63,658 bases of DNA, filler included, from Dirinaria sp. TL-2023a (GCA_051941275.1; 6 parts of 6 records of this genome joined end to end with filler, not necessarily neighbours in it); one strand, 5' to 3'. Numbered from the whole stretch's first letter, positions 1-63,658 are shown. Numbers and translations are program-made. Notes: a model not told the origin generated them from the sequence alone.

Positions 1-610
1 GATAATGGTGAAAAAGCCACCGACGGATCGATGGAGGCATTCTCTTATGAGACATTTGAATAGAATAGCCCTGCGTCAATACTTTTGGTTTTGAGGGATA
101 CGAACCAGACCGCCATCGGTTGACGACCTAAGATCTCGGACATACTATCCGAGGCAATGGATCCAACTACAGTCCCAAGACGATCAAGACTTTCCCTCAG
201 TCTTCTTTTTTTCCACTTTTCAGATCGCCCTTTAGGATCGCTTGACAATTTTCATAAGGCAACCACTCGTTTTAGCAGCTGGAGGCTTACCTTCATTTCG
301 ATATTGTTAATTCTCACCCGAGACACTCAATTCCTTCCTTGTCTCTTCCCACGCTACTCTCTCATCGCTGCTATTTTTACGCTTAATCCGATCATTCGCT
401 ACTAGCTCTAGGGTATAGTCCTCGAGGATCATTGGTAGCGCGGCCATGATTTCGGCCCTGCGCAAATCCGCTACGTTCTTAGCGAATGGAAGTCAGCATT
501 TGTATTCGATTCCTATAATGGATGATGATTACTCAGAAAGACAAGATATCGACGTAAGCTTCGTTGAGATATGTAATACATTCTTCATATTTTCTGCTAA
601 GTCATATATA

Positions 611-2524
611 TCACTGATGATCAGCTTTAATAATATCCGCTGCGCGCTCTGCCACTGCATAGACGCTGGTCTGTATATTTCCTCCCGGAACAGTTGGCAT
701 GATACTTGCATCTACAACCCTCAAGTTCGCCGTGCCATGCACCAGCAAGCGCTCGTTCACTACACCGCCCTGCTCCCTTGGCTTCATGGCGCAAGTGCAA
801 GCCGGATGGTTGTTGGATATGGCTGTTGCTCTCACATAGTCCTTCGCAGATGCTAGATCGTTGATATGACGAGCCGTGGGATGATTCCGCTTCCCGTCGG
901 GCTTGAGGAACGACGCTAGAGGTTCCGTAGCTGCCAGTTTCTCGAGGAATAAAACATAGTGCGCCATTATCTCGACGTCGAGAGGATGTGATAGATATTG
1001 AGGGTCGATCACTGGGGGTTTGGCTGCGTCTGAGGAGTTGATATGGACACTTCCTCGGGACAAAGGATGTAGCAGAGCTACACCAAGGCTCAAAAAGCTT
1101 CCTGGCATGAGATCTTGGAGGAAGTCTTTGGCGTCTGGATCGCTGTGGAGATTGACCTGCGCAGGGAACATGAAGAGGGAACCCGCTGAAGTGCTTTGGC
1201 TTGCCAAGACAGAGCGCACGAATTTCTCGTGCGATGCTCGGTCTTGGTCGTGGTCATCGGGGTTGAGTCCGCGCAAAATATCTTCTAGAGCTGTCGACTT
1301 CGATTTCGGACTCAGTGTATCCGCCAAAGGCAGGAACGCATAGGAACCTATCCCGCCTGCGCAGAGCGGACCCGCTCTCGCAGTTGTGTACATTTGCATT
1401 GCGCCTTGAGTGGCTTCAGGCTCATGCCGCATGAGAGAATCCCCGGTGAAAACCCCATCGATTACTTCGAAACTGATCCCCGTCATGAGATGGTCTTGAA
1501 GGTTCTCGCCCACATTTGGATTTTCAACTATGACGGGTATGTTATTGTCTTCAAGGATCTTTGGGTCGCCGATGCCTGAGAGCTCCAGGATCTTGGGAGA
1601 TTGAAAGGCACCCGCGGCAAGTATCACCTCTCTGCGGGTTGCGATGGTGTGAGTAGCCCCCTGCACACTGACCAGAACGCCTTTAGCCTTCGCTGGACCA
1701 GAAGCCGTAGCTTCGAGGACAATCTTCTGTACCACAGCATTTGTGACCACAGTCAAATTACTACGCCCTGCAGCCGCCGTTAGATATGAATTCGCAGCAT
1801 AGCTTCGGGTTTTTGTCTCCGGATCAACGCTGATGGGATTGCTGTAACCACCGACAGCCTCTCCGGAAAAAGGATCTGTCTGGAGACCGTGCTCCAAAGT
1901 CTTAAATGTCTGGACCCAGGCTTTCGACAAAGGATCTTGAACGACACCTTGAAACGAGGCTTGAATGGGCCCCGAGCTACCGCGAAAATCATTATCCACC
2001 CATTCGAGGCCCAAGTGCTCTTTTGTGTCAGCATCGGACGGCACGTTTAGGGTGTGAAATTTGCGATAGTATGGAATCATCGACTGCCAATTCCACCCAG
2101 CGTTCCCTAAACTCCCCCAGTGGTCGAGATCTGCTTTGGAAGGAGCTATGAAAGCTTCGGCATTGATTGCACTAGATCCACCAAGTACCTTTCCCTGAGG
2201 ATGTCGCACTTTCCGGTGGTTCAAGCTGTCCTGCATAAGGTACCGTTAGCACGCCATAGGATGGATACATGTGGAAGAGCGCATTTCCACCTGGGAAGCT
2301 GTCCTGAAATTCCAGTCGACCTCAGAGCCAAGAACGGCTGACCAGCCTGCGGGTATATTGATCCGAGGGTCCTCAATATGGTTGCCGCCAGCCTCAAGTA
2401 CCAGGACCCGGTAATCTCCAACTTCTGCAAGTCGGCATGCAACAACTAAGCCAGCTGTACCACCGCCTACAATGATATAGTCGTAATCGTCAGAGGGCCA
2501 TGTTGGGGACCGATTAAGATCCAT
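611..2524 (-). CDS. GMC (glucose-methanol-choline) oxidoreductase, 2 exons (2524-2291, 2230-611)
   Basis: N-terminal FAD motif DYIIVGGGTAG..VLEAGG, GKVLGGSSAIN, VGENLQDH, C-terminal NLRVVDAS...GNIQTSVYAVAERAAD; 60-bp GT..AG intron 2290-2231 with GCTAAC branch site joins the two ORFs in frame. Confidence 0.95.
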
Positions 2525-4317
2525 ATTGAAACTCCTGGGAGCTCGAGCTCTGCACTATGGGCAGCCTTTCTGATTCTCCGCGAATAGATCTTACGGAGGG
2601 GAGGAAATGAATAAACTACGAAATCAAGTCTGATGACTGGTCACTACGATACAAATCAGCTTAGCGAAGAGATGATGGTCCCTGCCACCGCGTCAATGTT
2701 CGAGGCGCAGGAAGAGGATCTTATTTCATGGAATATTTGGAAAAGCTTCCATATAAAGCAAGTTATCAACAAGCGTTGCGCGCGGTTTTTTACCCTGCCA
2801 CCGGATATTCGACTCTTGGTAATAAGGCAGCGGAGAAGTGACGTGCGTGAGGCTGCGCTGAATGTCGATCAATCCCGAGACTCTGCATCTTGATGGTATC
2901 AATTACCCCTTTGTGGCATTGTAGGCCTCAAGTCTGGGTAGTCAGAACGGAAGGATCGTGCATGGGGAGCATCGGGATCGCTGCGCTAAGTTAGGTTTCG
3001 CAGTAATCTCCATTTGGGGATGATTTTCCAAATCTGACCAAACCGGTGCCGATACCGTGATCCTTCGAGCACCCGACTTTCAAGTTCCAACGAGCGGATC
3101 CTGCGGAGGCGGTGTCCTTAGAAAGGGCAATGGCGTATCGAGATTTCTGAGTTCGATTCGTCGTATCCAATCAGGGCTTTTCTCCAACCACCGGGGCCAT
3201 TTGTTGCCAAGCATTCACCATAAAGGCACCTAAGGTAGACCGCTACAAGCAAACCGGTACTGAGCCCAGCTCTTAGTCTCCAATCAAGCATCATACTATT
3301 AGTGCTTGTTATAGGTGATACTAGATCTGGTGTTGTTTCAGAGATGCTCAGCCTTATTGCACTCAGCCGCATGGAACGACGCTATTAGGTAAAGCCCTTT
3401 CCAACGGCGACTGCGGCCTACTACAGACTCGTAAGGTAATGAGTGCGCACTTTCGAAGAGTCACATGTCGGCGTTATCGACTCCCAGACTCAGTCTTCGA
3501 AGGATCATAAAACTTCAGTCGAACCGGCATGCCTTGCATGAGCTGAAAGGTAGTTCCGTCATACCCCGCTGGTGATGAGGATTTCGGTCCGCAGACACGC
3601 TCTCGAAAAGGGTGGCAAGGTGAAGACGCGTTGATTGCGACTCCTACCTCTCTCCTGTAAGTTCGGCGCTCCAGGATTACCGGCTCCTTCTTGAATTTCC
3701 TTTCACATCCGCATCCTCGAAAGCCGTTACGGAATGTCCAAGGCGAGCGTGAGTAGCGCCGCTAGTGCGGCTGACTGAGAGCTACCTTACCTCACCAAGC
3801 GTCAGGGCCAATCGGGTCTAGTGTCTTCGGAGAGTGTCTACTAACGGTAGCTGTCTCTATCGGCGCTTAAGTTCTAGAACCTCCAGTCATCGGCATGGAC
3901 CTTTGTCGACTCAATTCTCCAATCATCATCGTGTATATCGTGCATCGCACCAGGCACACCGTCCAGGACTATGATCCAGACAATCCAATCTGCTGCCTAC
4001 GTATCGTCAATCTGTTGTTTTCGAAGCGTACTATGATAGCTGAGGGCGCCGTAACAGGGCTGAAAAAAATCATCGCTAAGTGCTTCTATTTTGATTCCGA
4101 GTCGTCTATCTTGCTCGTCACAGGCTGTGAACCAGCCACACCTGATGAATCCTTCTATTTCGATCAACCCTATGGAAATTTGGGCCGATAGGCCCAGTCG
4201 CCAGATGGTGATGGATCCTGTTCTAATGAAATATGTGACGGAATTCCCTTTTTGCACTCAACAACATCGACACGCAAGAAAATTGATCGAACAGCATACA
4301 GGCGGAGCTCAGGCGTC

Positions 4318-6343
4318 ATGGATCTCCTCGCAGAGGCCGCTAGTCCTCAAATTAAGGTATACGCGGCTATTGGAGCCGGTACAATCTCCTATCTGGCCAT
4401 TTTCAGTCGAGGGGAATGGGATGACAAGGCTCCTGTGCTCTTTGAAGGGATTATACTAATCTTTCTGTCTCTCTTCGCCGTGAATTGGGCTCACGTAAGC
4501 TTCCTTGAGGAGGCATGGAGCATTACATTTGCCATGGTGATGGCTTACGGGGCTTCTATCACTTTGCTTATGAGCATCTATCGTCTCTTTTTCCACAGAC
4601 TTCGAGGCTTCCCAGGCCCACTCCTTGCAGGTGTCTCAAAGCTATGGCACGTAAGTCAGGTTCTTGACTCAAAGAATCACCAGTTCCTGCTGCGTATGCA
4701 ACAGAGCTATGGCGACTTCGTACGCACAGGTTCGTTAGCTCAACTGAATTTTAAACGCTCAGCAGTGATGACTGTGTATTATGACAGGGCCTAACGAAGT
4801 GACAATCTTCAACCCGGATATTTTAGCAGCAATTGACGGTCCCGGTACCAAATGTACCAAACCAGCTTTCTACGATGTACTCCTACCAGAGACCTTGGTG
4901 AACACCACTCGAGAAAAAAAGGCTCATGACCAGAGACGCCGATTGTGGAACACTGCATTCGCCCCTGAGGGTAAGAAATACTTTTGGAACCGTTTGACCA
5001 GTCTGCTAATCACGATTTAAAGCTCTAAGCGGGTATAACAAGAAAATCATCAAGTACGCTGAAAGGTTGAGTGATCAGGTTGCGAAGTCACTTGGTAGAC
5101 CGGCCAATGCATCTGCATTATTCTACGAATTTAGCTTCGACCTGATGGGGGATTTTGCGTTTGCACGAGAGCCAAGTCCCAATGAGTCACTCAACAAGGA
5201 GTGGCATGCCGCTATCGAAGCACTGCAAACTGGAATGGGTCTTCTCGGCCCATTGAGTCCAGTTCCATGGTTGTTACACCTTGGACTGAGACTGACTTGG
5301 ATCCCAATCGTTCGCAATTGGAAAGAAATGATCTCTTTTTGCAAGCGCTGCATGACTGATCGAGTGAAACGAGACGCGATGGAGAAATCGGATGTAAATT
5401 TTGGCTTCTGATAGCTTGTACCCGTTTTACTAACCGTGTCACAGATATCATCTTGGCTGATCGATGGAACTAGTCGGCAAGACATCTCTCAGGACATGCA
5501 AATGCATTGGCTCCATGGAGATGCGATCACAATGGTGATTGCAGGAAGGTTAGTCTGACACTATCCCTGTCCCTTCCTTGCCGTCTTTGTCTAAACCCTC
5601 CCGTCTTATGGATTACTGGTTGAGCCTGACGACCGGCCGTGAAGTGATACTGTTGCGCCGATCTTAGTATTTCTATTCTACCACCTGGCTCTCCACCCCT
5701 CTGAGGCGAAACTCTTGCGCGAGGAACTGAGCAGTACTGGCTCTGAGCTCGATATCAGCTTACTCTCGAACCTTCCTCGACTGAACGCTTTCATAAACGA
5801 AACTTTGCGACTCTTCCCGACCACCCCAACAGGCGGCTACCGTGTGACACCTCCTGAAGGGTTACATGTTGGTGGTCAATTCCTCCCTGGAGGAGTGACT
5901 GTTGTTGCACCTGCTTACAATATTGGTCGACGTAAGTCCTGCACTTGAATCTAAAAACCATGAATCTGAATCTGTTATTTTTATAGAGTCGAGTTGCTTC
6001 GATCGACCAAACGACTTCGTCCCTGAACGATGGCTTAGCCGAACTCATATGGTCCGCAATAAGAAGGCTTTCGTTCCGTTCAAGCAAGGTTAGTCTGCCA
6101 CCCGATGCTACTGCTCTGCATGCAAGTGCTTCTGAATCACACTTAACAGGTCGCCACTCGTGTATCGGCAAGAAGTTGGCTATGGTGGAGTTAAGCGTTG
6201 TACTGGCACTCCTCGTCTCGAAATACGACATTCAGTTTCCGCCGGGTGAAGACGGTTCAGCAGTTATTCAAGACATGAAGGACTGTTTTACAGCGAAACC
6301 GGGTCAATTAACTCTAGTCTTTACTGAGATGCAGAAATCCTAG
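4318..6343 (+). CDS. Cytochrome P450 monooxygenase, about 7 exons, appears intact
   Basis: N-terminal TM segment then LRGFPGP; I-helix IAGS|DT; K-helix INETLR; FVPERW; heme motif PFKQG|RHSCIG; all GT..AG introns preserve frame; stop TAG 6341-6343. Confidence 0.93.
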
Positions 6344-6463
6344 CTTGTACATAGTAGCAGGGCCTATTTATTTAGTACCTATGGGGGACCCTTTGAGTTC
6401 TTCTAAGAATGTAATTCAATCGGCCACTGTTTACTCACAGCTTAAACATCATTACTAATTTCG

Positions 6464-7823
6464 CTAGGATTTATCCGCGCTATTGACAACCGAGTTGATC
6501 TCCCAACCTCGAGTCACTCTAATGTCGCCCGGGCTGATGCCTGCTTCTACGTCTTCAAGATCCCTTTTTCCTCCCTTACTAATGCAAGTATCCGACCCTA
6601 TGTTCATCCGAGATACACCCTCTGTAAGTGGAAGGCCATCGTCCTCGAGCATTTCAAACATCCTTCTATCGGCATCATACCCCTGCTTCACCGAGCTTAC
6701 AGGCTTCTTTGGCCAGTCGCTTGGCGAAGTGTTGCTACTTTTCGATGTTCGACGTGTCCAGGCGAAGGCTTTAGAATTGAACATTTCTTCGAACGCGGGC
6801 TTCAAGACCGGGATGCAAGCATTAACAATACCAAGACAAGGCTCGAGATCTGACCAGATTCCATCATCGACAGCGCTGTAGGAGAGGTCCGTTAGGGAGA
6901 GGTTATGAACAGACACAATACGCAAGATAGTCACAACGCAGATTCTGTAAACGACCGATATATTAGCACAAGATTGTCTTGTCTTGCAACTCTCCCGAGA
7001 GGCGAGGGTTAGAACTCACACTCCACCTATTCCAAAAACCCCCGATATGACGACTTTCTTCGATGTCGGCATCTGTAGTCTCCAGAGCATTGGCATGGGC
7101 ATGATGATGACCATGACGTCGAGAATAAGGTTGATAATCGAAACGCTTAGGTAGGCCGCCGGGAGGTTTACACAGCTACCGTTTACAATCGTCTTGTCCC
7201 AAGTGTAGGCAAAAGGGCTGCAGAGGAAGAACATGCGGATAATAGTGCTGAACCAGTATGCGATGACTAGACCCATACCGATATAAACGATCTGGCGAAA
7301 TCTCGGAACGCGGAAGATCTGAATGTAGAGATGCATGATGGACAATTTGATACAAGAATTTGTCGAAACCCAGAGAGGCTCTGCTGCGAAGTATGCCTAG
7401 GAAGATTAATACTCATACTGAATGCAGCTTTTCACCGATATCGGTTGACTCACCTTGCCTAAACTCAGGATTTGACCAGCTGTCAAGCTTCTCAGATGAT
7501 AACCGACTTTCCCCATCGTCACCGCTGTTCAGAGTATGAGTTTACCGGGCATATCTCAAGGTATTCATGGTGTATCACCTAAGATGAGAGTGATCGTCTC
7601 TGCGATCTCGAAGATCTTCACGATGTCAGCCAGGCATTGCAATCTCTAATGAACTACTTACCAAAGCCGCAACGATGAGATAGTCATTGAGCGACAGGGA
7701 CGCTCGCTTCAAGCGTCTTGCCCATAGTCGCAGGCAAGTCGCAACTGCGGCCAACGGAAGGAAGACTATGCATATTACGATGAGCTTGACTGCTCTTGGG
7801 CTTACACCTGTAGTGTCTTCCAT
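6464..7823 (-). CDS. PTH11-like / SAT4-family (fungal rhodopsin-like domain) integral membrane protein, multi-exon
   Basis: CLRLWARRLKR..LSLNDYLIVAAL, CSPFAYTWDKTI.NGSC, LPMLWRLQM-like PMPMLWRLQMPTSKK, WSDLEPCLGIVNACIP; no CFEM domain visible. Confidence 0.85.
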
Positions 7824-8660
7824 TGGATGCTCGAATGTGGCATATGGTCTGAAGAAGTTTGCGGGTCACAGAGTAACTACAGGATAATGAAGATTCAGGC
7901 AACCAGAAAGTCCATGTACCACCAATCTTTTACGATTGCAGATGTTTCGGAGAGGAGGATTCGTTTATCTCTGGCCATGTCAAAGAGCAGGTGACACCGA
8001 CTTAAAGTTTCGCCCCCGAGCACCGAGAATTAAACATGCACTACTATCACCAACCTTGGCTGAGCTGCATATTCCGGGAATCAGCTGAATAAAGGGTCCG
8101 CGCAGACACGGACGAAGGATCTGGTCAAACTGTCGATACCATGCAAGGTGGGCTTGAAAAATCCTCTCGATACTTTTTTGAGTGGTCTGGAGTGCGGCGG
8201 AGCAATTGCTCAATCCTTATGACGCTAATTCTCCCTAGATCTGCATGTCAGATTACTAGCGCTAAAGTTTATTCAGGACGAAGACTGCAATGCCACCCAT
8301 CACGCATTAAATGCCACAGCATTCATTGGTATCAATGATCGGACGAAAACAAATAGAAACGCGCGTTTGGGCCAGCACTCGGCTTGGTTCGCGCTGCGGC
8401 GACCGTCGGTGGATCTTGCTGTGCTAGCTGAGACTGCGCCCTTCAGGTTCGAGATTCAACGGTGTCCTTCTGAGGCAAAAAATAGCAAAGGCATGAGATT
8501 AAAAGCCTGTGGATAATGGGGATCATGGAGGAAAAGATTTGCACATGGTAATAGTCGCCAACCTCTATCTCGCTATGGCGCTAACCGCTAGGAACTGCTT
8601 CCCTCAAACATCGAAAGTCAAACCCTCGTGGATCAGAAATCAAATATTAAGTTGCCCTGG

Positions 8661-9564
8661 GATGATTCTTGGTCTCAAATCCGCCATCAACACCTGTCTC
8701 TACCATCTGCACACGCTATGGCTTTTTACCAAAAGCGACATCAAGTCGATTCTGGCACCGACCCTTGCGTTCGGCTTCCTCAGCGCTCAGTCCAGCGTCC
8801 TGCTCGTCTCTCCTTCCCTCAGACATGTCCAGCTGCTGAGTCGATTAGGAATGATATTTGCATGGGGCTGGATCAACCTCTTTCTTCTGTGCGTCAACAA
8901 TCAAAGAAAGCCTATCGCAATCGAAGAGGATAGGATCAACAAATCCTGGAGGCCACTCCCGGCGGGCCGCCTGACTAGCCCACAAGCTACGTATCTGATG
9001 CTTGCAGCGCTGCCGCTCGGATGGCTAGTCTCGTCCTGCACGGGAGGATTCTACCAGTTTTTCCTGCTGTTGCTGCTCAATGTCTGGTATAATGACCTTG
9101 GAGGAGGGGAGAACGTCATTTCCCGGAATCTGATCAATGCTATCGGCTTCACGTTGTACAACTCCGCGGCGCTGGATATATTGAGTGGTGGGAAGGCTAG
9201 GTCCTGGGAATCAGCAATCTCCGCCAAATGGCTGATTACTGTCGGTGCTATCGTTCTGGTTACCATACATGTCCAAGATCTACGGGACCAGGAGGGTGAC
9301 CGAGCTAGGAATCGAACTACGATGCCTCTAAAAATTGGAGATTGGCCTTGCAGACTGACGTTAACGGCCGCTATCACTGGCTCCTCTTTCTTCGCCTTGA
9401 GGTTCTGGCATTTTCCCGCCGTCGGTTGCGCGACTGTTGTCCTTCTGTGTTGCCTCTTGGCTCACCGGCTCTTGACCAAGAGATCGGCATGCGAAGACAG
9501 CCGGACTTTCAAGACCTGGAGTCTATGGCTGGTGTCTTTGTACGCTTTGCCGATAGTCGGCTAA
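8661..9564 (+). CDS. UbiA-superfamily membrane prenyltransferase / terpene cyclase (Fma-TC-like); intronless; start uncertain (ATG 8661, ORF open from 8509)
   Basis: YHLHTLWLFTKSDIK N-terminal signature, NQ..EEDRINKSWRPLPAGR (motif I), WYNDLGG, HVQDLRDQEGD (motif II), multiple hydrophobic helices. Confidence 0.85.
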
Positions 9565-10545
9565 AGACAGCGAGAAACATCATAGGGTCATGAATGAGCT
9601 CCAAAAATGGCAAAGGAGCAAGCAGCACAGAAGAAAGTGGTAACATGCAACAAGTAGCCAGTCTACTAGTGAGACGATGAGATCGGATTCTGGCAGAAGA
9701 CAGGAAATCTTAATAGTGGCTCGAGATCCGACTCAGGACCAAGGCGCTCCACCCAGAAATTAGGCTTTGAGTCTCAGCCAGCGTTGAAAGTTTATTCGAA
9801 TATGGAATCTCATCCGAACTGCTCAATGCCGGGAAACCCTCCTTTTACAAGCAGGTTCAGCTATCGAACGCGCTTGCAGGGTGCTTGTTTCAGAGACTTG
9901 GCGAGCACCAGTATCTTTCATTCCGGCCATCCGTGAAAAGACAAGTCGATGGAATGACTATGAATCCATTCTACCGATGAAGAGCTATTTTCCACCCGTC
10001 AAGCCGTCAAAATTGTAAAAAAATATCTTTGGTGGTAAAATGTAAAGCGGGAAGAAGAACACGGTGGAAGTAACAACCAACGTTAAGCAATCAGCATTTA
10101 TTTCAGATGGCACATAAAAAGAAGCAGCTACTGAACAATTTACAGAATAAATTATAAGAAAGAATAAAAATGAATCAAAAAATAATTGAAATTCGTAATC
10201 TTCCACACCTTGCTTCGATAGCGAAATATATCCCTCAAACCAAATCAGCATCTTCAAATACACCTTCTTGAAGCCCCGTCACTGAGAATAAGAGATTAGA
10301 AAATATCCGCACCTAGACCTGTCCAGAATCTAATTCCTATGCTCGTACCTACATCAACCCCAAAAAATCCACGAACCAAGGCCACCATACAAAGTAAATT
10401 CTCACTCTTGATTTGTATCCTATTCAATGTATCAAAAACCCCCTTTCAATCCAATACCGAACTCATTGTGCACATAAAGCAAAATTCCACCAAAAAAAAA
10501 AAAAGATGAAGCTGAGTTGTTGCTCCAAGAGCGCGCGGCAAAACA

Positions 10546-10645
10546 NNNNNNNNNNNNNNNNNNNNNNNNNNNNNNNNNNNNNNNNNNNNTTAATTAATTA
10601 ANNNNNNNNNNNNNNNNNNNNNNNNNNNNNNNNNNNNNNNNNNNN
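10546..10645. other. Artificial contig spacer N44-TTAATTAATTAA-N44
   Basis: Exact 100-bp linker with stop codons in all six frames. Confidence 0.98.
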
Positions 10646-11061
10646 CCTCCTCCACCATGCTCTCCTCGCACCTGACCGAAATCCACCGCTCCGAAGCCTC
10701 CTCGCGGGCCGCGCGCCAAGGCCTCATCGCCGCCTCAATGCGGCTTCCAGCAGGTACAATCCGGAGCAGCACGGGGCCCAGGATGCCCTTCGTCCCTCGC
10801 CTGACGCGCACTATAAAATCGCGGCCCTCCGTGGGACGGACAATTGAGGTGGGTTCGCAGGGTCTGGCGGCGGCTATGATCGCGTTGAATAAGGAGACCA
10901 CGATTAATCGGGTGGCGCATGATCGGATGAAGGGGCGGTTTTTTGAGAGGAAGGGGTTGAGGAAGAAGAGGTTGAAGGCGGAGCGGTGGAGGAAGAGGTT
11001 TAGGGTCGCGTTTGGGGCGACGGTGGATGCGATATTGAGGATGAAGAGGCAGGGGTGGTGA
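10646..11061 (+). CDS. MRP21: Mitochondrial ribosomal protein bS21m, 3' part (5' truncated by contig edge)
   Basis: C-terminal RFFERKGLRKKRLKAERWRKRF...MKRQGW typical of the fungal Ribosomal_S21 domain. Confidence 0.75.
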
Positions 11062-11300
11062 TTTGGGGAGGGGTTGGAAGCTTTTGGTCGCGCAAATAGA
11101 CGGGGATGGGGGGCACTACTTTATTTGTGTAGGCAATGAAGAGCCTACAGGTTTCTCCATCTAAAGGGCTCTATAAGCTTATGTCATTACATCGTTGAAA
11201 ATGTGCATGATTCGTGTCCGAAGAAGCCAGCTCGAAGTCCGTGTCTCTTTATCCTTTTTTCTTTTTTCTTTTTTCTTTCCAGTCCAAGGACCAAACACGT

Positions 11301-13223
11301 TCATCCAGCACCGAAGCCCGGCCAGCTCCGGCCCATCCAATCAACCTCCGTGTCCGTATGCGATGCACACCACGGCATCTCTCCCTCTCTATACTTCACA
11401 AGCGGCAGATCATACGGCATCCTCCAGCCCACCGTCACCTTAGAGCGCAGGACGGCCTCCTCCCCCTCACAATGCGGCATATCCCTCTTAAAAACAGGCA
11501 CCATCTCCGCCTCCTCGCCCCACAAGCCCGGCCACACGACGACTCCAATCTCATAGCTGCAAACCCTCACGTGCCGGTCTTTCGTCGCCGATCCCCAGGC
11601 CTGAGAGCTGAGGTTGGCAGAGGTCAGCATGGCCCAGTCGATCCTCGTCATTGCAGGGTCGCGGAAACGCGTGTACGTCTTGATATGAGGTGCCGCGCGG
11701 CGCCGGCCTGCTTCTTGGATCGCGTTTGTGCTTGCTGATCGGTTGTTGTTGTTGTTGTCGTCGTCGTCTTCGTTGTCCCCGGCCCAGTGGCAGAGCATGG
11801 GCCGGATATAGTCGAGTTGTTTACGCTGCGCAGACGATCGGGTTCGCATGTGGATCGAGCTGCCGGCGGAATAGCCGGTGACGGAACGTCGGATCTCGGA
11901 TGCGGTGGGGAAGATGATTGAGAAGCGAGGGGTTTCTGGTGATGGGCTGGAAGATTGAGAGGTTTGAGCTGCGAGAGGAGAGGTGGATGTGGTGGAAAGA
12001 GTTGGGAAGAAGAAGTCGCGGAGCCATTTCTCGCCAACGGAGGCTACGGAAGAAATTTGAATGACGATCTGAGCTGGTTCTTTGCCTTGAGAATCGGCGT
12101 CTTGACTTGAACCACCATCGTTTTTGTTAAGGTTCTTTGATTTGGAAGATGCTGTCCTATGAACTCCCGAGATGTTGCCTAGTATCCTCGCGAGACCAGG
12201 TAAACCCCATAGATGCTTTGTATTGTGTTGCGACACAATTTCCTGCTTCCTTGGTACGCTCGCAACCAAGGCTCCACGGACAGTACCAAAGTCGTACAGG
12301 CTGAGCTTGGTTGCTAGACTGGCCAGCCTGTTATAGACGCGAACATAAGCTAGTAAATCTTGTTTGAATCTCTTTCCGGATCCGAGAGGGAACAGTGATG
12401 CCGGTGATCCTGTTTCCGAGGCAGGTTCAGAAAGGAGTGGTAGTAAAGGGGATCGCCACAGTGCTTGAGTCATCATCCAGTCTCCGGGTATGAAATTCGC
12501 TGTGAGTATAACAATCCTGCGAGACATCAAACGGGGCAGGGCGTAGAAGAGATTGCATGATTACTCACTGGGCCATATCATCGCGTCTGAAGATGATGAT
12601 CATCTTGCTGTGATGGGTGCCATACATTTCCGGCATGTGCGCGGTAACCGCCTTGACATTACTGTACCTTTTCATGGCCGCCTCAATACCGATTCTATTG
12701 CTGTCCTCACTTTTCCACGAGCCGTGAACAAGCTTGACTTGGACAGCCTCGCGAACGTCTTGGTCGAATTGTCTCCTGTAGCCTTGCTTGTCAGAACCCA
12801 ACAGAGATAGTAGAAGCAAGGAATAGAATAGAGATCGGAGCAGCCAAGGATGTAGAGGCGGAGAACGAACATGATGAAATCTACATCGAAGAGATAGTTG
12901 AAGAGCCAGCATTCTGAGATGAGAGGGTCTCCTAGTAGATCCTTGAGAGTAAGGGTATCAGTGTTGCTTGCAGCAGGAAGAGATGGAATTCGATTGAGCT
13001 GGATGGGCGAAGAAACCGTGCTTGAGTTGATAAGAGCAGTGAATTCCCCGGTCAGAGCACTGGCTGCGTGTAGATTTGGGCTTGTGTGAGTTGAGATCCT
13101 TTTGCTCACAGGTGGGCTTATTGAGCGTTTGGACAGGCTGACGATATCATCGTCGGTGGTTGTGGAACCTGAATCGGCTCTCTGCCGTTTTCGAGGCCGT
13201 TCCCCTTCCGTTGTAGTCTCCAT
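11301..13223 (-). CDS. TDP1: Tyrosyl-DNA phosphodiesterase 1, multi-exon
   Basis: CWLFNYLFDVDF, first HKx motif YGTHHSKMII, second APHIKTY, WAMLTSANLSSQAWG, SYEIGV. Confidence 0.93.
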
Positions 13224-16200
13224 TGCGTCTGTCCAGGTACGGTCGACGCTAGAGATGGCTCAGGTAATAGGTGTTTTGACGGGTGTTGAGGGTGGACGCT
13301 GTAGGCGCGATCCCCAAGACCGGTAATCCCACATGGCCAGATCGTGATCTGATCAAGCCGTAATACCGTCACATATCTTCATTCGATCTGATCGTATCAC
13401 TACGTTGCATGATTGACTCGGGTAGCTCATCAGGAGTACGACTACTATCCTCAGCTCTCTACTCTTGGGCGGCTGACGATAGTCAAGCTTGGAAATGGCA
13501 ATATCACCAGAGGTTCGGATGATGATTGACAAGTACTGTAACTACGTCCATGGTTACTAGGGTATTATTGCTCGTGATTGACTCGCAACCCCTGAGACTC
13601 CCCTCTAGCAGGCAATACTTGAGCAACTGCGTCCTCAAATGTCTAATCAATATAGCACCTCACGGCCGATTAGGCGATCACCGCTCAAAAAATGTACAGA
13701 TCACGGAGATTTGAAACTTCATTTCAAGCCTGAAGGGGATTCTCCTTCGGCACTTGCTGTACTGCTATTGTAAAACCAGGCCAATTCAAGTATCCTCGGC
13801 GCCGAAACCTCCGAAGAGCACGGTGCTTGACCAATGGCGGATGAGACGAAAGTAATCAGCTTATAATCCTGCAAACCCCTGGATCCAGATCAAGCCGCCG
13901 ATACTCCAGTCACATTAATCGACCTGACAGGGATCCGTGACGCGCATTTTCGCATGCGATGATGCGACTGACTTTTAGGGGAGCAATTTAGGGAAAACGA
14001 CTACCTGATCTTAGCCACATCTAGGTAAAGTAGCTGCTTGGCTTGCAGAGACCACGTGGCAGGCCTGGCAAGCGGCGCCAAGCCACACCGGCACCAAAAA
14101 GCCGCGGACCCGTGGTTGCTCGGAGGAGACCCAGTCCGCGCAGCGAAGCTACCATATGGTACGGAGTACATGAGAAGTAGAAATCGAATTTGTCAGGTAA
14201 GGTGGGCTCCCTTACATGTACCTCAGCTGCGACAATAATATGGAGCCGCTGCCTACCAGCGGGGTACACAGAGGGTCAACCCGTTGCTGAACCGCCCATG
14301 ATCCTTACCTAGTAGGCAGCACACCTGGGATTGATGGCTGAGCCTTGCCTCCTGATCTCCAAAATGTTCGAAGGTGATACCCGAGGTGGTACTCTCGTCA
14401 GCCTGATAGCCTTACCTATTACATTGCGAAGCGGGCAGGCATCGCTCCCTTTTCAGATCACATGCCTGGCCCTGTTCTTCACGAATCTTAAAGCCGGTGG
14501 TGGCAAAAACCGGCAATTGTTACAAGCCCCAACGCTGATTGGCTCACCCTGCGGGCGGATCAGCTAGCAGGGAGTCGACCGCTTTTTATATTTGCTGCGC
14601 GCGGGCTCGCGGGATGCAAAGGACACGAGGCACCCTTGCAAGCTTGCAAGCTTGCACGGGCGCTGCATGACTCAAGCAGCGAGCTCTGCCTCAAGCTTCT
14701 CTGGGCGCACAATCGTAGATTCCTTAGGCCCGGACGCATCGGTTTTTGTAAAATACCTAGACAACAAGCCATGGATTTGGAAGGCTTGCCAAGCTTCAGG
14801 TCGCAGAATCGCGGCGGACCTTTCATTTGGCTCCAAGTCGGTCCTTATCACCAAAGTACATTAATAATGAGCCTTTGAGCCGACTAGCCTTGTGCTTTCG
14901 GTGTTAGAGTTCGAGACTAAGTCTCAGCTTGGTCATCCAAAGACAGCCTTGAAGGGCCAATATCTGGATATCGATCGCCACCGCTTGTATGAAAGCTGTT
15001 TCGAGATAGGCGCTTAAGTTAGATCAGCCTTCAGACAGTTGGGTGGCTTGTTCGACCACCGCAACGGACTGGCGGCAAACTCAGGGCTAAAAATCTCACT
15101 TACCTTACGTCCTTAGAATCCAATTCAAATCCGAGACGATGACGGCTGATGAAGAAAGCTGTCACCCCAAGCATCGGTGATTGCGGCTCCAGAGTACATT
15201 GGGCGTACCTGTTGTTATAGCCTTACGAAAGACCTGCAGCAGCTAGAGCGGAGTGAAGTCGATAGGATCGCTATATGTCAATCCGATATCGGTGTTCCAT
15301 GCAATGCAGTGATGACTGCATTACCCATCCATCTGGAGTCCGGCACAGACCGAAAGGTTTGATCCTTCTCACGTCAGCAATCCTAAAAGAGCGAAACGGT
15401 CGAAGGCGTTTGCGGCTCGAATCCCCAAACGATTCGAAATTCGTATTCCAGTATGATGGGTAGTGTCCAGTTGATCTAATTTCGCAGTTGTTCGCGGTAA
15501 CACGGAAGATGCGCGAACAGCTGCAATATCATGTACTGTACAGTACTGGATGCCTGTACTCCGTACATACAGAAAACTTGCCCGGGTTCCGTGCTCACGG
15601 ACCTGCTGCAGAATCTCGTGCGCATCTGCAGGAAAGCATCGGAATGATGCAGACTGGAAGCACGAGCAACCATGTACCATGAGTCCATGCGGCATGTCGC
15701 AGCCATGTGCTCTGCTGCTGCGTGCTGGTTCTCGCATTACAGCACTCGTACATACATATCCACGGGATTGTGGAACGTCGGCGTTTGATGAAACAGATGG
15801 ATCTTGGAGTCGGAGTCTTGGATGCATTATTAATATTGAATGTGAAATTGTCATTATTGTTCAGTACCTACATGTAAATTATGATTACCTGGTACAAGGT
15901 ACAGTATCTTACCTTATTATTATCCTCTTTGTTGGGCGACCCAACCTAGCATCTCCGTACAGAATGCCTGCATGTGGATTAGCGGGAGGCGATAATTCTC
16001 ATTCGATCACCCCGCGATCTCCACTTCCCTGCCGTCGCGTTCAACCGTTGGTCCCTGTCGAGAAAATCCTTTATGGCACCATTTAGAGCGATCATTATTA
16101 CTGTGTGGTCACACCGAGCACGTGTGCATCTTCGAGTTTTCGACAATCGCGCTGATCATGTCCTGGATGAGTATTTCCGAGTGCACTGCTTCGAGGGAAT

Positions 16201-17380
16201 AAGCAATTTCTCGGAAGCAAGGCATCGGTCGTGCTCCCTGTGGCCACGCGAGCCACGCATAAAAGGCGGTACGTTGCTAGTCAGGCTATCTCGATGACTA
16301 AGGTGAGGTAAGAGGGTAAGTATTAATATTATTGTGCCTAAGGGAGCCACGGGCGCCTCTTTGAATAATAACTACTGACATCATCCGCGGACATGCGACG
16401 AAGCCTGACATCCCCTGGTTCCCTTCCGCTAGAACTACTTTAGTCAACCTCGTGGAGGTTCCAACTAAGAGTACGACGACAACCTTAGACCGTACCTTAT
16501 AACTCTAACCTTGGTACTGACGTAGCAATAATGTGTACTCCTACCTCAACTCGTTATAATAATATCATTAATATAATTAATATAATTAATATAATGAAAT
16601 GGTGTGAAGAAGAAGAAGTACGAGTACTTGCGACTGTATGTACTGGACACTGCATGGCCAGTCCACTGTACTCGTCCATACAACAGTACAGTACGGAGTA
16701 CTCACTTACATACCTTACCTTACCTGCCTTAGTCCCCCTGCCTACTAAGAGCATGTAAGAGTACCTAGGTATGCAGCACCACGCGCCGACAGGGATAGAC
16801 CGGGAAAAGTGTCGCTCGCTGCATTATTCTGGTCCCCTCGTCCCTCGTGTCTTTGCCGATCGAATCTGACACAGCCAAACACTTCTCAGCAGCCCCCCAG
16901 TAGTACCCAATACTTCCTCCCTAGTAGTCGTAGTAGTAAGACCAACCCCTGCCCAACTGCTCCAACTGCTAGTCTGCCAGTCTGCCAGTCTGCTACTCCC
17001 TTCTCTCCGTCTTCTCACGCCCGGCACACCCGCTTAGTGCACCACCACCTGTCCCCCAACTGACTTTCTCATTCCCGACTCCGTTTACCATGAACCCAAC
17101 AACCCCAGCTCTTTCCTCTTTCCACTTTCCACTCTAAAAACAATTTCCCCCCAGTTACCCACACTACTCCTTCATCGCTCCGACCAAGACGATTCCAAAA
17201 CTTCCCAATACCGCCAATCTCCGCCCTGCTCTTATGCCCGCCGAACTTCCCTAGATCCTCAACTACCGGGCGATCCATACCCACCACAGCTACCCAATTA
17301 ATCCTCACCCAAGAACACACCCTGCCCGCTCACCGGCTAGAGTAGGAGAAGGAAAAAAAAAGGCTTTCGAATCGCCTTAC

Positions 17381-19914
17381 ATGCCGGGGCTGTCAACCAT
17401 TCTTCAACCTCTCTCTTCCGACGTCTCTCGACGCAAACCACCTGACGCCATTGACGAACCCTCCCTCGCCCCGTCTGCTGATCACCAGCAGCGTCTGACA
17501 TATACCCGCTCCGCTGAAACTGCCAACCCTCCTACCCAGCTTGTCGGGAAGTCGTACAACTCAACAGTGCAGCGGCTCCCACCTGATACCCAGCAGTCGG
17601 TCGCTGCTACTAGCCGCGAGGGCGAAAGGGGGTCGCCGCCTCGGAACAATAATAATAATAATCGGCTGTCTATAGCAGCGCTCAAGACCAACACTGCCGC
17701 GCTGGCGAACCTGACCCTGCGCTCAAAGGCCTCGACGACTTCTCTCCGCTCCTCTACATCCTCCAACAACAGCCTGTCGAAGCAGGCTTCCGGCTCGGAC
17801 AAGGCTGGCACAGACCTCACGTCAGCCTCGTCCAATCCATCTTACACCATCGCCTCCCAACGCCCCACGCAGCCCACCAACGTGGTGGGCAACTATCGGC
17901 CGGCCGGTGAACAACCCCAGCGCTCCCAGCCGCAGAGTGCTTCTCTCTCGGCCTTGTCTCAAGACCGTCAACGTATTCTCGACAGGAGCTTCGCACACGC
18001 GCAAACCTCTCCCCAGGGGGCGACCGAACGTGGCAACATCAATAAAATGCATCAAACTTCCTCCCGCCTTCTCCGTATGACGGATGAAGAACGTCCCTTT
18101 ACACGGGACTTTGAGGATCTGTTCTCGACGCTCATGGTTTCGCTTCCACTATCGGCGCACAGGGTGCGTTTTCAGAAAGTCGACCACACATTCACCTCTG
18201 AAGAAGCCATCAACAACCTCGGTAGCCTGAAATTCTCTCAAGCGAACCGCATGCCCGATCCCAAAGACCAGTCTCGTATCGTCACTACCACAACAACTAC
18301 AACCTTCAGCATGGCGAAAGAGATGGCCCGATCCGTGTGCCAGCGCTTCATGGACGCCCGCTTCGTCGAGTCCGCAGACGGCAAACCCGTCCCTACCTTT
18401 CCCCTGAAAAACGCAGTCTGGCAGTTGACACCCAAAGGTATGCACGTTCTCACGCGCTTCTGCCAACGCAATGGGATAAATCAACGCCATGTCTTGGATT
18501 TGCTCGACTCGCCACGCAACACCATGCAGCTGGTCATCTTGGAAAGAGACGGGTTAACCGACAAGCTTTCCCACGACAAAGCGACCATCGAAGTCATCTT
18601 CCGTCGCTTCGCTGGCCAAGACGGGCCGAACCTCAAAAGCAGCGTTTCCTCTTCCGACTCTGATTCACTTTCAGATTATTATAATGGCCTCGTAGGTGTG
18701 AAGATGGCCAAGGAAAGACAGATTCTCAAGGATATTATCCCAAACACTTTTACAGGAAAAGCGGCCGTGGATTGGCTGATGGATTGCTGCACGACGGTCG
18801 ATCGGAGGGAGGTATATGAGATCGCGGACTTGTTCATACAGTATGAGTTGATTTGGGCGGTCGTGCAGGATAAAGTCTATATACATCAGAACCAGGGGTC
18901 TGCGAGGTTTCAGCCAACGAAAAACGCCATCTACGGTCTCAGAGATAAGGGACAACGTGTCGCCGGGTGGATACCTGCGGAAGAAACACATAGTTCAGAC
19001 GAGGGAGGGAGAGAGAAATTGGGCAAGAATGGCGTTGTGGGTGGCGGAAGAGAAAAAAGCGGCAGAAGCGCGCCAAGGGACAGCAACAACAATCGGCTGA
19101 ATGTGATTGTCAATGATCCTGCATTACGGCTATTGTTCCGAGAGTTCCTGCGCGACACGCATTGCGAGGAGAATCTGGCCTTCTATATCGAAGTCCGGGA
19201 ATTTACGAGGAGCTTCGACAGCGCGGAAAAATTGAAACTGTTCACCAGGCTGGATGCTATCCGGGAAACACTTGCAGCTGCCTATGGTATGTCCAATTTC
19301 TGTTGAAGTCAAGAAACCTGCACGGATTTCATCCCGACATCTGAAATGTTTTACCATTTGGTGTTTGGTGCAGAAAAACTACATTCAAACTTGATTTTCT
19401 GCCTGAGATGTTCTTTGAATGGTTTCGCGATTCGTTTTATAGCTCTGAGCGCTTGCTAAATCAAGGAGTTTCAGGCCTCTATAACGCCTTCCTCGCTCCA
19501 GGCTCCCCTTGTGAGCTGAACATCGACCACAACCTCCGCAACAGCCTAGCCGCACGTATGACGCGCGCTGTGGGCGACGACGAAGCCATGATGAGATCTC
19601 TGCAGGAAGTCGTTGCGCTTTTCAAGGAGGCGCAGAGCTCGGTCTTCAAGCTGATGAGCAGCGTAAGTGCCCTTTTCCCATTCCAAGACCTTTTCGCGAT
19701 TTCAATTTTCTAAGAATGGGTCATCTTTTAGGATTCCGTCCCCAAATTCCTCAAAGAGCCAAAATACTCCGCCATGCTGTCTCAGCACAACTTCGACCAT
19801 CAGACCTCTTCACCATCCCACCACCCGGGTGCCCCCACATCATCCTCCGCTGTTGCGCAAACGACGCTACCGGAGCGCTCGAGGAGCAAAGTTGTTCGAG
19901 AAGCGAGGGCGTGA
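17381..19914 (+). CDS. flbA: Regulator of G-protein signalling FlbA/Sst2 type (2 DEP + RGS); exons 17381-19286, 19475-19662, 19732-19914
   Basis: MHQTSSRLLRMT.ERPFTRDF, TTTTTTTFSMAKEMARS, FTGKAAVDWLMDC, FREFLRDTHCEENLAFY, LYNAFLAPGSPCELNIDH, FKLMSS|DSVPKF. Confidence 0.93.
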
Positions 19915-20209
19915 TAGCACGCACAAGACCGCCACAGCTCATCAGTGGAACAACAACTCTGACATTCTGGGGATATTTCACCGCCCGCCACACGCATCAC
20001 ACATCCCGCGCCTCGAGCTTTTGAGGGGAGCTCGTCTGCGTCCGCGAACTCCGTCACGGCTGCTCCGAAACATTGGATACCCGGGATGAGAAGGGCGAGA
20101 GTTGGTCGCGGATCCTGACGCCACATTTATCCTCTTACCTCTGAAATGGATCGAAACCCCGGTAACCTGGGAGGTGGTATTGGGTGTTGGAAGGTGGATT
20201 ATGGTTTCG

Positions 20210-20242
<33 letters not shown>

Positions 20243-20981
20243 GTGGTTTATGTATGCATGGCATCCTTTTTGGGCATTTTTTCAGTTCGGTTTTGCAAAC
20301 AGGGGGAATAATCTCACATCGCCGATCTGTCATGGGTTGGAATCCGACTGCATTCATTTTTTTTTTTTTTTGGGAAACGCCGAAGCATCAGCTGTTTGCT
20401 GTTCATAGCATTATTGGATCCATGAGCTGGAAAATTGTGCCCGATCCAGAGAGGTCGGAGTATCGTTGCTTTATTTAGGGAAGGGAGAAGAACACGGAGA
20501 CGAGCGGGATGCATGTGTGTGTTGGAAAGAAAGGGGGCTTAACTGCAGATAGCATAGCCTTGGAGAGAATTCCATCAATCATCGAACAAGTACAAAAGAG
20601 GGCCGTACTTGGTACGACTACATTAATTCTAAGTTCATCGATCGTCCAGTATCTAAACGATTGGTCCGGATTCTTTGGGTCCTTGGATTCTAGGGTTCTG
20701 AACATCATCATACCCTTACCTTATCATAATGTCCCTAAGGCAAGACCACGGTGGTGAAAAGCACCTCTGACTCTTTCCAAAACGCCTTCCCCGCGCACGT
20801 GCGGGGCTCTATCAAATTTCTTCTCAGGTCTCTAGGTACCTTACCTTAGGTACTAAGGCAATAATTCAGTAAAATATCTACAGCTTCCATTGCTTCTCCC
20901 AAAAAAAATAAGAAACCCCCACAAAACCCGAAATAATCCCCTTTCCCCCTTATCAAAAACCCCACCCACCATCGCGCAACC

Positions 20982-21164
20982 ATGAAACTCACCCCTACAA
21001 GCGCAGCTCTCCTCTATACCTCCGTCTTCCTATCCACCTTCGTCCTGCTCGCGCTCTACGTCTATTCCCTCTACCGCGCGATCGATTTTCTGCTGCTTAA
21101 GCTTCCGGCTTCGCTGGGCAGGCAGCTTGTGCGGGTCTTCGAACCGAGATCTATGGCGGTGTGA
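20982..21164 (+). CDS. Possible small single-pass membrane protein (60 aa)
   Basis: ATG in CAACCATG context, one long hydrophobic helix, C-ending codon bias; no recognisable family. Confidence 0.3.
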   Translation: MKLTPTSAALLYTSVFLSTFVLLALYVYSLYRAIDFLLLKLPASLGRQLVRVFEPRSMAV

Positions 21165-21190
21165 GTGGTTGGTTTATGATGATGATGATG

Positions 21191-21290
21191 NNNNNNNNNN
21201 NNNNNNNNNNNNNNNNNNNNNNNNNNNNNNNNNNTTAATTAATTAANNNNNNNNNNNNNNNNNNNNNNNNNNNNNNNNNNNNNNNNNNNN
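21191..21290. other. Artificial contig spacer
   Basis: Same N44-TTAATTAATTAA-N44 linker. Confidence 0.98.
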
Positions 21291-22110
21291 ATCCCCACCA
21301 GCGCCATTGTGACCTCCTCCTCCGCCATGATCCCCATTCTCCTCTCCACCACCCCCATCCTTATTACCTTCATCACCGGAGTCTCCCCCCCACTTGGCTT
21401 GGTTCGCGGCCTTTGCTGCAGCTTTCCTCGCCTTTTTATTCGCAGTTTCTCGTACGTTCGATGTGTCATCAAAGTCGAGAGAGGGCACCGGCATGGGATC
21501 TATGAGGGAATTGTTGTCTCGCCAATCTAGATCGTTTTTCGTCCCTGAGGGATTCCCCGAATCCTTCCCCTTCAGCAACGGTGGCAGGTCGATGAGCCCA
21601 CGATCAAATGCTGAAAGATTGACTTCCGCGTACGAGGGAGGCTCGTCAGCTATCACATCGGCATAAGTGGGGGGCTGCTCGTCATCGGGATAGTACGGCG
21701 ATAGTAGATATTCCAATATTTTAGAATCGCGGGGGGATTTGCTGGACGCAAGTAACCGAATAGACTCAAACTAGTAAGAGGTCAGCATCTGCTCGCAGGG
21801 CTTGGGCCCCAATTGCGAAGTGTGAAGTCGCAAAACCGGCGAAGGGTCTGGTCCAAGGAACCGCTTTAGGTTGAGGCTGATGTAAACATGGTTTACCTAC
21901 CCAGTCGAAGAGTGGCGTGGTAGCGTCTACCGGGTCCCGCTGCACGCAGAAAGTATCACACCGCCACATGGAGCCTGATGAGAGTGGAGTTTTCTCATTC
22001 ACATCATCCAGGGCGCTCTTTGATGGTAGGGTCTTTCGTTCGAGCAAGTCGTGGTCGCGGCGACCGTCGCAAGACATGTTGACAGGAGACATGGGTGCCA
22101 TTGGTGGCAT
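21291..22110 (-). CDS. Hypothetical protein, 5' part (exons 22110-21901, 21770-21291), truncated by contig edge; Gly/acidic low complexity
   Basis: GTAGGT donor and GCTGAC...TAG acceptor fuse ORFs 21766..22110 and 21243..21716 in frame; frame open into the gap. Confidence 0.55.
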
Positions 22111-23210
22111 CCGAAAAGGTAGATCGTAATACTCCAGACGCGCTCATGGAAGCTGCAGATAGACAATGCGAGAGGCACGAGTATGGTAGACGCAATTGCT
22201 GATGAACGAAATCGAAGAGAAATCCTCCCAGGAATATTAGATGCTTGAGTAGTCGATAGCAATAAGCGGCGAGGAGGTGCAGCCGTTGAGTCCTTCTAAT
22301 TCGTCGAAGCGATCACACGCCCTCTATTTTCTCCTAGTGTATATAGTACGAGTGACCTACCTTACCGTACCTTGACGTACCTACCTCACATCAGGTACCC
22401 TTGCTTCAGACTTGGTGTATCACTACCTACGGCTTCTTATCTACTCGAATCCCCTTAGCCCGATCGCATAGCCGAGATCGTGCGAGGATCCCGTGCCATG
22501 GCTTGTCCAGTGTCCACGATGTGCCTTTCCGAATTTTCTCTGCGCTGTGACTGGAAAGGGGAACTGGTGATGCCATATCACAGCGTTGGCGGGGGCGACT
22601 CGCCGTGCGTGCGCCTCGGTTGGTCTTCTGCATCACCTGCTGCAGGCTCCCTATAGGTCTGTGTCCGACCCGATAATTACCTACCTTAAGCTGTAGACAC
22701 AGCCAAAAATTGATCGTTATTGGCAACAGCAGCGACTGCAATTCCGATGCCGCTTAACGTCTTTGCAGTTTGTCAAACGCCATGGAACGGTAAAATAGAG
22801 AGTTTGTAGAAAAAAGCAATTGTTAAGGTATATCAAAAGCATTGAGGTCTCTCAGCCAGGATGATTTGTTCAAATAAAGAGGACATTCTCTATCGCTCCT
22901 GTCGATGGAGCATGGCAACAATATGCCCTATCAAACAAATGTAAAAAAGTTTAGAATACATGCACGCATTTAGACTCTGAGGGTCTTCGATGATCTCTCT
23001 CTCTAACAACTCCTGTAATGCATAGAGCCACGCATGGCTTGCTTCCCCAACTCCGCGCATACACTGTAGATGTGTCTCGATTTAGAAAACAAAGAACAGT
23101 AGACCGCCATGATCGTGCGTCGAATATGGACCGATCCAAGTACATGCAATGGCATGCTCGCATCTTGGCACTAAGCTCCTGCATTGTGAATCGTAGATAT
23201 CACTCGCCTC

Positions 23211-26200
23211 CTACTCAGACTTCAAAGCTGTCTGGTCGCGCTTGACAGCATCACTATTCGCAGCGCCGTCCTCCTTGGGCGCATTTTCCATCTCCTTCGC
23301 CTTCAATTCCACTATCCGGCTGTACATATTCTTGATTTGTGCAACTTTGGTACCCCGATTGGGCCAGTATTGGGACGCATAATTCCTAAGCGAGCGTCAG
23401 TGGAAAGGTCAGCCACCGAGGCCAAGGTTACTTACCACAGATCATCCTCGAAAATCCCATCCTCTCGCAGAAGCGGATCCTTGAGAGAGTCTTGAATGAA
23501 GTTGCCGATATTAACAAGTTCAACTCTCAGGACGTTCGCACGCGCCGAATCCTCCGGAAGCATCTCCTTAGAAGCAGACTTCACTGCGTTAAGGGCGGTT
23601 CGAATGGGCGTGAATAAGCCCTTGTAGAACATCGCTTGCTGCTCACTAAATACGATTTCGTTACGCGGATGATCCTTGGGTTTAGGGCGTTGATGGCCCG
23701 ACTTCTGAAGACGTCTGATTTCGCTGCCGCGGGGACCGTGCCCCCCATCTGTCTGTCCGTTGGCTGAGATGCGACGTTCAATGCTATCGCGGCGATGCTG
23801 TTTCTCGGGTCTACGCGATTTCTGGATTCCTGAAGGAGCTGGAGATGCAGAGCCCCCAAGACGTCCATTGGCTTGTTTGGCCACATGCATGCCGTTCTTC
23901 TTATTATTCCGATGGTGGTTCTCTACTGCCCGTTTAGCGGCAAGGTTGGTGCCATTGCTGATCTTCTCCTTCAGGACCGAAAGCAAGTAATCGGCACGGC
24001 GCACTAGGTGGACTGCTCCAGGTGATTTGGCCACTTGCCCATCACCTTTGTTGCGTTCTTCTTTCTTCTCTACTCGATTCTCTTCCAGAAAGAATTTGTC
24101 CTGCAAGCCAAGATCAGGATCGTCGCGGATCTGTGTCCAGGCACTATGACCATGGCGGTGAATGCCGACAAGAAGCATGCCATCCTCGCGCGCCCCCCAC
24201 TCGCAGCTATATTCGGCGCCTTTTGAAGCTTCCAGAACTCGAAAATTGGTCTGATCCGGAATCTTGCCGATGAGTTCTTTAAGTATCCGCATCTCGCCTG
24301 GACGTTCCATAATGGTCCTGGCATTGTTGCGTTTTACACCTCTATAATTGAAGAGGACTGCTTTTCGATCTTTCTTCGTAATCGGTTTGCCTTGAGCGCG
24401 CTCCAATGCATCGATCCGGTCATCCTCTTGCTTGACTAACTGCGATGCATGACTGACAACATCGTTCAATGTAGTCTTCAAGACTGCACGGTCTCGTGAA
24501 GCAAGGCGAGCGTCCTTCACAAGCTCATCACCACGATCGTCGATCGACCCAAACCGGAGATAGCTTCGTACGAGGTCCCTGATCTCCCTCTCATTCAGCG
24601 CACGCGATGGATCTTCATTGGATTGCTGATCTGAACTCTCTGCGGCAGCTTCGGAGGCTGCAGCAGTCCTTGCTCGTTTCTTCGCAGCGCGCTCGTCTCG
24701 AGCCTCATCCAGTGCCTTTCTCTTCACCCTCGGCGCATTCTGTGCAATCTGCTCCTCAAGATATTCCTGATCCTTCTTCTTCTTCTCTTCCGCCTTAATT
24801 TGCTCTAATTGGTCTTTAGGGATGATATCATCCCATTCAAGGTCGAGTTTGACATCAGTGTACTCGAAACTCTTCAAAAATTCTTCGCCACCGTCTACGG
24901 CAATCGTCTCTTGCTGTTCTGTGTGGTGTTCTTCGGCGTTTTGGAGGATAGCGTCAAGGTTCAGCTCCTCTAGTTTCTTTTGGTTGCCAGATTTCTCAAA
25001 CATTTTCTGACCGCGACGCTTGAGAATGCGAGAAATATCATCTGCGGTTGTAGGCTCGGCGATCTTCCCAGCACGAGCCATTTTCTCTGTCAAGGCCTTT
25101 TCGTCTTTGTCCGTAATACCCTTTTGGATAGTAACGTGCTCCAATATAAGCTTGTTCCGGGCTCGCTCAAGCACCTCTTCTTCCACTGTGTCCTTGGAGA
25201 CAAGTCTGTAGACCATGACGGGTTTTGTTTGGCCAATGCGGTGAGCACGGGCCATTGCCTGGAGATCAGCTTGTGGGTTCCAGTCAGAGTCGAACAGGAT
25301 CACGGTGTCGGCGGTCATCAGATTGATACCGAGGCCACCGGCTCTCGTTGACAAGAGGAAACAGAAATCTTTGCTGTCCGGAGTGTTGAAGTGGTCAATT
25401 GCCCTTCGACGAGGCGCTGCAGCTATGGTGCCGTCCAGTCGCTGATACTGGTAACCACGTAGGGACATGTACTGACTCAAAAGGTCTAGCATCTTTACCA
25501 TCTGACTGAAGACTAGCACCCGGTGGCCCTCTTCTTTTAACTTTCTGAGTAATTGATCAAGGAACATCATCTTACCACTGCTGGTGACCAGGCCCTTCAG
25601 CAGGTCTTCGCGGCTTTCGCTGTCACCCAAAATGCGTTCCTGAGCATTTGGAAACATGAAAGGGTGGTTGCTAGCCTTCTTCAACTCCATCATGATGTTG
25701 AGCAATGATTGCTTCTGACCATTAGCTCCTTCGTTAAGTGCCGCATAATTGCGAGTCAGAATGTTCTTGTAGTATTCGAGCTGAATGTCTGATACCTCCA
25801 TTCGAATGATGAACTCCTTCTTGGAAGGCAAGTCGCTCTCAACCACGCTTTTCGTACGCCGAAGCATATACGGCCGTATCAAATCCATCAACTCGGTAAG
25901 CTTTTTGGAAGCTTCTTCCGATTGAAGGTCCATCTTGTCTTCAATGTGGACAACCCCAGGCATCAGAAAGTCCATCAAAGAAGATAATTCCGATAACGTA
26001 TTCTGCAAAGGGGTACCAGTGATAAGAAGACGGCTTGGGACTTTGAAATCGACCAATTTTCCATAGAGTTGCGACTCCCGATTCTTCAAACGATGGGCTT
26101 CGTCAACAGCCATGAACTGCCACTTGATCTGGCTTAGGAATGGCGCATCGCTGTAAGCCATCTCGTATGTAGTAAGGAGGACGTGGAATTTTGTTTTCTT

Positions 26201-28257
26201 GGGGTTCCCATCAACGAGCAGTTCGTAGTCGCGTATGATCTGGCGAGCTTCTGCTTTGCCGTGGTAGACGACATAATTGATGTCTGGCGTCCAATTATCG
26301 AAGGTTTCTGCCCACGATGGCACGGTAGACAGCGGAACGACAACCAAGAAAGGACCTTGTTGGCCACGATCATGTCGAAGCCAGTTCATGAATGCCACGG
26401 TCTGTACAGTTTTTCCCAAGCCCATCTCGTCAGCTAAGATGACATTATTGCCCTTGCACCAGTGGAAGGCCAAGAAGTTCAAGCCCTGCATCTGGAACTC
26501 TCGGAGCTTTCCATGTTTAATATAGGGCGGTTGTTCGAGTATCCGCTGCTGTCGACCTCGGGTATGAATGTTGGACTCGGTCTTGTTCGATTGGAAGGAC
26601 GAGGATGTTCGATTGAGGTAGCGATCAATTTGATTTTGTGCCTTCTCACCAACCGTGTCTGCGTCCTCCCATGTACAGGAATCATAGAAGAGTCCTTTCC
26701 CTGAGATAGGTTAGCCCAGAGCCTCCGAATCGGTGCAGCTGTACGTACATTTCACATAGTATTTAATGTCTCCGTCTTGGTCCTCCTCCATGCCAAGGAC
26801 ACGCTCAACTTTGGTATAGTCTTTGATAGCATCAGCATCGCGCTCTCTGGCTAAGCACCACTCCTCTTTCTCTTCAGGTGGAATGCTGGGGTCGTTCTTC
26901 ATCCTGATATCTTCTTGCACGATTCTACGGAAGTAGTTTTCGAGTCGTCGAATGCCCTTGTATGAAGTAAGGGCGGCGTTTGTCTCCCATGAAGCATGAA
27001 TGTGGGATTTGCCCTGCCATTTGACCTACAAGATGTTGTCAGATGCAAGCTTAGTAGCAACTCAGTAAGGGAGCAGAGTTCATACATGGTATTCGAAATC
27101 GTCACGTCCAGGATCATTGACTTCTGAGCCTGACAATGTTAGTCAAAGATGCGCTAAGAGTTGAGGGCGGAACAATTACCGGTGTCATCACGTAATCGGT
27201 GATTGAGAATTGCGTCGATAGCTGGTAAATTCTCATCTTGGCCAGTGGCCCAATAGGCTGGCGTAAGTATCTCTTCTTCGTCTTCAAACATGTCGTCATC
27301 ATCCTCATTGTAATTGGAGACCTTGGCAGCCTTGCGAGTGGAAAAGCGAACTTCGCCTTGACTTGGCGTGAGATCTCGGCCGACCTGTAGGTGACGGCGT
27401 TGATGGAGCTTTTTGTACCCGTTGGCTCGAGACCGGGGCGCACTGGACTTGTTCACTGCAGATCCCGAATCGGAGAGAGACTCCGGTGAGAGACTAGATT
27501 GCTTCGAGACTGTAAAAGATAGGGAGGTTAGCTCGACTGGCTGTAAAACAAAGGGTCTGTACGCCCAACGGAATACCCACCAGGCTTGGAGCTTGCACTC
27601 TTCAGTCGCTTTCGTGGACGGCTCTGAATATCCGAGCCGGAATCATCCTCAGAGTCACTCTCAATCTAAATGATAGTCAACACACATGCAAGCCGAAAAT
27701 TTTCCTTGGAGGGTATTACCACACGTCGAGAAGGACGAGCGCGGCCCTAGCGTCAGACGTTAGAGAATGCGGTGATAGAGCACACGAGTTTGGCTTACAC
27801 TTCGTCTAAGACCGTACAATTCTGGGTCATTCAACATGTATTCATCCTCTTCAGCGCCAACTTTCCGCTTGCCCAGCGTCCGAGAGCCTCCCGAAGAAGA
27901 TCGAGATTTTGGTGATGCGGATGTGTTACCCGCTTGGGGTGGTTGCGGCGAGTCCATATCGTAATCGCCGTCGTCTGAGCCTAGAGCGTCTTCGCTAGTC
28001 AAGTCACCTTCATCAGATCTCTGATCAGGGCTTGTAATGCTGTTGTCGTGTGCGGTTGCTTTTGGGGGTGCGGATGTGGAACTTGGAGGATCGATAGCTT
28101 CAGAGAGGTCGCTCTCGCTGTCAGAAGGGAGGGCGGTATTGTTGGTAAAGTGTGTAGGAGCAACAGGTAGATTTCCGTTGGTAAATGTAAGGTTGGAAGG
28201 CGTAGAGGATGTATGCTGATACATGACACTGCTCGCTGAAGACGATGGTGTTAGCAT
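23211..28257 (-). CDS. CHD1: Chromodomain-helicase-DNA-binding protein (CHD1/Hrp1/Hrp3), multi-exon
   Basis: Tandem chromodomains (KWQGKSHIHASWET; VERVLG...YYVKW-like), SNF2 ATPase [53 protein letters not shown]/SLIDE region; last exon 23385-23211; start approximate. Confidence 0.95.
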
Positions 28258-29126
28258 TGAAAAGTGTTGGAGTGTCGCTGGAACACTGTTCAGTGTCGAG
28301 CACTTTGGCAACACGCTGGCGACCCAGAAACACGTATGCAACTGGTGTTATGGCCGAACAAAGAGCGAATAACGCAAATCGAAGATGGAATAATGAATCT
28401 GGATAATGGACGAGATGGAAATTTGATGGGTGGTCATGGAATCATGGAGGCAAGGGCCAGCAATGCCATGCATCCGGAGCAGCACGGAGCAGCGCCAAAG
28501 CTTTCGAGCGGTGATCTTGAGGGCGGAATGACAGTGTAGGGGTAATGGTAGGTATATGTAGTTATTGAAGTGCGCCTATGGAAGCGGCTGATGATCGCGG
28601 GTTTGGCTCTCAGAAGAGCTGGCAGCTGCGACAGACACGTAAAAGAAAAGCACAACTTACAAGCCATGGCTTCGAGAGGCCGAGAGAGGTGATTTGTATC
28701 GTTGTACCAGCGGTGTGGATGGTGGAGAGATCAGTGGTAGTGGGTATTTGAAGATAGTAGAAGTGTGTAGTGTATGTACGAGAGGGACGTGGGAGGGTCG
28801 GACAATGGCCGAAATAGCCTGGGCTGTCCGGCCCGACCGGCTGTACGTTTTGCCGACACAGCGCCACTTTGGGCTGGGGACAATAGTAAGGTAAGGTATG
28901 AATCACTGAGATGACAATATTGTATACTTGTTTCAGCTAGAAGTTGGCCATAGGATTCACTGTTCGGCTAAGTCTATTGTCCAGGATCTGTAACACAGAG
29001 CGGGACCTGTTTGCCCAGACAAAGAACTGCGTTAATTGTGAAGAAGCCACAATAGGAACTCTGCCCCAATTTTCCGAATTCCCTTGGAGGGGCATTACAA
29101 TTGTTTGACTGCAGTGATTGCCCACC

Positions 29127-31160
29127 ATGTCGGACAGACTGACCCGGTAAATTTGTGGCCGTCCCTATTTGAATGACCCAGAAAAGCTAACAACCCTTCC
29201 TCCTTCACCAGTATTGCCATTGTCAACAATGACAAATGCAAGCCCAAGAAATGCCGTCAAGAATGCAAAAAGTCGTGCCCTGTGGTCCGGACCGGCAAGC
29301 TCTGCATCGAAGTGACTCCAGAGTCCAAAATAGCCTTCATTTCCGAGCGGCTTTGCATTGGATGTGGAATCTGCGTCAAGAAGTGCCCATTCAGTGCCAT
29401 CAACATCATCAACCTGCCAACGAACCTCGAGTCCCAGGTCACGCACCGGTACTCCGCGAACAGCTTCAAGCTCCATCGCTTACCGATGCCACGACCGGGA
29501 CAAGTCCTGGGGCTCGTGGGGACAAATGGTATAGGCAAGAGTACTGCGCTGAAGATTCTCAGCGGCAAGTTGAAGCCAAATTTGGGCAGATACGACGACC
29601 CGCCTGATTGGGAGGAGGTATTGAAGTATTTCCGCGGCTCCGAGCTTCAAAGTCAGCAGCAACCCCCGGTACTTTGAAAGAGGTATAGCATCACTGACCG
29701 GGATAGATTACTTCACGAAGGTTTTGGAAGACGACTTGAAAGCAGTAGTCAAGCCGCAATATGTTGACCAGATCCCCAAGGCGGTTAAAGGACCTGAAAA
29801 ATCAGTGCAGGGTCTGCTCAAAGCAAGATCCCAAATGGACAATTTCGAGCAGATCCTTGATGTTCTGGGTAAGCGAATCAAGCAACTTCGGACTTCCCAG
29901 CTGACGAGGCATTAGAACTAAGGCATATCGTTGACCGTGATGTCTCAAATTTATCTGGAGGGGAGCTCCAGCGGTTCGCCATTGCCGTAGTCTGTGTCCA
30001 GAAAGCAGATGTGTAAGTAGTAGCTGCCGGCCGCCCCGAAGTCTCAACATTAACGACTATTTAGCTATATGTTTGACGAGCCATCTTCTTTTCTTGACAT
30101 CAAGCAGCGCCTCAACGCTGCTAGAACTATCCGTGATCTACTTCGTCCGGATGACTATGTGATAGTCGTCGAGCATGATCTGTCGGTCCTAGACTATCTT
30201 TCCGATTTCATTTGTGTTCTTTATGGCAAGCCTGCCGTCTATGGGGTCGTCACCCTGCCTGCTTCCGTGCGAGAAGGAATCAATATCTTCCTTGACGGCA
30301 ACATACCCACGGAAAACCTTCGATTCCGAGAGGAATCTCTGACCTTCCGCATCGCCGAGGCAGGAGATGAGTTCCAGTCCGACCGTGCTCGAGGCTACGA
30401 GTACCCATCCATGGAGAAGACTTTAGGCAACTTCCACCTCAAGGTCGAGCCTGGCAAATTCACCGATTCCGAGATCATCGTCATGATGGGCGAGAACGGG
30501 ACCGGCAAAACCACCTTCTGTCGTATGCTTGCCGGCCTTGAGAAGCCAGATGGCAAGGCCTCCATTCCGCAAATGCACATCTCCTTGAAGCCTCAGAAAA
30601 TCACGCCCAAATTCCAGGGAACCGTTCGGCAGCTCTTCTTCAGCAAGATCAAAGCCGCATTCCTGTCCCCGCAATTCCAGACGGACGTCTACAAGCCGCT
30701 GAAACTCGATGACTTCGTCGATCAAGAAGTCCAGAACCTTTCAGGTGGCGAACTGCAGCGCGTGGCCATCGTACTCGCGCTGGGCAAGCCAGCAGACATC
30801 TACCTGATCGACGAGCCGAGCGCCTACCTCGACTCGGAGCAGCGTATCATCGCCGCGCGAGTCATCAAACGCTTCATCATGCACTCCAAAAAGACAGCCT
30901 TCGTCGTCGAGCACGATTTCATCATGGCGACCTACCTCGCAGACCGCGTCATCGTCTTCGACGGACAACCTTCGGTCAACGCCCGCGCGAACACGCCCGA
31001 GGGCCTGCTCACAGGCTGCAATTCCTTCCTGAAGAACCTGGACGTCACCTTCCGCCGCGACCCGAACAGCTACAGGCCCCGCATCAACAAGTACAACAGC
31101 CAGCTCGACCAGGAGCAGAAGCTCAGCGGGAATTTCTTCTTCCTCGAAGAATCGAGTTGA
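29127..31160 (+). CDS. RLI1: ABCE1/RNase L inhibitor-like ribosome recycling factor, multi-exon
   Basis: [26 protein letters not shown]e-S domain, CIGCGIC, two Walker A ([16 protein letters not shown]), LSGGELQR twice, [14 protein letters not shown]. Confidence 0.97.
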
Positions 31161-31832
31161 AGAAGGGCGGCGTTCCGAAGGGCAACAACAACAATGATCA
31201 CGAGCAACGACGTAACGCTGCTGCCAGTAACGAAGCATCAGCAACCGACGTAGGTAAAAAAACCGCCGGCGGCCGCAAACGCGGAGCAGGTCTCCCGGAC
31301 GCTGAGGCATGCTCCGATAATGAGGACGACGACGAAGATGATAACGAAAGTAGGACGGGTAAGTCTACCTCCTGTTTTAAACTTCTGGTTCACTGCTCCG
31401 ACCTGGCATAGCTGAATTGCAAGAGAAAATGGGTCAAGCTAGGTGGCTTGCCGTCGCAGTGTTTGGGGTTTCTAGGCACGACTCCAGAGAGCCTCAACTC
31501 AAGCATGGCAAAAAGGAGGTGAGACGAATATTATTAGATCGTGAAAAGAAAGAGAGATAGCTAGCTAGCTAGCTCATGGCTCTGTTCGCAAATATTGCTA
31601 TATCTGATGCCATGCAAACAAATGGAGGGGGCCGAAAAGCATAACAGCTGTGTAGGCAGCTACAGGTAGACAGCGATCAAATAAATCTCCTCCTTCCCCA
31701 AAAGAAAGGAACCGCTTGGATTTTTTTTTAAAACCATCTACGTAAGCTACCTGCATCCATCATCTCTTACCATCTACCTCTACTAATTTTACCTTACCTA
31801 CATGTTTGACCCACAAGCCCTCTCCCTTTACC

Positions 31833-31932
31833 NNNNNNNNNNNNNNNNNNNNNNNNNNNNNNNNNNNNNNNNNNNNTTAATTAATTAANNNNNNNNNNNN
31901 NNNNNNNNNNNNNNNNNNNNNNNNNNNNNNNN
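31833..31932. other. Artificial contig spacer
   Basis: Same linker. Confidence 0.98.
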
Positions 31933-31941
31933 GTACAAATA

Positions 31942-31943
<2 letters not shown>

Positions 31944-31978
<35 letters not shown>
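31944..31978. repeat. (GT)n microsatellite at contig start
   Basis: About 17 perfect GT units. Confidence 0.95.
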
Positions 31979-31980
<2 letters not shown>

Positions 31981-32709
31981 CTAAACCGCTTCGTTAAGGT
32001 ATCTTTGATCCCCTAGAATCGAGAAATTGATGAGAGTGCTTTTTGGGAGGTATGATCTAAAAGTAGGTAGGTAGGTATAAGGAAGGTAGGTACCTTAGCT
32101 TACCGTACGCGGGGCGTGTGACAATAATGTAAGGTAAGAATCGGAATAGGAGAGAAGATGGGAGTCCCTCTTGATATATAAAGGTAAGGTACCTACATAC
32201 TTAGGTAAGTAAGGTAGGTAGAAGAAGATTAAGGTAGAAAGGAGATAAATGAGCATGTATGTTTCACATTTTTGAAAAAAAAAAAAGAAAAAAGGAAAAG
32301 AAAAAGGGTCCGTGCTTCTCATCGCAATAGCAGTATAAGAAGGGGCATCAACCCGTCACTTTCTGGAGTGTAAGGAGTTAGAGAGATCTTCCATGTATCT
32401 TTCTACTCCTCCTCTTCCTCGAGATTGTGTCTGGGGGCACAATTCAATCGTTTCTCTCTCTCTTCCGGCGGTTTCACGGCATCCCGATGCAAAGTTCGCT
32501 GGCTTGAACGAGACAGAAGCTATTTATTAATCAGCAGCGGAAAAAAAGGTATGGCGCTTTCGTTGCTGCGCTTCTTCAAAACAAGCGACGGGAGGGAAGC
32601 TCGTGCGAAGAATCAAGACCCAGAACCTTCGATAAACGCTGTAGCCTTGACGAATTGCCTTTTTGTTACCTCTCAATGCCTATGGATGTATTCATACTGC
32701 CCAGCATGA

Positions 32710-34300
32710 TCAATTGACCTCCAACTTCATCCTCTTCTTCGAATTCGACTTGGCCAAGATCCCCATAATGTCGGCCATGGTATCGGAGGTGGGGTCTTCG
32801 ATCGTCAAAGTCAATTTCCGCGCGTCGTTCGGGTCTTCTCCCATGAGCACGTCTAGCGAAGCAAGATTACTCATCAATCCATCTGCGACACCGATGATTG
32901 ATGGAGTGGTAGTGGCCGATGACTGCGAAGCGCTTTTCGATGACATGTCGGTGACTGGCGACAGGGTTGAATTACGCGTAGAGGCAAGGGAGGGCTGGTG
33001 GGAGGTTGAGCCGAAGGAGGACGGGGGTCGCGCGGAAGGGTAGGATTCAGTAGATGCTGGAGGAAAAGCGGAAGATGCGGCGGAGGTGCTGGAGTGGGGT
33101 TCGTTGCTATAGAAGGCATTTTGAGGATTCATGGTGGACTCTTGATCCCATGTACTGCCAAGATCGAAGTGTTCGTCTACCGACATGGCGTCGAGTATCT
33201 CATTCCCGTGCGGGTACAGTGATGACTGCATGCCGTTGGCGAGACTAAGGGAGGTCTGAGGATACATGGTCTGGGTATCCGTGTTGATAGTGGGATACAT
33301 CCAGTGCGCTTGCATTCCTTTGCTAGGATCTGTATCTAATGCAGGCATCCCGTTATCATCCAGACTATGCAAGAAGTCATTCTCATCGTAAGATGCCGGC
33401 GTACTGGCTTCGGTGGCAGTTGCTGACTCCGCTGGCGACGGAGCACTTCGAGATGTCCGCACCTTCGGAATCTTTCGGGTTAGGATTGTGTATCTACCCA
33501 AGCTCGAGTTAGAGAGCGTACTAAGGATTCGTCCACCAGGATCACAAACCGGTTCTTGACACTATTGGCTGAACGACCTGGATAGTATTTGGTCTGCAAA
33601 TCCTTCCAACTGTGACCGTGCTTCTCTACAGCGTCCATTAACTGCTGGTCCTATGCAACAGTAGGTCAGCCTAACAGGCTCGGTCCGATCCTATTGTCCA
33701 TCTCGGTAATGATCGCCAGGCATTTCAAATGTCCCACTGACCTCTTCGGGCGTCCATTCGGATCGGTCCAACGCTGGATCCAAGCAATGCGTCCACCTCT
33801 TTGCGCATTCTGGCACGCAAATGATGTGCATTAGCGACTGTAAAAGTTCACTGAGGTCTACGATCGGAAGATATCAAATACTCACGATCTGCGCTGCGGG
33901 TTTCGACTTCTTGAGCAACAAGTGCCCAGCTATGACGGCGTCAGCATGGAATGCAGACAAGGGGCAAAAGTCACTGACTGATACCCATGTTTCCGAATGC
34001 CCTTTGAAAGCCTCCCATCCTCTTCCTCGTCCCAAGGACCTTTCCTCAAGCCTTCAGTCACATTATTGCACCATCTCTTTCGACAGTCCTTGTTGCTTCG
34101 TCCCGGGAGTTTCTTCGCTATTCGATGCCAGTCTTTGAGTCCGCTCTCGTCAACTGTGGCCGCAAGAAATTAATATCGGTACGTCACCAGCCGCAAGGCC
34201 AGCACTGTACTTGCGGAAAGAGTAATGTACGTTGCAAGAGGGCCTCCCGGCGCAATATAGCATCTTCCTCCTCAGTCCATCGTCTTGGGGTGCGGGACAT
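32710..34300 (-). CDS. Three-repeat Myb/SANT transcription factor, 6 exons; Ser/acidic C-terminal region
   Basis: Spliced by hand: MSRTPRRWTEEEDAIL..DWHRIAKKLPGRSNKDCRKRW; KGPWDEEEDGRL..WALVAQEVETRSADQCAKRW; RSEWTPEEDQQL..SWKDLQTKYYPGRSANSVKNR; joins ORF 32710..33501 in frame. Confidence 0.88.
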
Positions 34301-35483
34301 TCTTCCAAGGGGAAGAAGGTGGGTCAAGGTTCAAACCTCGATCGATAAGAGATATTGGATGATGTTTTGCAGCGGCTAATGGCAACGACTTCGGAAGATA
34401 GTATCTGCAGTCCTGCGTGGCTTTCGGAGCTCAAAGGCACTACAACCCTCTTAATGCCGCCTGTGGAAGCAGCCACGATGAGTGTTACGAAACAATATGT
34501 CCTCTTTTATGAGGCTCGGCGTAGGCAGTCGAAGAGCAGGCAGCGGTGACTACACGAACCATGAGCCGTCAGGGTCCGGCCTTAGTCCCTGGGGCTGTAG
34601 GTCTAGGTCGGAGGTAGGTCCACGTTCCTGAGGGATCCGTTGGTAAGATGAGACGAACAGCTTATCGGACGAGTGAGACGCAGCTCGCGGCTACGTACGA
34701 AGATACTATCTTCGTACATTATTAAACGGTAGCGGTTCAGGTCTGGTCCTGCGAGGGATACGATGGCGGTGATGGTCCCATCACCTGTGGGTCGGTTGCA
34801 TCCTCATGAAGACTCATTTTGACAGGCCCGAACTAGAAGGCCAACGGCAAATGGATTGCATTGCATGACAGTGTGCAGGGAAGCGACTTCGGCCATCCAT
34901 GCAGCAGAATGGGCAAGAGTGGCGCTGATGGGGAGAGCAAGAAAGGGCATAGGAGGTTGGAATCAGGACCAGTATAGAAAAGTTCTGAGTAAGCGTCTCG
35001 GTTGTCCTTCTGGTTGGTCCAAGGAAGCTGGAACCTTCCGACTGCCATTGCACAAACCTCAGTAACTTCCATATTGTTAATAATGACTGGCCTGGCGAGA
35101 TGATTTGAATTGTGCAGGCGAAGGGTGTACTTTATTCTCTGTCTATTGGCCACATCCAGATCTTTCGTTGTAGATCTGAATGGTATGGGATGAGTAGGTA
35201 ATGATGTGGTAAATAGCGGTGAAGGAAGTGGTGCGAGGGCTGATTGCGGAGTAGGAGTACATACACAGAGATTAAGTACCGTGGAATCCTGCGAAGAGGC
35301 GCACCATAGAGGATGCAGTCAAGGTACCGACGGTACAAAAATTCTCGCACTGCGAAGTCGCCACTCCGGGAGCCAAGAAAAGCCAAGTCGGGAATAGCGA
35401 CCACAGGTGATAATGTTGAGGTGTAGATACTGTAGTACTGTAAGTAAGTACTTTATGTATGCCTTGCAGGGCTGGACCTGCTG

Positions 35484-35548
35484 GGGATGAGGGATGAGGG
35501 ATGAGGGATGAGTGACGACTGACGACTGACGACTGACGACTGACGACG
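35484..35548. repeat. Compound 7-mer tandem repeat (GGGATGA)4 followed by (GACGACT)~5
   Basis: Directly visible. Confidence 0.85.
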
Positions 35549-37798
35549 ATTGGGACGATGGAGGCGACCTGTCACGGCGAGCCAAGCGAAAAGCCAGGCG
35601 GTCGCTAACGAAGCCTAGACCCGAGGGACCTGAAGGAGGACCTAGAGGTATTACTACATGTAGTTAACACACACATACCTTACTGTACGGTGCCCTGGGA
35701 GCCTGAGGTGGGAGCTAAAGCCCCGGAGGCTTAAGAGAGCGGTCCGTTGCGGGTCTTGTTATGCACGGAAAGGCCTAACAACCAGCCGATCGTGCCATCA
35801 ACTACCCTAAGCTACAGTACTAAGGTAGGTAGTATGTAGATCTAGGTAGGTAGATCCCAAGTACCTACTATCACCGTGGACTTAAAGCTAGGCTGGGCGG
35901 GCTAAGGTACATGAAAATTAGGTACCCACCAAACACCGTGATAGATCATATCATTAAGTAATGATATGCCTTACATAATCGCATTTGACCAAGCTAACTT
36001 GGCTAGATCGATGTCCATTGGGTGATGCGAGGATTTGAGCCTCTTCACTCTTCATACTTTCTCAGCTCACCGACTCATGCCTAAGGTAATTCGCAGACAA
36101 TTGTTCGGGGCATTTCGCCTATTTACCCGACCCCCGTTACACAAATTTATAATATGGATTATCAGCATCAAGGACGGATCTTGCCTACCTGAATGGCGTG
36201 GTTCTACACGCGTCAGTGGAGTTACTGAAAGAAGGACGGTACCTAAGTATGGGAAGGTACATGTAGGGTGGTCTTTGACAGCCCCGTCATTGAATCGTGT
36301 AAGCAGAGAAGAGGCATCAAGGATCGCGGATCCGAGAATACCCTCCCCAACCTCGTATACCTTCAACTAGGATCGCCTGAATTTCTCTGCTGAGTCATTC
36401 GTGTAATGATTCGCATACAGCATGGCTATGTGCGATCAGCTGACTTTACCTTTCGGTCTACGTTGTTAGATATTTACACGCCTCATGGTTATTCCCTGTC
36501 AGGCCTGTGTTGACTTCTTGAATGATTTAACCTTGAATCTCCTCATTCAGGCAAACCATGTTCCATCCTACGGCGATCTTCAGACCCGGTAAGTGGTCAG
36601 CCGAATGTCGGGGCTCCGGGCTCCATTTAGCTCATAGCGCGTCAAAGGATCCACAATAGAGATATCATTGGAATCTTTAGTGTCTTTTAGGGCGGACGAT
36701 GTACACCTAGAGTCGGGAAGTTTTTGGTCCGAAGCAGAAGTAATGCCTATACGTGTATGTATCAGTGAAGAGTGCTTTGCCGGAGGGCTGTTAGCTCCTG
36801 TCACCGACATTCCAGCATACATTATCCATCATGATCCTTTTTTGGCAGGTCCAATAGTAATGGTATCACCCACTACTGCCTCGACATCTGATATGCTGCT
36901 ATTCGTATCCTGGAATTTTCACCAATGAACACTGGCACTAAACTTCGGGGAAGAATTTCCGGTTTTGAGAAGAGATACATCCGATCTCGACGTATAGTCG
37001 GATGATGGCCACATATCATTCTCACTGTACATCTTAAATGCATCTCGATCACTGACGCGATGACGTGAGCTTTGATCACTGATCGATGCCTGGGCGGCCG
37101 CTCACGACGCATGAGTAAGCTCAGCTTCGATATTATCCCGAGAATCTTATCTCTGTTCACTAATCACATTCCGGGGATACGGCTTCGATTATTCTTCGTT
37201 CGAGCCGTCAGCAGGCTGCTGAGTGATGGGTCCACCACAGCTACCACAAGAGTGTCGGTCAATGCAACTTCTCTCTCGTCTAAAGCGCCGCTACGCTGAC
37301 GAGTAAAGGTGACATAGGGTGCCTGGGGACAGGGTAGGACCAATTGGTGACATGTTGTGTCTCACAGAACCTTTTTATCATTGTTCGTCACTCAAATACT
37401 GAATTATGTAAACAGCAGGTATGAGGCTCATTTGCTTCGATCGCTTTAGTCAATGCTCAATCTCACAGGCAGAACCTGGCAATCCCTGACATCGCGCAGA
37501 ACATGCTGGCTCGAAAAGGGAGTACAGGTGAGAGTGCGCTGACTGCAAAATCCAGTGTTTGCAAAGCCCGAGACGAAAAGAGAGGATGCGGAATATTGCT
37601 TCTCCGGTCGGAGAGACGAAGTTGTGGAACAGCCACTAGGGTTACGCTGAATGCAAAACATTTTGGGCAGCCAAAATATTCATTTCCGTATTCTCTCGAA
37701 TGCAATTTCTTCGTGATTCACAATAAATCTGCACCATGAACACGGCTAACAATCGCGCTACAAGCTACTCTCCACGCAGGCTGGCGCGGAAACCGAAT

Positions 37799-38956
37799 TC
37801 AGCTCAAGTTTATCTGCAGACCTAGAGTAGCCTGAAGCACACTATTCCCATAGAACAATTCCGATCTTCAAACAACCAAATTGTTAGCCTCTCTGTGGGT
37901 AGGATCATAACTGATTCCAACTTACCCAGCGTTGCCAATATTAACATAAGTCGCATCTGTGAATCTTCCGAGTTTGACCAACGCCTCGAACCACTCCTTC
38001 AAATCTCCAGCGAAGCTACCGTCAAACTGCGTGTTCGGCAACATACTATGCACTGTCATGCCGCTGCTATGATTTACATCCTCGTAGAGCTTCCATGAAG
38101 TACCGAAGAGGGAATCGATGGTCGCCGCCGGACCGCGGTCCCAGCCAATTGGTAGCTGACCCCCTTCGTATTGAAGCCACAGCATGAGTTCTTGTGCGGC
38201 GGTCGAGGTTGAATCCCCCTTCGCGCTGCCAAGAATGAAATCGAAGCAGATGTTACCTAGTCGACAGGTTTAATCAGCTGCATGGTAGATACTGGCATAT
38301 GAGCCTGCAATGATTCCGGACTCACCTTTGAAGGCAGAAGTGTTGGTCCGAGTCCACTGGCGCATCCTTGCAATTAGCAGCCGTTCGTATATAGACAAGG
38401 AGTCCCAATCAATGGAGACTTCAGCGACTACTCTAAGCTCTCAACTTGCAAGTACGAGTACTTACGTCATATGTCGCAGGAATGGAATTGATGCTTGAGA
38501 TTGTATTTTGGAGGTTTGAGATCAGGCCGATGTTTGAGTAGCCTTTACAGACGTTGTCGCTACGATAAATCATCAGCACCAAGTAACATCGAAGCTTCCG
38601 GGAGCATCATAGCGGAGGACTTACGTGCCCTCTACATACTCAATAGAGGTTTCACTACTCCAAACTACTTGCGGGTTGCCACCTGCAGCAGTCTGGATCT
38701 TGTCGAGGTCTGTACATACAGAGCCGACCATTTGCGCGGCACCGTACATGCTATTAGCGATCAACCATGGTGTTCCATCCAGGGTTTTATGGTCATTGTT
38801 TCCACAGAGCTTGGTTGATGCTTGAGTGGTAGATACTTGAGGAGTGGGTGCACTGCTGTTCCTGAACACGAAGGACTTGCATGGACGAGCAGCTACGGAG
38901 GAGGCTGTTAGTGCGATCGATGCGACAGTGATCACTGATCTCCTCAAGATATCCAT
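37799..38956 (-). CDS. Secreted glycoside hydrolase family 12 (endoglucanase/xyloglucanase-like), 5 exons
   Basis: Signal peptide; CKGYSNIG, SIPATYDW, NICFDF, nucleophile region QELMLWLQYEGGQLPIG, acid/base region NAGSELFYG; stop TGA 37801-37799. Confidence 0.85.
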
Positions 38957-39564
38957 GACGAGATTACAGAAAGGAAGCGAGTGCTAGAGCTGGGAAAAGG
39001 AACGCAAAAGACAGGCCAAGCCCTTGATAGATCAAGAGACATGCGGAAATTTAGTAGAAGCAGGTACATCGTAAGAGAGGGATACTGGGTACCTAATGGT
39101 TCAAAGCGCATATAACGACCACCCGTCACCCTTGAATTCGTTGCATACCCACCTTGTTAGCCTACAGTACTCCGTACAGTAGTAGTCAAACGCAGGAACG
39201 AAACGCGGCGGTGTCGGGGAAAAGTGGGATTGAAACACGGCAAGATAGACGCGAAATTAGGGTCGTTTGAGATTTGGAAGTGAGGGAGTCTAAAGGTATC
39301 TTGGTGTTCTTGGCGCCCAGACTGCACTAACCCATTTCCTCAATCCATGGAAACTGGAACGTTCGAAGGGATGGATATGCCCTGCGTTTGTTGGAACCGC
39401 ACATAACATAGCTATCATTGAATAGCTGTTAGGTTTCGTTGCTTCATGATGACTGCAGAATGTTCTACTCCTAGAAATGGGAACGACAGCGAAAGTATTG
39501 CCAAGAAACCATACTGCTAAAGAAAAAAATGGCCCTGTAATTCTCCGGGAAACGTATTGCACCT

Positions 39565-42446
39565 CTACATGTTTGCAATCCACGAGTAAGCCTCCTGGAT
39601 CTGCCTCGAAGTCTTTGAGATCTGCGCAACACCGATGTCAGCTTCACGTGGATCATCTGCTGCTGACCGTGATGGACCTACATTCTGCTGGGTAAAGGCT
39701 TCGAAATGATTGCCTGGAATCTCCAGTACTTTGATGCTTTGCCCAACTAGCTTCTCCCATGCCGCGATGGCTTGTGACCGCGTTTGCTGATCGCTAAGCC
39801 AAGGGTACCGGACGCCGCAGAGCCCCTCGCTATCGAAGGTATCCCGGCTGCGCAGCATGACAACCTTTGCTACAATTTGACTGGATTGAGGCGGCCTGTA
39901 TTTCCCAAGGAGTGCAGCATTTGCCTGAAACTGCTTGGAAACACGTTCGCTCACAGCTTTGGTGGAATCTTTCGATGAGAGCGATCGGGAGACATGTGCA
40001 ATGACTGCATGAGGTAAAGGCTCGTGGTTGACTGGATAAGGCGAGTCGATTAGAATGATGCCTTCAACATCTTTGCCCTCCTCACGTAATTGATGGGCTA
40101 CCTGAAAGGCAACCACTCCTCCAAAGGAATAACCTGCAATAAGTCAAATAGATGCTAGCGTAGGTTCAAGGCCAATTTCCGAAAACTGCAGCAAGTGGAA
40201 AACCCTGAATTACTCACCGCCAAGGATGATAGACTTCTCTGTCGATGCACTGATGAGTGAAGCGTAATTCTTAGCCATGTCTACGAGAGTCGAAGGCTGA
40301 TCCTGGCTGTCGAAGAAGCCAGGGTTGTTGAAGCCATAGAGATCGCAAGCTGGATCCTCGACTTGAGAATACATATTGCTCATTCCACTTCCATCATGAA
40401 AAAGATAGAGTGAGGCGGTCTCTGATTTGCCCTTCGCGAGTAACAGCATAGGAGATTTTTTCTCCAGAGCTTTTCGAACTTGCACAAAGTGTGTCTCATC
40501 AAGACCCATTGATCTTCGATGCTGGTTTCGCGCCTTCGTGTCAGGGACATCGTCCTCGGCGACTCCGTCATTTGGTGTCTCTACACCGGAGGTGGGAGCG
40601 GTGGACATCATTGAGCCTGCGCTGGCGGACAATATAGCTCCTTCTAGGTCCGCAATGGTCTCACAATGCATCAATACATCGTCGTCGACATCTTGATCGG
40701 GAAAGGTCTTCTTGATTGCATTGACCAACTCCAAGATCATCAGCGAGTCCACACCAAGACCCTTGAGCTCGGTTGAAGCTTGCACTTTGTGCTCGGGAAT
40801 TTCGCAGACTTCGGTTATGATTCGACTGACCTTCGCTTTGACTTCTTGATGATTTACAGTTGCTTCACGGGGCGTTGCGGGACTCATTGACCCATCGACG
40901 GGCGTTGATGGAGCTGATGACACTGCGGAGGCTTCAGGTTTCCTTGACGGCTGAGGCTCTGGTACCTCGATTTTCCCAGATTTGCCGATGCTGCGCTCCA
41001 ATACAGATTTGAATGATGCAAATCGGAGCCTCTTAAAATGCATACCTTCAATAGCAGCAACCAATTTGCCATCCGAGTCTTGAGCATAAGCGTCGGCAAG
41101 CAGTGTGCCTTCGTTGTTGTCAAAAATACTGCAATAGACGGTAAATGTTTGGGTGAAATCAATTTCGCCGTACAAGCTCTGTATGGACTCAACTTTGCCG
41201 CAAATGCAAGCTTCACTTGTGCGTACACTCGTATTTGCAACAAAGCCTGCTGCGTGCAGCAGGGTATCGATGAAGACCGGCGAAGTTATCCCTGTCACCA
41301 TATCCGCGTATACAGGAACTCGAAAACTTCCGTAACCTTCACCACTGGACTCTGATACGCTAAAAGATAACAACGATTGGTATTCCTCCGAGTAGTCAAC
41401 GACTCGAGAGAAGATATTCTGGTAGAGCATCTTCGTCTGAAAGTTGTTTAAATTAACGCCACCACCGGCCAATAGATGAGCCTTTTGTCGCTTGACAAGG
41501 GCGCCTTTTCGGATCCAGCCACCCTTCACATTCGAGGTCGTCTCTGCGGAGATTTTGCCTGAACAATGTACCGTTTCAGACCGCTCTCCGTAGGCTTGAG
41601 AGAGAACATTGAAGTGGAGGTCGGTGGTATCAGGGGCCTTCTGCAGGATGACGTGGAGCGCTTGCTGCTCGTTTGCAACATCGTAGACCAATGGATGAGC
41701 AAATACCATCTCTCGGACAACGTATACCGATTCTCCATAGATTTGTTGAGCACTTTGCGCGGCTTCCACAACCAGCTCATGGAAGACAGACGCCGGACAC
41801 ATGGGTGTCTGACTCACAGAATGACCAACGATGTATTTAGCTATTTTCGAAAGATGGGTCTCAAAGCAGAAAGTACTTGAGCTGGACTTTGATTTTACTA
41901 TGTCCGGTAGTAGTATGAAACCAGTCTTCGATTCGGGCATCGAAGTATCATCCGAGGCCGTGAACGACGAGATCTCTTGATAAGGCACGCAGGCTTCTGA
42001 AATGGACATTGGATGCCCAGGCAGATCCACCATTATCGCATGACTGCCATCAAAAACTTTTCGCCACAAAATACCATCCTTCAGAGGATATATTTGGCGT
42101 AGTGAAGCGCTAAGACTTGACCATGCATCACGGTCCTTGAATAGACTCGGTAGGTAACTGCAAGTGTCCATCGACAAGGTGGCTCGTAGCATTGGGAGAG
42201 TGATAGGATGCGGGCCCATTTCCAAAAACAGAGCCCGCTCCATTGACCTTTCCTCCTGCAAATTCTGAATGGACTCCACAAAACGAACCGACTGTCTCGC
42301 ATGGGCAGCAAAATAATCAGAGTCAAGATCTTTCAAGCTCATGACCCTACCGTACACGTTGGACGCAATAGGGATCGTGGGCTCGGAAAAATTGACAGAT
42401 TTTCCTAATTCTGCTAATGGCTCAATCAGCGGATCCATAGCGGCTG
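39565..42446 (-). CDS. Non-reducing iterative type I PKS, 3' half (AT end-PT-ACP-TE); SAT-KS lost at contig edge
   Basis: AT end (HARQSVRF, FLEMGPHP), PT (GHSV..PMCPAS; DTLLHAAGFVAN), ACP LGVDSLM, TE (LFHDGSG, G|YSFGG, ILIDSP, IPGNHF); no KR, ER or MT domain. Confidence 0.92.
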
Positions 42447-42546
42447 NNNNNNNNNNNNNNNNNNNNNNNNNNNNNNNNNNNNNNNNNNNNTTAATTAATT
42501 AANNNNNNNNNNNNNNNNNNNNNNNNNNNNNNNNNNNNNNNNNNNN
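42447..42546. other. Artificial contig spacer
   Basis: Same linker. Confidence 0.98.
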
Positions 42547-43007
42547 CTCTCTCCCAGCCCGGCCCCCAAATCCGGATATCTCCGTTGTTGTCCCATGAGC
42601 AGGTTGTTGGTTTTTTCGTACCCCATCCACTTAAGTCCTTGTGACCGACTGTGCATGTAGGTAAAGCAGGTGCACGCCGATGGCGAAGGTCTCGCTCGCT
42701 ACCTTAGGCATTTTGCCGCCTGGTGGCCTGGGTGGGCCGGCTTGGGGGGGAGAAGGAGCTGAAAATTAGCAATACAAGGAAAGGTACTCGGGAATAGGTA
42801 ATCCACGTACACTGTTCCGGAGGAAGGCAAACCTGAGTACATAGACGAAAACGAGTATCGAGAGAGCATCAAGCGGCTCAGGTGATCACGTCTAGCATCG
42901 AACTGGAGGTCATGCCGTCCCATTAGAATCATATCTGTGGCGTTTGATCACCACATGTCGAGCTCAGATCAATGGGTGCGACCCTATGTGTCTCGCGAAA
43001 TTGAATC

Positions 43008-46000
43008 TCACAACTTCCTACTTGCCAAATCTTTCACCACGTAGACTTGTCCGAATAGATCCGTCACAGTCACGAACACATTCAATGCCCCTATGAGCCT
43101 GGTATCAATGTCTGGGTCCCTCTCCAATTGCTGCATGGCTCTCTCAATCCCCTTTCGCTCCCAATCAGCCAGCTCCATCAGTTGTTCCTTCATTCTGTCT
43201 CCCTCCACTATGCTTCTGGAACCAGAGCTGTTCTCGTTGGTGGCGCCGGCAACCTCAGAGCTTGCAGTCACTGGGCTCCAATCTTCGTTGGCGGCTTGGT
43301 GGAACTCCGAGAAATTCACACAATTGAGATTTCCCTCGGCAATGTCTCGCTTCAGACTACCAAGGTCGTTGTACAATCGACACATCCTCGCCAGATTGCC
43401 GCATAAATCTTCCGCTACGTAGCGCTGTCGTAATGTTCGTAGCAGTGGTGGGGAGCCTCCGGCACTTGCGAGAGCTAGGTAGAGCGCGAAGGAGTAAGGA
43501 CAGGATGTGTGCACGGCTGCGGTGTTGTAAAGCCAGGCGCGGAATGATGTTGCTGCTGCTGAGCTTTGTTGTATGAGAGGCGTGCCTATGGATTGGGTTG
43601 CCGCTGCTGCTTGCTTTTGAAGGAACAAGCTCCTATTGAGCTGGGTCTGCGTAAGATGAGCGTGAAGAAACGCTTTGAGCTCGATATGTATATGATGGAG
43701 GGAAGGCTTGGAGATGCAAGCCGCTTTGGCAATTGCTGTGATGTGGTGTATGAAAAGCCGAATGCTTTCAGAGAGCGATACAGAGGAGGCAAGTAGGGTG
43801 TTTTTTTCAGTGCTATGCACGTTTTGAGGAGCTGGAACAGCGTCTGGGGTAGACTGAGAATCTCTCAACGACTTAGAGCGAGAATTCAGGTCCTGGATCC
43901 GATCATTGATGCGAATATCATGATCTGCACAATCGGATTGGAAGAGAGCGTGAGTGCCAACATTCAGATCCTCTGTTTCATTCCAATGATCAACGCTTTT
44001 AAAAAGATCTTCGATCATCTCTCGCACTGTGGAAACGTCATCGTTTTCTCCGGCATCGAGAGCCATCTCCATAAGTTCATCTGCTTGGAAATTTAGCACA
44101 GATACGCGCATCATATCCAACAACAGTCTCGCAGACATGTTATAACCATTCGTGTTGTTCGCCAGAGCCCACAAGACTGGAATCCATGTGAAGTATTTAT
44201 CCTTGGACATCCCAGCGCGACAGAATGCCGCTCGCCGCACCTCATGCAGCATGGGAAGAAAAAGTTGGCCTTCTGTCCATGAAGCAAGTACGAGCCAGCG
44301 AGGCTGCGATGCCAACAGCGGAAGCTTTTGAAACACATCAGCGAACTTAGCCATTTCGCTATAGTTGATGGTGAGAAGAGTCATTATGCGTTGGCCGTGC
44401 AAATGGGGATGTTCAAGCGGACTCAGAGCGGCAAGAATGTAGGCTTTCGAAATGTTTTGCACCCCATACAGTACTTTTTCAACCCAGAGATACTCAGGTT
44501 TACTGGCCTGACTATGGGCTTTGAGATAGTTGCGACCGCGTAACAAAGCTGAGTGAGTCTGCTGTTTGAAGGATGAGGCTATAGGTAGGCCAGCCAGCTC
44601 TACCAAGGCCAGTATGGCGTACGCTGTCTCCTCTCGAGGCCCCTTCGACCCCCAAGAGCCGTCGCTATTTTGTGTGTGGACTATCCGCAGTAAACACCGA
44701 AAAGCTACTACAATTACCTGGTCGCGGAGCAGCTCCTCGCTTACTGGAGCTAGCTCAAATGCTTCCCAGCATCGAAGCAGTTTTATAAATGCTTGAGCAA
44801 CAAGCATCATTGAGTAATACTCTGATACATTCTATTCAAACCGGATTAGCCTTGTCAACTATAATAGGCTGGGCGATCGCAGAACCTACCCACTTGTCTT
44901 TGACAGGCCCGCACGCATTGAACCACTTTGAAGCTAGGTATTTGGAAACTTTTTCGATAGCCGAGACAGCTCCAGGATCTTGCTGGAGATCCAGTAGCAA
45001 AGCCAACAGGAGGCTGCAATTGGCACTCAGACTTCCACTAGATTCATTTCTATACGTCTCGAAGTGGGTCGCGGTCTCGAATTGCTCTCTCATTTGGCGT
45101 GACAGACCTGGTTTGCCCAGGAGGCTGAGGACTATCGAGGCATTTGCGCTGTCATCTACGTCTGGCTGAATGCCTGGACCTGGATGAAATCGTTAGTGTA
45201 TAACTGACAGAGTAAAGAGGATGCATACTAAACCCGACGAGGCCACCTTCTGGTATCCACTTATCGAAACTCTCAAGAATCAGGTGAGCGTTGGGGTCCT
45301 GTTCAATACAACCAGCTTTGAGCAATATAGAGGCAACCTGTTGGAGATGTTAAATAAAAATTAAGTGTTTCAATCAGGCACATACCCAGATCAGCTCGAA
45401 ATTCGTCGATGGATAAGCACTCGGTACTTCACCCGATCCATTGCCAGCTCCGTTCGAAAGCGTCAAGCGTAGATAGGCTTCTGCAGAGCCATCCCATTCT
45501 TTGCACCGCATCAGAAAAGCTGCTGTAGCGGATGGAGATCCCATAAGACTTCCATTGACTAAGCAATCACGCAAAGTATCGAAAGAGAAGCGCATGTCTC
45601 CATACAAGGCTTCAACAGAGTGCAACAGAGTTGAAGGCACTTTATCGAGCTGCTGCCCTACGAGCACTCTGGAGAGTCTACTGTCCCTCCTGAGAAAAAG
45701 CTCCCGTTTGCCAGGGAACGCGAATACGGCTCCCTCTGTCTCGAGAAGTTCAAGTAACGCCGGAACAAGGATCTCGAAGCCAACACTGTAGCCTGAAAGA
45801 CGCCATGGGCCTCGTAGGCTCTCTGACATATATAAGATTCCCCGACTCCAGCGATCATTTGCTTCATCTTGGAGTCGGATGAGTTGGAGCGGGTTATTGA
45901 CATGTTGCTTGATGGCGAACAAGGCCGCTAACGACGACAGAATTGTTCCAGCTGCGTCCTCTGGATCCCTTTGCGGAGGCCAATGCCAGCCGCCATCGGC

Positions 46001-46189
46001 ACTTTGAGAGTCGAGAAGGGAGCGAAAGCTGGACACAAAGAGCCATTGTCTGGATCCATTGTCGGAAGGTTTGGAGATGCATGAAACCCAGGCAGTATCG
46101 TAGATACTGCAGGTCATAGAACCCAAGCCATATCCCTGCTCGAGTTCCAGTGCCAGTGGCCTAAGGACATCGACAGCTTCTGTGCACAT
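43008..46189 (-). CDS. Bifunctional diterpene synthase (copalyl-diphosphate synthase/kaurene synthase-like), multi-exon; start approximate
   Basis: GSMTCSIYDTAWV, QSADGGW, VGFEIL, LLHSVEA, SPSATAA, VPSAYP; class II PDVDDSA near 45140-45165; QNSDGSWG..EETAYA, LWVEKVLY; class I QADELME and RLYNDLGSLKRD..EGNLNCVNF. Confidence 0.92.
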
Positions 46190-47633
46190 CTCGAAATGTA
46201 GGTGACAGAAGTTGTTCAAAAGACACGTCTAATTCTTCGATCCGGTCGGATGGGGCTGGTCAGAATGCACCAAACGTGCGGAAAGGTTGAGAGTCACCTT
46301 CTGAGATCACTACGAGCGCTCCATACCAGTCTGCTTCCAGCATGATGTAGATTGGCATTATCAGAGTCTGCCAGTCAGCGACACCATACATCTTGGTCGC
46401 CATCGGAGGATCCTGTGAATCTTGCTATCTCCGCATTAGGCCCATTTACTTGCCTTGTCGCAGAGCCTCTCCTCGGTAGAAGAAGGCAGCTAACAAAACA
46501 CTGAATGAGAAAATGGCAAGTAAGGATCCGCGCAGCAACTGCACATAGATATGTAGTCACACTCGCATATGGAATAGTCCATGTATGCTCCGAAGTGCAT
46601 AAGATTAGAGCCATATAGAAGCACCCTGCAGTGGATGCACCTACTGTACGAGTACAGCACGGGTTTCGTTGGAGACTGCTGCACATATCTGTCATTGCCA
46701 CAGGGCGTCAAAGGCAGATTTTCGACCTGCTCGGAGGTAGAATACGCCGACTAGGATCCCCGTAAGACGGAAGCCCAAATAGTGCAGCTTGTGACTGTTG
46801 ATCTCCTTCCGAAGCGTCTTAGCCTGCCACAGAGAACACGCCTACTTTTTCCGAAGTAAGGTATCAAGAGAGGAGACAACGTGCCAGTCTCCATATGGCT
46901 GATGCAGAAAGTTTTCGAGTTGCAGCGAAAAGTTCCGATCAGGGTTCGAAGCACCAATGCAGGAATGAGAGCTATGAATGTCACTCGGATAAAAGCATAC
47001 TGTACATACATACTGGGCTCGGGCTGTTTCTTACCTAAGGTCCGGCTTCCAGAGCGACTAGGGGGTGCGCCGGTTAGGTACGGTACTTACATAAGGTACC
47101 TTACCTTGCAGGTGTGATGTGCCTTGCCTCGAACCGGAATAGCTCTCCTTTGCGGGCGAACAAGAACGGTGCATACCCCCGGAGCCCCGTACAGTACCAT
47201 ACATGGATCTAGGCTCAGCACTACCTACCTAGTACGACTGCCTCATGAAGATCATTTTTCCACACCCATTCATCTACCCACACTACTACGACCTATGCTT
47301 GTCCCACAACCGTGCCTGTTGACGCCTTCAATCAGGCAGTCATCAGCTGGCAGCAATTTGCTGTTTGAAACACGTAGACCACCTGATATGGCTTGCTCAC
47401 CAGCTGCCGCTTTGTGGCACAAGGCTTTGGAAAGATCCTAGGATCGACCGCTGTCCGGTGGAGGGCCCATCCGTCATCCTCACTGGCCTGACGATGTATA
47501 ATACAGGTCATGCAAAAACTCTGGCCAAGCCGTTCCGAGATCTCAGTACTACAGTCAATTGTATGAGGACAGAACGAATTGACTTTCAAGAGGACAATCT
47601 TGGCTGCAACATAGCCCGCTTTATATCGAGGAG

Positions 47634-49473
47634 ATGCACTTGATCGTCTTTTTATCATCCATTCTTGCCTGTCAGATCCATGCATCTGTCATCGTCGCCA
47701 GTCCATCATGTCATCAACGTGTAGGAGATCCAAGCACTGATGGTTCCTCGACCATCCATGCCTTGCAAGATGTCTGTAAACGCTCGAACGCCCACTCCAG
47801 AATGAAATCAGCACAAGAAGCGTGCACAGCCTTGAGAGGACTGTTCAGTGGCCGGTCTCTGGAGAAAGATAATCCAACAATGTATCTTAGTCCGCAGTCA
47901 ACTTCATATGTAAACCGCACAGATTCCAATTGGTTTGTTTAGCAGAAGCCACCCTAGAAAAGTCCGGGCTCTAACATGTTTATTATAGGTCCGATAATTG
48001 CTGGCAGAATGCATCATGTATCATCTCTCCCAAAAACCCCGAAGACGTAGCGAACATTATGAGAATTATTACGAAAACGCAGCCCATTTTTTCCATCCGT
48101 AGTGGAGGTCATGACTTCAATGTCAACCACAGTAGCGTTGGTCAAGGCGGTGTCTTGATCGATATGGTGGATTTTAACCAGACGACACTGAGTAATGACA
48201 GAAAGACCATGACCATTGGTGTTGGCGCACGGTGGGGGGACGTATACCGAGCTCTAAATGGATCTGGAGTCTCGATAAATGGTGCACGAAGCCCAAACCC
48301 AGGCGTTGGGGGACAGACACTAGGCGGTGGTATCGGATGGTTCTCCAATCTTGCGGGCGCTTCGGCTGCCTCTGTTGTCGCTGCTGAGGTGGTACTTGCC
48401 AACTCTTCAATCGTAAGAGCCAGTAAAGAGACCAACTCCGATCTACTCTGGGCGCTCAAGGGAGGAGGACCGAATTTTGGCGTGGTGACATCCTTCACAT
48501 ACGCAACACTCCCGATTGACAAGATCTGGTATGAGTCCAGACTATACGCAGCCGACAAAAACCACCTGCTGCTCAATGCGTTGGTTTTATACCAGGAGAT
48601 GGCTGTTAACGATACAAAAGCGAACATAGTCTATCAGCTATCAGAAAGCGCTTCGTCTCCACAATCCTTTGTCGGATTTCTTTATCTCGATCCGATCGTG
48701 CGGCCGTCTGTTTTCCGTCCGTTCTATGATATTCCCTCAAACTCCACCAGGATCAACTCGACGATCGGTAATCTGGCCGAACTAGCTTCACTGTACTACG
48801 ACCCTGTATATCCTCAAACACCACCTTCACGGTACGTGTTCCATGTATGATTTCCTACCCATGCGGTCCGGCAACAGGTAGTGGGAAATGCGAGAACTAA
48901 CCTTCGTTTACCGGTTTGCAGAGACTACGTTGTTTCTATGCCTCATAAAGTCAACAACGCCACTTACCAAGAAAGCTACGCCGCATACACTGCTTCTGCC
49001 AAGGAAGCAGCTGGCTTCGGTGCAGTCATGAATTATGGCTCGCAGCCGATCATACCACATTCTGCGCGGGCTTCGGTGGATACACCCTTGAATCTCACGG
49101 AAGACAACCAGGACTGTGAGTGCCCTCTTATCCCAAGTCACTCCATTTTACGAATGTCGCCCAACCATCAAAACTGACTGTGGATTTACTCTCAGGGGTT
49201 CATGTAACAATCGAATGGACTTCTGTAAATGATGATGCACGTGCCATTGGGCTGATTCAAAAGTTGGGTGAATCAATTAGATCTTTCGCAGTCGAACATG
49301 ATGCAGACCTATCATACAGGTTCATGAATGATGCGTATGATGGGCAGGCAGTTCTGTCAAGCTACGGCCCCAAGAATGTGGAGCTTTTGCGAAACATCGC
49401 TCGGGCATATGATCCGGAGGGTGTTTTTCAGAAGCTCCAAAACGGTGGTTGGCTGTTGAGCAGGGCACGTTAG
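47634..49473 (+). CDS. FAD-linked oxidoreductase (berberine-bridge/VAO-like, FAD_binding_4) with signal peptide, 4 exons
   Basis: FSIRSGGH, GVGGQTLGGGIGW, DLLWALKGGGPNFGVVT, C-terminal FMNDA..YGPKN..YDPEGVFQ. Confidence 0.9.
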
Positions 49474-50328
49474 AAAATCCCTAATGTGTATAAAAGTAGT
49501 ACCTTAGATAGGTAATACTTCGTGTACGTACTTTTAGGATCAGGACCTCTTCTGTTAGAACCTTGGCAGTGGTCAGATGGGTTTATTGCGGTCGCAGCAT
49601 TGAATTGCACTAAAAGATTGTAGCAGCTAAGACAAGTCAACGGCGCGAATACCTATATGTCCGTGATCTTAACACCGTCGAAGGGACCTCAAGAGCGCTA
49701 GCGACAAAGGCTGACTACCTACATACCTGAAATCACCATTGTAGTCATACATATCTTAAAAGTAGTTCGTATTCTAGTTAACGTTATAGCTACGTATATA
49801 TATATCTTATGCAGGCCGAGACCCTTGGCTATAATTTTGATAACATAAAGTAATTCTGACAACATAAAGTTGACATACATGATTACTAATATTATGCTAT
49901 GATGGGTGGGTTCAAAATCCGGATTCGAACCCTCCCCAGTAACACGATCTGTATTCCTGATCCAAGTCTCTGATTTTTGAATCGAATGCACAAATCTCAC
50001 TACTGAGAATCTCAGGGTGCCAAAAGAGTTCTTTTGGAGAATGTTAGCTCTTCGTTCGGTCCCAGAGTGGCGATGCTGCCACGAGTATGAATGCCCACAG
50101 ATCAGCACTGCTTAAGGCGTTGGTGTCGAGGTCTCCTACACCTGACGTGTCATCGGTCTTGGTGGAAGCAAAGCAAGGGTACCTACCTAGAGTCATATCA
50201 CTTTGACTCGTGGTGACTGTCACACCATCTAATCCTTCGTTCTGATACAATAGCCGCTGGTTGGGAGCTAATCCTACTTCTCTACCTTATTTCCAGGACT
50301 TCGATGACGTTGCGAACCGGTGGAAGAG

Positions 50329-51807
50329 ATGACAGAGTCTAGCGTGCATTACTGCAGTACCTTGGACAGCATCTGGCCCGTAGTTATACAAAATTGGATA
50401 CTGTGTTTCCCTTGCGATACGAGCAATGTTTCGGGCATATCGGAGACTCTCCAGACCGGGTTCGAGAAGACTTTACGGCAGAGACCGTACCTTGCCGGTG
50501 ACTTGATTCGAGAACAATCGGGTCCAAGGGCGGGCAGGCAAAAGCTCATTCACCCAAATGACGAGGACGTCAAGATCAGATTCTCGGTCAATGATCTGAC
50601 CAACAAACCAGAGATCTGGCAGCATTCGTACCAAACGCTACACCAACAAGGAATGCCAATTCGTCAGCTCGATCCCGAGATACTTGTGCCTGCTGGTGGA
50701 TACGACATGTTACAGTCATGTCCGATCGCAGCCCAAGCCAACTTTATTCCTGGCGGATGTCTGCTTGATGTATGTCTCAATCATTCGTTCTTTGACGGGC
50801 TGGGAGGTGCGATGGCCGTGGGTGCCTGGGCCAGGAACTGTAAGGAATTGCAGGACCAGACCCATGTTTCCTCGTCCTTCCATCCCAAACTTGCGCAGAC
50901 TAAGTCATTCGAGTCCAGCCAGGCTAGAATTTTGTCGGTGCTTGAGTCAATCAGACTCCCAAATATATTACAGAACACCCCAGCGCCAGCTGCCGAGGAG
51001 CAGGTAAGGATTCAGGAAAACCTGGTCTCGTGGCAGCTCCTCGGGCTACAGAAGCCGCCCATTGATATGGACTTGAAATTGAATTCGTCTTCGAACGCAG
51101 TCAGTGTTTCTGCGATTTTCGCTGCCACCTCGGAATCGATACTCCGTCTCAAGGCTGATGCAAGCACTGTGAGTGCCCAAGAAGTCGACAGCGAGACTCA
51201 GTCGTTTGTGTCCACCTTTGACGTTACCGCCGCATTGATCTGGACATGTGTCTTAAGGGCAAGATATGCAGACCTTGAAGATAGCGAGAAGGCTCACTCA
51301 CGCCTCCGTATTCCCGTCAACGTGCGCCAGGCCCTGGGCATACCAGATGACTACCCTGGAAACGTGCTCATGAACAGTGTGACCCAGATGCCGGTGGGAA
51401 CGCTCATTGCAGAAGCCGACCGAAAGCGGACGGCATCCAAGATTCGTTCGTCACTCATCTTCAGCAGAGACACTAGCCGAGTACTTGATGCCATCAATCT
51501 CTCCTTTTTTCTCCCTGATATCGCTGCTCGTCGCCCCTTGTTCCCGGATACGACGAAACAGGATCTAGTCCTCACTTCGTGGCAGGACCTGGACTACTAT
51601 AAGCATGATTGGGGCTCCATTTTTGGGCCTTCTGGCAATGCAGCATTTGTCAGGTTGCCTCATGGCTACTTGAAAGGCATATGCGCATTACAGCCGAGAA
51701 GGCTCGACGATGCAGCAGAGGTTCTCATTAGTCTGAAGCCGGATCAAATGACTCGATTGAAGAATGACGAAGAATTCGCGAAGTACTTCAAACTCGTGTC
51801 AATTTGA
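50329..51807 (+). CDS. BAHD/Tri101-like O-acyltransferase, intronless
   Basis: RPYLAG, AQANFIPGG, catalytic HSFFDG (HxxxD), VSTFD..ALIW, LTSW..Y.HDWG. Confidence 0.87.
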   Translation: MTESSVHYCSTLDSIWPVVIQNWILCFPCDTSNVSGISETLQTGFEKTLRQRPYLAGDLIREQSGPRAGRQKLIHPNDEDVKIRFSVNDLTNKPEIWQHSYQTLHQQGMPIRQLDPEILVPAGGYDMLQSCPIAAQANFIPGGCLLDVCLNHSFFDGLGGAMAVGAWARNCKELQDQTHVSSSFHPKLAQTKSFESSQARILSVLESIRLPNILQNTPAPAAEEQVRIQENLVSWQLLGLQKPPIDMDLKLNSSSNAVSVSAIFAATSESILRLKADASTVSAQEVDSETQSFVSTFDVTAALIWTCVLRARYADLEDSEKAHSRLRIPVNVRQALGIPDDYPGNVLMNSVTQMPVGTLIAEADRKRTASKIRSSLIFSRDTSRVLDAINLSFFLPDIAARRPLFPDTTKQDLVLTSWQDLDYYKHDWGSIFGPSGNAAFVRLPHGYLKGICALQPRRLDDAAEVLISLKPDQMTRLKNDEEFAKYFKLVSI

Positions 51808-52532
51808 AGAGGAGTGCGCGAGCACAGTCATGCCTGCAGCCTTGATATAAAGCATGCGCATATCTCGCTACCTTTGCTCCGCTAAGACTTTATGTTCTTC
51901 CTTAAAAAGGATCAAAGACCAAGGAATAGGACTGTTTGGGTGCCCTGCCGCTCGTCGCTGTGCGTTGGTACATGGATATAAATACTTTCACATTATTGAT
52001 GGGTTCCTTTTGTCCAAGCTTCTTTAATCGCTAGTGAAGTAGTAACGCGGGCCTGCCGAGAGGCTGAGCTTAGAGATGTCATGCCTATACTCGTTTCTGA
52101 CCCAAAATGGCACAGCTGAAGCAAATTCCGATGTTCAGTATTTGCCTCGTAAGTGATCTTATGTGAAGTGAAACGACTCTGGTGGTAGCTCAAGTAGCTT
52201 CACCGCGCAGCAGTGGGAGTAGTGGCCGAATAAGCACACCGAATGTGAGCAAAGTGTAAGGATTGATTGCTCAGTCTTACAGAACGCTAGCAGAGGACAC
52301 GGCGGTGGTTAATATACACATCGAATGAAAGCTTGAATAGCACCCGGCTATGCCCTAGAAATGCTACATTTTTTTCTGGTCTCCGCTTAGCTATCTACGC
52401 TCAAGCTCCTTTGCTGCTGCAAAATATCAAATCAGCGTGTCTGGTGAGTGGGGAATATGGATGAATGTCTCCCCCCATTGCAAACCCGTGGGGATATCGT
52501 CGTTCACCAGAACTCGAAACATTTTGGTGTAT

Positions 52533-53054
52533 CTAGGCTTGGGATATTACATTAGGCGGTTGGTAACCGATCGGTCGCCTGCAATGCTGGTCAGAGATTG
52601 GCTTGAAACGGCTATCACTGGGCCGTTACGTACTTGAAAAGCAGAATATGGGGTTCGGGCTCGTGCACTTCGTAGTGTTCCCAGCCCAGACTCTATATAG
52701 CGTGTGCTCATATTAGTTCGCTATCGTGGTACTTTTCTTGTAGGTCTTTCGTTTGTAGCACGCACTTGGGTAATTCCCAACCCTCGCCATTCTTCTTCCC
52801 ACAGCAGCTTTAACGTGCCCTTCGACGGGTCGAAGTAGTCTTTGGGAATCCTCTTCACCATATCCTTTGGCAGCTGCACATGCCGATACTCGAACTCGTC
52901 ATCTGAATATCTGTGATTCTTCGATTACTTTCTTGTTCTTTGCGTACCCCAAGAGGGGGCAGAGCCGTTTACCGCGAGGAGTAGTGGATGGCGTCTATAA
53001 ACTCGTCCAGCCGCGCCCTCTCCGCTTCCGAGAGCATCCTGGGGACTCTATTTC
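52533..53054 (-). CDS. CKS1: Cyclin-dependent kinase regulatory subunit Cks1/Suc1; 4 visible exons, N-terminus cut by contig edge
   Basis: Spliced: ..[84 protein letters not shown]; absent from the ORF track because exons are short. Confidence 0.95.
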
Positions 53055-53154
53055 NNNNNNNNNNNNNNNNNNNNNNNNNNNNNNNNNNNNNNNNNNNNTT
53101 AATTAATTAANNNNNNNNNNNNNNNNNNNNNNNNNNNNNNNNNNNNNNNNNNNN
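53055..53154. other. Artificial contig spacer
   Basis: Same linker. Confidence 0.98.
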
Positions 53155-53786
53155 ATATGATATTGTGACGCTGGGAGAAGGGGGGGCAAGATTTGGTTTG
53201 AATCCCCGTGCCAGAGCAGCGAGTCATGATTCATGGGGGCTTTACTACCTTATGTACGATACTCGTACCCCCCTTTTTTCCAAAAATAAAAATGAAAAGT
53301 TTTATGTGATGCGTACTTACCTTCAAAAAAGAGTTGTGAGGGGGGAAGGGGAGAAGGATTAAAGGGTCCCTGTACCCGTACTTCTCTTTTTCACACACAG
53401 AGACACACACAGATATGAAGAGAAAAATTTATCCCTTTTTCCTTTTGGCTCGATTTTAAAAAGGTAAAATACCTTGCAGGATTACCTATCTTCTCCAGAA
53501 TAAGGTAATAATGCTCGTAGAGTTAAAAGTAAGATTAGATAGATACCTTCTGGGTAAATAAAGGTACCCGTCCATTTCTTCTTTTTCATTCAAAACTCTC
53601 AAAAAAAAAGCAAGCAAAAAAAAAAAAGGAAAAGAACAACAGAAAATGAAGACACCTTTTACGCCTTCTTCCCACCAATCCTTGCTGCAAAAAAAAAAAA
53701 AAAAAATCCGCAACTTTGTACAATGATACCAAGGACACAGAACTGACTACCTACATACCCCCTTCCCCATCCAACCATACTAAACC

Positions 53787-55539
53787 CTAAGACGCAACGA
53801 CCTTACCACCTTCAACGAGAATCATTTCATCGATCCTCTTCTCCGTCCCGCCTTTCGCCTCGGCCCACTCGACGCGCTTCCAAGTCTCGATCCTCGCCTC
53901 GTTCATGTCGAAATCGTAGACCCGGACCCGGCGATGGAAGCCGCCGTACCCTGCGTAGCCGCCGAACCCGCTCCCGCCGGCATAGCACATCCATAGCTCC
54001 GGTTTGTGGGCGGCGGCGGCGTCGTTGTTGTTATTAGCGTCAGCCTCGCTACGTGCGAGGGCACAGTAATCGTTGACGTGATCGTGGCCGCAGGAGACGG
54101 CCAAGACGCCCTCGTCGACGAGGGCCTGTTTGAAGCCCGAATTGAAGCCCGGCGCGGTGGGGGACTCGCGGGCCTTGCCGCTGGCGTCGACGATGTCGTT
54201 CTGGTTGCGGTATTCGGGCAGCGGGATGTGGATGAAGGCCATGTCCATGTGCACGTGGCTGTAGCCGCTGTGGCTGGCGCTGTTCTTGAGGTCTTTGCTC
54301 GTCGCGCGGAACCAGTCGATTTGCGATTTCTTGAGCCAGTCGTAACCCCGGAATTGGCGCTCGTCCGGGCTGTAGCCGTGCGTATCCAGGAAGTAGAGCG
54401 TTAGGGCGGAGTGTGCAGACGATTTGTGTGCTAGGACTTCCAGGTAGTAGTTCCCTACCCCGTCCACTGCGGCTGGGCCATGAGTGCCCAGGCTGTAGGG
54501 GAGGGACTCGGATAGTTGCATGAGAGCTTCGCGGGATAAGGAACCCTCGTCATCGTGATTTCCGAAGATGGTGGCAAAGGGTATTTGGCGTGAGATAAAG
54601 AGTTCCGCATACTTGAAGACGGCAGATTGAGCGTCGGGCGCTGTCTCTCCGTTGACTTGATCCCCAGATAAGACCACCAAGTCCGGCTTTTCACTGTCAA
54701 GGACTGAGCCGACGAATTCAAGAGTCCGTGGATCGGCGTCGCATTTGCCGCCATTGTGGTTCGGTGGTTCAGGATCCCGGCATACGCCGAGGCCTGTGGA
54801 GAGATGTAAATCCGCGACTTGTAGTATCTTGAATTTCCCATCTTTGCGTACACGGAGACTCGGCTTCTCCGGTTTCACGACTGAGCCACGCCGGACAGTG
54901 AGATGTACTTCGGGGCTGTCGCCGGAGTTTGACAGGAGCAAAGGCTGGAGGGTAATTTGCCAGCCTGGACGCGCTTCCACAGCATCAGCACCGAAGAGTA
55001 CATCAACCGCTGTTACCGTCTTCACGCTGTCCGAAGCGTGCCGTTTCGACGTGCGCTTGAGCCAGATACCTCCCGGCCGAGATTCCCAACGTTCATGGCC
55101 CTGATCTTTCTCTGAAGTGACTGGGTCAAGGCGACCCACTCGAACATCAACGATGACTTTGTCCGCTTCAGTCAGCTCTGATTCTCGCTTGCGTTCGATG
55201 TGGATGTAAGCGTGCGAAACCCAGCCCTTGGAGAGATAGAGGTCCTTTTCAATGCGGTGCCATTTGCTGGAGTCAAGCTTGCAGGTGGATAGGATATTAA
55301 GCGAGGAACATGTCGCCAGCGTTATGTCGGTAATGACGAGGCCCGGATGATGCACTGGCAAGGCATTATGAATCGCATCGGGCAAGACTCGGAACCGACT
55401 GTCGAGAAGGAAAACAACGACGAAGACAGTGAGGGCTAGAACGCCGAGCTGAATGCTTGTACGGACCTACAAAAGCGAGGTCAATACTAATCTCAATAAG
55501 TGCCAAACTGAGAGGAAGTCCAACAATCCTACGAGTCAT
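53787..55539 (-). CDS. DCR2: Calcineurin-like metallophosphoesterase, Dcr2-like
   Basis: FKILQVADLH, VLSGDQ, FGNHDDEG, AFIHIPL, CGHDHVND; micro-exon MTRRI (ATG 55539) then an N-terminal TM helix. Confidence 0.85.
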
Positions 55540-56018
55540 TCTCGAGTATGCAGCTCAGTGCGAATTGGGAGCCAGGCCTGTCTCCCTTCCGCCCTCATTG
55601 GAGGGTTCACATTGGCAAAGCGATCAAATCCAGCCGTGTGCCTCAGTCGATGCAAAAGCCACTGACCATTAAAGCCGTAGGCAAGCGCATGATCCCTTAA
55701 GTGCCATTGACATTGAGGCATGCGCTGAATTGAGCTGCTGTTCGGACCTGGTTAGGTTGTCTAGGGCTTGAATATAATAGCCTGGAAAATTGACCGCTAG
55801 CCCGAAAACGGCGCAGACCTCGGCTTACCTAGAGTACGTACAAGTCACGGTAGCGAGAGAAAGGTAAGGTACTTTACCTTAGGTGAGCTGTTGTAGGTAG
55901 GAGGGTAGGTAGTGAAGTGCTTTACCTCACGCCGATTTCTGTTCATGGCTAAAGTCAAATGAAGATAGAGTTGATTGGATTTGCTGCCAAACTATTGAAC
56001 TTGGAGTATGGCCAGCGG

Positions 56019-57850
56019 TCAGAGTTCGTTTCTCTCGCCTTTCAGGACCTCACGCTCCACAGCCGCCAACCCTTCCACTGCCCCTGCATACTGTTCGAAA
56101 ATACCCTCCTGATACCCGTCCGCCACTCGCTCTATGAATTCCTCTTCTTTCCATCTAGCACCAACCAGTTGCTCAAAAGTCTCGCCTGGCTGACGTTCCA
56201 TTGCCCACACAGCTTTGTAGGCTGCCCCTAACGCGCACGCGTTTTCTCCAACGTCCAGGCGGTACACACCCTCTACGCCACCAAGGACTTCACCGGCAAT
56301 CATGGCTATGGCAGCATTCCTACTGCCGCCGCCGACAAGGTAGATCCTCCGTGGCTGAGCAGGTAGTCGCTTGTCTTCCGGAGGCTCTACGATGTCCTGC
56401 GATCGCAAGCGTAGCGAGAGCATCTGGCTTTCGACAATTGCGCGAGCGTCATCCTCGGGCAATGACCAAGCCGACTCACCATTAGATAAATCCTTACTGA
56501 CAGGATCGTAGTTAAAACGCCATATGCCTTCGCGTACATTTGGCACGATTTCTGGCTTTGGAAAGTAGAGGCCTACCTTCATTGGTGAATCATGACTTGT
56601 TTGCCCGAGCGGAGGAGCAGATGTCGCTGTCTGGTCAAATGTCTCCCAGGTGCCCGAAGATTGCTTCGTTACTGCCGGTAACGAGTCTCTAACTTTCTCT
56701 CTGGCCAGACCTCCGTTCTTGTAGCACAGCCTGTATGAACTGCGTCAACATGTATAATGGACACGTCTTGAACGATTCGCACATACATAAACATATAGAG
56801 ACCCGCGGTCGTTGGATGATTCATGAAGTGGACAGAGGGATCCGGCTTGTAATGAGGTGTTGACATGAGAAAAGTCGTGGAGGTTCCTAAGGAGACAATT
56901 GCATCAAGTGGGCGGAGGGGTAGGGCTAGGATCGTCGAAGGGTTGTCGCCCGTTGATGGCGCAATGGTACAGGAAGGGCTGAATTGATAGCGTTGCACGA
57001 AATAATCGCTTATGCCTCCCAGGTGAGCTCCACCGTCTTCTGGCACTTCCCCAAGCTTCTTCCTTAGGTCAACTGTTCCTTCCAAGCCTGCCGCCAGGGA
57101 CAACAGTTGCTCATTCCATTGGGAAGCCTTGATATCCCACAGGTTCATGCCACAGACATCGGAAATATCATATGGGGCTATCCTGCCAAGGAAAATGGAT
57201 GCAATGAACGATGACACGAGCGAAATTCGAGATGTTTTCCTGTATTCCTGAAGATGCTTGCGCCTGAACCGCAGAATTTGCGGTCCTGTGAATCTCTAAC
57301 AAATGGGCTTAGCTGTCTTAGCTGAACATAGGGAATGGGGAGCTCATACATGGTGTGCTTTACTTCCAGTATTTGCGGCGAGCTTCCATTCATCGCCGAG
57401 GAAAGCATCGAACTCATCACACTCTTTCTGGGTACTCGCATCTTGCCAATTGGGACTGTAGGGCCAGGAAAATGCACTCTCAAGCTGGGCTTCCAAACCT
57501 CTCCCAGGATCAAGCTCCTGCAATGCTCGGTCGCCTTCTTCGCTCCAATATACGCTTCCGTGTTGCATTCCGGCACCACTGACAGCTCTGACTGTACTAA
57601 AATCGATCCCATCTTGCTTTAGTCTCTGCAACACACCGTCTAGTGCTTGCAAAAAGGCTGCCACCGGCGCGTATACTTCACGTTCTTTTTCATTGGTGAG
57701 CACGCCTTTGGTTGTCCCGTAGCCTATGGAATCTGCGTCGAAGTCAAACTTGGCTTGATGCAGGACTTTGAGGTCAGGTGTCACGGCGATTCCTTTCAAT
57801 TGCTGTGTAGAAAGGTCAAAACCAAGATAGAGAGGAGGCTGAGACGCCAT
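56019..57850 (-). CDS. XKS1: D-xylulose kinase (FGGY family), 4 exons
   Basis: [63 protein letters not shown]. Confidence 0.94.
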
Positions 57851-58480
57851 CACAATAGTCTACGAACATTGGTTGAGGAGGTAATAATTAAGCTAACTAC
57901 CTACTCTATGTTTGAAACGGAGACGATCGCGGAAGGCGACGGGTAAGGGAAGTGTGGTACGAGTGTGACGTAGGCACAAGCCTGCGGATAGCTAAGGTAA
58001 GGTATGTAATGTGCCTTATAGCAGCTTGGGTAATCAGGGTGTGAACCGCCAATTTAATGAAGTGCATGCACTTTCCTTGGAAATAATAGGTAGCTTCCGG
58101 GCACACCCATTGACGCCCAGTGGAGCAGCGACCGATTTCAAAGTTTGAACGGCCTTCTTCAAAGTAAGGTACGAGGAAGGTACCCGGGTTTCAATTTAGG
58201 TGACTGCTTTTTCACATTAGCCGCTATCCGGTTTGAGCTTAGTGGGATTGAGTGAAGATGTACTCTGAAATAATTTCACTTCCTATGCGGAACATCCCTC
58301 GACGAATATCCTGCGCGATCCAGAATCGGGAGGTCGCCAACGTAGCAAGGTACTGTAGTATGCCACGCGGTGGAAAAATGCTGTTCTGTAAAGGGTGTTG
58401 TGCATATGTGCCGCGGCTAAACAAATATTCCGAAAGTACATCGGGACTGTCTTGAAATCGTGGTTGCCATTGAAATCGTC

Positions 58481-59924
58481 TCAGCGTCGGCGTCGTAGAT
58501 CACCATTCGAATGGTGGTCATGAGACTGATTCTCATGCCTCGCTTCTCTCTCATCTTGTGGCTCAGGGCTGACTCGAGTATTGACATCTCCACCAACAAA
58601 CTCGTCAGAGAAATTGGATGTCTTAGATTCCGTAGGCACAAAGCGGATCCTGACTTTTCGCACGCCTCGGACTTGAGAGCCTACTCGCTCGCGCACCACC
58701 TTCCCAACATTGTCAATCTCGTTGACCGACCAGGATCCTGGAACAGCCACTTCGACTTCCACTAGGTAGTTCTGCCCAGCTTTGACGCCTTGTATGCCTC
58801 GTACGCTGGCCTCATCCGTCGCTAGAGTCGATAGAGCGTTGGTAGCGGCCTTACGAATTGAATGCTTGATCTCTTCGTCCATACCAACGTCTGCTAATTC
58901 GAGTAATGCGGCACCGGTATTGAGCCATCCCGCTCTGATGACCATCAAGGAGACGATCAAGCCTCCGGTGGGATCAAGCCATGTGGCATCGGGAAGGAGA
59001 CGAGACCCACCAATGGCAATTAAAGCCACGACGCTTGTCAAACAATCAACACGATGGTGAACGGCATTAGAAGCGAGGACCGAAGACTTGCGCTCTTTAG
59101 CGACTTTCATAGCTGCGAAGGCCATAGGTCAGCGGATTCATGGCGAATGAACAAGAGCACATACTGGCGCGATACAGCCATTCCTTAACCACAATTGATC
59201 CTGCGGCCAACCAAGCAGCATTGATGTTAGGCGGCATGTGTGAATGCGTATGGGCTGCCATGCGTGGCAGGAAGTGGAAGTCGAAGAACTCGTGACACAA
59301 GACATCGCAAGCGTTCAGGCCCATCAAGATGCCGCCTGTCAAGAGAAGGCTACTCACCCCAAGAGATCCAAGGCTCTCGATCTTACCATAACCGCTTGGG
59401 AAACGAGAGGTTGGAGGCTTCAAAGCCCAGGCCACGGTTCCCAGCGTCATGAAGTCGGAGACGAGGTCGGTCAGAGCGTGTCCAGCATCAGCGACAAGCG
59501 CGTGAGAGTGGAAGAGCCAGCCACCGAAACCTTTCCCAACAGCCATCACCAGGTTGACGTATAGTCCGATACGAGTTATACGGACTCCAGCATCTTTCTT
59601 GTTGGCAGAGGTAAGATAGGTGTTGTCATGATGGTGGTGGTGGTGGCCTCCTCCATGGGAATGGCCAGAATGCTGACGCGACTGTTCTGAGCTCATGACG
59701 CGTCGCGACTGGATCTCAAGTTTCGTACTCGAGTGTTGAATCAATGCATTAGTGTAATGTTGAGCTTTGAATGGGACTGCTTTGATCGATCCCAGATCTA
59801 GCGATGGAGGAATACGTGGCCGCAAAGAAGCATGCTGAAACCCGATCACACAAATAACGGTCCGATCTGCAGAATGTCTTGGCACCACAAAGCTCAAAAG
59901 AGCGTTGGGCGCGATCTTATACAT
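58481..59924 (-). CDS. MMT2: Mitochondrial cation diffusion facilitator (Mmt1/Mmt2-like metal transporter), 2 exons
   Basis: His-rich HSGHSHGGGHHHHH, ITRIGLYVN, ADAGHALTDLVSD, FPSGYGKIESLG, ASNAVHHRVD. Confidence 0.85.
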
Positions 59925-60326
59925 GGCGGCTGATGATCGGTAGCGTTGTGTATTTTAATGGTACGCTTCCTGCTGTTCTGCTGATACAGACAGACAAAAA
60001 TTCATGGTTATTGACAGCTGCAGGCTTCCATGATATGCAGACTCTTTGGCAAGCTGTGTTTTGAATCGATATTGAGCTTCATAAGATAAGTCAGCTCAGC
60101 ACAGAGTCAAAGGTGCAGCAACATCTTCGGCTGAATGTCGATCATTTTAGCGTACCCGCGTTTAGAGCGGCACAAGTGTACCTTGAGAGTGTCGTCATCA
60201 TACATCCCCCCAAATGCCTTCATGATGATTGTATATAGTATACACAGAGGCTCTTTCCACACTCTGCTTCAGCCCGTCCCTGTTTATTTAGTATACCTGG
60301 TTTCAGTCAATCCCGATGCATCGTAA

Positions 60327-61580
60327 ATGCAAAAACCTTTTATGCGAATACCTTACACGGGAGCACTACCTCCACCCACCATCATTCCCAGAAACGCCAA
60401 TACTCCCACAGGAGCGATCCACGCGCTTTCGAAATTCCTCTCAGCTTCGGTTCAGAGCGAGAACGGGCAGAGGAGGAGAACCGTACTTTTGACAGGTGCT
60501 GGTATATCAGTGGCGTCCGGCTTGGCCGATTACCGTGGCACTGCGGGGACCTACACCTTGAACAAGAGCTATAGGCCGGTGTACTACAACGAGTTCCTCA
60601 GCAGCCACGAGGCGCGGAAGAGGTATTGGGCAAGGAGCTTTCTCGGGTGGACTAATCTCCATAGGGCAAGGCCCAATGCTGCTCATCAAGCAGTGGGGGA
60701 TTTGGGAAAGTTGGGTCTCATCAGCAGCGTCATCACGCAAAGTAAGTATGCGCTTTCGCAAGGCTTTGTGGGCCTAGCCGTTTTACAATCTCATTCCCAA
60801 AAAAAAAAAAAAAAAATCTCGCTAGCATGGCCACTGAATAATAGATCCAAATCAGATGTCGACTCCTTCCATCCCATAGCACATCCCACCCTGCCCACGC
60901 TCGAACTCCACGGCTACCTCCGTTCCCAGGTCTGCGTCCACTGCCACAACCACTACCCGCGCGACGAATTCCAACGCCAGCTCTCAGCGCTGAACCCAGC
61001 TTGGGCGGAGTTTCTGGCCGAAATGCTGGAAGCCGGCGCGCTGGACACGGAGAATCCGGACGAAAGGCGGAAAAAGGGGTTGAAGACGAATCCGGACGGG
61101 GACGTGGATCTGCCCAACGCTCCATACACGACGTTCCGCTATCCCCCTTGCCCCGTCTGCCTGGCCGATCCACCACTGCTCGCCAACGGGCAGCAGCACG
61201 CCGTGGTCGAAGTCGATGCGGGGGGCGCTTGGTCCCCCTCGTCGACGGCGGGAGTGCTCAAGCCGGCCGTGATCATGTTCGGGGAGTCGATTGCTGCGGG
61301 AGTTAAAACCGCGGCGGAAAACGCCATAGATGAGGCTGATAGGGTACTTGTGGTGGGGAGTAGCCTGGCTACTTATTCGGCGTGGCGGCTTGTGAAAAGG
61401 GCGAAAGAAAGGGGCATGCCGATTGGGGTCTTGAACCTGGGGGGCGTGAGAGGGGAAGATGGGTTCTTTGCCGACGCCCACGCCGACAACGATGGTAGAT
61501 TCGGGGTTCGGTGTAGTGCGAGTGTCGAGAAGATCCTTCCTAAGGTTGTAGATATCTTGCAGACGGAACATACTAAGTAG
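60327..61580 (+). CDS. NAD-dependent deacylase, sirtuin (SIRT4-like); intron 60742-60855
   Basis: LTGAGISVASGLADYRG, RYWARSFLGW, ITQN|VD, ELHG..CVHC, NPDGDV, LKPAVIMFGE, VGSSLATYSAWRL. Confidence 0.92.
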   Translation: MQKPFMRIPYTGALPPPTIIPRNANTPTGAIHALSKFLSASVQSENGQRRRTVLLTGAGISVASGLADYRGTAGTYTLNKSYRPVYYNEFLSSHEARKRYWARSFLGWTNLHRARPNAAHQAVGDLGKLGLISSVITQSKYALSQGFVGLAVLQSHSQKKKKKISLAWPLNNRSKSDVDSFHPIAHPTLPTLELHGYLRSQVCVHCHNHYPRDEFQRQLSALNPAWAEFLAEMLEAGALDTENPDERRKKGLKTNPDGDVDLPNAPYTTFRYPPCPVCLADPPLLANGQQHAVVEVDAGGAWSPSSTAGVLKPAVIMFGESIAAGVKTAAENAIDEADRVLVVGSSLATYSAWRLVKRAKERGMPIGVLNLGGVRGEDGFFADAHADNDGRFGVRCSASVEKILPKVVDILQTEHTK

Positions 61581-62049
61581 GTCAGGTAGTTAGGTAGGAA
61601 ATGAGATTTTGGTTACTTCAAGACCCCTCGCCCATTCCGAGAATAGGCTCCCTGAATGCAGCTCTCTACGACTACTATGCCTCATAGCAATAGCCACACT
61701 TTACATAGAACAGCATGGCTTTCTAAGGGACTACCATCACTACGCTTCAAGCTGGCCGATTGCGGGGCGTGGTGGAGCGCCTTGAGCAAATCGTACTCCT
61801 TACGATGAAGTCACTTTCATCACAGTAAGGTAAACACCTGCCACACACACACAAAAGACAACATAGGGTTCCATCATCGGCTGAGAAGCTCATTTATTGC
61901 AAATAATGTAAAACTTTTTCGCCGTGAGGCGCGAATTCTAGTTCTGGTATCATTCAAGCAAGAGCAAAGTCGAATATCCACCCGCCCCACATTCCATTAC
62001 ACCACGCTTATGCCATTGGAAAAAGTACCACGCCAAACCTCAGGGGTGC

Positions 62050-62824
62050 TCAAAGCAGCTCCTCGCAAGTCCAGTCCTCGTACCTGTAAAGCGTAATGTG
62101 TAAGTCCCGTAGTAGTAATAGAGGAGGAGGAGGAGGAGGAGGAGGAGGGAGGGATACTTACCAGCCGTCGGGATAGTAGCGGCGAATGATCAAGGGCATT
62201 TTCTTCTCACGGAGCTCCTTGATCGCGATCTGCAGCGGATCCGTTTCGCCCTCCAAATCGACGAGGACCGGCGTGTTGTTGCTAAACAATGTCGACGCGC
62301 CATTTATTAGCCCACAACAACAAGAAAGCGCGCGACACTTCTCAGATTTTTTTGGCAATGCAGGGGTTGATTGTGGAGCAATGGGAAAGACATACGAGAT
62401 CTGCTGCGCGCGCACGCCGAGCACGCGGGCACGCTCATACTTGGTCATGTATGGCGTGGTGAGGCGCTTCTCCTTCGGGATCTTCTTGTCTTGGACCGGC
62501 TGGCTGGATTTATTGACGGGGTTGCCGTCGTTGTCGAAACCGACCGTCTTCTGCTCGTCGGTGAGGCCGTTGGCGTCTTTTGCGGCATTGCTGCCGTTGG
62601 CGTTGTTGCCGGCGCCTTCGTGCTCCGGCTCGACGTCGTCTTGGTAGGGCTCCTCGGGCTCGTCGTATTCGGGCTCCGGGGGGTCGTACTCGTCGGGCCT
62701 GCAAAGGAGGTGTCAATCGCGTTGTTATTATTTTGACTGTGCAAATTCATGTTCGGTGAGGAGAGGGGGGTTCGATGAGAACCACTTACGCGTAACCATT
62801 GTCATCGTACCCGTCGTCAGACAT
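62050..62824 (-). CDS. RPB6: RNA polymerase I/II/III shared subunit RPABC2, 4 exons
   Basis: Acidic N-terminus; [52 protein letters not shown]. Confidence 0.93.
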
Positions 62825-63476
62825 GTTGGACCTACGATCACTGTCCGGCTCGCTGTCTTGGTCCGACTCACTCTCGGTTTGAGGTTCGTCCTCGTTGTTG
62901 GCCTCGCTATCGGTGACGGGATCACCTACAAGTGTTGGTGGGGAGGACGGTGTAGGTGATGTGGAACTATGTAGTAGATCTGGTTGTGGTGATTGTGGTG
63001 ATTGTGGTGGTTGTGGAATTGGAGGGTGGTAAAAATCATAATCATCAAGCATAACATTGTTGACGATATCATTGAGAGTGAAGTTAGGCCTATCATCGTC
63101 TCCTCTTTCCTCGCGGGAAGCCATGGTGGGGTTATGGTAGCAGGGTGGTTGATGGAGGGAAAGTTTACACGAGCACGTGACTCTCAGATTATTTAAGTTC
63201 GGTTTTGGGAGCTAAGCAGGGCTAAGCGAAATTGCAATTTGACGCGTCAACACTCGATTAGCCGAGCCTCCCAGCCAGCCCCATCAAAACAGACAACACT
63301 TCAAAGCTGTACCATAACACCAATACCTGAATAAGAGGGCCATCATCAAATAGGCTAATTGGCAAAGCAGTACCAGTACCATGACAGGAGAACCATAAAG
63401 GCAAAATGAACAAGCATGAGTACCAAGTCTTGCTGAGGCATAGGACATAGCTGTTTCCATTGGCAGACTCAATTGA

Positions 63477-63658
63477 TTACTTCGGCTTCATCAAGTTATC
63501 GTCGACCTTTATCTTTTCATTCGCCTTCAGGTGCCTCTTGATGATGACCATGGCCTGCTCTTTGACGCCTAAGCCTGCTAGAGCGCTTCCCTTGCGCTCG
63601 ATCTTTGCCGCGTGAGGTACCCACTTATACCTCTCGTCCTCTTCCTTCTTATTACGGT
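63477..63658 (-). CDS. Possible 3' end of an unidentified gene running off the window
   Basis: About 59 open codons from the window end (RNKKEEDERYKWVPHAAKIERK...KVDDNLMKPK*); no family recognised. Confidence 0.3.
   Translation of the reverse strand, partial: RNKKEEDERYKWVPHAAKIERKGSALAGLGVKEQAMVIIKRHLKANEKIKVDDNLMKPK

Follow-up and report, generated by a model that had tools for sequence, protein, structure and literature searches.

The window that we analysed, a stretch of 63,658 nucleotides (filler included) from Dirinaria sp. TL-2023a, carries between positions 611 and 9564 four intact genes arranged as two divergent pairs: from left to right, a GMC oxidoreductase, a cytochrome P450, a Pth11-like/Fung_rhodopsin 7TM protein and a candidate UbiA-type terpene cyclase (Table 1). 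In the models that we built, all four are open, the UbiA gene is a single exon and the introns of the other three are GT-AG. Pfam domains and these models confirm the first-pass annotation, which had reported four intact genes in two divergent pairs with no housekeeping gene among them. The first recognisable gene beyond the four encodes the housekeeping enzyme Tdp1 and forms the right-hand boundary of the cluster, whose left side reaches the start of the window. No transcription factor or transporter that would serve as a cluster marker lies at the four-gene locus, and k-mers common to the two divergent intergenic regions did not go beyond shuffled expectation, the regions sharing no promoter words. 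Further along the window, at 39.5-42.4 kb, is a PKS-like gene encoding AT, DH/PT, ACP and TE domains, and four housekeeping genes (Tdp1, RGS/DEP, CHD1 and ABCE1) stand between it and the UbiA locus.

Table 1. Genes and intergenic regions at the locus, with positions counted from the first letter of the window.
Feature	Coordinates	Strand	Model	Exons	Basis
GMC flavin oxidoreductase	611..2524	-	2 exons, 617 aa	2524-2290, 2229-611 (intron 2289-2230; stop 613-611)	Pfam, spliced open frame, RNA contigs
Divergent intergenic region, GMC to P450 start codons	2525..4317	.	1.8 kb		gene models
Cytochrome P450	4318..6343	+	7 exons, 550 aa	4318-4729, 4788-4970, 5023-5393, 5445-5548, 5645-5931, 5987-6088, 6150-6343	Pfam p450, splice-site model, RNA contig
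Pth11-like/Fung_rhodopsin 7TM membrane protein	6464..7823	-	5 exons, 375 aa	7823-7662, 7615-7579, 7524-7454, 7396-7020, 6944-6464	Pfam PF20684, homologue alignment, RNA
Divergent intergenic region, Pth11-like to UbiA start codons	7824..8544	.	721 bp		gene models
UbiA-type terpene cyclase candidate	8545..9564	+	single exon, 339 aa		Pfam UbiA, motifs, family alignments
Tyrosyl-DNA phosphodiesterase (Tdp1), housekeeping	11301..13259	-			Pfam Tyr-DNA_phospho 2e-94 + N-terminal piece

Over 611-2554(-), Pfam recognises GMC_oxred_N (6.6e-35) and GMC_oxred_C (2.2e-34), and these two domains, together with the FAD-binding motif GGGTAG encoded in exon 1, place the first gene in the GMC family; the motif is N-terminal in the protein, and a signal peptide is not obvious. 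Cytochromes P450 are recognised by a haem-binding FxxGxxxCxG, an I-helix (A/G)Gx(D/E)T and an ExxR motif, and the spliced model of the second gene contains FKQGRHSCIG with the haem cysteine, AGSDT in the I-helix and ETLR, in addition to an N-terminal membrane anchor; the Pfam p450 matches on 4192-6343(+) fall on exons 5 and 6-7. The third gene matches Fung_rhodopsin (PF20684) on 6464-7396(-) at 3.2e-32 and 112 bits. Its spliced product aligns end to end with the database homologues P0133, P0134 and P0135, and its second exon is a 37-nt micro-exon, of which one of the same size is found in the related locus L004.

All four genes are transcribed in lichen thallus material. Contigs from three runs (X1, X2 and X3) of one lichen metatranscriptome sample lie on every one of them and on no intergenic bin, and three introns have been removed: that of the GMC gene is absent from contigs of X2 and X3, and the last two of the P450 gene (5932-5986 and 6089-6149) are spliced out in one contig of X1. 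Coverage of the 7TM gene extends over 7146-7390 and that of the UbiA gene over 8669-8869. Contigs of this kind are unfit for ranking expression, and it is with this in mind that we note the longest of them on the GMC gene alone (1.2-1.4 kb, versus 0.16-0.35 kb on the other three).

For the UbiA gene, for which M11 at 8575 is an alternative start codon, as in P0001, the Pfam profile PF01040 gave E 1.6e-19 on 8503-9564(+), and the score of 70.7 bits, against a gathering cut-off of 34.2 and over profile positions 4-250 of 250, places the product in the UbiA superfamily. Its best solved relative by sequence is the DGGGP synthase 6m31 (E 3.5e-4), its nearest relatives are P0001 at 82% and an Ikaeria protein at 51%, and none of the database matches listed (38 proteins in one list and 120 in another) is biochemically characterised. 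Motif II of the protein, Q244-D245-L-R-D248-Q-E-G-D252, has the form QDxxDxxxD, which sets the UbiA-type terpene synthases Tps1A/2A, Fma-TC and EriG apart from prenyltransferases and which D-to-A mutants of Tps1A identified as essential (PMC9835599). Motif I reads N119-Q-R-K-P-I-A-I-E-E-D129-x2-N132-K133-x2-R136-P, a spacing of N119-x9-D129 (NQRKPIAIEED) versus the published NXXX(G/A)XXXD. Residues N119, Q120, E128, D129, N132, K133 and R136 are invariant across 16 aligned family members, the basidiomycete ones being two residues shorter at motif I, and among the 23 groups of related loci described below, NQRxPxxIxEDxxNKPWR occurs in 20 and QDxxDxxxD in 22. Motif II and the alignment of uncharacterised family proteins support the placement of this gene among the Fma-TC-like UbiA-type terpene cyclases, and the assignment made at first pass is in this respect borne out.

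Aromatic UbiA prenyltransferases carry NDXXDXXXD as their first motif and DXXXD as their second (PMC9835599). The window's UbiA protein does not match that type (COQ2/MenA or a meroterpenoid prenyltransferase): its first motif has no D after the N, and its second is of the cyclase type. The same motifs argue against a broader proposal, namely that the protein prenylates an aromatic or other non-terpene acceptor to give a meroterpenoid, the polyketide for which might come from PKS-like genes at a distance of 30 kb. A Pfam placement no narrower than the general UbiA prenyltransferase family, database names such as '4-hydroxybenzoate polyprenyltransferase' and 'UbiA prenyltransferase', and the PKS-like gene itself are in its favour, but four housekeeping genes intervene, and none of 298 long ORFs beside UbiA relatives matched a ketosynthase; we regard this proposal as very unlikely.

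We then took the cyclase candidate as the anchor for a comparison of 57 metagenome loci that contain a UbiA relative. These fall into 23 groups at a UbiA identity of at least 90%, groups that are not independent events, and P0001 and the Ikaeria protein stand outside the set. By tblastn, a homologue of the window's P450 lies within 10 kb of the UbiA relative at 28 of the 57 loci and in 15 of the 23 groups (27-51% best-segment identity), and a Fung_rhodopsin homologue lies within the same distance at 27 loci and in 12 groups, to which Pfam adds two (L036 and L051) for a total of 14; in 12 of these 14 the gene is within about 3.5 kb of UbiA. All three genes occur together in 11 groups, with varying order and orientation. 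Their pairwise identities co-vary: r=0.57 for UbiA and P450 (17 of 5000 permutations as high), r=0.64 for P450 and 7TM (0 of 5000) and r=0.33 for UbiA and 7TM (78 of 5000). In a Pfam scan of the 298 ORFs, which come from 21 loci representing 20 of the 23 groups, neither an MFS transporter nor a Zn-cluster factor was found, which served as an internal control.

Because linkage recurs and identities co-vary, we take the conserved unit to be the cyclase, the P450 and the 7TM protein. The partnership of cyclase and P450 that had been proposed is thereby upheld, a P450 of the same family being present in 15 of the 23 groups, in agreement with the published cyclase-plus-P450 logic. The Pth11/SAT4-like gene had been given no role at first pass, yet it is co-located nearly as often as the P450 (14 versus 15 of 23 groups). 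One might suppose instead that the four genes are chance neighbours with no common pathway, since genes for P450s, GMC enzymes and Pth11-like proteins all occur in multiple copies in Pezizomycotina and the locus has no transcription factor or transporter. The trio's presence in 11 groups in differing order and the co-varying identities speak against this, as does a binomial P of about 1e-12 for 14 of 23 groups, a value computed over non-independent groups and against a background of no more than about 5% per 20 kb that we ourselves estimated from the 43-105 GPCR genes given per genome (PMC13308352). We consider chance very unlikely.

The GMC gene does not share in this recurrence. The quartet as a whole had been put forward as a cluster, and the part of it that is conserved in relatives is the cyclase, the P450 and the 7TM protein, whereas a homologue of the window's GMC was found near UbiA relatives in 0 of 57 loci and 0 of 23 groups. 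By this comparison the gene is either a lineage-specific addition or a bystander. Other flavoenzymes are present in its place, an FAD monooxygenase in L002 and L004 and a BBE-like oxidase in L031, L034, L037 and L055, and one distant locus, L057, has P450, UbiA and GMC genes in a row. Solved GMC enzymes that match the window's protein at E <= 1e-10 number 52, the best being the FAD-glucose dehydrogenase 4ynt (2.3e-64), aryl-alcohol oxidases and patulin synthase. It could be that the cyclase and the P450 cooperate, with or without the 7TM protein, next to an unrelated GMC enzyme that has a substrate of its own, for example an aryl or sugar alcohol. Such an arrangement would fit the absence of homologues, the identity of the closest solved relatives and the long RNA contigs on this gene, to the extent that contigs bear on the matter. 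It fits less well with the pairing of the GMC and P450 genes, which diverge from a gene-free stretch of 1.8 kb, with the flavin oxidases of related clusters and the row in L057, and with the precedent of EriM, and we find it rather unlikely.

EriM is an FAD-dependent oxidase that converts an allyl alcohol to the aldehyde in the erinacine (cyathane) pathway of the UbiA-type cyclase EriG (PMC8463280), the same step that had been proposed for the window's GMC. That pathway differs in producing a diterpene (from GGPP) and in that EriM is unclustered (PMC8463280). Of the cyclase-P450-GMC pathway suggested at first pass, then, the cyclase family and the P450 partner stand, but oxidation of an alcohol by the GMC enzyme finds no support in synteny and rests on adjacency, on the shared 1.8-kb divergent region and on the analogy with EriM.

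The reading that we prefer is that the locus is a small terpenoid cluster, most likely sesquiterpenoid, of a lichen-forming ascomycete, with an intramembrane UbiA-type terpene cyclase at its core; we hold this to be probable, with modest confidence. The results above show that the genes are intact, to which families they belong, that the motifs are conserved, that the synteny of the trio recurs and that the genes are transcribed in lichen material; we infer the substrate, the product class, the order of steps, the participation of the GMC enzyme and the role of the 7TM protein as follows. Using its two acidic motifs, the cyclase would ionise farnesyl diphosphate supplied by primary metabolism and cyclise it to a hydrocarbon or alcohol scaffold, which the co-inherited, ER-anchored P450 would then oxidise. 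The GMC flavoenzyme, if involved, would turn the resulting alcohol into an aldehyde or ketone; its participation is possible, though we lean somewhat against it. Our best guess for the 7TM protein is a non-enzymatic role, in which it would bind the lipophilic product or an intermediate in the membrane, either for sensing and regulation or to hand it over.

As a stand-in for the window's 7TM protein we used the model of its orthologue P0133, in which pLDDT exceeds 90 at residues 11-280 and seven long helices are accompanied by two short ones. In structural comparison this model comes closest to Ste2, a fungal GPCR (Z 18.4, with an rmsd of 4.3 across 253 residues), and its matches are receptors, not enzymes. 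With PF20684 and the GPCR-like fold predicted for P0133, the window's protein fits the Pth11-like class XIV GPCRs; unlike Pth11 itself, it has no match to CFEM in any exon scanned with Pfam. Closer homologues, at 63-73% over exon 4, are found in a comparison made apart from genomic context (cf. Caloplaca, Endocarpon and Usnea), and the UbiA-linked 7TM proteins that we compared are about 29-40% identical to it over the aligned parts. Against the window's exon 4, five groups have UbiA-linked 7TM genes that score 91-107 bits, and one more scores 86; ranked with 11,929 family representatives, these genes fall within the top 150 or slightly beneath it. In a tree the UbiA-linked 7TM genes do not form one clade (8 changes).

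Passages of a review of fungal GPCRs state the ligands of Pth11-like receptors to be unknown, the passages on class XIV are silent on any link with terpene clusters, and literature searches directed at this link turned up no paper tying PF20684 proteins to such clusters. A recurrent receptor-like partner beside UbiA cyclases is an unreported and unexplained lead, and we believe that the wider point of this locus lies in its synteny, with cyclase, P450 and receptor-like 7TM protein as the conserved unit. Helical membrane proteins encoded in clusters have been overlooked before: PaxA/IdtA and AscI close ether rings on oxidised terpenoids (PMC12038925). PaxA and AscI offer a possible model for an enzymatic 7TM role, by description alone and set against receptor matches for P0133. 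We venture, as a speculation that is more likely wrong than right, that this Pth11-like subfamily is a dedicated, co-inherited part of UbiA-type cyclase clusters that binds the cluster's own terpenoid, either as a cognate receptor (for pathway feedback or for signalling to the partner in the symbiosis) or as a membrane factor for hand-over or a second cyclisation, in the manner of PaxA/AscI. If the link is functional, it would provide a route to the ligands of Pth11-like receptors; if the dedicated role is true, it would provide the first ligand class and metabolic context for a family of about 12,000 representative clusters with no known ligand. Lichen fungi have a rich cryptic secondary metabolism and are difficult to culture and to manipulate genetically. 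A compact locus of four genes, intact and transcribed in the thallus, is a practical target for heterologous expression.

Clusters of a cyclase and a P450 are a kind already described, of which the locus is a further member. The HEx paper counts 326 UbiA-like terpene clusters in 538 genomes, reports that P450-proximal ones gave oxidised sesquiterpenoids, and describes UbiA-type intramembrane cyclases as yielding new sesquiterpenoid scaffolds whenever expressed (PMC5895447). Its 'UTC' clusters TC1 (Trichoderma virens), TC3 (Botrytis cinerea) and TC9 (Schizophyllum commune) are of the same kind, cryptic and picked for a proximal P450 (PMC5895447); none is from a lichen fungus, and we compare them with the locus by cyclase and P450 alone. 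In the fumagillin cluster of Aspergillus fumigatus, much as we propose for our locus, a membrane UbiA-like cyclase (Fma-TC) adjoins the P450 (Fma-P450) that oxidises its sesquiterpene (PMC5895447). Fma-TC and the window's UbiA have QDxxDxxxD in common (PMC9835599), a likeness of motif and not of measured identity, and the locus lacks the PKS, acyltransferase, dioxygenase and other genes of the fumagillin cluster. The tps1 and tps2 clusters of Antrodia cinnamomea, whose cyclases Tps1A and Tps2A are alpha-bisabolene synthases, likewise combine a UbiA-type cyclase with a P450, and their minimal productive set is Tps1A, the P450 Tps1H and the methyltransferase Tps1D. They differ in being basidiomycete, with the shorter motif I spacing, and where they have a methyltransferase the locus carries genes for a GMC enzyme and a 7TM protein. 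Among the related loci, a methyltransferase is present in several (L023, L048, L030 and L010).

The first-pass annotation had placed four intact genes between positions 611 and 9564, and a Pfam domain search of the stop-to-stop ORFs of the window, together with our gene models, bore this out at those coordinates: a GMC oxidoreductase, a P450, a Pth11-like seven-transmembrane (7TM) protein and a UbiA protein are encoded there, in fungal (eukaryotic) DNA with short GT-AG introns. All four genes are intact, since the gene models are open and the frame of the 7TM gene is closed by a micro-exon of 37 nt. A frameshift in the 7TM gene between exon 1 and the exon encoding GKVGYH was ruled out by comparison with L004, a metagenome locus carrying a relative of the window UbiA, because the micro-exon restores the frame. 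The resulting protein, micro-exon included, aligns end to end with its database homologues. The micro-exon (at approximately 7880-7916 in L004) encodes most of helix 2 and has kept its size and phase despite about 39% protein identity; gene callers may well overlook it.

Features of the window, with the evidence for each
Feature	Position	Strand	Evidence and remarks
GMC_oxred_N and GMC_oxred_C, plus N-terminal FAD fold	611-2554	-	Pfam
GMC gene model			two exons, 617 aa
P450 gene model	4318-6343	+	seven exons, 550 aa; AGSDT, ETLR, FKQGRHSCIG
p450	5643-6343	+	Pfam
Fung_rhodopsin (PF20684)	6464-7396	-	Pfam
7TM gene model			375 aa, with 37-nt micro-exon at 7579-7615
UbiA (PF01040)	8503-9564	+	Pfam, 70.7 bits
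UbiA gene model			single exon, 339 aa
Tyrosyl-DNA phosphodiesterase (Tdp1), next recognisable gene	11301-13259	-	Pfam
Thioesterase of PKS-like gene	39565-40143	-	Pfam
PKS-like gene with AT, DH/PT, ACP	40210-42444	-	Pfam
FAD_binding_4 oxidase	47975-48850	+	Pfam
Transferase/TRI-like acyltransferase	50308-51807	+	Pfam

The UbiA model was also compared with database proteins. P0001, its closest homologue (82%), begins at the equivalent of M11. P0002, the database gene call for the same gene (8575-9294, 240 aa), ends at ...LRDQE, within motif II, and the ORF and all homologues run about 90 residues further; judging by this comparison, the public annotation is probably truncated. The position of Tdp1, which is followed by RGS/DEP, CHD1 and ABCE1 genes, puts the right edge of any cluster before 11.3 kb, and the left edge is cut off by the start of the window. 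Within 9565-11300, an interval in which 88 bases are N, the ORFs at 9673-9936, 9985-10278 and 11140-11556 matched no Pfam family. The two divergent intergenic regions share 4 10-mers versus 2.5 expected (maximum of 9 over 200 shuffles), and thus give no promoter-word signal.

To place the locus among its relatives, metagenome contigs were scanned with an alignment of the window UbiA and five close homologues, and the 57 loci retrieved, with flanks of up to 10 kb per side, were merged at 90% or greater UbiA identity into 23 groups. In an alignment of 16 family members, N119, Q120, E128, D129, N132, K133 and R136 are invariant, and Q244, D245, D248, G251 and D252 nearly so; the pattern NQRxPxxIxEDxxNKPWR is found in 20 of the 23 groups and QDxxDxxxD in 22. 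Motif II of the window UbiA is an exact fit to the published cyclase motif, and motif I has the spacing N-x9-D, longer than published. One report gives the prenyltransferase motifs as NDXXDXXXD and DXXXD, and states that Asp-to-Ala changes in the motifs of UbiA-type cyclases led to loss of bisabolene formation (PMC9835599); the first of these prenyltransferase motifs is not present in the window UbiA. No characterised cyclase (Fma-TC, EriG or Tps1A) was among the UbiA matches listed (38 in one listing, 120 of 225 in another), and an Atlas search with the UbiA protein returned only generic "UbiA prenyltransferase" clusters.

When the window proteins were searched against these loci by tblastn, P450 homologues were found in 28 of the 57 loci (15 of 23 groups) and 7TM homologues in 27 (12 groups). 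A Pfam search of 298 ORFs (130 aa or longer), drawn from 21 loci that represent 20 of the 23 groups, agreed with the tblastn matches and gained Fung_rhodopsin genes in L036 and L051, for a total of 14 groups. Among the nine groups that lack one, three have full or near-full flanks (L012, L027 and L052) and six come from contigs no longer than 9.4 kb. As an internal control, neither an MFS transporter nor a Zn-cluster factor turned up among the same 298 ORFs, although both families are more abundant in fungal genomes. Our own estimate of the chance background, no more than some 5% in 20 kb, derives from the 43-105 GPCR genes per genome given in PMC13308352. On that estimate 14 of 23 groups corresponds to a binomial P of about 1e-12, a value that overstates independence because the groups share ancestry. 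In 12 of those 14 groups, no more than about 3.5 kb separates the 7TM gene from the UbiA gene, for which P is about 1e-4 if positions are uniform across 10 kb. Neither order nor orientation is fixed: the 7TM gene can be divergent from the UbiA gene, which is the arrangement of the window (L038), or it can lie upstream of it in the same orientation (L004) or downstream of it (L008, L023 and L048). When pairwise identities within the trio were correlated over 12 clusters (5000 permutations), they proved to co-vary, with r = 0.64 for P450 and 7TM (no permutation as high), r = 0.57 for UbiA and P450 (17 as high) and r = 0.33 for UbiA and 7TM (78 as high). There is good support for the trio of cyclase, P450 and 7TM gene as a unit that recurs.

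A larger recurrent cluster, in which UbiA, P450 and Fung_rhodopsin genes are joined by an Abhydrolase_6 alpha/beta hydrolase and a methyltransferase, is present at L008, L010, L023, L030, L036 and L048. The window has neither of these two additional genes. The methyltransferase of the larger clusters recalls the methyl-ester step of Tps1D in Antrodia.

The fourth gene presents a different picture. The window protein is a genuine GMC flavoenzyme, and the first-pass annotation had assigned it oxidation after hydroxylation by the P450. This is reasonable chemistry, since an FAD oxidase converts an allyl alcohol to the aldehyde in the EriG pathway (PMC8463280), but synteny does not support it: tblastn found a GMC homologue at none of the 57 loci, and the gene is therefore not kept beside the cyclase relatives in any of the 23 groups. 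That the GMC enzyme would perform the final oxidation, for which we have its adjacency to go on, is a tentative assignment that we rate somewhat below an even chance. Related loci encode an FAD monooxygenase (L002 and L004) or an FAD_binding_4 plus BBE oxidase (L031, L034/L037 and L055), and their other tailoring genes include short-chain dehydrogenases, alpha/beta hydrolases and methyltransferases. At locus L057 (1543-5102), a P450 ORF, a UbiA gene and a GMC_oxred_N ORF, the same enzyme trio as in the window, lie in a row on one strand, apparently intron-free. The UbiA protein there is distant (25% identity) and carries EDSLNKPWRP and QDLRDLDGD; its source may not be fungal.

We also asked where the 7TM gene falls within the Fung_rhodopsin family, which has 11,929 representatives at E of at most 1e-3. 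Scored on one bit scale with these representatives, the UbiA-linked genes reached 99-107 bits (L048, L030/L043, L007/L005 and L002/L003), 91 bits (the L010 group), 86 bits (L008) and 27-78 bits (the remaining linked loci); those at 91-107 bits would rank within the best 150 representatives, with L008 just under. The window protein is much closer to homologues from cf. Caloplaca, Endocarpon and Usnea, at 63-73% over exon 4 and 46-61% on longer stretches. In a FastTree phylogeny built on the core of the 7TM proteins (165 rows, 125 columns), the UbiA-linked genes required 8 changes versus 10.8 with shuffled labels, and none of 500 shuffles was as low, in what is a weak test because the gene context of the 150 representatives is unseen. 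By this tree the UbiA-linked genes appear clustered, not one clade, and the window gene may or may not be their orthologue.

For the fold we took advantage of P0133, an Endocarpon orthologue, as a stand-in; its predicted model has pLDDT above 90 for residues 11-280 and a disordered tail. Foldseek against the PDB returned nothing at E of at most 0.001, and weak GPCR rows only. VIA-align placed the fungal GPCR Ste2 at the top (Z 18.4, rmsd 4.3, 253 residues), with designed GPCR-like folds, numerous GPCRs and one adiponectin receptor ranking next. The modelled fold fits classification as a class XIV Pth11-like receptor, a class whose ligands are stated to be unknown in PMC13308352. Pfam identified no CFEM domain in the window 7TM gene, and an Atlas search with the orthologue returned only generic Fung_rhodopsin clusters. 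Complex prediction for the window UbiA (residues 40-339) with P0133 (residues 1-300) returned no verdict at a score of 0.00. PaxA and AscI, as described in PMC12038925, are cluster-encoded helical membrane proteins that went unnoticed for a long time before they were shown to be cyclases that form ethers.

The UbiA and 7TM proteins have their closest homologues in lichen-forming fungi (Ikaeria, Endocarpon, Usnea, cf. Caloplaca, Ramalina and others), and contigs at 90-99% identity were present in three RNA runs (X1, X2 and X3) of one lichen metatranscriptome sample. Mapped onto window positions 400-10000, these contigs span 562-2704 at the GMC gene, whose intron is spliced out, and cover P450 exons with two introns spliced out; the GMC and P450 genes are certainly transcribed and spliced. 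Coverage of the 7TM gene (7146-7390) and the UbiA gene (8669-8869) lies in each case inside one exon, and intergenic bins of the mapped interval had zero depth. Because contigs cannot rank expression, this coverage says nothing on co-regulation of the four genes. One 162-nt contig from X1 matches 9607-9660, just beyond the UbiA stop, with 47 unmatched bases ahead and a joint to 9746 that is non-canonical (GT..GC). It may represent a variant 3' UTR, a small neighbouring transcript or a relative's contig.

Clusters in which a UbiA-like cyclase gene has a P450 gene close by form an established class. The HEx paper counts 326 UbiA-like terpene clusters in 538 genomes, of which 13 were expressed and 5 yielded oxidised sesquiterpenoids (PMC5895447), and in Antrodia the minimal set is given as cyclase, P450 and methyltransferase. 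The earlier view of the locus as a compact sesquiterpenoid cluster is partly supported: the fit of UbiA motif II and the P450 in 15 of 23 groups favour it, and the GMC count of 0 of 23 does not. The locus is an uncharacterised cluster of the established class, and most likely functions in making an oxidised sesquiterpenoid. A literature search, with most subscription journals outside its scope, found no report of a UbiA and PTH11 cluster; among the papers that it returned, judged mainly by title and abstract, there was likewise no relevant report linking PTH11 to a terpene cyclase, none linking PF20684, the fungal rhodopsin domain or the SAT4 family to terpene clusters, and no description of a UbiA terpene gene cluster in a lichen fungus. 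What is new here is that the Pth11-like 7TM gene lies inside the conserved unit and the GMC gene outside it.

The window contains another secondary-metabolite neighbourhood, distinct from the first, at 39565-52000. The ORFs scanned there included no ketosynthase, and a 607-aa ORF at 43008-44831 (-) matched no family. Paired runs of 44 N, with 12 bases between them, occur at 10546-10589 and 10602-10645 and recur about every 10.6 kb, with four further pairs near 21.2, 31.8, 42.4 and 53.1 kb. The UbiA gene and Tdp1 have one such pair between them, and another falls within the PKS-like gene; the pairs look like masks or joins, not biology.
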